Part shown: piece after piece, positions 1 through 64,000 of the stretch
Layout of the letters: each line of letters starts with the position of its first letter
How positions within the stretch are numbered: the stretch's first letter is position 1
Origin: Macrostomum lignano
Taxonomy: Eukaryota
DNA: 64,000 nt
Assembly (NCBI GenBank): GCA_002269645.1
Contig: NIVC01000152.1
Coordinates: forward strand, 620,001-684,000
Direction of reading: 5' to 3'
Position numbers and translations under genes: made by a program
Notes under the pieces: generated by a model
What the model saw: only the letters and a program-made list of their open reading frames with translations
What the model was told of the DNA's origin: nothing
Databases searched by the model: none

Positions 1-2191
1 TCTTGCAATCTGGTCAGAGAGGGCGGATGACTCTTGGAATCTGGTCAGAGAGGGCGGATGTCTCTTGCAATCTGGTCAGAGGAGCGGATGACTCTTGGAA
101 TCTGGTCAGAGGGGGTGGATGTCTCTTGCAATCTGGTCAGAGAGGGCGGATGTCTTGCAATCTGGTCAGAGGAGCGGATGACTCTTGGAATCTGGTCAGA
201 GAGGGCGGATGTCTCTTGCAATTGGTCAGAGGGGGCGGATGACTCTTGCAATCTGGTCAAAGGGGGCGGATGTCTCTTGGAATCTGGTCAGAGAGGGCGG
301 ATGTCTCTTGCAATTGGTCAGAGGGGGGATGACTCTTGCAATCTGGTCAAAGGGGGCGGATGTCTCTTGGAATCTGGTCAGAGAGGGCGGATGTCTCTTG
401 CAATCTGGTCAGAGAGGGCGGATGTCTCTTGGAATCTGGTCAGAGAGGGCGGATGTCTCTTGCAATCTGGTCAGAGAGGGCGGATGTCTCTTGCAATCTG
501 GTCAGAGGGGGCGGATGAATCTTGGAATCTGGTCAGAGAGGGCGGATGACTCTTGCAATCTGGTCAGAGAGGGCGGATGTCTCTTGCAATCTGGTCAGAG
601 GGGGCGGATGTCTCTTGGAATCTGGTCAGAGAGGGCGGATGACTCTTGGAATCTGGTCAGAGAGGGCGGATGTCTCTTGGAATCTGGTCAGAGAGGGCGG
701 ATGTCTCTTGCAATCTGGTCAGAGGGGGCGGATGACTATTGGAATCTGGTCAGAGAGGGCGGATGTCTCTTGCAATCTGGTCAGAGGGGGCGGATGTCTC
801 TTGGAATCTGGTCAGAGAGGGCGGATGACTCTTGGAATCTGGTCAGAGAGGGCGGATGTCTCTTGGAATCTGGTCAGAGAGGGCGGATGTCTCTTGCAAT
901 CTGGTCAGAGGGGGCGGATGACTATTGGAATCTGGTCAGAGAGGGCGGATGTCTCTTGCAATTGGTCAGAGAGGGCGAGTGTCTCTTGGAATCTGGTCAG
1001 AGGGGGCGAGTGACTCTTGGAATCAGTTCAGAGAGGGCGAGTGACTCTTGGAATCTGGTCAGAGAGGGCGAGTGTCTCTTGCAATCTGGTCAGAGGGGGC
1101 GAGTGACTCTTGGAATCAGTTCAGAGAGGGCGAGTGACTCTTGCAATCAGTTCAGAGAGGGCGAGTGTCTCTTGGAATCTGGTCAGAGGAGCGGATTTCT
1201 TTTGCAATCTAGTCAGAGAGGGCGGATGTCTCTTGGAATCTGGTCAGAGGGGGCGAGTGACTCTTGGAATCTGGTCAGAGGGGGCGAGTGACTCTTGGAA
1301 TCTGGTCAGAGGGGGCGAGTGTCTCTTGGAATCTGGTCAGAGGGGCGAGTGTCTCTTGGAATCTGGTCAGAGAGGGACGCTTTCATAAGACCTAAATTTC
1401 ACAACGCCTAAAACCACTACACTTCACAACGCCTAAATTTCATATCGCCTAAATTTCACAACGCCTAAAACCGAAAATGCAGCCTCCTTCACATCGCCTA
1501 AATTTCATATCGCCTAAATTTCAAAACGCCTAAAATATATGCAGCCTCCTTCACAACGCCTAAATTTCATATTGCCTAAATTTCACAACGCCTAAAACCT
1601 TTGCTTCTCTCCTTCACATTCAGTTTTAGGTGTTATGAAATTTAGGCGATATGAAATTTAGGCGATATGAAGGAGCGTGCAGAAATTTTAGGCGTTGTGA
1701 AATTTAGGCGATGTGAAATTTAGGTGATGTGAAGTCATGTGCTTTAGGCGTTGTGAAATTTAGGTCTTATGAAGCGCCCCCGTCAGAGAGGGCGGATGAC
1801 TATTGGAATCTGGTCAGAGGGGGCGAGTGTCTCTTGGAATCTGGTCAGAGGGGGCGAGTGTCTCTTGGAATCTGGTCAGAGGGGGCGGATGACTATTGCA
1901 ATCTGGTCAGAGGGGGCGAGTGTCTCTTGGAATCTGGTCAGAGGGGGCGAGTGTCTCTTGGAATCTGGTCAGAGGGGGCGGATGACTATTGCAATCTGGT
2001 CAGAGGGGGCGAGTGTCTCTTGGAATCTGGTCAGAGAGGGCGGATGACTATTGCAATCTGGTCAGAGGGGGCGAGTGTCTCTTGGAATCTGGTCAGAGAG
2101 GGCGGATGACTATTGCAATCTGGTCAGAGGGGCGAGTGTCTCTTGGAATCTGGTCAGAGAGGGCGGATGACTATTGGAATCTGGTCAGAGG
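1..2191. repeat. 31-bp minisatellite (TCTCTTGCAATCTGGTCAGAGAGGGCGGATG), interrupted by a MITE at 1374-1781
   Basis: Tandem copies are read directly at 1-1373 and 1782-2191, and the array runs off the window start. Confidence 0.97.
1374..1781. mobile_element. MITE (~408 bp) with 8-bp TSD, hAT-like, inserted in the satellite
   Basis: Left end GGGACGCTTTCATAAGACCTAAATTTCACAACGCCTAAA is inverted to right end TTTAGGCGTTGTGAAATTTAGGTCTTATGAAGCGCCCCC. Internal CGCCTAAATTTCA repeats switch orientation mid-element. GTCAGAGA is duplicated at 1366-1373 and 1782-1789. Confidence 0.85.
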
Positions 2192-2327
2192 TTAAAGCAC
2201 ATCAAGGTGGACCTATTCCCGTTCAATATTTGTGCTAAGGACTACTATTTTTTCCAAGTTGCTTTAGTTTTCCTTGATTTTTGCATGAAATTGAACGTTC
2301 GTGATTTTATATATTTTAAATCCACAG

Positions 2328-4398
2328 CGTGCCGCAGACCTTCAGCAACACCAGCAACAGCGGCCAACAATCAAGCTGATGACGGAGACAACGAGGACGC
2401 AGAAGATGACGAACTGGAAGATGATGATGGCGCTGGGATGCTGGACGAAAAGCGAAACGCCACGGCGATGTCGGGCCAGCTTGTTGGCGACGGTCAAACA
2501 GCGGCGGCGATGTCGCCGACGGAGAAGCGAGCCGACTCGGCGAAGGCCAGGCGACACCGGACTTCCTTTACCAGGTGAGGGGGGCTGGAGAGTGTCTCAC
2601 AGCATCCGGTGCAAAGCGGCATATAACATATAGATGGGCAACTGAGGATCTGGGAGGCTGGCCCAGCAGCTGAGGATCTAGGAGGCTGGCCCAGCAACTG
2701 AGGATCTGGGAGACTGGCCCAGCAACTGAAGATCTGGGAGGCTGACCCAGTAACTGAGGATCTGGGAGGCTGGCGCAGCAACTGAGGATCTGGGAGGCTG
2801 GCCCAGCAACTGAGGATCTGGGAGGCTGGCCCAGTAACTGAGGATCTGGGAGGCTGGCGCAGCAACTGAGGATCTGGGAGGCTGGCCCAGCAACTGAGGA
2901 TCTGGGAGGCTGGCCCAGCAACTGAGGATCTGGGAGGCTGGCCCAGTAACTGAGGATCTGGGAGGCTGGCGCAGCAACTGAGGATCTGGGAGGCTGGCCC
3001 AGCAACTGAGGATCTGGGAGACTGGCCCAGCAGCTGAGGATCTGGGAGGCTGGACCAGCAACTGAGGATCTGGGAGGCTGGCCCAGCAACTGAAGATCTG
3101 AGAGGGTGGCTCAGCAACTGAGGATCTGTGAGGCTGGCCCAGCAACTGAGGATCTGGGAGGTGAGCGCGCGAGTATCGAGATTCTGAGATGGAATCTGGA
3201 GCCGGAATCAGGTTGAGCAAAGCTGATTAAACGCAAAGCCAGTAGTGCACTTGCGCCAGATTGCATCAGCAGATAATTGGTCGGTAACTATAGCGAGCTG
3301 ATAGAGCGAATTGGCTCCAAAATTACGAGCGTATTTTTATGGCACTGTTGAGACCGCAGGCCGCACCAAAGAGCCAGCCGCTTCCTTTTAGTATCGCCGT
3401 TTGAAATTTGACACCACACATCTAAGCGATTTGCATTTGGATCTGCTCCGCTGTTCTGGTGCGTGCGAACTCTACGTAAAATCATTCCTGTACGGTGCTT
3501 TCAGCTGAATGGGCGAAAACGATTGCGAAGGTAGACAAAATAGTCTCATATTTAATGTAGATTAGATGAGATCTCCAGGTAAAAAATAATAAATTGTTGT
3601 AGAGACCGTGGCGCAATGCCCCCCACCACAACCCCCTATCAATGTGTTGTGTTTGAGAACGGAATCGAACCAGGGCCTGTGGCGCGAGATTCGGGTGCTG
3701 CCTTATCGCTGAGATTCTCAAATTCTCATAGTGGATTAGATAAAATTCTGGATGAGATTTGACACTGTTGATCAATAATCAAGAATGCAACCAACATCTA
3801 ATCGATAATTCCCCGTTCAACAACCCCTAGCGCGCAGCTGTCCGCCCTGGAGAACGTGTTCGAGCACACGCACTATCCGGACGCATTCCTTCGCGAGGAT
3901 CTCGCCCGCAGCATCCGCCTCACGGAGGCCCGCGTCCAGGTCTGGTTCCAGAACCGGCGGGCCAAGTTCCGCCGGGTTGAACGGCGGAAGCACGAGGACC
4001 AGGGCGGCCAGGAAGTTGCTGTTAGGAAGGCGGCACTGCAGTCGCCCGATCTCTCGAGGCTGAACGCGCAGCAGCAGCAGTCGCAGCAGCAGCCTAACTG
4101 GGCTACTGGGCCCTCGCCAATACCAGCTCAGCACCAGCATCAGCACCAGCAGCAGTCGCTGAACGCGTTCGCAGCTGCAGCGGCTTACGGCGGCCACGTC
4201 CTTCCAGGCCTGCCGTTTCCAACGTCGCTGTACGCAGCGACGGCAGCTGGCAGGCAGCAGCAGCAGCAGCCCAATCTGCAGCCTCCGCAGCTTCATCACC
4301 AGCATCATCATCAGCAGTCTCAATATCCCAACTCCCTGGAGCACTATCATCACCAAGAAGCAAGGGGCCATGGGCCAGCAGCCTATCTCAGCATGTGA
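2328..4398 (+). CDS. PRRX: Paired-like (Q50) homeobox transcription factor, Prrx-like; exons ~2328-2574 and 3831-4398; 5' exon(s) not identified
   Basis: Joining CCAG|gtgagg (2574) to ctag|CGCG (3831) gives [61 protein letters not shown]. The THYPDAF and AKFRRxER motifs fit Prrx best among PRD-class homeodomains. The C-terminus is Q/H-rich and ends at TGA 4396-4398. Confidence 0.85.
2640..3161. repeat. 28-bp GC-rich minisatellite in the Prrx intron (GCCCAGCAACTGAGGATCTGGGAGGCTG)
   Basis: Tandem copies; same monomer as 8199-10611. Confidence 0.97.
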
Positions 4399-4796
4399 CG
4401 CGCCAGTTACCTCCCGCAGTTTTAACGAGCAAACAATAAGAAAAAACAATGTAGAGACCACAGTGTGCAGTCAGAATGCAGTTTAACAATTGCCTGTCGC
4501 ATCTACTAAATCGCATTTTTTATTCTGCAAAAAACCCCACTACTAAATGTATAGTGCAAGAGGAGCGACCTCTAAAGGTCTTCAATATAATTATTCAATC
4601 TGCAACTTAGGAATATCCTGTCTATTATGTATAAATGTGAGATAAGCTTGGTCAAGTTATCATGCAGTAAATTATTTTCAGTCTAATAACAACCATTAAA
4701 TGTGCCAGAGACTGTTCTGTCACTTCTGTCTGTCTGTTACCTAACCTACTGGCAACTAACCGACTTTCATTTCGGCAAAGTTCACAAATACGCGTA

Positions 4797-5449
4797 GATA
4801 CTCTCTAGATTTTATATAGAACTCTCTAGATTTCATATAGAACACTCTAGATTTCATATAGAACACTCTAGATTTCATATAGAACTCTCTAGATTTCATA
4901 TAGAACTCTCTAGATTTCATATAGAACTCTCTAGATTTCATATAGAACTCTCTAGATTTCATATAGAACACTCTAGATTTCATATAGAACACTCTAGATT
5001 TCATATAGAACTCTCTAGATTTCATATAGAACTCTCTAGATTTCATATAGAACACTCTAGATTTCATATAGAACTCTCTAGATTTCATATAGAACTCTCT
5101 AGATTTCATATAGAACTCTCTAGATTTCATATAGAACTCTCTAGATTTCATATAGAACTCTCTAGATTTCATATAGAACTCTCTAGATTTCATATAGAAC
5201 TCTCTAGATTTCATATAGAACACTCTAGATTTCATATAGAACACTCTAGATTTCATATAGAACTCTCTAGATTTCATATAGAACACTCTAGATTTCATAT
5301 AGAACACTCTAGATTTCATATAGAACACTCTAGATTTCATACAGAACTCTCTAGATTTCATATAGAACACTCTAGATTTCATATAGAACTCTCTAGATTT
5401 CATATAGAACACTCTAGATTTCATATAGAACTCTCTAGATTTCATATAG
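4797..5449. repeat. 21-bp minisatellite (TCTAGATTTCATATAGAACTC)
   Basis: About 30 near-identical tandem copies. Confidence 0.97.
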
Positions 5450-5450
5450 A

Positions 5451-5757
5451 GGGGACTGCAGTAGCCTTGTGGTTAGAGCGTCGGACTCACGACTGAAAGG
5501 TCAGGGGTTCGATTCTCGACCCATTCGGAACAATCTGTGTCCATAAGCAAGACACTTAACTCTGCATTGCTTCAGTTCACCCAGCTGTAAAATGGGTGCC
5601 AGCATTAGCTGGGGTAATTGAGGGTGTGTGGCGACCCCCCAGTCCTTGGACTGAACAGCCGTACGCAGCCTTCAGATGCGCCGCGCAATAGCTGCGGCTG
5701 AGCTGTGGGTTGCACATCTCTGGCCATTGGGGCAGGTGTGATCAATTATTGTTATTA
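5451..5757 (+). mobile_element. tRNA-derived SINE with CORE-like central domain
   Basis: The head has an A-box-like TAGCCTTGTGGTTAGAGCG and a B-box-like GGTTCGATTC. Positions 5547-5596 (GCAAGACACTTAACTCTGCATTGCTTCAGTTCACCCAGCTGTAAAATGGG) closely resemble the MIR CORE motif as recalled (GCAAGTCACTTAACCTCTCTGTGCCTCAGTTTCCTCATCTGTAAAATGGG). The 3' boundary is approximate. Confidence 0.75.
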
Positions 5758-5811
5758 GATTTCTAAAAAAAGATAGTAAAAATTAATAAGGACTTTCTAG
5801 AGTTCGGATGA

Positions 5812-6199
5812 ATTCCAGATTTCGGAGAGAACATTCTACATTTCGGAGAGAACATTCCAGATTTCGGAGAACATTCCAGATTTCGGAGTGAACATTCCAG
5901 ATTTCGGAGAGAACATTCCAGATTTCGGAGAGAACATTCCAGATTTCGGAGTTAACATTCCAGATTTCGGAGTTAACATTCCAGATTTCGGAGTGAACAT
6001 TCCAGATTTCGGAGAGAACATTCCAGATTTCGGAGTGAACATTCCAGATTTCGGAGAGAACATTCCAGATTTCGGAGTGAACATTCCAGATTTCGGAGAG
6101 AACATTCCAGATTTCGGAGTGAACATTCCAGATTTCGGAGAGAACATTCCAGATTTCGGAGTGAACATTCCAGATTTCGGAGAGAACATTCCAGATTTC
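5812..6199. repeat. 21-bp minisatellite (TCCAGATTTCGGAGAGAACAT)
   Basis: Tandem copies with alternating GAGA/GTGA variants. Confidence 0.97.
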
Positions 6200-7135
6200 G
6201 CGGAAAGTTTTCTAGATTCTCAGGACAGGCTTACAACATCAAAGAATTAAAAAAGAACACATCAGACTATCGACTGAAATATGAGTAATTATTTGAGCTC
6301 TGCTCAGTTTCAGCGGCAAAAGGAAGAATACTACGAATCGGGAAAAATGGTCTGTTATACATTAATTAATTATTTATTTACGCTAGTTTGACCAATTTAA
6401 GCTTCTTTAAATCAGAAAAAACCTGAAAACACTGAAAAGAAGTTGATTAGCTCTACTACTAACAAGTAGCAAGCATAGAATTAGAGACAATTATTGCAAT
6501 CAATATAAATTCAATTAAAAGCACCATATTGATAATAATCGATAAAGTAAGGTAAGAAAATTAACAGCAATATGACACTGGTTTATTAACAATTAACAAT
6601 CTTACCAAGGCACAATTTTATATTACTAACAGTAGGAATGCCAAGTATTTTTGTTCAAATGAAATACTACTGTTTTAAATACGCAATTATAACTTAACCT
6701 GATGACCTTGAATGTAACTTGGCACTGTTTCCGTGAATAAGTGACACAAATGAAATTGAATTTGAGTTCAATCATCCAACAGAGTAGCCATGATAAGTGC
6801 GTGAAATTAATTTAGATATCACAATTCATCACATAGTACTATGGTAGCAAGAAAACCCATTTGAACGCAACAACAAGGTACATGAAAAAGTTACGAAACC
6901 GAATTTTAATTTTGGCAAACGAGAGCAGAATATGATGCAATTCTTGATTGACCGAATCCAGCTAAAGTCAGTCATCGAGCATTGGCTTGAGCTCGGGAAT
7001 AATAATACGAAACAGTTAATATCTAGTCCACAAATACTCTGACTTTAACTGATTCTTCACGGGTCATTTATGACCTTCATTTTATGCAGTTATCCGCGGA
7101 ATATTGACACTTCCAGATTCGAATCTAGGGATTTA

Positions 7136-7615
7136 CTATAGATTTACACAGAGTCCATAGATTTACACACCGAGTCTAAAGATTTACACACCGAGTCTAT
7201 AGATTTACACACCGAGTCTATAGATTTACTCACCGAGTCTATAGATTTACTCACCGAGTCTATAGATTTACACACCGAGTCTATAGATTTGCACACCGAG
7301 TCTATAGATTTACATACCGAATCTGACTTTGTTCGCTCCCAGGCTCTGCGGCGCGCCATCTGACGCGCCCTGCTCTAACTGTGACTGTGCATGCGGGGTC
7401 GCGTATTTTGTTGTTGTTGTATACCGAATCTGTAGATTTACACACCGAATCTGTAGATTTACACACCGAATCTGTAGATTTACACACCGAATCTGTAGAT
7501 TTACACACCGAATCTGTAGATTTACACACCGAGTCTATAGATTTACACACCCTATATGCAGATTTACACACTTAATCTACAGATTTACAATAGATTAACA
7601 CACCGAATCTATACT
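7136..7615. repeat. 21-bp minisatellite (TATAGATTTACACACCGAGTC), split by a 95-bp insertion
   Basis: Tandem copies on both sides of 7326-7420. Confidence 0.95.
7326..7420 (+). mobile_element. Short 5'-truncated retroposon insertion with (TTG)n tail and 12-bp TSD
   Basis: ATACCGAATCTG is duplicated at 7314-7325 and 7421-7432, and the insert ends TTTTGTTGTTGTTGT. Confidence 0.7.
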
Positions 7616-7951
7616 TTCATCTAATTTAAAGATTTACCAATCCATCTCTAAGGGACGAGCACACCGAGTCCTAAGGATTCACACGCCGAATCTAGGGACT
7701 TCCAAGTCGAATATATATGCTTAATAATTTACTTAAACATCCAATCAATGGACTTCTACACTGAATATAGAGATTCTAAACTCAAATTTAAAGCTTAAAA
7801 ATTTAAGATTCAGACTATAAAATCTTTGAAATCAAAAGTTAAGCCCCTATACTTGCGAAAATGTTGCAATCATTCAGAGATAGAAGCGGTGCGGATTAGA
7901 GTGAGCAAATAAAAAACGCACTACTAACAGTAATTTAGAAGCGGGTTATCT

Positions 7952-10900
7952 TCAAATTCCCGCCTCGCTGGCAGTCGAGTCTTCGGCATCGACAGCGCCA
8001 TCCTGAGAGTCGAAGGAGCCCAGCGCGCCTGCCGGACGGCCTGGCGCGCTCGACGGGGCGCCGCTAGCGGAGGCAGCGTTGTGGGGCCGGCGAGTGTAGA
8101 ACTCGTGCGCCTTGGCCAGGATTTGGCGCACGTCCGCGTACGGGTAATTCTGGGGGCGGTGGGTTGATGATTGTTATAGCTGAACTTTTTGATGGTGAGG
8201 GAGGCTGGCCCAGCAACTGGGGATCTGGGAGGCTGGCCCAGCAACTGAGGATCTGGGAGGCTGGCCCAGCAACCGAGGATCTGGGAGGCTGGCCCAGCAA
8301 CTGAGGATCTGGGAGGCTGGCCCAGCAACCGAGGACCTGGGAGGCTGGCCCAGCAACCGAGGACCTGGGAGGCTGGCCCAGCAACTGAGGATCTGGGAGG
8401 CTGGCCCAGAAACCGAGGATCTGGGAGGCTGGCCCAGCAACCGAGGATCTGGGAGGCTGGCCCAGCAACTGAGGATCTGGGAGGCTGGCCCAGCAACTGA
8501 GGATCTAGGAGGCTGGCCCAGCAACTGAGGATCTGAGAGGCTGGCCCAGCAACTGAGGATCTGGGAGGCTGGCCCAGCAACCGAGGATCTGGAAGGCTGG
8601 CCCAGCAACCGAGGATCTGGGAGGCTGGCCCAGCAACTGAGGATCTGAGAGGGTGGCCCAGAAACTGAGGATCTGAGAGGGTGGCCCAGAAACTGAGGAT
8701 CTGGGAGGCTGGCCCAGCAGCTGAGGATCTGGGAGGCTGGCCCAGCAACTGAGGATCTGGGAGGCTGGCCCAGCAACTGAGGATCTGGGAGGCTGGCCCA
8801 GCAACTGAGGATCTGGGAGGCTGGCCCAGCAACTGAGGATCTGGGAGGCTGGCACTGCAACCGAGGATCTGGGAGGCTGGCCCAGCAACTGAGGATCTGG
8901 GAGGCTGGCCCAGCAACCGAGGATCTGGGAGGCTGGACCAGCAACTGAGGATCTGGAAGGCTGGCCCAGCAACTAAGGATCTGGGAGGCTGTCCAAGCAA
9001 CTGAGGATCTGGGAGGCTGGCACTGCAACCGAGGATCTGGGAGGCTGGCACAGCAACCGAGGATCTGGGAGGCTGGCCCAGCAACCAAGGATCTGGGAGG
9101 CTGGCCCAGCAGCTAAGGATCTGGGAGGCTGGCCAAGCAACTGAGGATCTGGGAGGCTGGCCCAGCAACTGAGGACCTGGGAGGCTGGCCCAGCAACCGA
9201 GGATCTGGGAGGCTGGCCCAGCAACCGAGGATCTGGGAGGCTGGCCCAGCAACTGAGGATTTGGGAGGCTGGCCCAGCAACTGACACTCTGGGAGGCTGG
9301 CCCAGCAACTGACACTCTGGGAGGCTGGCCCAGCAACTGAGGATCTGGGAGGCTGGCACTGCAACCGAGGATCTGGGAGGCTGGCCCAGCAACTGAGGAT
9401 CTGGGAGGCTGGCCCAGCAACCGAGGATCTGGGAGGCTGGACCAGCAACTGAGGATCTGGGAGGCTGGCCCAGCAACTAAGGATCTGGGAGGCTGTCCAA
9501 GCAACTGAGGATCTGGGAGGCTGGCACTGCAACCGAGGATCTGGGAGGCTGGCACAGCAACAGAGGATCTGGGAGGCTGGCCCAGCAACCGATGATCTGG
9601 GAGGCTGGCCCAGCAACCGAGGATCTGGGAGGCTGGCTCAGCAACTGAGGATCTGGGAGGCTGGTGGCCCAGTAACTCAGGATCTGGGAGGCTGGCCCAG
9701 AAACTGGGGATCTGGGAGGCTGGCCCAGCAACCGAGGATCTGGGAGGCTGGCCCAGCAACCGAAGATCTGAAAGGCTGGCCCAGCAGCTAAGGATCTGGG
9801 AGGCTGGACCAGCAACTGAGGATCTGGGAGGCTGGCCCAGCAGCTAAGGATCTGGGAGGCTGGCCCAGCAACTGAGGATCTGGGAGGCTGGCCCAGCAAC
9901 TAAGGATCTGGGAGGCTGTCCAAGCAACTGAGGATCTGGGAGGCTGTCCAAGCAACTGAGGATCTGGGAGGCTGTCCAAGCAACTGAGGATCTGGGAGGC
10001 TGGCACTGCAACCGAGGATCTGGGAGGCTGGCCCAGCAACTAAGGATCTGGGAGGCTGGCCCAGCAACTGAAGATCTGGAAGGCTGGCCCAGCAGCTGAG
10101 GATCTGGGAGGCTGGCCCAGCAACTGAGGATCTGGGAGGCTGGCCCAGCAACTGAGGATCTGGGAGGCTGGTGGCCCAGTAACTCAGGATCTGGGAGGCT
10201 GGCCAAGAAACTGGGGATCTGGGAGGCTGGCCCAGCAACTGAGGATCTGGGAATCTCGCCCAGCAACTGAGGATCTGAGAGGCTGGCCCAGCAACTGAGG
10301 ATCTGGGAGGCTGGCCCAGCAACCGAGGATCTGGGAACCTCGCCCAGCAACTGAGGATCTGAGAGGCTGGTGGCCCAGTAACTGAGGATCTGGGAGGCTG
10401 TCCAAGCAACTGAGGATCTGGGAGGCTGGCTCCGAAGCGGAGGATCTGGGAGGCTGTCCAAGCAACTGAGGATCTAGGGAGGCTGGCCCCGAAGCTGAGG
10501 ATCTGGGATTGAGGCCAAGCAACTGAGGATCTGGGATTCTGGCCCAGTAACTGAGGATCTGGGATTGTGGCCCAGCAACTGAGGATCTGGGAGGCTGGCC
10601 CAGCAACTGAGCAACCAGCACTCCATAGCCCAGTTGGCAGCTCACCTGCACCAGCCGCATGCAGTCGGAGAAGTCGGCAGCCAGCAGCTGGTCTCGGATA
10701 AGCACCAGCATGGCGCAGCAGACGTCCAGCAGGAAGTTGAACCGCTGTGGATCTGCCAGCAGGGAGTCCCACACGCGCAGCAGGTCGGGCAGGCGGAACT
10801 CCTGAGACAGCAGCAGGGTGAGGTAGCGGAAGGCGTAGAACTCCGACTTCAAGCCCAGCTGAGTGAGGCGACTGTGCAGCGGCAGGTCCAGCAGTCTCAG

Positions 10901-13900
10901 ACGGGCCTGGAACTGGCGCATGCGGCCCTGGATTCCGGACTGGCTGGAGTCCAGCTCCTTGATGAAGTGGTCGCGAATCTCCGACATTAGCGATGTGAAA
11001 CAGAAGAACGCGTCCGGCTCTGCGTGGGCGGCCCAGTCCGGATTGGGATCGCTGGCCAGTACGTAGTAGATGGGACCGAGAACCTGCAAATGGGGAATTT
11101 TCATGACTGTTTCACTGTTTCCCTGTTCCATTAAATTTTCAATGAGTTCTCACTGCTTGAGCAGCAGTCTCTGAGTCTCACTGTTTGAGCAGCAGTCTCT
11201 GAGTCTCACTGTTTGAGCAGCAGTCTCTGAGTCTCACTGTTTGAGCAGCAGTCTCTGAGCTCTCACTGTTTGAGCAGCAGTCCCTGAGTTCTCACTGTTT
11301 GAGCAGCAGTCTCTGAGTCTCACTGTTTGAGCAGCAGTCTCTGAGTCTCACTGTTTGAGCAGCAGTCTCTGAGCTCTCACTGTTTGAGCAGCAGTCCCTG
11401 AGTTCTCACTGTTTGAGCAGCAGTCTCTGAGTCTCACTGTTTGAGCAGCAGTCTCTGAGTCTCACTGTTTGAGCAGCAGTCTCTGAGTCTCACTGTTTGA
11501 GCAGCAGTCTCTGAGTCTCACTGTTTGAGCAGCAGTCTCTGAGTCTCACTGTTTGAGCAGCAGTCTCTGAGCTCTCACTGTTTGAGCAGCAGTCTCTGAG
11601 TTCTCACTGTTTGAGCAGCAGTCCCTGAGTTCTCACTGCTTGAGCAGCAGTCTCTGAGTTCTCACTGTTTGAGCAGCCGTCTCTGAGCTCTTACTGTTTG
11701 AGCAGCAGTCTCTGAGTTCTCACTGTTTGAGCAGCAGTCCCTGAGTTCTCACTGCTTGAGCAGCAGTCTCTGAGTTCTCACTGTTTGAGCAGCAGTCTCT
11801 GAGTCTCACTGTTTGAGCAGCAGTCTCTGAATTCTCACTGTTTGAGCAGATTCAGATAGAATGCTCACCTCGTTCATTCCTTGTACGTAGCCCTGTCCAG
11901 GGTTGAGTTTAGTATAGAGAAACAGCAGCCGCTCGCAGACCTCCCAGTGGGCCTCCTGGCCCTCCGGCAGCCGAAACATGTCCGAGTTGCGCCGCCTGGC
12001 GGGCCGGGCCAGCAGGGTGTTGACGCCGAACTGGCTGCGGCCGAACGTCTGCGCCTCAAGCAGCCCGGTCTCTACGCGGTGCCGCAGCGAGGCTTGCCGT
12101 CGTCTCGGCCAGCTGGTGAAAAAAGATTTTCATATCCTAATGCACCTATCAGATTTGAACTTGTCAGATTCTAAATAAACAGCTGGATTGTCAGCACCCG
12201 CCAATGCCTGACAAGATTTGAACTTGTCAAATTCTAAATAAACAGCTGTATTGTCAGCACCCGCCAATGTCTGACAAGATTTAATTTTATCAGATTCTAA
12301 ATAAACAGCTGGATTGTCAGCACCCGCCGTCAATACCTGACAAGACTTGAATCTTAACTAATTTGCCTAAGATTCGTTTTTTGCAGAATACAATTTTCTA
12401 TTTTTGCATATTGGCCCATTTTTTTATTTGCGGTCGAAATTGTGTCTTGAGTCCTATTTTTAGGTGCAATTTTTAAGTTGGGAATAGGTCCCTGGCATTA
12501 ATTAGTTCAGAATACCTAGGCCAAAAACCTACCGACTAGCCTGCTGAAAGAAGTTCAGATCGGGGCACAGCCGGCGGCAATCCTTGTCAATCTGCTGCAG
12601 AGTCTCGTTATCCTCGAAGTGCTTGGCCCACTGGCTGTTGGGATTCAAATTCAGCGGATGATCGCCGCCGGAGCCTTCAACACTGGCGCCCTGGCGTTCC
12701 TCATCCGGCTGCAGGATGACTTCTTCGACGTACTGATCGTAGAGGCTGCGCATTTTTGCCAGGTGAGCAGGCCACTCGGCCGGTCTGGGGTCCAGGTAGC
12801 CGAGCAGCAGGCGCCAGGTGACTGCCCGATGGCTGCCGCACTCGGGACAGCCGTTGAAGGCTTCGTTGCGAAGGCGATGCAAATCCAGCGGATTCTTGGA
12901 GAAGATGTTCTCAAATATGGCAGCTCTGTGGTTGGTGTAGAATGGAATTTAAAACAACTGATATTGATATATTAAACTGATGAAGCACCTGACTGATACA
13001 AAGATTTTAGCAATTGCAAAATGAGATGTTTTACAAGCTCAAAATTTTACAAGTTTGAAACTTCATAACAACTTTAAATAAGTTACAAAGCTAGTATAAT
13101 TTTTGATGTTATATCTATACATGTATAGTCTAGATTGCTAGCTAGTTTAGGCCTAGGTAAATAGATGATAGAAACAAAACTATTTAAATAATAGATTTAT
13201 AGTTAATATTTGCTATTAAAAATTTTATACTACACATTTAATATTGCTTCTTTAAAACTAATATTCTAGAAAACATTGTCTTGTTCAACTTTTAAAAGCT
13301 ACCTAATATTAGCAAAAGTGTTTTGCTATAAATAGGGTCTTCAGTAGTGAGATTTTGAAAGTTTTTTTGTATTTTTGATACATACAAGGGGTGTTTTAAA
13401 AGTAATGAGAATTTTGTTATAACTTTTGATTGGATGAACATATGAACCTGAAATTTTCACCCAACAATTTTACATATATGAACAATTAATAGCTTTATTT
13501 TAAGCCTTACATAGCTGCATGCAACTGTATAATTGTAAATGAAAAATCATGCCTCAAAATTTTAAATTATGATTTTTGTCTCATAATTTTTTTTCTTGTA
13601 AAAGAAAAATACACTATGGGTTGATTGGTGCCTTTTAAGTGCTATATTTGATTTTTTTATTTTTTGGTCATATCTCTCCTAATATTTATCCTACAGTGTT
13701 TATATTCATGTTCATTTCATAAAGGCGCACTAAAAAATTGCATTTAGAATTGCGCAAAATGCAATACAAAAAGTTATTCAACTTTTAAATTTTTACATGG
13801 GCCAAGTAAGAACAATAAATTTTTTCTTACAAAGCAGTTTTTTGGACTTTTAACTATCTAACTTTGCATTTCTATCATTAAAGTTTGTTTAAATGGCCCT

Positions 13901-14643
13901 TTTAGCATGAAAAATGAATCCATTTAAAGTAGTATTTCATAGCACCAATTTACATGTATACAAAAAATGTACAATGTTTAAATGATCACTGCTCTTAAAA
14001 TATTTAGTTTTTTTGTTTAGGAGTTATTTCACTTGAAAGATATATTTCTCTAGTTTTGATACATATTATAGATTTTTATAAAACCAGTTCAACACATAGC
14101 AATTGAATTTTAAAGTTTTAAGAATTTTTGTTTTTTCTGCAACATTTTCAACTTTCAAAATCTCACTAAAGTCCCTACTAAAAATTCGAAATCAATAAAA
14201 TAAGTCAATTTTAAGCTCTGTCTAGATGTCTAGATGACTTTTTAAACATTGTCTAGACATTTAGAAGTGACCTATTTAGCTTAGGTTCATAGCAAAACAG
14301 TATGTTTAGAAGTAATAGGCCTAGTTTAGAATATCATTAAAAATATAGAACTAAAGATTAGACAAGATCTAAATTTCAATTGTAAGATTTTAAATATTTA
14401 GGTTTTTAAATGCTAAAAATCTAAAACTAAAGCTATATTGATTTGCACACATTTGTACAAGTCCTAAATGTTGACTGAATCTCAATCATCTTAACTCAGA
14501 TATACCTACAACCTCGACCACAAATTTTGAAAATCTGATAGTGATGTTGTCTGCTTAATAAATGCAATAATTATTTTCAAATCTGAAGTATTCAATAATA
14601 AATAAATAATTTCAATTCAAAGTTAAACTTACCTCATCTCCAT
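7952..14643 (-). CDS. TBC1D13: TBC1 domain family member 13 (Rab GAP); exons 14633-14643, 12533-12925, 11869-12112, 10646-11083, 7952-8149 (427 aa)
   Basis: All four introns are GT-AG and phase-consistent. Motifs DHPLNLNPNSQWAKHFEDNETLQQIDKDCRRLCPDLNFFQ, AHWEVCERLLFLYTKLNPGQGYVQGMNE, FYAFRYLTLLLSQEFRLPDLLRVWDSL and NYPYADVRQILAKA match human TBC1D13 in order. The 11-nt first exon (ATGGAGATGAG|gtaagt) is the least certain part. Confidence 0.93.
8199..10611. repeat. 28-bp GC-rich minisatellite (~2.4 kb) filling the last TBC1D13 intron
   Basis: Same monomer as 2640-3161. It explains all the [20 protein letters not shown] ORFs. Confidence 0.97.
11145..11848. repeat. 28-29-bp minisatellite (CTCACTGTTTGAGCAGCAGTCTCTGAGT) in a TBC1D13 intron
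   Basis: Tandem copies between the exons ending at 11083 and 11869. Confidence 0.97.
12151..12350. repeat. 63-bp tandem repeat (about 3 copies) in a TBC1D13 intron
   Basis: Units begin near 12151, 12214 and 12277 (AGATTTGAACTTGTCAGATTCTAAATAAACAGCTG...). Confidence 0.85.
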
Positions 14644-16123
14644 CGTATAAATTATTTTTATATTCTATTATTCAATTGCTTGACTAAATGGATAACTGTT
14701 TTTCAGTTTCAAAAGTGTTAAGAAAACAGTAATTATCGATAAAGGTGATAATTTATTTTTATTTTATTTGGTATGCTGTTGACTATACTCTTTGTATGAA
14801 GGTACTTTTCAATGTCGTTGTCGACTAACAGATAGTGCGATTACCAAATCACATGATTGACTACGTACCTACGTGTCTTCCTTTTCATTCTAGGAAAATA
14901 GTTAAGTTAAAATTCTATCCCGAACTCTGTCAGAATAACAATAAGGAATATTAGCAAGGATTTTTAAACAGAGCCGTAGCCTAATGGTCGAACGCAGCGT
15001 TCTTCGAAGCGACCTAGGCTCGATTTCAAGTGAAGCGTAGTGATTTAGGGTTAAATTGTAAACTCGACTAGGTCTGCTCGTGCAATTAGCTCCAAGGGCC
15101 AACGGCTGGGCGTGGGCGATCGTATTGGTTCAGTCACTTCCGAGTATGGAGTACCAAGAAGTCCAATGGGGTGACCTAGTACCGAGTACTATATTACGAG
15201 TCCACCGTGTCCATGCACCGGCACAGTACGAAGCTTACATTGGGTAACGATTAATGAAGTTAGGGCCGCTGTAAACTCCTGTGTGAGTCTGGTTATGCGT
15301 TTGACTGCGTATAACGAGAGTGGTCCTTGTTGTGTGTCGACCTGCTTAGGAGAGTCGGCGGATTGGCACGATCATCGGCCCCTACCGGTTTTGACAATGT
15401 TGCGTAAGTGAGCCAGGATCGGCACACAGCCCCTTGCTCTGATTAAAAATAAAATAGATTTTCGAATACTACATATATTGCAGCACTACTACTACACTGT
15501 ATATGATTTTAGATTTAATTACGCTAGCTGCTACAAGCACGAGTTTGCGGTGTTTTGGATTACAGGTATACTACATGTATGCAGTATTAAAGTAAATTAA
15601 ATTAAAAGGATTATGACGACATGAACAGCAAACGTACTGAAACTACATGCATCTCATAAATTTACTAGGCTGTAACTGAAAATGGCTGAAGTACATGTAA
15701 TACTCTACGCAAAACAAAGCGAGCAATCAAGTTCTGGAATCATAATAAAGTGTGTTTTTTATTTTTACAATCTTAAAAATATGCATTCTCCCTAAAACTC
15801 TAAAACTACCCTTTGTTAAACTTGCATACGGATATGATACCTGTATCTCAGCAATACAAGAATTACTTGGTTATCGATCTGCATGACCTACACGTACATG
15901 GAAAATTTATGCATAATAAAAAATAGCAAAAAACCAAACTATCAATGCACATGTATGTTTAGCACAAGTTGAAATGTACCAAGATGTTTGAAAAGCTAGT
16001 TATCAAACAGTTATCAAATTATTTGTATTTCTTAAGACCGAAATAGACAGCACCAATAATTATAGCAACTTATACAACAGGAAATGTAGACGAAACGCAT
16101 AAAAATTAGTAAGCAATGTCAAA

Positions 16124-19100
16124 TCAATGGGTTACAACTGGCAGTTGTATGTTTGACTCCTCAATGCAACGCAGGCACTGCTGATAGCAGACTGTCTCAA
16201 CTTTTTCCACGCTTTGCCTCATTGTCTCCAGCTTGCCAGCGAAGTCTTTCGGAAACCAATCCGGACCGCGGTCTGGCACTGTTTCGCAGCAGCCAAGCAG
16301 CTTCTGCAACGTTAACAGCAGGATGAATTTGTCTTTTGTGGGAGAAACAATTGGGACGAAGAGAAATTAGCAATTAGAGCAATTAGAGAAAACAATTGTC
16401 ACGTGACTATGTCCAGCCAATGGTGACTTGAATGTGCACGCATCCATACAGGGTATAGCAATGCACGAATCACACACATACTTGATATCCGTAGCGTCAA
16501 GGCACCGGCTTAGCTTTGAGCTATTCGCCGTTTACCTTCGGCGACATCGTCCCAACAACCAGTGCTGAGGCAAATCTGCCTATTTCGCTGAGCACCTACA
16601 AGAGCGCCAATGCTGTACGCAGGCACGCACTCATACACACGCAGACACAGGTGTGTTCAGCGGTCCTGACTTTCTAATCGGTCAGGCATGTACACTCTCG
16701 GTGCCTTGTGGGTTGGCCCTCATGGGTGTGAATCGCACGACAACCCCTAGGTCAATTTTGTGCAAAAAACCGTTGAGCAACCCGCTCTGCCCCAATGAAA
16801 CGATGGGAACGGCCACAAACCTGTAGAAACGCCAGCACGCGCTCCGGCGTATCGAAATCAGCCTTGGCAGCGGCATTGAGCGCCAGGCGCATCAACTCGC
16901 CGCTGAGGTCGCACACGCCAAGCAGGTAGTCGAACTGGGACACCAGCAGGCCGGACGGCAGGCGGTCGCGTACCCCGCCGGACAGGCTTAGCAGGCGGCC
17001 GGTGGACAGGAATTCTAAGAAAGTCATAGCCTCGATCAGCTCCTGCAGTCCTGGACTATAAGCCCGCCTGTATTCCCAGGGATCCTGGCCGGTCAGCTCA
17101 GAGCTGATTGGCAGCAGCTTAGACGCAATCAGCTTGTCCAATCGCTGGCTAACTTCAGTCAGTACAGCCAATCTTTCTTCATCGGAGGCGCCAGCCACTC
17201 GATGCAGAGTGAAAATAAGCCGCTTACTCTCCATGGTTATGTCGCGAGACAGTTTCACAATGCGCTCCCGCCTGTCCTGCTTGACGTCGAGGCGCTCTTT
17301 GAATGTCTAATTGGTGTATTAGAACAGTTAATTTTACGAGGTAAGTATTCAATACGTTTATTAACTTTTTATCAGCGTATTTTTCGTAGATCGCTACTAT
17401 TAGTAGAGTAACAGCTCAAAAAGCAAATTATATTTAATTTTATACAGGTAATAATTGGTTATTTTTACTGCAAGTAAAATGTCAAAGAAATGCAACGTAT
17501 TGTAGTTGTTTTTATAAATTTTAAATTATCAATCTGACAGTTTTCTTCTATACAATACTCATATTTAGGGGGCGACCCAGTCCCGGGCCCGGGCCCGAAA
17601 AGTCGGGAATCCCGACCAAAATCGTGGCCCGACCCGGGCCCGGGCCCGACCCTAAAAAAGTCGGGAAATCGGGACAAGTCTTTTTTCCCTAAAGGCACTA
17701 ACCGCGTGCGAATAAGAATAAAATTATTTTTATTCACAGCACAGCACAACACTCAGTTAAGCATCGCATCAGCACTCAAGACTCAAGCACTGCACGACTG
17801 CAGTAATAGTAATAGATGATATGATGTGAAGTAGCAATATCATTGATTTGTAGTATGCTCTTAGCGTGAGCGTCTGTGACTGTGACCGTGAGCGTCAGCC
17901 ACAGCTAGTTTCCACTTTCCAGGAAGATCGGATTTTTTCCAGGAAGATAAAATTAAAACATAGTTTTGCAATACTTTTTTGCAATATTGATTCCACTTTA
18001 CACGCTGTAGGCTGCAGCCTAAAAGCAAAAATATGATTCTTAAAAAAGTTGATTTGTCAATTTTAAGCTTTTGTAAATAACATTTCCTATTTACATTCCA
18101 AGAAGTACCTATTAAGGGCCAAGGCTACCATTTTTCCAAGAAGTTTGCTATCTGTCAGAGTTTGTAATCGTGTTCATATTTGTATTGTATTCGTAGGTAG
18201 TTGTAGTCGTAGACTCATAGTATCATATTCGTAATCATATTCGTTTAGGTAGGTAGGTGAGCAGGTAGGCAGGTATCAGCTAATTACTTGTATTTCCATT
18301 GTCTGTTTGCCTGTTCTGTTGAGACAGTTGAGTGTTGTGTTGTGTTGTCACTTCATTTGTGTTCTGCTCTGTTGTCTTGTCTTGTTGTCTTATTGAATAC
18401 TGACTGTATACATGGCTCTTTACATTGAAGCTATGTAAAGGAACTAAAAATTCAAATAAAAGAATCAATCAATTGATTTGGTTCTTACTTCCTTATTGCT
18501 TCCAATGCCAAGTGCCTTACACTTAATGCTTCAGCTTTTCTTCTTTTTGCTTACTGCCACTGCCAGTGCCAGCCGCACTACCGCAGTGCCTGCTTGCCTA
18601 CCTCACTGCCTATTAGTGTCACTGTCACTGGCACACACACAGTACTTGTGCCACACAGTGACATTGAATTTGAACTATTGGGTATATTGATATTTGAGTA
18701 TTAAGTCTTTTAATGTAACTCTTATCTATTCTGAAGTCTTAACTAATGTATTAAATAAAAATAATATTTATTATATTATATATTTAATATATATTTAATT
18801 TAATATATTATATTTATTATATTTATATATTATTATATATTTAATATATTTATATATTATAATATATTTAATGTTTATCATATATTTATTATACATTTAA
18901 TATATTATATTAGATTTAATATATCTATATATTTATTATATATTTAATAGTAATCCGCATATGCTAAAAGTATTAAGATTTATTATGATTTTTTTTCCAA
19001 TTATTGAGCTGTCCTAAAGATCTTGTCCCGAATTCCCGAGGCCCGACCCGGGCCCGAGTCCTCATTCCCGGGCCCGACCCGGGCCCGACTTTGGCTGTCC

Positions 19101-19804
19101 CGGTCGCCCCCTACTCATATTTCATGATGCTCCAGACTTGCATCTTGAACAGGCTTGCATCATCAAGACTGAGTAAATGGTCAATAATTAGCAGCCCTGA
19201 GCTGCGGTACAAGTGCAGGATGGGAGTTGCGACCCTTACAATGTCAGAACTGTACAAGCTGTATGCATATCTCGGATGCACCATGCCACTGACTGCAACA
19301 CCTGGGCCATGTTGAAATGGGTCAGGGTGTAATTTCTTTGCTAGTTCTATTGTACAGCCTTTGATTTTATTTCATTGGAATTAGTACATTTAAAATTATC
19401 AAAATCGACAGACATTGCAGAAATTGCTATACTTTGCCAAAAAATTTGCCATGTTATAAGGTAGCATCATAATTCTTATCCTTAATCTTTTGAGCTCTTC
19501 CCAGTTATCAGGCTCCTAGATAGCCAGATGATTGGGTAGATGAAAACTGGATTAGCTAATTAGCCACCAAAAAGTTTGTCACTAGGGCTTAACAAAGAAT
19601 GATAACTAAGACTGGAAAACAGTAGTCCAGGTTGCTCTAATTTAAATTTAATTCAGCACAGTTGTATACCTGAAATAGTGCTGCCACTTTGTTATTCTCA
19701 TCCTGACTTAACCTGGCACATTTATTGTCACTGGCTGGTCCAGGTGGTGTGGCATTTGGACGCTTTGAAGCTGCAGTTTCTGGTTGTTGAGGGTCCTGAA
19801 ACAT
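16124..19804 (-). CDS. TSNAX: Translin-associated factor X (TRAX, C3PO nuclease subunit); exons 19670-19804, 16821-17306, 16124-16303 (~266 aa)
   Basis: Phase-0 GT-AG joins give NKVAALFQ|TFKERLDVKQDRRERIVKLSRDITMESKRLIFTLHR, GLQELIEA, DYLLGVCDLSGELMR and LETMRQSVEKVETVCY, collinear with human TRAX. The start ATG at 19804 is tentative, and a further upstream exon is possible. Confidence 0.9.
16543..16795 (-). mobile_element. SINE family 2 copy in a TSNAX intron
   Basis: The reverse complement of 16543-16686 (GATTAGAAAGTC...GCGTGTGTATGAGTGCGTGCCTGCGTACAGCATTGGCGCTCTTGTAGGTGCTCAG...TCAGCACTGG...GGGACGATG) aligns with 41884-42020. A degenerate tRNA-like head at 16720-16795 is tentative. Confidence 0.7.
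17566..19113. mobile_element. Non-autonomous hAT-like DNA transposon (1548 bp) in TSNAX intron 1
   Basis: TIR TAGGGGGCGACC / GGTCGCCCCCTA, subterminal CCCGGGCCCGAC repeats at both ends, and an exact 8-bp TSD CTCATATT at 17558-17565 and 19114-19121. An internal AT-rich low-complexity tract lies at ~18750-18950. Confidence 0.9.
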
Positions 19805-20339
19805 ATGAAACAAGGGCCCCAAGGGCCAGCTGGAAACTGGATTTCCAACCTTAAAAACCTAGCTTGTAAATAACACTAGCAATATTTATATACTACCATG
19901 CAAATAATAACTACCAAAGTGCAATGATTTGATACAAAGGACCATGGTTTTTGATAGAAAAAATGTTGTACTAAAATAAATTTGAAATTCCACATTTTCA
20001 AAAATGAATAAACATGATTTAAAGAGCATAATTAGATTAAGCACAGGATAAATAATGGATAAAACAAGCTTAATTAAGGGGAAAGTTAATATGTAGGCCC
20101 TGTATTTAGCAAGTTTGCTTCCTTCTTGACAATGCTCGGCCGCATGTTAGGCCTATATTGACTAGGCTAATACCATTTTGTATTATAGGAATTAATAAAA
20201 TTACACACCTGTTCTTTTTCATTTCTTAATTGTCTAGATATTTTGCAAAATTTGATTTTATTAATCTTACTTATAATGAATTTCTATTACCAAAGTTTTT
20301 TACCTAATTTGGTCAAGACTCAATACCCACTAGGGTACA

Positions 20340-21128
20340 GTGGCCACTACCCACTTTTGACCTAAATTAAATACAATCCACTTAAGTAACAGCCATTTTG
20401 GTAATAGCCACTTTAGTAACAAGAATAACCACTTTGGTAATGGCCATTTCAGATTTGGTAATAGGCATAGCAAATTTAGTAACAAAGCACAATAGATTTA
20501 CAACTGTTAACATTTTATTTTTATGATAATTAGGATTAGGCCTAGCAATAATTAGAATTTAGATAAATAATTAACATCTCAAACATCTTATTACCACATA
20601 TAGGCCTAGTTAAACTTTCTAGTTGAACTGTATTATAAATATAATTTGTTTAAACTTGCATATTACTTTGTGAAAAATGAAATGAAAATGAAGCAAAGCT
20701 CAACTGCTTGAGCTGATTATATACATTTGAAATTGAAAAAAATTAAATAATGAAAGAAAAAAAGTAGATTCTATAATTCTAAGTCACTATTCATTAATTA
20801 TAGATTAAAGATTCTAATGTACATAATACACAATAGGGCCTATTTGGTCGATTAGAGGATGTCTTGGGTGCATGTATCTGACTCATCCGGAAATAAGAAT
20901 AGATTGGTTAAAACACTTTTAAACAAGTTAAAAACATGCAGACACACTACACATGTTTTGTCATTCTTAGAGTTTTTCGCACATACTTTTTTGGAGCATA
21001 TCAATTAATACATATAATATGATTCTCACTTGTTACCGAAGTGACTGTTACTGAGATGGCTACCAAAGTGGTCATTTTTTGTTACCAAAGTGGCTGTTAC
21101 TGAAATGACTGTTATCAAAAACCTTAAA
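20340..21128. repeat. MITE-like element with inverted subterminal repeats (GTAACAGCCACTTTGGTAA / TTACCAAAGTGGCTGTTAC)
   Basis: A motif cluster at 20380-20480 is mirrored at 21030-21120. No clear TSD was found. Confidence 0.5.
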
Positions 21129-21744
21129 GGTCACTGGTCAGATCGTCATAATCCATTTTGTCATTCCGGATGACGAAGTGACTAAAAGCAAAGTAGCTTT
21201 GAAAAATAATATGACGAAGTGACAAAATATTTAGTTATGCTGGATACTTCGTCATCAACCAATTAATCTGTGTAAGATTCGAGTTAGTGTTTTTTTTAAC
21301 TATGAGCTGCGGCAAGCAGAACCGAGATCGACAGGTTTTATCAATCGAGATGACAAAATGAGTAATATGTTTATTAATATGTAATAAAGTAAATATGTTT
21401 AATTGCCACAATAGGGCCTAATTCACTTGGAAGTTGGAACTAATATGATTGGTGGATGACGAAATGACTCTCTTCACAGTTTATGGCCGCCCGTTAGCGG
21501 AGCCCATCCCACGCTAAAAATAGCCCGTTAGCGGGGTCCGCCCCACGGTGGGGTGGGCTCCCTTAGCGCGGGCCAGCCCACAATGGTTAGGATATGCCAT
21601 TGCGGGGCTGTGGAGAAGCAGACGCCAGAACTTGACTCGCATTGGTTGTCAAGATACATGGCACTAATTCAAAATAGAAAAAAAACTTTTTTTTCGGCTC
21701 CATTGAGTGAGAACTAAATGCATTGACCTTGCCAGGGCGCTAAA

Positions 21745-24700
21745 ATTGGCGCCCAAAGGCTGAAATTGGCGCCGGTATATTAAACTTGGCGCCCAGAAGT
21801 AGCAAGCTGATATATGCTGCCACTTCTACACTCGTTGGCACATTCCAGCGCTGATTTGGGGATCCTGGCGCCGATTTGGTGATCCTGGCGCCAAATTTGA
21901 CTTTAGGCGCCAAATTGAGCTTTCCCGCGCCAATTTGAGCTATCCTGCGCCGATTTGAGCTTTCTAGCGCCAATTTGAGCTTTCCAGCGCTAGTTAAGGT
22001 CTTCTCAAGCTGATTTCAGCATTCCGGCGCTAATTCGGCGATCCTGGCGCCGATTTGGTGATCCTGGCGCCAAATTAGACTTCCGGCGCCAATTTGAGCT
22101 TTCCCGCGCCGATTTGCGCTATCCTGCGCCGATTTGAGCTTTCTAGCGCTGGTTTAGGTTTTCTTGAGCTGATTTCAGCATTTCGGCGCTGATTCAGCGA
22201 TCCTGGCGCCGATTTGGTGACCCTGGCGCCAAATTTGACTTCCGGCACCAATTTGAGCTTTCCCGCGCCTATTTGAGCTTTCAAGCGCTGGTCCGGGCTT
22301 TTTAGCGCCAATTTGAGCTTTCCAGCGCTAGTTAAGGTCTTCTCAAGCTGATTTCAGCATTCCGGCGCTAATTCGGCGATCCTGGCGCCGATTTGGTGAT
22401 CCTGGCGCCAAATTTGACTTCCGGCGCCAATTTGAGCTTTCCCGCGCCTATTTGCGCTATCCTGCGCCGATTTGAGCTTTCTAGCGCTGGTTTAGGTTTT
22501 CTTGAGCTAATTTCAGCATCCCGGCGCTGATTCAGCGATCCTGGCGCCGATTTGGTGATCCTGGCGCCAAATTTGACTTCCGGCGCCAATTTGAGCTTTC
22601 CCGCGCCGATTTGCGCTATCCTGCGCCGATTTTAGCTTTCTAGCGCTGGTTTAGGTTTTCTTGAGCTGATTTCAGCATTTCGGCGCTGATTCAGCGATCC
22701 TGGCGCCGATTTGGTGATCCTAGCGCCAAATTTGACTTCCGGCGCCAATTTGAGCTTTCCCGCGCCGATTTGCGCTATCCTGCGCCGATTTGAGCTTTCT
22801 AGCGCTGGTTTAGGTTTTCTTGAGCTGATTTCAGCATTTCGGCGCTGATTCAGCGATCCTGGCGCCGATTTGATGATCCTGGCGCCGATTCGGCGATCCT
22901 GGCGCCAAATTTGACTTTCGGCGCCAATTTGAGCTTTACCGCGCCAAGTTAAGCTTTCCAGCGCTGGTCCGGGCTTTATGGCGCTGATTTCAGCATTCCA
23001 ACGCTGATTTGGCGATCCTCGCGCCGATTTAGTGATCCTGGCGCCAAATTTGACTTTAGGCGCCAAATTGAGCTTTCCCGCGCCAATTTGAGCTATCCTG
23101 CGCCGATTTGAGCTTTCTAGAGCTGATTTGAGCTTTCTAGCGCTGGTTTAGGTTTTCTTGAGCTGATTTCAGCATTCCGGCGCTGATTCAGCGATCCTGG
23201 CGCCGATTTGGTGACCCTGGCGCCAAATTTGACTTCCGGCGCCAATTTGAGCTTTCCCGCGCCTATTTGAGCTTTCCAGCGCTGGTCCGGGCTTTTTAGC
23301 GCTGATTTGGCGATACTGGCGCCGATTTAGTGATCCTGACGCCAAATTTGACTTCCGGCGCCAATTTGAGCTTTCACGCGCCAATTTTAGCTATCTTGCG
23401 CCGATTTGAGCTTTCCAACGCTGGTCCGGGCTTTTTAGCGCTGATTTGGCGATACTGGCGCCGATTTGGTGATCCTGACGCCAAATTAGACTTCCGGCGC
23501 CAATTTGAGCTTTCCCGCGCCTATTTAAGCTATCCTGCGCCGATTTGAGCTTTCTAGCGCTGGTCCGGGCTTTTTGGCGCTGATTTTAGCATTCCGGCGC
23601 TGATTCGGTGATCCTGGCGCCAAATTTGACTTCCGGCGCCAATTTGAGCTTTCCCGCGCCGATTTGAGCTTTCCAGCGCTGGTCCGGGCTTTTTAGCGCC
23701 AATTTGAGCTTTCCAGCGCTAGTTAAGGTCTTCTCAAGCTGATTTCAGCATTCCGGCGCTAATTCGGCGATCCTGGCGCCGATTTGGTGATCCTGGCGCC
23801 AAATTTGACTTCCGGCCAGCGCCAATTTGAGCTTTCCCGCGTCGATTTGCGCTATCCTGCGCCGATTTGAGCTTTCTAGCGCTGGTTTAGGTTTTCTTGA
23901 GCTGATTTCAGCATTCCGGCGCTGATTCAGCGATCCTGGCGCCGATTTGGTGATCCTAGCGCCAAATTTGACTTCCGGCGCCAATTTGAGCTTTCCCGCG
24001 CCGATTTGCGCTATCCTGCGCCGATTTGAGCTTTCTAGCGCTGGTTTAGGTTTTCTTGAGCTGATTTCAGCATTTCGGCGCTGATTCAGCGATCCTGGCG
24101 CCGATTTGATGATCCTGGCGCCGATTCGGCGATCCTGGCGCCAAATTTGACTTTTGGCGCCAATTTGAGCTTTACCGCACCAAGTTAAGCTTTCCAGCGC
24201 TGGTCCAAGCTTTATGGCGCTGATTTCAGCATTCCAACGCTTATTTGGCGATCCTCGCGCCGATTTAGTGATCCTGGCGCCAAATTTGACTTTCGGCGCC
24301 AAATTGAGCTTTCCCGCGCCAATTTGAGCTATCCTGCACCGATATGAGCTTTCTAGCGCTGATTTGAGCTTTCTAGCGCTGGTTTAGGTTTTCTTGAGCT
24401 GATTTCAGCATTCCGGCGCTGATTCAGCGATCCTGGCGCCGATTTGGTGATCCTGGCGCCAAATTTGACTTCCGGCGCCAATTTGAGCTTTCCCGCGCCT
24501 ATTTGAGCTATCCTGCGCCGATTTGAGCTTTCTAGCGCTGGTTTAGGTTTTCTTGAGCTGATTTCAGCATTCCGGCGCTGATTCAGCGATCCTGGCGCCG
24601 ATTTGATGATTCTGGCGCCGATTCGGCGATCCTGGCGCCAAATTTGACTTTCGGCGCCAATTTGAGCTTTCACGCGCCAATTTTAGCTATCTTGCGCCGA

Positions 24701-25490
24701 TTTCAGCTTTCCAACGCTGGATCCGGGCTTTTTGGCGCTATTTTCAGCATTCCGGCTCTTATTCAGCGATCCTGGCGCCGATTTAGTGATCCTGGCGCCA
24801 AATTTGACTTCCCGCGCCAATTTGAGCTATCCTGCGCCGATTTGAGCTTTCTAGCGCTGGTCCGGGCTTTTTGGCGCTGATTTTAGCATTCTGGCGCTGA
24901 TTTGGTGATCCTGACGCCAAATTTGACTTCCGGCGCCAATTTGAGCTTTCACGCGCCAATTTTAGCTATCTTGCGCCGATTTGAGCTTTCCAACGCTGGT
25001 CCGGGCTTTTTGGCGCTGTTTTCAGCTTTCCGGCTCTTATTCAGCGATCCTGGCGCCGATTTGGTGATCCTGGCGCCAAATTTGACTTCCCGCGCCAATT
25101 TGAGCTATCCTGCGCCGATTTGAGCTTTCTAGCGCTGGTCCGGGCTTTTTGGCGCTGATTTTAGCATTCCGACGCTGATTCGGTGATCCTGGCGCCGACC
25201 GGCGCCAATTTGAGCTATCCTGCGCCAATTTGAGCTATCCTGCGCCAATTTGAGCTATCCTGCGCCAATTTGAGCTATCCCGCGCCGATTTGAGCTTTTT
25301 AGCGCTGGTTTCAGCTCTCTAGCGCTGGTTTAGGTTTTCTCGAGCGGATTTCAGCATTCCGGCGCTGATTCGGCGATCCCTGGCGCCGATTTGGTGATCC
25401 TGGCGCCAAATTTGACTTCCGGCGCCAATTTGAGCTTTCCCGCGCCGATTTGAGCTTTCCAGCGCCGATTTGAGCTTTCCGAGCGTTTTT
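21745..25490. repeat. GGCGCC-rich higher-order satellite built from ~21-bp subunits (e.g. GCGCCGATTTGAGCTTTCC)
   Basis: Recurring blocks of ~170 bp and longer, each made of diverged ~21-bp monomers. It explains the APEVKFGARITKSAPG ORFs. Confidence 0.93.
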
Positions 25491-25789
25491 GGGCTTTAAG
25501 GCATGACTTCAGGGATCAGCGCAGATTTATATCTATTTGGCACTATAAAAATCAAAAGTGTCATTTTCGGACTTGTTATTGTTTATTGTTTTGTTATTGA
25601 TTATTTTTCAATTAGGTATACTCCATCTAGATCACTGTTTGCTCAGAGTTCAGGATCTACTAAATATCGTTACTCAGCAACATTGAAAAGTCGCCACTCT
25701 ATGCGCCAGAGAGTAATATATTATTAGTGAGTGAGTTAAAATATTATAAATAAAAGATATGATATAAACTAATCAAGGTAGCTTTAATC

Positions 25790-25989
25790 CAGTGGTTCTC
25801 AATCTATGGGTCGCGACCCCCAGTGGGGTTGCGTGACCATTTTCTGGGGTCGCAGCACGAAGAAATGTGTGAGTTTGTCATACAAAATAATGCATTACAT
25901 GTATATTAACTTTAAAAGGGGTCGCGAACATTAAAAATGATGCAAGTGAATAAATTGGGGTCGCCTGAAAAAAAGGTTGAGAACCGCTG
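25790..25989. mobile_element. 200-bp hAT (Charlie-like) MITE
   Basis: TIR CAGTGGTTCTCAA / TTGAGAACCGCTG and exact 8-bp TSD CTTTAATC at 25782-25789 and 25990-25997. Confidence 0.92.
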
Positions 25990-26639
25990 CTTTAATCCGT
26001 TCAACCCTCGCACACCGCTCCCCCACTTCATTCCTCAACTCAAGTCTGCCGCGTGGCGTTGCGTCACTCGCAAAGATTGAGAGACTTCACCTGCACTTTC
26101 AAAAGTGACGACCACAGACTTCTGTGATGGCGACTTTTCGATGTTGCTGAGATTTACGAAGTTATTATAATTAACTTATGATTTACTTTTACTACTTAAT
26201 TGTGCAATGCCTTTGTCTTAATCTTTAACCCACTCGATGCACTGTTAGTGATGAGTTATGTTGCCACACAGAATCGCCCATATCGCTTTTATCGCTTTTT
26301 ATCACCTTCCTCCAGGCCATTCAGTCATGCTACTCTCGTCCTACCCTATAGGTAGTCTGTATCTCTACCTATTGTCCTATCTCGCGATCCTCTCCTTTAC
26401 AGTATATCACTCTTCTGATCTTTCATCACCCTAACCTACAGGAGTAGGGGGGAGGGGGGAGATAGGGCGCATGAGGGCGGGAATCAGAGTTTTCGCAGAC
26501 GGAAATCTTCCTAATGAAGTTTATTAAGCCTTTGAATAGGCCTTTAACCCCCCCCCCCAACTAAAACCGCACCTGCGTGTAATCCCACAATGTGTAGTAT
26601 ATATAATGTATGAAACAATATTTGATGTTTAATGTTTGA

Positions 26640-29600
26640 ATGTCTAAATGTTTGAAAGACTGCCAGAAATCATAGAACCTAGAAAAGCTCATTTTTAATC
26701 TCAATCCACGATTCTTAATTCCCTTTCCCAGAAGGGCATATGGCACCTTTTGCGAGAAACTTGAAAGACTGGGTCAGATATCATAATTCATAAGGCAGAG
26801 AGGAGCTTATGGCACCTTTTTCTAAACGTTTGAAAGACTGGATCATCTATCATAATTCATAAGGCAGAGAGGAGCTTGTTATGGCACCTTTTTCTAAATG
26901 TTTGAAAGACTGCCAGCTATCATAGAACCGTGAGAAGCTCATTTTTTAATCTCAATCCCCGATTCCGAATCCCTATCCCTTATTCCTCGTTTTGGAACCC
27001 GAATCCACGATTCCTAAATCCATATCCCTGATTCCTCATGTTGGAATCCGAATCCACAATTTCTAATTCCATATCCCTGATTCCTCATTTTGGAACCCGA
27101 ATCCACAATTTCTAATTCCATATCCCTGATTCCTCATTTTGGAATCCGAATCCACGATTCTTAATTCCATATCCCTGATTCCTCATGTTGGAATCCGAAT
27201 CCACGATTCCTAATTCAATATCCCTGATTCCTCATGTTGGAATCCGAATCCACGATTCTTAATTCCCTTTCCCGAAGGGCATATGGCACCTTTTGCGAGA
27301 AACTTGAAAGACTGGGTCAGATATCATAATTCATAAGGCAGAGAGGAGCTTATGGCACCTTTTTCTAAATGTTTGAAAGACTGGATCATCTATCATAATT
27401 CATAAGGCAGAGAGGAGCTTATGGCACCTTTTTCTAAATGTTTGAAAGACTGCCAGCTATCATAGAACCGTGAGAAGCTCATTTTTTAATCTCAATCCCC
27501 GATTCCGAATCCCTATCCCTGATTCCTCGTTTTGGAACCCGAATCCACGATTCCTAAATCCATATCCCTGATTCCTCATGTTGGAATCCGAATCCACAAT
27601 TTCTAATTCCATATCCCTGATTCCTCATTTTGGAACCCGAATCCGCAATTTCTAATTCCATATCCCTGATTCCTCATTTTGGAATCCGAATCCACGATTC
27701 TTAATTCCATATCCCTGATTCCTCATTTTGGAATCCGAATCCACGATTCTTAATTCCATATCCCTGATTCCTCATGTTGGAATCTGAATCTACGATTCCT
27801 AATTCCATATCCCTGATTCCTCATGTTGGAATCCGAATCCACGATTCCTAATTCCATATCCCTGATTCCTCATTTTGGAATCCGAATCCACAATTCCTAA
27901 ATCCCTATCCCTGATTCCTCATGTTGGAATCCGAATCCACAATTCCTAAATCAATATCCCTGATTCCTCATGTTGGAATCCGAATCCACGATTCCTAATT
28001 CAATATCCCTGATTCCTCATGTTGGAATCCGAATCCACGATTCTTAATTCCCTTTCCAGAAGGGCATATGGCACCTTTTGCAAGAAACTTGAAAGACTGG
28101 GTCAGATATCATAATTCATAAGGCAGAGAGGAGCTTATGGCACCTTTTCTAAATGTTTGAAAGACTGGATCATCTATCATAATTCATAAGGCAGAGAGGA
28201 GCTTATTATGGCACCTTTTTCTAAATGTTTGAAAGACTGCCAGCTATCATAGAACCGTGAGAAGCTCATTTTTTAATCTCAATCCCCGATTCCGAATCCC
28301 TATCCCTTATTCCTCGTTTTGGAACCCGAATCCACGATTCCTAATTCCATATTCCTGATTCCTCATGTTGGAATCCGAATCCACGATTCTTAATTCCCTT
28401 TCCAGAAGGGCATATGGCACCTTTTGCAAGAAACTTGAAAGACTGGGTCAGATATCATAATTCATAAGGCAGAGAGGAGCTTATGGCACCTTTTTCTAAA
28501 TGTTTGAAAGACTGCCAGCTATCATAGAACCGTGAGAAGCTCATTTTTTAATCTCAATCCCCGATTCCAAATCCCTATCCCGATTCCTCATTTTGGAATC
28601 CGAATCCACGATTCTTAATTCCATATCCCTGATTCCTCATGTTGGAATCTGAATCCACGATTCCTAATTCCATATCCCTGATTCCTCATGTTGGAATCCG
28701 AATCCACAATTTCTAATTCCATATCCCTGATTCCTCATTTTGGAACCCGAATCCACAATTTCTAATTCCATATCCCCGATTCCTCATTTTGGAATCCGAA
28801 TCCACGATTCTTAATTCCATATCCCTGATTCCTCATTTTGGAATCCGAATCCACAATTTCTAATTCCATATCCCTGATTCCTCATTTTGGAACCCTAATC
28901 CACAATTTCTAATTCCATATTCCGATTCCTCATTTTGGAATCCGAATCCACGATTTTTAGTTCCCTTTCCCAGAAAAGCATATGGCACCTTTTGCAAGAA
29001 ACTTGAAAGACTGGGTCAGATATCATAATTCATAAGGCAGAGAGGAGCTTATGGCACCTTTTTCTAAATGTTTGAAAGACTGGATCATCTATCATAATTC
29101 ATAAGGCAGAGAGGAGCTTATTATGGCACCTTTTTCTAAATGTTTGAAAGACTGCCAGCTATCATAGAACCGTGAGAAGCTCATTTTTTAATCTCAATCC
29201 CCGATTCCGAATCCCTATCCCTTATTCCTCGTTTTGGAACCCGAATCCACGATTCCTAATTCCATATCCCTGATTCCTCATGTTGGAATCCGAATCCACG
29301 ATTCTTAATTCCCTTTCCAGAAGGGCATATGGCACCTTTTGCAAGAAACTTGAAAGACTGGGTCAGATATCATAATTCATAAGGCAGAGAGGAGCTTATG
29401 GCACCTTTTTCTAAATGTTTGAAAGACTGCCAGCTATCATAGAACCGTGAGAAGCTCATTTTTTTTATCTCAATCCCCGATTCCGAATCCCTATCCCTGA
29501 TTCCTCGTTTTGGAACCCGAATCCACAATTCCTAAATCCATATCCCTGATTCCTCATGTTGGAATCCGAATCCACAATTCCTAAATCCATATCCCTGATT

Positions 29601-29760
29601 CCTCATGTTGGAATCTGAATCCACGATTCTTAATTCCATATCCCTGATTCCTCATTTCGGAATCCGAATCCACGATTTCTAAATTTATATCCCTGGTTCC
29701 TCATGTTGGAATCCGAATCCACGATTTCTAATTACTTATCCCTGATAAGATGCACTTGTT
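26640..29760. repeat. Composite higher-order satellite: ~60-bp A units plus a variable number of 49-bp B units
   Basis: The marker AATTCCCTTTCC..GAAGGGCATATGGCACC recurs near 26717, 27261, 28046, 28392, 28959 and 29307. B unit: GGAATCCGAATCCACGATTCTTAATTCCATATCCCTGATTCCTCATTTT. Confidence 0.93.
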
Positions 29761-30054
29761 TATATCCCTCAGAGGGAATGGTGAGGGGAAGCTTCTGACG
29801 TTCTAGTTTCTTTAGCTATACAAGTAAATATAGATGTAGTCTTCGCATAAATATTTATGGCACCTTTTATCGAAAGGTTTGAAAGCCTTTAATCGGTTTT
29901 TGGTAGAAGAAAACGACAAGTCAAAGTGGCTGTCAAACCATAAACTCAAGCCAGACTTGTCCACAAACGTGTCCGCAAAATTCGGCAAAAAGCCTTGGAC
30001 TGCGCCTGTATGTGTATTCTAATATCAAAACACAGCTAATAAAAGCAAAAAAAG

Positions 30055-30800
30055 AAGCGTCATGTATAAATGAAAGAAGCGTCATGCAAACAATCATAGA
30101 AGCGTCATGTAAACGATCATAGAAGCGTCATGTCAACAATCATGGAAGCGTCATGTAAAAAAGCATAGAAGCGTCCGGTAAAAATCATACAAGCATAATG
30201 TAATAAATCATAGAAGCGTCCTGTAAACAATCATATAAGCGTCATGTAAAAATCATAGAAGCGTCATGTAAAAAATCATAGAAGCGTCATGTAAAAAATC
30301 ATAGAAGCGTCATGTAAAAAATCATAGAAGCGTCATGTAAAAATCATAGAAGCGTCATGTAAAAAATCATAGAAGCGTCATGTAAACAATCATATAAGCG
30401 TCATGTAAAAAATCATAGAAGCGTCATGTAAACAATCATATAAGCGTCATGTAAAAAATCATAGAAGCGTCATGTAAAAAATCATAGAAGCGTCATGTAA
30501 AAATCATAGAAGCGTCATGTAAAAATCATAGAAGCGTCATGTAAAAATCATAGAAGCGTCATGTAAACAATCATATAAGCGTCATGTAAACAATCATAGA
30601 AGCGTCATGTAAAAAATCATAAAAGCGTCATGTAAAAAATCATAAAAGCGTCCGGTAAAAATAACAGAGGCGTCATGTAGAAAAGAAAATGAGCTTTATG
30701 TAAAAATGAAAAAAGTAAAAAAATGTAAAAAAATAGAAGCATCACGTAAAAATCAATAAGTATCATGTAAAGAAGCGTCATGTCAAAAAGTAGCGTCATT
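30055..30800. repeat. 22-23-bp minisatellite (AATCATAGAAGCGTCATGTAAA)
   Basis: Tandem copies with degenerate edges. Confidence 0.95.
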
Positions 30801-31171
30801 TCAAAATAAAAGAAGAGTCACGTGAAACTGTGCTGTGACTCTTGAGGAGAATTACTAAGATGTTAAGGCTCACGGGGAATAACTGAGATGTACTCGTAAA
30901 TGCTTATGAGGGATTTTTGAGATGTCTAGGTAAAATTCAGAAGCTACATGTAGTTTATTCACTTTTTTATTACATTCTTTGTTAGTTCCCCACGAGGGGC
31001 GCTAATAGAAGAAGCGTCATTTTAAACAGATGAAAGTAGATATAAAAGAAGAGTCATGTCGAAGTTAGGAGATTCATTTGGGAATCGCTACGATGTCAAG
31101 GCTTGGAGGAATTGCTATAATGCTGTAATGTTATAATGACTCTTGGGGAGAATTACTAAAATGGCAATGCT

Positions 31172-31203
31172 TTAGGGTTAGGGTTAGGGTTAGGGTTAGG
31201 GTT
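31172..31203 (+). repeat. Interstitial telomeric repeat (TTAGGG)5
   Basis: Five exact TTAGGG units plus TT. Confidence 0.9.
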
Positions 31204-31620
31204 GACAGATTTTTTAAGATTTCAAGGCTTATGGGGGTCATCGCTCAGATTTCAAGGGGGGGGGTTTGATATGTTAAGACTTGTGGGGGAGGAATTGCTG
31301 AGATGTCAACGCTTACAAGCGATTGCTGAGGTTATTGCAAAGAGACACTACAATCTACATGTAGTTTATTAAAAAAACTCGTACTGCATTTTTTGGCTCC
31401 CCAAGGGGGGGCGCTGATTGCTAGTTAAATTCTGAAAATATGAACCACGAAAAGACAGGAGCAGTTGAAACTGAAAAATAACAAAACTTAGTTCGTATCA
31501 TATCGGCCATCGGGTGTTTCATAGTCTAAATCTGGGATAAAAGTAATCAAACTGGTTTTAAATAAACATTCATCTGCTTCTCATTTTCTATTAATGTTGC
31601 TATGGTGACCAAAGTATCCA

Positions 31621-32584
31621 GGCGATATCCAAGTGCAGGTTTGTGGTGCCCCTATGACATCGCAGCGGCCAGGCCATAGGCGTTGTACATCCTGGGCTCC
31701 AGGTCCGGCTGGACAAAGAATGCCGGCAGCCGAGTGGCCAGGCGGCAATCTCGCCCTCTGCACTCCGGCAACGGCAGAGCGCGCTAGAAGCCCTCGTAGC
31801 GATCGGGCAGAATCTGGATGAGAGTGCAAAATGTGTTTTTGACTGGTTAGTTTCGTTGCTTCGATACATGTCGGCTGTTTTGTGATATTAATTTACAGTT
31901 TCTAAGGTTGTAACTTGTTTCATCAATGATTTAACGGCCCAGCCTTGCTTGCGTCAAAAACTGTAGAATTTTAGCAAAGTAAATCAGTATGTCGATTACT
32001 AGCCAAGGTAAATTCTAGTACCTAGGAAGAAGTACCTAGGTATCCAGGTAATAAAAGTTCCTAGGGAGCGCTGGGAGGAGTGGCGCTCCCACCAGACCCC
32101 TAAATCCGCGCCCCTGGCTACAGCTGTTGCGAAATATTTTAAAAGTGTCATTTTTAGTCAGTTCAGTATACTTCAGTATTTCTGTTTTACTGAACTTTTA
32201 TACTTCGCAATTCAATTTACGAGGGGTGTTAATTCAGAAGTACAATTCAGAAGTACAATTCAGAAGTACAATTCAGAAGTACAATTCAGAATTTACGATA
32301 CAGTTGTAATCAGATAAGGATTTATGGATTCCGACTGGGGCTATTTGTTTTAGACGAGTCAATTATGGATGGAATGTGCTTATCTGTTGTGGTAGGATGC
32401 AATGACTCACTAGGCGGCGCCGTCAAGCATCAGAACGTGGCCGCCGGCCGGCCATCGTCGCGGAACGCCATCTTAGCGGACAAAATCAGCGATGGCCTCG
32501 TTCAGCAGGGGAGGTGAACAGCGTCCCGAGTAGCCAAACCACGGCTAGCCAGCCATGAGGTCTGCTGGCAGCGGATTCTGTCAC
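31621..32584 (-). pseudogene. KDM3: Decayed KDM3/JMJD1-family JmjC histone demethylase fragment (two exon remnants: 32411-32584 and ~31621-31813)
   Basis: Translating from ccag|31813 gives [47 protein letters not shown], then after a frameshift GTTNLHLDIA. This matches KDM3 LPLPEY...[24 protein letters not shown]...GTTNLHLDVS. The upstream remnant is bounded by cgcag| and |gtgagt and gives PHGWLA...AFRD/WPAGGHVLMLDG, versus KDM3 PHSWLC...IFRECWKQGQPVLVSG; this match is weaker. Confidence 0.8.
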
Positions 32585-35155
32585 CTGCGGGTTGATTGCG
32601 GCGGATTGCGTTTAGTGCAACCTGAGCAACTGTAAATTAAAATCACAAAACAGCCGATATGTATCGAAGGGCGATATTTTTTCAGAAAGGGTATCAGAGT
32701 ATCGCTTTTAACCGATACTTTTTCTGAGTATCGTGCCCAACACTGGGTAATTATTATCCCTTTTTAATTGTTTCTTTTCTACCATTTTTGTTTTATTTTC
32801 AAAGTTTTATCTTAAATACGAGCGGGTCCGAAAGATCAGTTTGCTCTAGTGTAAACAGAATTCCAAACAATATTATCGCTTTGCTTAAAATGCTAACATT
32901 CAGTATCTATTTGTACTCCAGCATAAGATCAATTTATTTGACTACTTTACTCTTTATTTGACTTCCTAAACTAGAAAAGGAAATAAGATCATACAGCAAC
33001 CACAATTCAAGTATTTCAGGGCCAATGAAGTGCCAAAGGGGGCGCCAGATTGCCAGAATTTAACGAACGTGAGATGTTGAATATCCGCGTGAATTTAAAT
33101 TTTGTTCAAATTCCTAATTTTTTAACTTTGTGCGGAAATTCAAAATTTATTTTTCCGCCTTTTTTGACAATATTTACAAACGGATGCAGTATACGAGTAT
33201 TCTGAAAATAAAGATAACTGCTAAAGGACAAGTCCAATCTATAGAAATTAGAAAACTGGGACTCAGCGATTCTGCGAATTAGGAAATTAGCCTGTCTGTC
33301 AATTTTAGAATATCTCGCTTAGTACCTTACTTTGCTAAGTTTGTTTTTTTAAATCTTTTACGTTTGAAACGAAATGGATGGCTAGTCGTCCTCACTTCTT
33401 GCGCCTGTACTATTTTTCTTTGACCATATTTCCACCTTTAAGGTTTTGGAAGAATATAAGATTCCTAGCATATTGCAATTATAAGCTAGACATAAAAGAA
33501 AATACAATGAGTACAATGCAAATTAAGAACCAACGTTTGCTTACCTTTGGAATAAAGAAATAACGAAAGCCTTACGAGCGTATTAAGAATAAATCTCAAG
33601 ATCTTAAAGATTCAACTGAGTCAAATAGTTTGATAAATGATATGTATTAAAAAGTAGAAACTATACGTTGAATGAAACGCGTTTCTTTAAAGAATACAAT
33701 TCCTTGCAGCTTAAAACGAAATGCGTTCTAGGAGTTTTTTAATTTTGGGAGAGTTGGGAAAGACAAAGAGCCGTCTTCATCCAGCATACATTAATATACG
33801 AGAAATGAGTCACGGATGTGCAGTGTTTTCAGCTAGCTTCATTGCTAGTACAGTGCTAGTACGCTAGTGCGCACTGGCGTTCCACACTCACCCAACACCC
33901 ACCCCACCTCTCCCTCTCCGCTCGTGGGCTGGCCCCCGCTAAGGGAGCCCATCCCACCGTGGGCTGGGTCCCGTTAACGGGCTATTTTTAGCGTGGGATG
34001 GGCTCCGCTAGCGGCGGGCCGTTAGGTGCTCTTCAGGTAGTGCATGCTAATTAAAATGACGAAGGTGAGCACCCCAGACACCCGAGATGACGAAATGACT
34101 AGGAACCAATTTAAAATTTGACACGAAAAAATATCCTTAATACATTACTCATATTGCTTATAAATACTCCAAAAAGAGACAGTGAAGACTATCCGTAAGC
34201 GGACAACCACTAACTACCTGGTTGCTGTTGTATTAAGTGACGAAGGAATAATGATCAATCAAACATAAATCAGTTATAATTATGTCGTGTAGATTTCAAA
34301 GCCGTAGACAAATTTTAATTTACGGGTGAATTTTTAATTTTTTAATTTTTTAATACTTTAAATAAAATAATTTTTATAAAATTGAATTTTTATTGCTTTA
34401 CTGTCTTTAAGCCAGAAAATCAATCTTGTAAATTTAAAAATTTTGAAAAAAAGTTGTTAGCAATATTAAAAAAAAGCGTGCGTGTTGAGCTTTGCTAAAA
34501 ATTTTTTATTTAAATTCATTTTATTGAAAATTGTGCGCGCAAGGCCCTTGCTCAGTGTGTGTTGACCATAACGTATTAACATAACAAGTTACATTAATGC
34601 GATAAATATAGGATTAGACCCATACTATAGTGTGTTAGCTTATCGAGAAAGATTCAGTAATTCGTCACGGAAGAGAAAATTTTTTTTCGTATTTGTTTGT
34701 TTGTTGGAACATTAAAGTTTTAAGCTAATTGCACTGATTAATCTGTGTTAAGAAGGCCTAGCCAATTAGCTTGACCAAGACCTGCAACAATATTTTGAAC
34801 TTAGCAACGTTTTGAGTATATATACTAAACTGCATCAACAAAATTACAACATGTCTATGCGACACAGACTTGATATTGGTAAAAGCTCAATGTCATCCAG
34901 GTATGTTATATTTCTTTCACATTTGGGGGCCAAGAAGTAAATTTATTTTTTCTAGCATAAACTTGAATTTATAGTAAAGGAGATCACTTTTTCTGGTATA
35001 TTATATAAAAAAATTGAGAGTATGAAGCAGCCATAGTTAGGATCTTGTATTAGTGTATGTTAAGTTTAATGCTAAAAAAATGATGAGACCTTGTTTGTAT
35101 GCCCAGTTTGTGTGCCAATACAAAAAAATTATCATAATTTGACACAATGTATCTG

Positions 35156-36341
35156 CCATAGTCCGGATCATGCTGGGTGCACGCCCGAACAAAAATTGAA
35201 TAATTACAGATGCACGCCAGAAAAAATGTAGTGCACACCCACCATAGTCAGGAAGGTGGCAAGTGCACGCGGGAATCAATTTATGGAAAAATCCTTGGTG
35301 CATGCCAATGTACGCCAATTTTTTAAAACCCTTAACATGACGTTTCTGTTGCATGCCAAAAATCTTGAATACCAAAAATCATGTACGCCTCATGTATGTG
35401 TGATTTGAATATTAACCATATCTAAATACTATTTTTAAATAAATTTTCTACTTATGTTAAACAAAGTTTATACAAAAAAAGGAAATTCGCTACAAAGAAC
35501 ATAGTGAGTATCAAAAACTTTTTCTTCACATTTCAAGAAACAAATAAACTAAAAGTCTACAAAAGTCACAAAATAAGAGCGTTTAAAAGTTATTGGATAT
35601 TTTAATTTTAATGTAGGCTGTAGAGTGTAGGCCTGGCTGTAGGCTAGGCTGTAGCCTCAACTAGTTGGTTTAATCAATATTCAAATTCAATTTTTCACGT
35701 TTAACTTTATATATTGTATATATATAGTGTATACATCTATATTTGACTTGTTGATATACTGTCAGTTTGTAATTGCACGCCAAGGTTACATGCCAAGTAA
35801 AAAACTTGTATGCTGAAAATTTAGGCGTGGCTTGAGACCCCTATTTGCACGCCAACTTTGCATGCCAAAATTTTAGCGTGGCTTGTGCACCCGGGAAAAT
35901 TCCCGCGTGCAGGCCACCTTCCTGAGTATGGCACACCCATTCTCAAAAATATGTCGGTATTGCAACAATAAATGACGTTTTTTATATTGTGACAATAAAA
36001 TAATTTTTTCAAATTGCATAATAGACACTTAATACCAGATAATTTGGTTGCTTTTTATGCTTTTTCGGCAGTACTTTTTATAGTAGAAAATTTTTACACG
36101 CAAAGATTTATTTAATTTTAAATGCCCTTTTACAAGCTTAAAATTTGCGCTTAAAAATTGTTTTCATCTTTTTTCTACTTCACAATAACTCTTACGCGTG
36201 ATTCTTTAAAGTGCATGCCAGGTGTGCACATATACTATCTTCTCAAGAGTGATGCACGCGATCTGTGCATGCCTAGTTTTGGCGTGCAAGGCCAATGCAC
36301 GCCCAAATTTTTGGGCATATACTACATGATCCGGAGTGTGG
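35156..36341. mobile_element. Non-autonomous DNA transposon, TIR CCAYASTCCGGATCATG, 8-bp TSD (1 mismatch)
   Basis: CCATAGTCCGGATCATG at 35156 and CATGATCCGGAGTGTGG ending at 36341. Flanks are TGTATCTG and TATATCTG. Confidence 0.75.
35242..35931. mobile_element. Nested related element, TIR CCATA(G/C)TCAGGAAGGTGGC, exact 8-bp TSD
   Basis: CCATAGTCAGGAAGGTGGC at 35242 and GCCACCTTCCTGAGTATGG ending at 35931. CACACCCA lies at 35234-35241 and 35932-35939. Confidence 0.85.
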
Positions 36342-36764
36342 TATATCTGCTATGTCATCTATGCTAATTGCTAGGATATACTCTGTAAGGCTGAAAAATG
36401 GTAAGACCCTTATTGTACACTAGGATCCTGGCATATATGTTGCCTTCAAACTATGGTAGAACAGTTAAGACTTACGTAAATAATATATCTTCTCTACCTA
36501 TAAAAATCAAAACTCTGTCTGTCTGTGGACAAGTTACTTTGCTATGGACTCCCAAACGGCTCAACCAAATTACACCAAATTTTGCACCCACCCTAAACTC
36601 ACTACAGAGAATGTCTTAGGCTACCTTTAAATTTCCTAAATTTGAGTCTTCCTACCTAAAAGTGCAAAAAACTGCTTAAAATTTGTGATTTTTTACTAAA
36701 TCCTCCATAGTGCCACTCCACTTCTATTGATCCTCTTCAAATTTAACATAATTAATCTTCAAGT

Positions 36765-37775
36765 AAGGAAAGAGAGGAGTCAGAAGAGAGGAAGAGAAGA
36801 GTACATAGGACAGAGGAGAATAGAGATGACAGAAGATAGAGAGGGATGACAGATCAAAGATGAAAGTGAACAGACGATATGAGGAGAGAGGAGAGTGGAG
36901 AGAGAAGAGAGAAGACAAGAGAGGGAGAGAGTATGGAAGAGGGAAGAGAAGAGACGAGAAGAAAGGAGAAAGGAAAGAGAGGAATCAAAAAAGGGGAAGA
37001 GAAAAGTACAGAGGAGAAATGTGAGAGAACATCTGAGAGTAAAGATGACATATGAGAGAAGGGAGATGAGAAAGTAGAAACAAGAGAGAACAGACAAAAG
37101 ATGGGAGAGTAGAGCGAAAAGAGGAGAAATAAGAAATAAGAGATAGGAGATGAGAGGTGAGACAAAGGGAGAGAAGTGAGTGAGGAGAGAGGAGGGGAAG
37201 AGAATTGAGAGGATGGGGGGAAATAGGGGAAAAGGAGGAGAGAGGAAAGGAAAGAGGGGAGAGATTAGAAAAGAGATAGGACAGGAGAGAGCAGAGAGAT
37301 GAAAGAAGAGAGAGAAAGAGACAAAAGGAGAGAGAGAGAGAGAGCAGAGAGAAATGAGAAAAGATAGAGAGAAAAGACAAAAGAAGAGAAAGGAGAGATA
37401 AGAGAGCAAAGACAAGAGAGCAGGGAGGAGAAAGTTGAGAGAAGAGAGAATAGAGTAAAAAAGAGAGAGAGGAGAGATAAGGGAAGTGTTGAGTGTGGAA
37501 AGGGAAAAAACGAGAGAAGAGGGGAGAGAGGAGAGAAGAAAGAAGAGAAAGGAAACAAAAGAGAAGATAGAAGCTTCAAACGATCCAAACATAGGGAGAG
37601 GCAAAGGTAAAGGGCAGAGGCCAGAGTTTGCTTGACATTCTGCGCAGCACCCCAGCCAACAATATCAATGCTTGCTTCAAATCCTAATTTTACACAAGTG
37701 TACTCTATTTTATGTTTAACTCTATCCTAACTATTAACAAGTTTTTGTTTGAGTTTGACCTCAGATTTTAAAATA
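36765..37775. repeat. Polypurine (GA-rich) low-complexity tract with a conserved 3' flank; dispersed repeat family
   Basis: GGAAACAAAAGAGAAGATAGA...GAGGCCAGAG...CAAGTTTTTGTTTGAGT(T/A)TGAC(C/T)TCAGATTTTA is shared with 60510-60645. Confidence 0.75.
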
Positions 37776-40069
37776 CATGCAAAAATGGTTCCAGGGATTG
37801 GAGTTTCCCAGGTTCAAAATCCGTGGGTTTCAACAGCTTGTAACTATACTAAAAATAATTATCAATTTGCATTTAAAAACAATAATAAATGCTTTGTATA
37901 TTTTAAATTAAATGGTTAGAATCTAAAGTTTTATCATTAATCCTAAATGTAGTTTATTTTATATAAAACCTTAACTTTGATAAAATATTATTACCTAAAT
38001 CTTTATTATAGCCAAGATATATTTTTACTGGGTATTTTTCTGCAAAAATCAAAATAGTGAATAATATCTATGTTAATTTTCCGCCATAAGGAGGGTCCAT
38101 ATACCGTAGCCGTAGCCATAGTTTTAACTAAAAGTCTAGAAAACAAAATATTTTGAATCAAGAAGATAACCTGGTGCTTAAACAACTGCAAATTAAGTTA
38201 GAAAATAAAAGTAACAATTGCCTTTGTAAGATTATATTTTGTCTTTTTTCAGAGCAATAATACATAATTGTTACTGAAAGTACTAATTCTGAACTTTTTC
38301 ACATTAATAAAAATTAGAGTTTGCTAGTGTTTTATTGTACTTTTTTAGGTATATTTTAAAAGTTGATAATACAGTTTTCTAAAAGTATATTTGTTTTACT
38401 CTACTTGTTTCTAATATTTTTTCTATTTTTTAACATTAATAACTACGGCTATGGGAATCTATGGAATGTGACAACAACTACCACATTTCCATAGTCATAG
38501 CCATAAAAGCAGCTAGCTACCGTAGGCATATCCATAGCTGCCATAGGCACCTATTTTACCGTATTTGCTATAGGATCCCATAGCTGTAGCTATGGCTACA
38601 GTGGAACACTAATCTATGTAAAACTAAATTATAATAAAATATGGTTTGCCTAATTATACTTTATGCCCTAGCATTTGTAAGTTTAGCTTTGTACCAAAAA
38701 TGGCTTTACATGTTTATAATAAAAAAGTAGACTTAGCCTACTAAGGGCATTTCAGCATATAATCATGGCCATAAAGACTGCTTTTTTGCTTAAAGGTTCA
38801 TTTAAAATGACAATAATAAAATTCAAAAGAGAAAACCCAAAACTGTTCCAATACTAATAATGAACTACAAAATGGTTAAACATAGTACAACTAATAATAA
38901 TAGTTAGACAAAGCCAAAAAATATATGAAAGTATCAAAAATCAATTTATATATGGTCAATTTCTGAGACAAGAGTATTACTTTGACAATAGCCAAGTCTT
39001 ACAACAAAACTAAAATGATATCTAGTTAATAATTGTTACTTTTAGTAGATTCAATATCCTTAAATTGCTAGATAGTTATTTTGATTTTATATGCAATGAA
39101 AAGTAATTTATTATCAATTAGTATCAAGATAATTATATTATTATAACTACTATATCTTACTTTTTCTATAATAAATTTTTGTTAAAGCAAATCAAGGCAA
39201 GATAATATATTAGCTTTTATAACAAATTAACATTAAATATATATTTGGTATTTTTACTAAACTTTTTAGCAATTAGATTAGATTATAGATTATAAAACAA
39301 ATTTATAGTGCAGTGGTTATAAGTAACATATTGATTCTAAATAGTCTCAAGACATTTTAGACCATTTAGGGTTATCTATTAGGCACCTTAGGGATAAAAC
39401 CAATTTGAATCTCACATTAGAACCAATAGACAAAGCAAGTAGACTATTAAATTGATATGGAACTCACTAATAGCTCGTATTATAAACTGTCATTGTTAGA
39501 ATTGATAGAATATTCTTTGCTTGTTTTCAATTTAAATTTCTTATTTAAACTGTTTAACTTACTCTTTGCATTACAGAAGCTGTCTAAATTGATATCAATA
39601 TACTTTGTAATAAAAATCTGTCAATTAAATGTAAATTTAGTCAATGTACTGGTAGCAGTAAGTACTTGACCTACTAGGATTATACTTAGGACTACTAAGA
39701 CTACTTAAATAGGTGAGATATTAGGCCAAAATCATGGCAAAACTAGATTGCTGGTTCATTTGTCTGCTGTCATGCAGTGTCGTGAATGTAATGCTAAGTA
39801 TTTGATTAAAGGAAATACTCTGCCGATTGTCAAAGTTATTGAAAAGTAAGACAGATAACAACAGGTATCTTTCACACTCGTCTTCCACCTTTATTTTACT
39901 CTTCTTCCACTCAAATGCACAATCAATTCATTGAAAACCAGCTTATTATCTTCAGCTCAGATGGCCATAGACACTTTTGAATAGAAAGCCTCATATAAGA
40001 TTTGTTATTAGGAATACGAGTGTGCATTACACTGCCTCGATACTTCAACTAGACAACGTCACTGATTGA

Positions 40070-46956
<6,887 letters not shown>

Positions 46957-47292
46957 GAAACTTAATCCGAGTTATTTTGTCTCTACTATGATCTAATATC
47001 TATTGCCTACTTTGTGTAACCAGGCTAAATAAACCAAAATATTTAATACCAGGATCAAAACTTGTGTTAAATAAAATGAAAATTGTTTAGCGAGTTTCAC
47101 TTTGTTGTTTGTTAAATTTTCAGCCTACATTTAATTAATTTACGGGCACTTCGCCCGTTTGTGTTCTGTTTTCAACATCCGTTTGCACTACTTGTAGTAG
47201 CAATAATAAGTAAGCTACATAACAGATTAATGCGCGTACGTTAACTAACTAAATATTTGTTTGTATGTGCAGCTTATTTGAGTAATATTGAA

Positions 47293-47721
47293 TACTATAG
47301 TATTTGTCATGCTGTCTCGGCCTGGAGACATCCAAACTCAGCCAGTCCCATTCCGCAATGCGTTTTTTTGGCTCGAGCTAGTCGACTTTTACCATAGACA
47401 TGCTTCTTGGGGCCATGCTGTCTCAGCCTGGGACATGCAATCTCAGCCAATATAGATTTCAATTGCAAACAGATCTCAATGCTATCATTTCTATAACGTG
47501 ACATGAAATGGCAACAAACAGCAATGAATGAACGCAGCAAGAAAAGTCAGTAAGGGTACGCAACAACGCTGAGATTGCATGTCCCAGGCTGAGATGGCAT
47601 GGCCTTGAGAGGCATGTCTATGGTAAAACTTGACTGGCTTACGTAAAAAATCGCACTGTCGAGATGGGCTGGCTGAGTTTGGATGTCTCTGGGCTGGGAT
47701 GGCATGACAAATACTATAGTA
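47293..47721. mobile_element. Palindromic MITE (~430 bp, arms ~160 bp), probable TA TSD (Tc1/mariner-like)
   Basis: TACTATAGTATTTGTCATGC...CTCAGCCTGGGACATGCAATCTCAGC is mirrored by GCTGAGATTGCATGTCCCAGGCTGAG...GCATGACAAATACTATAGTA. Confidence 0.85.
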
Positions 47722-49167
47722 GTCACATGATTTTTAATTGAATATATCTAGTACAAAGCACTTGAATGTGTATTTGTAATCATTTTCTTTAGTGCACTGT
47801 TTTTGTCAATTGTCGAGTATGTTATCAATACTGAAATATAAACTTATAAATTATAATACACGGGTTCTTTATAGAAACTTAAATTTTGGGATTTAATAAT
47901 GCATTTTGTGTTGCAAATTTTAACTTATCTGCTTGCTATATGCGACGATGACAACGCTATTCTTGTCGGCTGAAATGCTACCGATAACTCATTTTTGCTG
48001 TTTTACGCGTTTTTTTTTCATTCTTGACTGAGTCTTGTCGATGGTAAAAAGCTCGCTTTGCGGAATGTCTATGGTAAAAGTACAAAGGGACAAAATCATA
48101 TGTGCAAGCCGCATGATCGCTCTAAAATTACCTTGACTTCATGACGGAGTAAACGAGCCTTTGGAAATTAAAAATATTAATTGATAGATAAATCTCGTGG
48201 AAAAAACCTACTTGCTCCAATTTGCTGTCCAAGTGACATTGCCAATCCATGAGTGAAGTGGATCTCAGCTATAGCTAGCTTGTCAATAAGTGTAATGCAT
48301 TTTAATGGATTATATCAGCCCCATTTGCGTATATTATCAATCTATTTTAGATTTCACATTAATCCGTGAGCAAATTGTTTTGCTTATAGTCGTTACAGAT
48401 ATGCACTATAGCTATTTAATCGGCTCTGCAGAGCCTGAGCTAGCTGTTAGTCTATGCCACTACAAATCAATTAAGTCGTCAAGTGCTAGTACGTATCTAT
48501 TGATTTAGATGTAGATACTGAGTTTTAGTTGCTAGGAAGGGAATTTATTGGATCTTGAGCCACACATACTCTTATATCCTAAGCTGAATATAGAGATCGG
48601 GTCCAAGATCCAGAGAAGATATAAAAATAGCGGTCTAACGAAGTGAACGTAGGCAGAGACGAAAGTCGTACGTCAAGCTGAATTCATTCCAACAATGGCT
48701 CATACTATAGCTAGCATGTCTCCAAGGAATACCAATTTCTCATGTCGTCCAGTTTCGCCCAAAGAGTAGGGCGGTGCAGTTGAAATCACGCTCGTAGAAA
48801 AAGATTAGTATCATTTTACTCCATTTCGATCCCTTGTTGTAACTGCAGATCGAATAAAGTACTATAGATCACGCGAACGGCGCATCTACTGCCATGGATA
48901 TACGGGCTGCCAGCCGCCCACGCAGAGCCTGACTGTAGATAGTTGAAAGCTGAGAAGACTGCAAATTGCTTGGTTCTATGCAGCTGTTAATAGCATAGCA
49001 GCCAATCATGATCCTCCGGTAGCTTCTGCTACACTTGTAGCTGTTACCCTTTAAAATCTATCGACGGCTCCGCGATTCTGTTGCAGATTTCTTCTTCGAA
49101 AAATCCCTCCGCTCGATTTTTACTTCGGCACGTTATTTTAGACATCCGCGTGGTTGCTACAGTGATT

Positions 49168-50191
49168 ATGCGTTCAATGTCGGCTGTTGCTATGCTGATC
49201 TGCTGCTGCGCAATGCTCCAGCTGACAGCTCACCTGTGCTCAGCTGTGCCAGAAATGACTACCGGAAAAGCTCGCCCTGCCGGATTACTGGGGGGCAGTC
49301 GAGATAAGCGATCGGTCTTCAATCTGCGTAAGCGCCTTGATGCTTTTGCATGTACGAACCGTATAGGTTCGATTTGGATTCAGCCTTCTATTACATGTAC
49401 AAACTTCGACCCGATTAAACTTGGTTGATGGCGCTGTTAGGAAGTGCGCCACAGTATGTCCGGGAGGGCGCTATAGATGTCCGGGAGGGCGCCACAGTAT
49501 ATCCGGGAGGGCGCTATAGATGTCCGAGAGGGCGTCACAGTATGTCCGGGAGGGCGCCACAGTATATCCGGGAGGGCGCAATAGATGTCCGAGAGGGCGT
49601 CACAGTATGTCCGGGAGGGCGCCACAGTATATCCGGGAGGGCGCAATAGATGTCCGAGAGGGCGTCACAGTATGTTCGGGAGGGCGTCACAGTATGTCCG
49701 GGAGGGCGCTATAGATGTCCGGGAAGGCGTCACAGTATGTCCGGGAGAGCGCTATAGATGTCCGGGAGGGCGCCACAGTATGTCCGGGAGGGCGCTATAG
49801 ATGTCCGAGAGGGCGCCACAGTATGCCCGGGAGCCGGGAGGGCGCTATAGATGTCCGGGAGGGCGCTATAGATGTCCGGGAGGGCGCTATAGATGTCCGG
49901 GAGGGCGCTATAGATGTCCGGGAGGGCGCTATAGATGTCCGGGAGGGCGCTATAGATGTCCGGGAGGGCGCTATAGATGTCCGGGAAGGCGTCACAGATG
50001 TCCGAGAGGGCGTCACATTGGAAGGTGCCACATTACGTGCAGATCCTGCAGTGTATGACGGAACCCTTATTCAGCGCTACATGTATGCGTTCTATGAAAG
50101 CATGCATACTAAAAGACGACAGATCTATAAGTTCCTTATCAGGATGCAACCCTTTTCGCACACGCTATACAAGCTAAGAGATTCGCTTTAA
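49168..50191 (+). CDS. Candidate two-exon secreted prepropeptide (49168-49327 + 50043-50191, 102 aa)
   Basis: A hydrophobic N-terminus (MRSMSAVAMLICCCAMLQLTAHLCSA) is followed by a DKR site. Phase-1 donor C|GTAAGC (49328) matches phase-1 acceptor GTGCAG|AT (50042). Exon 2 has a KRR site, and a minisatellite fills the putative intron. No homolog was recognised. Confidence 0.35.
49446..50010. repeat. 21-22-bp minisatellite (GGGAGGGCGCTATAGATGTCC and ...CACAGTATGTCC variants)
   Basis: Tandem copies with two interspersed variants. Confidence 0.95.
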
Positions 50192-50739
50192 ATTCTTCTC
50201 TTGCTATACATGTACTCTTCATTAAATTATACTGTGACGCCAGCACTTCTCCGACCCCCGCCGGCCACTTTTCGCAGACAAGTACTACAAACAGCTAATG
50301 CTGTACTGCACCCGAACATGCCGGCGCAAGTTTGGCTCTGGACTGGCCGCCTCGGACTGTTACGGATACTATCAGCAAAACTGGTACGGCTCCAAGTGCG
50401 TGTGCCTCTGCCCACTGCCTGGCCGCGGTCGGCAGTGATAGACTATCAGCCTGACAACATGTTGTGCGGCATCAGGTTGCAATTTTGATAATACGACAGA
50501 AAAAGAAATAAAGTTTCTTTTAATCGCTAATCCTTAACGATGCGCTGAAGGTTAATCGTCACTTGAAAGCGATGGTTTTTTAATACTCCAGTATAGCTGG
50601 CTCAAAATAAGGCTAAAGTGTTATAATATACGAGGTTTACGTAATTGCTGGTAAACCGATTCAACTGTATGATTTGAGTCGTTTCTGTTTTGTCTGGCAA
50701 ACTGGGACCTAAGAAATCCAATAAAACATGAGCACACTG

Positions 50740-50808
50740 GCGCAATGCACGCACTAATACAATCGCTCACGCAGTGTGTACAGCGGCCCTGACTTTCTAA
50801 TTGTCAGG
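50740..50808 (-). mobile_element. Partial SINE family 2 fragment
   Basis: GTGTGTACAGCGGCCCTGACTTTCTAATTGTCAGG matches GTGTGTTCAGCGGTCCTGACTTTCTAATCGGTCAGG at ~16651-16686. Confidence 0.6.
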
Positions 50809-50925
50809 CTACATCAACTATTATTGGACAATTATTGGACAATTGATGTAGAGTGAGGCTACTAGAGAACGCGGAGAAGGCGGCTTCTTTTTAATGTATA
50901 CCCATATTTTTCGCGTGGCTAAGTG

Positions 50926-51103
50926 TATTGGTGGCTAAGTGTATTGGTGGCTAAGTGTATTGGTGGCTAAGTGTATTGGTGGCTAAGTGTATTGGTGGCT
51001 AAGTGTATTGGTGGCTAAGTGTATTGGTGGCTAAGTGTATTGGTGGCTAAGTGTATTGGTGGCTAAGTGTATTGGTGGCTAAGTGTATTGGTGGCTAAGT
51101 GTA
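50926..51103. repeat. 16-bp minisatellite (GTGGCTAAGTGTATTG)
   Basis: About 11 exact tandem copies. Confidence 0.96.
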
Positions 51104-51257
51104 CTCCTGGCACGTCAGCCGTATATAATTTCAATGGCTCAATGACAACGCTGTGAAGAAGCCTTAAATGTTAAAATCTGTATCTTCAGTGGCCAGATTT
51201 AATTTAGCTATAAATTCTCAAGTATTATCGACATTGATTAAAATGTACTTCTAATCT

Positions 51258-52140
51258 ATAGACAAGTGGATTGCTAATCTATAGACTAGTGAATTGCTAA
51301 TCTATAGACTAGTGGATTGCTAATATATAGAATAGTGGATTGCTAATCTATAGACTAGTGGATTGCTAATCTATAGACTAGTGAATTGCTAATCTATAGA
51401 CTAGTGGATTGCTAATCTATAGACTAGTGGATTGCTAATCTATAGACTAGTGGATTGCTAATCTATAGAATAGTGGATTGCTAATCTATAGACTAGTGGA
51501 TTGCTAATCTATAGACTAGTGAATTGCTAATCTATAGACTAGTGGATTGCTAATCTATAGACTAGTGGATTGCTAATCTATAGACTAGTGAATTGCTAAT
51601 CTATAGACTAGTGGATTGCTAATCTATAGACTAGTGAATTGCTAATCTATAGACTAGTGGATTGCTAATCTATAGACTAGTGAATTGCTAATCTATAGAC
51701 TAGTGGATTGCTAATCTATAGACTAGTGGATTGCTAATCTATAGACTAGTGGATTGCTAATCTATAGACTAGTGAATTGCTAATCTATAGACTAGTGGAT
51801 TGCTAATCTATAGACTAGTGAATTGCTAATCTATAGACTAGTGGATTGCTAATCTATAGACTAGTGAATTGCTAATCTATAGACTAGTGGATTGCTAATC
51901 TATAGACTAGTGAATTGCTAATCTATAGACTAGTGGATTGCTAATCTATAGACTAGTGAATTGCTAATCTATAGACTAGTGGATTGCTAATCTATAGACT
52001 AGTGGATTGCTAATCTATAGACTAGTGGATTGCTAATCTATAGACTAGTGGATTGCTAATCTATAGACTAGTGGATTGCTAATCTATAGACTAGTGGATT
52101 GCTAATCTATAGACTAGTGGATTGCTAATCTATAGACCAG
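51258..52140. repeat. 23-bp minisatellite (GTGGATTGCTAATCTATAGACTA)
   Basis: Tandem copies with GTGG/GTGA variants. Confidence 0.97.
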
Positions 52141-52739
52141 AATGTGTATTGCTAAACTATATACTATAATGGATTGTTAATCTATAGCTGAAGAATGTAA
52201 AATTTCATAGACAAAGTCGCTAAACATTAATTCCGGATTGAACCAGATTTTAGGGCACAATAGACCTCATGCATCGGGGAATAACTTCGGGAAAAGCCAG
52301 TTTGTACATCTATTTACATTTATTTAACTATCTACTGTAAGTAATAACTTGGAGAAAAAAATCACTTTTGAACTCCAACAGATTAAAGTTAGATGATAAT
52401 CGATTTTATAGGAACTTTCTATTAATAAATATTGCAATAACATAACGCTAACATTTTTATTTCAAATAAGCACTTCAAGAGCCGCTCATGAGGTTTCCCA
52501 CCAGGTTTCAAATTGAACAACTCAGCCCGCTGCCCAGAGACACAGAGTAGAAAGAAATCACTGAAGATCTAAAACGTATCAAAATTCTTCGATGCAGACT
52601 ATAAATGTACCCTGTCACCCATTATGCATAGAACAAGCGATATCTTTATTAAAAGCAATATTCGGCACAGTTGAAGCTTTAAATATACAAAAACTAGTTG
52701 AAAATTGCAGCTTTAGGATTTCACCCAGACAGATACACT

Positions 52740-52890
52740 GTATCTCAGCACAATCTAGTCAGATATCTCAGCACAAAGTCATATATCTCAGCACAATCTA
52801 GTCAGATATCTCAGCACAATCTAGTCAGATATCTAGACACAATCTAGTCAGATATCTAAGCACAATCTAGTCAGACATCTAGACACAATC
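52740..52890. repeat. ~23-bp short tandem repeat (GCACAATCTAGTCAGATATCTCA) just past the GGCT stop
   Basis: About 6 diverged copies. Confidence 0.85.
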
Positions 52891-52940
52891 TATACCCGAC
52901 ATCTGCACAAGCTCAAGCTTCGAATATTAAAAAGGGCTAC

Positions 52941-53564
52941 TCAGAATTGCAGGCCGCGCAGCGCATCAATCTGGCATGGCGGTACATCATCAGCGGCTGC
53001 CGCGCACTGCCGCAACACTTCAAAGTATTTTATGCACTCGCCAGCGTAGCCATTGTGCTGCCGTTTGCGCAAATTGTCGACATAGTCGGCTGGCAAGCCA
53101 GACTGAACGGCGCCGCGGAGGATGATGTCGAGATAGTGCGGCGACGGGGCCATGGGCTGGCAGCGGACCATGCGGTAGCTGCGGCACCGGACCTCCTGTC
53201 CGGAGTCCAGCAGCCTGACTGTCACGCTGATTCTCTCGTAGATTCCACTGTCGACGCCTTCCTGACTGTCCAACGAGTCGGAGTCGCCATCGGCTAGGGA
53301 CCAGACGGTGCCGAAGACAAACTTCTGGGCGTCGGCTTCAACTATAGTGGCCGCGCCGCCGTGCCAAGTGCGCTGCGCTTTATCGCGATCCGACTGCGGC
53401 AGCGAATGCGACGGGTCGGCGAATTCCAACCGATAACCGGACAGGCGGCCAGTGGCCTGAAATTCGGCCGACTTGTTGGCCAGACGAAGCCGCTCACGCA
53501 GCAGGTTGCTGCCAAAACCGAAGTAGAGAAATCGGCCGGGGCGGGCCAGAGAGGAGACCGACAT
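52941..53564 (-). CDS. GGCT: Gamma-glutamylcyclotransferase, single coding exon (207 aa)
   Basis: FLYFGFGSNLL, TWHGGAATI, LDSQEGV (catalytic Glu position), CRSY and PSPHYLDIILRGAVQSGLPADY are collinear with human GGCT. Confidence 0.92.
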   Translation of the reverse strand: MSVSSLARPGRFLYFGFGSNLLRERLRLANKSAEFQATGRLSGYRLEFADPSHSLPQSDRDKAQRTWHGGAATIVEADAQKFVFGTVWSLADGDSDSLDSQEGVDSGIYERISVTVRLLDSGQEVRCRSYRMVRCQPMAPSPHYLDIILRGAVQSGLPADYVDNLRKRQHNGYAGECIKYFEVLRQCAAAADDVPPCQIDALRGLQF

Positions 53565-53970
53565 GATTTGATTGGCTGCTGAGGGCGTGCTGACTGTCTA
53601 TGACTGCAAGAGACATGAGAATTTGGACAAAAATTTTCAGGTTGAGAACACTCACATAGGAAAGATACAGCTTGAATAGTTGCTCAAAAAGAACTCAGCA
53701 GATGAGCACATATTCATTACTATTTAGTTATAAAATTGATTACTTTCTTATTATTTAAACAATGGTCTACCATAGTGTAAATAATAGTTTTATAAAGACT
53801 TAATTAAGTGATTTATAGCCAATCAAAAAGCAAAAAGCAATAGAATATTACTTTGAGCTATTAATCATTAAATTAGGTAGATCTAGGAAAAATATTTTTT
53901 TTATTTTAAATATTTTGATTGCCTATTAATAATTACTTAAGGAAAAACTTATTATAAAGCATGCTTGGAC

Positions 53971-54120
53971 ACAACTTAGGGATTCACCTGGCCATTTCTA
54001 TTGGCAACACACACATGTAAGTTGCTATTGGACAGAATAGTAATCATGTGACTGCTCTCAGCCAATAGCGACTTATATGTGTGTTGCCAATAGAAACAGC
54101 TGAGTGATTCCCAAGGTTGC
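53971..54120. repeat. 150-bp hairpin / mini-MITE upstream of GGCT
   Basis: TTCTATTGGCAACACACACATGTAAGTTGCTATTGG is mirrored by CCAATAGCGACTTATATGTGTGTTGCCAATAGAA. No TSD was found. Confidence 0.75.
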
Positions 54121-54330
54121 ACATGTATATTATAAAGTAGATATTAATTTTATAGCAAAATTTATAAAAAAAGATAAATAGCAATTAAAACATACATATA
54201 AATATCATTGCAAAAGGCTTATGACTATGTTGTAATTGAAACAAAGATTATCAAATTATCAAATAAAAAAATAAATATTTAAATGAAATATTGCATTTTT
54301 AATCAAGTATAAATTTTAGTTATTAGATAG

Positions 54331-54925
54331 CCACACTCAGGATCATGTCATGTACGCCAGAAATTCCTGGCACATATTCAGGACAGCTGGCATACACTTG
54401 GCGCACAAAATTTTTGAAAGGGTCTTCTAGCGTACACCTTGGCATATATACAATTGGCGCACCTTGCATGGCACACATGCATGGCACACACTGGAGTAGG
54501 CTACGCCACGGCCACTGTGAAAGACAAAATCAAAGAACCTAATGTGAAGCATGAAATTTTACATAAAGTTTAACAATGATTTCACAAATACATTGTTATG
54601 ACAATTGACAACTGTTGCTTCATTTAAAATATTCTCTAAATCATGTTTTGTTTCTCCTTTTTATTCTTTATTTTTTTAAATTAAAAAACATAAATCTTCA
54701 AATCTTTAATTCATAATCTTTATTTGCAATAACATGAAATGTTACAACTTACAATATATCGTGATTTTGTGTATAGGCCTATCATGCATTTTTTACATTA
54801 GGATTAGGATTTAGGACTGGCGTACCTGGCACACTTGTGCATTTTGCCTGTTGTACCTGGCGCACACCAAAAAAATTTTGAGGTGGCTTCCGGCGCACAC
54901 AGCATGATCCTGACTAGGCATATGG
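54331..54925. mobile_element. MITE of the same TIR family as 35156-36341
   Basis: CCACACTCAGGATCATG at 54331 and CATGATCCTGAC near 54903. Flanks TTAGATAG and CTAGATAG form an 8-bp TSD with 1 mismatch. Confidence 0.7.
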
Positions 54926-55654
54926 CTAGATAGTTATATATCTAAATTAAAATATTTATAAATAATACGCTGCTTGAAAACTAATCTAATATTATATTAT
55001 ATTCTACTAGCATACTGGATCTTTACTACTAATATAATACTAATGTGTCATTAAAAATCAAACATTGATTTCCTAGGCCTAATTTGATAAAAATTAATTC
55101 ATTTACTATGATTTACTGGGGGATTTAAGGGGGGACACACAGGGTCAGGGAGCACCCCATTGAGTTAGATTTTTTTAGTTTTTATATGGAAAATACACTA
55201 TCATGTACATGCATGTACCTTAGTAATCTGTGCCCCCATTCAAAATGGTGTAAGACCAAGATGGCCACACACCAAGATGGCAACAGCTGGGGTGGGGGTC
55301 ACGGAAAATGACAGCTGGTTTACTATTGGATAGCTTCGGGTGGGGAGATGTGGGGTTGCAATGGGGGGGGTTTAGACAGGCAGTCAAAATTTTATTAGTT
55401 TATTGCAGGGCTAAAGACAAAAATGGTTACGAGTCTTAATTTCCTACTTATAGTAGGCCCCTAAGAGGTGTAAACATATTTCGTATTAAACAAATCTCTT
55501 CTTCATATAAAATCTGGTGTAGCTTTTTCCAGTTTCTCTTATTGGTCGAGACTAATTTACTTGTTTAAAGGGATAAAAACTGGGTAAATTTCATGCCCTG
55601 TTCAAAATTCATCTGTCTCATTCACTGACAGCAGTCTAAGCACTTAGATACAAA

Positions 55655-58082
55655 ATGGCAGGCGCATATCCATGTGTAGTCTGTCTGCAGCCAGTTTGCG
55701 ATGGACAAGAAGCAATTGAGTGTTCTCAATGCTTGAATTGGCAGCACCGTGCATGTGATAGTCGCGTCACAATCGATCAGTATTCTGCAATGAGAAATGT
55801 TGGTGAGTTTTTCTGGCTTTGCAATCAATGCAATAGACGGGCTCCTGCAGGTAACTTAGCAGTGTCTCAAGCTGCAGATGCTGCAGTGGTACATGTACAA
55901 GCCCCGAATTCTGGACCAGCGTGTCACGATTATTGACGTAGCAGCTAGCTATGCGATGACCCTTAAAAGGGCCGTTTTAGTCCCAAAATAAGTTGAAGTC
56001 AATTCTTGTAAAGCGGATTTTTGTAGCGGAGCACTTGGCGATAGAGGCAGGGACTGCCGTAGTTGGTTTTATTGGTAGTATCAATATTCGGCTTGGTTAG
56101 AATTTATGTCAATAAACAAACTATAGCTTTCTGGGCACTGGCGGCTGCAACAATGGTTTCTTTGAAGATAAATTGGATAGTCAAGTGATAGACGAACGGT
56201 GCAATGGCGATGTAACGTGATGAGCAAAGGCAATGAGCACAGTGAAGGCAGTGAGACGCAGTAGGCAGGCAGAGGAGCAGTGGCGAGGTTGGCGTCAGCC
56301 GTGGCGTGAGGCAGTCAAGTAAGTGTGTGGGTAGGCCGGCCCAGACAGAGGGGCCGTGGCGAGAAATAAGGAGGCTCGAGGCAGCCAGACAAGAACGCAA
56401 AAAGGGACGGAAGAACAGATAAGAAAGAAAACAGAAAAACGTGAGGGGTGCCTGCCGCCAGGCGGGGGTTTAATAAAGGAGCGCAGAGGGGGGTAGCGCG
56501 AAGCACGAGTGGTTTTCATTGGCTGGCGAGAGAACTTAAAATTATCGATCGTGCCAATTTTATACGGTCGCGAGAGAGGATAGCAAAATATACAGTGAAT
56601 TAGAAATTGCCACAAAATCGTTGGGCACTACTACAAGTAAACGTCGCAATAAACAAATGGAAAAGTTTAGTTGAAACGGTGAAACTGAAGGGTTGAAACT
56701 ATAGAGAAACAGCAGTCCAACGGCCCTTTTCGGGACCACCTTAAACTGGCAACGTCACAAGCGGCTGTTCCTCTGCCTGCTGAAAATCCAGAACCAGTGC
56801 ATTTGATTCCGGCACAAGCAGAAAATTTTCTTTACCAGTATCCAGATTTCAATGACCCTGATCCAGCTCTGGAAGAATCCATTCAAATTCCTCCAGCAGA
56901 GCTTGCACCGCCCCGCAGCCCACCTCCCCAGCCCTTTGAGATTCTTACAGGTGCAGGATGCAGTCACGGAAAAGACCTTCTAGTGCAGTATGCCCAACGA
57001 GACCTTGGCCATCTGATGGATGAAAAAACGCGGCGAAATGGCAACACGTACTATCGCTGCACTAAGCGTTTATCACTGCACTGTCATGGCTCCGCAGTCC
57101 GCCGGGCTGATGGAACCATAGAAGCCCTTGCTCCGCACACGTGCGATCCAGTTGATCGGCCAGCTCAGAAGAGAAAGGCAGCAAAGGAGGTAAAGGAGGG
57201 AGCAAAGCGCATGTTGTTTACCTCTGCTAGAATTATCGCGGAGGAGAAGGTAAGAGAATTTTCACCTGAAGTGCAGGAGGTGCTTAGTATTGAGTCATTG
57301 AGTCGCAATGCTAATTACAGTCGCAAAAAAGATCGCCCTATGGAACCTGTTGACGTACATTTCCAAGTTGATCCTAGACATGTACCTGCCCAGTTTCATT
57401 TGCAGGATGTGACAGTTCCTGAGACAAACGGGCGACACTTCGTCTTCATGACGACAACTCAGCGAGAACTATTATCAACCCGACGAATCTTGAAGTGCGA
57501 CGGAACTTTTAGCATTGTCAAGGCACCTTTCAAACAGCTTTACAGTGTACACGGCGCGATTCGCTTTGATGGGCAGGAAAGGTTGGTACCACTTGCCTTC
57601 TTTTTGATGTCCGGTAAGGCTCAAGCTGATTATCAAGCCTGCTTTCGTTGCCTTTGGGAGTCAACAGGTAATGCGCCAATCAAGTTCACCTGTGACTTTG
57701 AAGCTGCTGCTTGGCCGTCTGGGACCGTGATGCTATCTGCGTCTTCGAGCAGTACAAGAGGACCAACAACGACGTAGAAGCCTGGCATGGTCAACTCAAC
57801 AAGCGTGGACAGAAACCGCTGAACTTCTACCTTCTGCTGGACCTGCTAGAGCGTGATGCTGAACGGGTGCGACGGCTACAGCAGCAAGTTCACGGGGGCC
57901 AGGCTGTTACTCATCACCAGCAGGTGCATGCCAGGTACGCACGAGTGAATGCTGCCTTCGAGACGCATTGCAGACATCTTAGAGAAAGTACACTTTCAAT
58001 TGCGGCTTTTCTAAGGGCCTGCAGCCATCTGCACACTCAGCCTGTCTGGCAGGTACAGCAGCCTGCAGACGAGGAGGCTTAA
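55655..58082 (+). pseudogene. Disrupted PHD-FLYWCH-MULE transposase (PHD 55655-55850; core 56798-57777; C-terminal part in a different frame to 58082)
   Basis: C4HC3 PHD: CVVC..CSQC..HRAC..WLCNQC. FLYWCH-like: YYRCTK...CHG...PHTC. MULE core: LKCDGTF...FKQLYSVH...PLAFFLM...TCDFEAAA. After a frameshift comes RTNNDVEAWH. The insertion domain with the CxFH motif is absent. Confidence 0.85.
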
Positions 58083-58117
58083 AAACTCATCAACTACCCA
58101 AGCCGCCCGCCCAAATC

Positions 58118-58310
58118 TATTGCCATTTCAGATCATAACGAGTTAAAAAAGCCAAAAAAATCCGCACTTACTTATTTGTACTGCACCCATTGCTATAATT
58201 TGCTTGAACTTTGTCATCTATCCATGCCACCCGTACCTTATTGCCATTTCAGATCATAACGAGTTAAAAAAGCCAAAAAATCCGCACTTACTTAGTTGCT
58301 GCACCCAATA
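58118..58310. repeat. Direct duplication (~70 bp x2) in the MULE 3' region
   Basis: TATTGCCATTTCAGATCATAACGAGTTAAAAAAGCCAAAAAA(A)TCCGCACTTACTTA occurs twice, about 120 bp apart. Confidence 0.9.
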
Positions 58311-59339
58311 TAGCCCTGGAGCATATTTAAGAATCACCGTGCACATTTCTTGCCAGATATTACACTTTGTTTTACGCTCAAATTTGGGATGGGGGGTTCA
58401 TTGCGTCGCACTTACAGAGCAAACAGCCTTTACTTGGGCTAGTCACTGCATGTATGTGTGACTCAGTGCACTTCTGCCTCCGTAATTCATCATCATCCAT
58501 CATCCCATCATTATGCATGATATTATATGAGCTACGTATACGAGCTATTAAAATGCAGATATGAGATACCTTTTGCACCCACATTCGCAGAACAGCTAGG
58601 CCTGATGAAAGATTTCATAGAAAAACAATTTATTCATTGCTACAAACTGTTGTCAATCCGTTGGTATCTAGAAATAATATGAAATATCGTGAATGGGTGG
58701 CAACTGATGCAGTGTTTTTATTTTTGATTTCCACTTCTATTGAGTTCACATACGAGCCGTATTATTTTGTTTAAGTTGAATACAAAAGGTAGGCGGGGTT
58801 GCTTTCAATTCAAGCTTGAATGAGCAAAGACTTAATTTATGGTCACGGATCGTTACACTCAAGCCAACCCTAGAGCAACTTTTTTCAATTGTGGCCTGTA
58901 CTGATACGATACGATTGGAAGTCATAAATAGTCTAAATAGCTCGTAACTGACTGGCTTGCGTGGAGATAAAAATCTATCTATATAAAACAGCTCACCTCA
59001 AATCAGCCATATCGTTATTTTTCGTTGCAATCTTTTTTTCATTTTTAACATTTCTAGCCAACTGCTATGGTTGGTAACCATGATAACAATTTGGCTCGTA
59101 AATAAATAACTCAATACAGTGAATTTGCATGCAGCACTTAGCATGAAGCCTCGGATTTATTTATGTAAATATCATTTGTACTCTTTATGCGCTGCGGCAA
59201 ATTTGCACAGATATGAGATGCATGTATTTTTTAGCAAGTACTGATACCCAAGAGACGCAAGGCTTCAATCAAAGTCTGAAAATTCTGAAATCTCGTCAAA
59301 ATAAGCCGAACCTCTAAATACATGTACAGACACAAGTCT

Positions 59340-60480
59340 GATACAAACAGAAGAGAGAAGAGATCAGATAGGAGAGATGAAAGAGGAGAAAGCAGAGACG
59401 AGAAATAAGACAGTAGAGCTAGAACAGAGGAGAGAGGAGAGGGAAGAGATTTGAGAGAGAGTTGAGAGAAGAGTTGGGAAAAAAGAGGAGAGATGTTAAA
59501 GGAGAGTACAGATGAGAGATGAGAGTGAGGAGATAAGACAGGAAATAAATAATAGGAGAGAGGGTCGAGATGATAGAGGAGAGAGAATTGAGAATTTCGC
59601 ACTGACCTACGAGGTGCGAACAAACACGAGAAATCAAACTGAAATGTGCTAATTTTAACAGTCCCATACTTCCATTGTTCCTACAAAATTTTAAACAGCG
59701 GGGCAGGACCTCCTGCGGGGCAGACCCATAGAAATTTTTCCGGTTTCCAAGATAATATTGACTTATAGGGAATAAACACATACCGTACGAGCTCAAATTT
59801 GAGCTCAAAGTTCGAGCTCAAATCCTAGATATTTAAACATCGCCACATGAGCACGGAGTCACAACATAGTTTGAATATGATGGAAAGCGCACGTAAATAA
59901 GCGAAAAGCGGTATCCAACGGGGCAACACGAGCAATCTTTCAATACGCTAATTGGGAGGGGATTAAGCAATCACGAGCTGACTACCATTCTGCCACTCAG
60001 CGGGGGTCGAACGGGAGACTAACTCCTAATAAATAAATTTTCTCAGTCCTATAATCTTTAATGACATGACACGGCCTTCACACATGGGGCTCCAAGGCCT
60101 CCATGCTCCTTCCAGTGATTTTTTTAGAATAGTCTTTGGCTCTTAGCAAAGACAGCGTACTGCCCCCATTCACCAGAAGGTGGGTGGGCACATTCTTGAT
60201 TGGATACTCTACAACAATATCTCTCCCGCGTTGCCTCCCGCGTTATCTCTCCCGCGTTGCCTTCTAGCTGGCCTCAGCTGGTACAAGTCGGGCACTTTTT
60301 CAAACATAGGCTTCTTTCCTATGTTTGCTATCTATCTTTTCTATCTTTCCTTCTTTCCTAAGGGGAGAGAGTGGAGACCAGAGATAAATGAGAAGAGAGA
60401 GCAAAGATGAAAGAGAAGAAAGGTGAGGGAAGATCGATGAGAGAAGATGGGATAGAGGAGATAGGAAATAAGAGAATAGA

Positions 60481-60513
<33 letters not shown>

Positions 60514-61480
60514 GAAACAAAAGAGAAGATAGAGTTTCAAAGGATCCGAGGGACATAGAGAGAGACAGGAGGCCAGAGATTTTGCCGATACATGTTTTCG
60601 AAAGACAAGTTTTTGTTTGAGTATGACTTCAGATTTTAGAACTAGATATAAGCTGAGCTGAGAGAGAAGATGAAAGTAGAGGCTGAGAGTAGAGAGAGGC
60701 TGAGAGCAGAGAGGGGCTGAGAGCAGAGAGGGGCTGAGAGCAGAGAGGGGCTGAGAGTAGAGAGGGGCTGGGGATAGAGGTTGAGAGTGGATAGAGGCTG
60801 AGAGTAGAGAGAGGCTGACAGTGGAGAGGCTGAGAATAGAGAGGTTGAGAGTAGATAGAGGCTGAGAGTAGAGAGGTTCAGAGTAGAGAGGCTAGTTCAC
60901 ATTGTTCATCAGTAGGTGCTTTTAGTGCAGGGGTTGGCAAACTTTTTACCTCGATTGAGAACCCAGCTCATGACTGCCCTTCTAGTCCGCTTCGTTGGCC
61001 CCCAAAGCGAAGCGAGGAGTCCTGATGACAGAGCGGGCCAGAGGTGAGGAGAGAGGGTAAGGAATAGAGAAGAGAAATACAAGCATAGGATAAAGGAGGG
61101 GCGAAGGAATAAAGGAGAAGAGAGTTGATGAGAGGAGAGATTATATACGAGCGGAGAGAGAGGAGAAGGGAGATTAATGGAGAGGAGAAAGGAGGGAAGG
61201 GAGAAGAGAATGAAGAGGAAAAGGGAGATGATAGCAAAGAGGTGAGAAGAGAGGAGAGGATAGACATGAGGAGAAAGGAGAGGAGAGAGGTGAGGGCAGA
61301 GATGAGAGAGGAGAGGGCAGAGATGAGAGAGAGAAAAGATGAGAGGAGAGGGCAGACATGAGAGAGAATAGATAAGAGAGGAGAGGGCAAGAGATGAGAG
61401 AGGAGAGGGCAGAGATGAGAGAGAAAAGAAAAGAGACGAGAGTGCAGAGATGAGAGAAAAGATGAGAGACAAGAGGCACT
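59340..61480. repeat. GA-rich low-complexity tracts (59340-59590, 60360-60570, 61030-61480) and a 17-bp repeat (GGCTGAGAG(T/C)AGAGAGG, 60655-60893) inside the MULE
   Basis: Polypurine composition; part is homologous to 37545-37775. Confidence 0.85.
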
Positions 61481-63712
61481 CCAATTTTTGCTTACTTCTA
61501 TCATAAATAATACCTTTACCCTCTACCTTTAACTTTTAACATATACAAACAACACGTCAGTTTTAGTATATTGAGATACGTTTGAAACTATTATCCATGA
61601 TAGAAAAATCAAATGTCTTGTGCTAGTAGTGCTGCTAGCTTTAGTAGGTAGTAATACCTGCTGTAAAGGGAAGTGTTTTTTGTTTTACTTGGTCTAATTT
61701 CACTAATGAAATCTGTCTTCTCCGAGACTTGAAGCTACGTCATACGTCATACCCCACCCCAATCATAGCCAATAGGAAATGAGGAAATATATAGACCTAT
61801 TCCTATCCAAGCAGCCATTCAGAGCTGTGGCTATCTTGGTGTGTGGCCATCTTGGTCATGCGCCTTCAAAATTTTCTGGATCTGCACTGCACCTGAATCC
61901 ATCAAAGTAACAAGTTTTATAAGTTTCAGTAAAAGCAAAGCAGTATGTTTTTATTTCTCACAATAACTTCCAGTAGGCCTTTTTTCTAACAGATAAATCC
62001 TGATCTGAGGTCCTGAACCACTTGGCTATAAAAGCCATAAAATGAAAATTTACATACTACCTACTATAATTATAAACACTGCACACATTATTAATTACAA
62101 TAACCAAGATTTTCTATGTAAAATATTAGATGGACTAAATGCAGACAAAAGCAAAAATTAAAAGTCAAGTGCATACGGGTTGTTCAGAAAGAAAGGTAAC
62201 GATATTGTTTTGTTACTTAAAAAGTTATCAAAGTACAAGGTATACAAAATGTACTGCATTTCTTAGATTTATGTAGCAGTTTAAATTCCCTCCAATAAAA
62301 TGAAGCTTCGCGGGTGAAGCCGGGAAGTGCGCGCGCGTCGCGCGTTTTTGGCTTTACGTCGTGAACACGGGTAGCGGGTTCCGAATAATGGGAAAATTCC
62401 GGAAAAATTGTCAACGTCATGAGGTATAAGCTCAATTTAGAGTCAAGGACAACTAGTTGTCCATGTTTAGAGATGCAGAGGAAAACACTCCCGAATTACT
62501 TTCTTAGCAAACCAGAAAGTTGAATTACACTGCAGGATGGGTCTAAATAGACAAATTTGGTTTGTTTGTGGACCGCTGCTGCTGCTGGCCTTGGGCCGCA
62601 CCACCCCCCCCCTCAAAATCATATCCATCAGCGACGGACTCAGGGAGCAGGGTTTGGGCGATTGACCGACCAACAATTTTGTTGGGGTGGGGGGGTGCCT
62701 TTCCCAATTACATGTTTTCGCAGTATGCTGTCAAGGACTACCTAGACTGCATATAACGAAGTGTAGTGGTCCTTGTATGCTGTATGCTGCTGCACGCGGA
62801 ATATATTAAATACTCAAATATATGCCTAAATGACTAAATAATGTTACAATTATAAAAAGGCTTCCTCTATCCAAAATATATCAGAATTTGCATGCCCTTG
62901 TGTTGCCCCCCCGCCAAATACATGTACAAACTGCAGTGTTTCTCTTCTTCCGCCGTGCCTAATCATGTCAAAAGTTTTTGGGAACCTTTTCTTCACACGT
63001 CTGTTAAACAGTAATAAAGTGTTTTGATCTTCTGTGATTCAGATTGCCCCCTCCCCAAGAAAATAAACCCTAGCTGCGTCTCTGGCTGGCCACTGCGGCA
63101 GCCGTCAAAAGCTCTGATTGCTCAGATTCATTAATCGATGCATTTACATGTATGCCACAAATTACATATATACAAAGTAAGTCAAAGTTCACGATGCAAG
63201 AAAAATTTTTTCATCAGAAAATCATCATACGCACCTCATGTTTTACTACAAGTATAGTGAATTCTTGGATAGCAGCCTTTTTATCACATATACATGTACT
63301 TAGAGGATGATGTTACGAAACATCAAAAACAACCTTTAAAAAAATTAATTTCAAGTAACTGCCAATACGATTAGCCGATTGCAGCTTGGAACTAGACTAC
63401 AGCTGTAAAAGTGGTGCAACAAGAAGAAACTCTGTCAGGTTCCAGATAGAGTTTTCTCGTTGTTGGTGACTGATTGCTCGTCGCCGACCTAGTGAAAGAC
63501 GTGCGTGTACCGCGTCAACCTGCTGATCGGGCGATGAGGTCTCCACACTACCCGCCTGGAACGGGTCTATTGAGAATTTCCCGCAGGAAAGTTTTCCCGC
63601 CGAGGTTTGCCTGCACAAGCTTTTCCCGCAGCGAGGTTTCCCCACAGCGAGGTTTTCCCGCGAGAGTTTTTTCAGTTCGGAATTTCAAGTCAATTCCAAT
63701 CGTATTATTAAA

Positions 63713-64000
63713 ATCTAGTCTAGCCTAGTTTTTAATCTAGTCTAGCCTAGTTTTTAATCTAGTCTAGTCTAGTTTTTAATCTAGTCTAGTCTAGTTTTTA
63801 ATCTAGTCTAGTCTAGTTTTTAATCTAGTCTAGTCTAGTTTTTAATCTAGTCTAGTCTAGTTTTTAATCTAGTCTAGTCTAGTTATTAATCTAGTCTAGT
63901 CTAGTTTTTAATCTAGTCTAGTCTAGTTTTTAATCTAGTCTAGTCTAGTTTTTAATCTAGTCTAGTTAATGTCTAGTCTAGTCTAGCCTAGTCTAGTCTA
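63713..64000. repeat. 22-bp minisatellite (CTAGTCTAGTCTAGTTTTTAAT), runs off the window end
   Basis: Tandem copies built from CTAGT pentamers. Confidence 0.96.

Follow-up and report, generated by a model that had tools for sequence, protein, structure and literature searches.

Host gene fragments carried by cut-and-paste transposons are routine in plants and rarely documented in animals. In plants, Pack-MULE and other Pack-TYPE elements are non-autonomous units in which terminal inverted repeats (TIRs) and a target-site duplication (TSD) are combined with a decayed host-gene fragment, and no transposase is encoded (PMC8903248). An animal precedent is Turmoil-1 of C. elegans, an element of the Harbinger superfamily that has captured fragments of rsp-2 and cpg-3, including two rsp-2 exons and an intron that align to the parent gene (PMC2572040). 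It is an autonomous element that encodes a Harbinger transposase and is flanked by a 3-bp duplication, and its captured fragments, which later acquired disabling mutations, sit in 760-bp terminal repeats. In Drosophila, the foldback-like Galileo/1360 elements of the P superfamily are characterized by 7-bp duplications, long TIRs (several hundred to 1,200 nt in Galileo) and repetitive interiors, with most copies being non-autonomous (PMC4168063). Our literature search found no report of such carriage in flatworms.

Here, we analyze a 64-kb stretch of the genome of the flatworm Macrostomum lignano (hereafter, the window), which contains what is, by its structural features, a gene-fragment-carrying transposon akin to Pack-type elements and Turmoil-1. 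Like the plant Pack-TYPE elements, it has TIRs, a TSD and a decayed host-gene fragment and lacks a recognizable transposase; unlike them, it resides in a flatworm, is flanked by a 7-bp duplication, carries one short exon fragment and has a 59% satellite interior, with no further copy in ~77 kb of other M. lignano DNA and with a parent gene and a mode of capture that are putative. With Turmoil-1 it shares the combination of an animal cut-and-paste element and disabled host exon sequence, but it differs in having no transposase, a 7-bp instead of a 3-bp duplication, an internal rather than terminal fragment, and a single exon piece from a putative parent. The 7-bp TSD, the TIRs and the repetitive interior also recall Galileo/1360, although this likeness is a structural resemblance only: the TIRs here measure 105 nt, the CTCTTCA target does not fit the Galileo consensus GTANTAC, and Pfam scans detected no THAP or P-type transposase remnant in the element. 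As for the cargo, it covers LPLPEY, a further stretch of 20 protein letters and GTTNLHLD of the JmjC domain known from KDM3A, KDM3B and JMJD1C (PDB 4c8d and 2ypd). Only ~64 codons in a broken frame are present, and the third iron ligand is absent.

Sequences and Search Procedures

The window matches contig NIVC01000152.1 (~620001-684000) at 100%, within assembly GCA_002269645.1, which corresponds to Macrostomum lignano Mlig_3_7 (PMC10733133). Its host genes are listed in Table 1 together with the features of the element; the annotation contains zero genes over window positions 24851-34850. NIVC01000910.1 is a near-identical contig. The 207-aa GGCT-like open reading frame (ORF) of the window occurs in exact copies on two contigs of the same assembly, one of them NIVC01000152.1. 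Exact look-ups of an 89-aa window ORF and of the DHX15 exon ORF found neither on record. To reach paralogous Translin-DHX15 loci, a spliced 636-aa DHX15 query was used, leading to the M. lignano protein BOX15_Mlig000835g4 and, through this protein and its cluster, to contigs NIVC01000789.1 and NIVC01001477.1. NIVC01001476.1 stops short of the insertion site and falls outside the empty-site comparison.

For the KDM3 fragment, a profile search of 1.84 billion proteins yielded 1,738 relatives, the best 150 of which, together with six earlier matches, formed a set of 156 KDM3-family queries for tblastn. A KDM3 profile of 899 positions, which takes in 500 residues before MYNAY and 330 after it, was searched against six-frame translations and was also used in a frameshift-tolerant profile-to-DNA alignment, with the fragment 31813-31621 as positive control. 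Six-frame Pfam scans covered the whole element outside its satellites, together with the flanking DNA, and the same procedure detects the DHX15 domains, which served as positive control.

Table 1. Coordinates of the element, its contents and the host genes within the 64-kb window
Feature	Positions	Strand	Basis or remark
Homeobox exon			Host gene in window
RabGAP-TBC gene			Host gene in window
GGCT-like gene			Host gene in window
Translin-family gene, long exon	16752-17258	minus	Host gene in window
TSD, left, CTCTTCA	21470-21476		Paralog empty sites
Left TIR, 105 nt, starts CAGTTTATGGCCGCCCGTTAGCGG	21477-21581	plus	91/105 identity to reverse complement of 33924-34028
Satellite, 20-nt unit, 159- to 338-nt higher-order periods	21848-25479		Tandem Repeats Finder
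Composite satellite, 49- and 69-nt units	26739-29746		Tandem Repeats Finder
23-nt satellite	30053-30684		Tandem Repeats Finder
(TTAGGG)5 interstitial telomere-type repeat	31172-31201	plus	Read from sequence
KDM3/JMJD1-type JmjC exon fragment (pseudo-exon)	31621-31813	minus	PDB phmmer, tblastn, profile, frameshift-tolerant alignment
In-frame TAG stop in KDM3 fragment	31784-31786	minus	Read from sequence
52-nt inverted repeat, arm 1	31859-31910	plus	92% complementary; 45 nt from KDM3 fragment
GC-rich block, not detectably KDM3	32411-32584	minus	Bounded by ag/ and /gtgagt
52-nt inverted repeat, arm 2	32618-32669	minus	Pair encloses GC-rich block, not KDM3 fragment
Right TIR, 105 nt, ends ...CCGCTAGCGGCGGGCCGTTAGGTG	33924-34028	minus	Boundary from paralog alignment
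TSD, right, CTCTTCA	34029-34035		Paralog empty sites
DHX15	annotated from 34851	plus	Host gene in window

A KDM3-Type JmjC Exon Fragment

Between 31813 and 31621, the minus strand reads 52 protein letters, followed by a frameshift and RGTTNLHLDIA. A sequence-only reading of this DNA had proposed a KDM3-type JmjC remnant with an HxD iron-binding motif, and homology searches confirm this stretch as a genuine KDM3/JMJD1 JmjC exon fragment. When compared with PDB sequences by phmmer, it matched KDM3B (4c8d, E=1.8e-16) and JMJD1C (~3e-12), aligning to residues 120-185 of the crystallized KDM3B JmjC domain, His and Asp iron ligands included; the HxD motif is present in GTTNLHLDIA, which lies opposite GTTNLHLDV of KDM3B. 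The TBLASTN check suggested for 31600-32600 returned significant KDM3 matches confined to one place: when the 156 KDM3-family proteins were run against the window, all 287 HSPs with E<0.01 fell inside 31400-31900. Across six frames of the 64 kb, the 899-position profile likewise found only 31816-31649 (i-E 9.5e-17) and the frameshifted 31656-31621, and the frameshift-tolerant alignment of the fragment scored 81.7 bits. A Pfam scan of the short fragment peptides returned nothing. Its ~190 nt derive from one exon of a KDM3/JMJD1-type H3K9-demethylase gene, and the coding segment represented runs from LPxRF to the HxD iron ligands. Among the relatives compared, the closest named proteins are KDM3A, KDM3B and JMJD1C from echinoderms, amphioxus, chelicerates and fishes, with identities of at most ~60%.

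The fragment is heavily damaged. The TAG and the frameshift described earlier were both read in the minus-strand sequence, the frame change falling between 31667 and 31662. In addition, two codons (LN) have been deleted, PEYT has been altered to PECR, and DLGPK to DLEPR; the Y and the G affected are invariant or near-invariant in aligned homologues. Both fragment ends are marked by abrupt changes in base composition. Homology ends at 31621, where the exons of other species go on with VSDAxNVMVYVG, and because it stops mid-exon with no GT next to it, this end represents a breakpoint rather than a splice donor. On the other side, the base-composition step coincides with a splice-like string at 31813 (ccag/a, boundary 31814/31813), and the KDM3 acceptor of an unrelated eukaryote sits 4 codons upstream of this ccag boundary, a position that speaks neither for nor against a retained splice site. 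In the LKLKDWPP region, upstream of 31813, the apparent homology lacks significance, as 99 of 1000 shuffles score equally high.

The six frames of the 64 kb contain no sequence for the third iron ligand, the 2-oxoglutarate site or the zinc finger, nor any other KDM3 exon. Given the TAG, the frameshift, the truncation at 31621 and the lack of any other KDM3 segment, the locus does not qualify as an intact, functional KDM3 gene. With the remainder of the JmjC fold missing, ~64 codons are not enough to specify a demethylase. The KDM3 piece is almost certainly inert, and no function is indicated for it.

The Putative Upstream Exon

According to the same sequence-only reading, a first KDM3 exon was located at 32584-32411, so that two exons in the correct order with a retained intron would be present. 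The splice-like strings on which this relied (cgcag, gtgagt and ccag) can all be read in the sequence, the first two as ccgcag/g at 32585/32584 and /gtgagt at 32410-32405. The GC-rich block that they bound did not behave as a KDM3 exon: phmmer against PDB gave no match at E<=10, tblastn with the 156 KDM3 proteins gave no match with E<1, the 899-position profile gave no match in six frames, and each of the three minus-strand frames contains 2-4 stops. In the frameshift-tolerant alignment, the block scored 12.6 bits on the minus strand and 12.8 bits on the plus strand; 12.6 bits was reached by 98 of 400 dinucleotide shuffles and, in the same alignment, by 26% of 1,344 natural windows.

Many KDM3 queries placed a weak tblastn HSP on GVPRRWPAGGHVLMLDGAA, opposite the conserved VPHSWLCDGRLLxLxD motif. 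These recurrent weak HSPs amount to one chance-level match that related queries have in common. The VPHSWLCDGRLL motif look-alike within the block agrees at chance level (9/18). As a VPHSWLCDGRLL match, the block was rejected: its mean-best tblastn score beat 40 of 40 shuffles, but it failed the profile tests, first at 49/1000 and 17/1000 shuffles, with similar scores on the plus strand, and then in the shuffle and natural-window comparisons given above. The GC-rich block is indistinguishable from background, and its assignment to KDM3 is not supported. The sole detectable KDM3 exon piece is 31813-31621, and the two-exon structure with a retained intron lacks support from the sequence. With one detectable exon fragment only, the argument that retained intron boundaries point to DNA-level capture loses its basis.

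Empty Sites, Target-Site Duplication and Terminal Inverted Repeats

Both paralogous contigs, NIVC01000789.1 and NIVC01001477.1, match the window collinearly before and after the site but lack 21477-34028. In these loci, Translin and DHX15 are divergently arranged with a spacing of ~2.4 kb. Identity to the window amounts to 97.6% for the stretch up to 20239, to 90% for 21387-21476 and to 93.7% from 34029 on. The empty site reads GACGAAATGACT-CTCTTCA-GGTAGTGC in both paralogs, with CTCTTCA in single copy. The inserted block comprises 12,552 bp, and CTCTTCA directly abuts the outer TIR ends. At their outermost 8 nt, the TIRs agree in only 4 of 8 positions, and within each 105-nt end there is a separate inverted repeat of 25 nt. 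Divergence between the two TIRs is 13%, which exceeds the flank divergence between paralogs; hence they were already imperfect at insertion.

A 7-bp repeat abutting inverted-repeat ends, combined with clean paralog sites, is the signature of a cut-and-paste insertion and would not result from a chance deletion. Taken together, the empty sites, the 7-bp duplication and the 105-nt TIRs place the KDM3 fragment in a TIR/TSD-bounded DNA-transposon insertion. The earlier proposal that the fragment lies inside a TIR-bounded, satellite-laden element thus holds, with 21477-34028 absent from two paralogs and flanked by a TSD, and a larger segmental duplication is not indicated, as the inserted block ends at the TIRs and the flanks are collinear with the empty-site paralogs. 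Neither a KDM3 trace nor any similarity to 31400-32700 was found in the paralogous loci, so the fragment does not represent the remains of a gene from this locus. Neither the TIR nor the interior recurs in ~77 kb of other M. lignano DNA. The window contains two further polymorphic insertions with clear TIRs and duplications; DNA transposons have therefore been active in this genome since the copies of the locus diverged.

Interior and Superfamily Assignment of the Element

Tandem repeats account for 7,365 of the 12,552 nt of the element (59%), and Tandem Repeats Finder detected tandem arrays throughout the 64-kb window, including host introns such as those of the DHX15 and TBC genes. Six-frame Pfam scans of 17.3-21.85, 21.48-21.9, 25.4-26.8, 29.7-30.1 and 30.7-40.6 kb returned no family, and Rfam and tRNA scans over 30.5-34.5 kb returned nothing. 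The element, in which no recognizable transposase is encoded, is classed as non-autonomous. Two candidate structures near the fragment were rejected: the 52-nt inverted repeat, considered as a possible nested MITE (no TSD, with flanks TTG and GGC), and the GGGGGCGC motif around the fragment, which repeats at chance level and is unrelated to the TIR of a 1.5-kb insertion.

Besides Galileo/1360, MULE or hAT elements would fit a 7-bp duplication. The Harbinger-like label that had been attached to the element could not be retained: the empty sites show a 7-bp CTCTTCA duplication rather than TWA, and six-frame scans of the non-satellite element parts and flanks detected neither a DDE_Tnp_4 nor a Myb remnant. 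Harbinger elements generate 3-bp duplications and encode a specific transposase (PMC2572040). PIF/Harbinger TIRs measure ~25-50 bp, and TIRs are present in this element at a length of 105 nt, which by itself would argue neither way. An absent transposase would by itself leave Harbinger membership possible, since non-autonomous members would lack one; the 7-bp TSD, as read from the empty sites, contradicts the 3-bp TWA duplication of PIF/Harbinger elements.

Proposed Origin and Alternative Explanations

Considering these data, 21477-34028 probably represents one non-autonomous class II insertion carrying dead KDM3 exon cargo. The transposon would have landed in the ~2.4-kb divergent intergenic region between Translin and DHX15 in one copy of the locus, presumably moved in trans by a transposase recognizing its ends. 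This insertion would postdate the separation of the paralogs, which remain 94-98% identical in their flanks. Because the fragment is heavily damaged and the insertion appears younger than these paralogs, most of the decay would be older than the insertion. Most probably, the element brought the KDM3 piece in and the piece did not evolve in place. As to its route of entry, it may have been acquired during gap repair, by template switching or as filler DNA, a mechanism that has been put forward for Pack-type elements, as part of a genomic chunk mobilized between two ends, or as later filler DNA.

The second of these routes would apply to the block as a whole, in place of the capture of an exon piece by a pre-existing element. 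A repeat-rich genomic chunk from another locus, with an old KDM3 pseudogene relic, might have been mobilized in one piece between short palindromic end units, by composite or macro-transposition. Such an origin, which we regard as possible but unlikely, would be in keeping with the 25-nt internal inverted repeat that makes each 105-nt end MITE-like, with fragment decay far beyond what a young insertion would allow, and with a heterogeneous interior of unrelated satellites, a telomere-type repeat and the 52-nt inverted repeat. However, the end units have no duplications on their inner sides, and satellites occur everywhere in this genome, so that a heterogeneous interior says little.

Entry of the KDM3 piece after the insertion, either as break-repair filler or within a small nested element, seems distinctly improbable. 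The (TTAGGG)5 tract lies ~420 nt from the fragment, and tracts of the (TTAGGG) type are leftovers of break repair; moreover, the 52-nt inverted repeat abuts the fragment, and the base-composition changes at the fragment edges are abrupt. Nevertheless, no TSD or TIR surrounds the fragment alone, and a stop, a frameshift, a deletion and radical substitutions are hard to fit into the time after a young insertion, unless the piece was copied in an already decayed state.

A more far-reaching scenario, in which a satellite-rich Pack-type family would still be mobile and shuffling exons, with KDM3-derived small RNAs acting on the host H3K9-demethylase gene or on the silencing of the element, is in our assessment highly unlikely. 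The anti-silencing ancestor raised in the sequence-only reading would be a speculative possibility as well. The sequence-only reading corresponds most closely to a PIF/Harbinger-type Pack element with a TTA duplication and GGCC ends that captured two KDM3 exons and the intron at the DNA level, an explanation to which we likewise assign a very small probability. It draws on TTA triplets lying one base outside GGCC ends on both sides (21481-21483 and 34022-34024), on the AG and GTGAGT strings flanking the GC-rich block, and on the animal precedent of Turmoil-1 with its two rsp-2 exons and intron (PMC2572040). Both empty sites, however, place these triplets within the inserted DNA and define the target as the 7-bp CTCTTCA, so that a TTA duplication would need an extra 18-nt indel at the same spot. 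Furthermore, neither a Harbinger transposase nor a Myb remnant is present, a scan around the fragment for TWA-flanked TIR pairs gave no more than the control level (32 vs 26), and the supposed exon 1 is not distinguishable from background.

Finally, it can hardly be credited that the block is ancestral, with the fragment as an in-place KDM3 relic between Translin and DHX15, and was deleted from the paralogs between CTCTTCA microhomologies: although deletion between 7-nt direct repeats gives an identical single-copy site, the repeats abut the exact outer ends of the 105-nt inverted pair, as expected for transposition and not for a random deletion, NIVC01000789.1 and NIVC01001477.1 have the same clean site, and neither the window nor the paralogs contain a trace of any further KDM3 exon.

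Implications

As a probable class II insertion with dead KDM3 cargo, the element places 12.5 kb of largely satellite-filled DNA in a ~2.4-kb divergent promoter region, ~0.8 kb from the annotated DHX15 start. The clean insertion evidence makes it a concrete example, in a neopolyploid model flatworm, of a host gene fragment carried by a cut-and-paste transposon, and the locus would be useful for studying the divergence of homeologous copies after genome doubling.

Repeat structures around the KDM3 fragment

The decayed JmjC exon piece of KDM3 lies among several repeats inside the 12,552-bp element. A sharp inverted repeat with 52-nt arms, 92% complementary, encloses the GC-rich block that the sequence-only reading had taken for a first exon; no target-site duplication of this inverted repeat was found, and its first 16 nt recur once more nearby in diverged form, as a third copy. 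An interstitial telomere-type repeat, (TTAGGG)5, in which all units are perfect, is located ~420 nt from the fragment.

Differences among the paralogous loci

Compared with the paralogous Translin-DHX15 loci L003 (NIVC01000789.1) and L004 (NIVC01001477.1), the window carries ~1.15 kb in place of ~20 nt in both, and L003 contains ~1 kb without a counterpart in the window; no clear ends were seen for either difference. L003 also harbors an LTR-retrotransposon pol gene with RVT_1, RNase H and integrase, which overlaps the range of its TBC gene, and no corresponding pol ORF was detected among window ORFs of at least 110 aa. The DHX15 span varies across copies: the window gene covers 12.1 kb and those of L003 and L004 cover 12.5-14.2 kb, but the paralog on L006 (NIVC01001476.1) only 5.7 kb. 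Large minisatellite arrays occupy introns of the window DHX15.

Coordinates of features in the window and its paralogs
Feature	Sequence	Position
(TTAGGG)5	window	31172-31201
Diverged 16-nt copy	window	31492-31507
Inverted-repeat arms	window	31859-31910, 32618-32669
GC-rich block	window	32411-32584
~1.15-kb difference	window	20240-21386
~1-kb difference	L003	7648-8673
pol gene	L003	1-2298
DHX15	window	34851-46956
DHX15	L003, L004	
DHX15	L006	4771-10512
DHX15 minisatellite arrays	window	42023-42445, 42894-43463, 43827-44372, 44798-45856, 46268-46748
1,545-bp insertion	window	17567-19111
6,618-bp insertion	window	55247-61864
326-aa ORF	window	56797-57777

Further transposon insertions

Within the range matching the annotated Translin gene of L003, the window carries a 1,545-bp insertion that L003 and L004 lack. 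It bears a 10-bp duplication (ACTCATATTT), its ends read AGGGGGCGACC...GGTCGCCCCCT, and it represents a second non-autonomous DNA element, unrelated to the 12,552-bp one. A larger insertion of 6,618 bp, missing in the about 99% identical contig NIVC01000910.1, displays an 8-bp duplication (TTCAAAAT) and TIRs of ~40 nt, and encloses a 326-aa ORF with a weak, sub-threshold Pfam match to a MULE transposase domain (E=0.0011). These features suggest a Mutator-like element of recent insertion, possibly an autonomous one.
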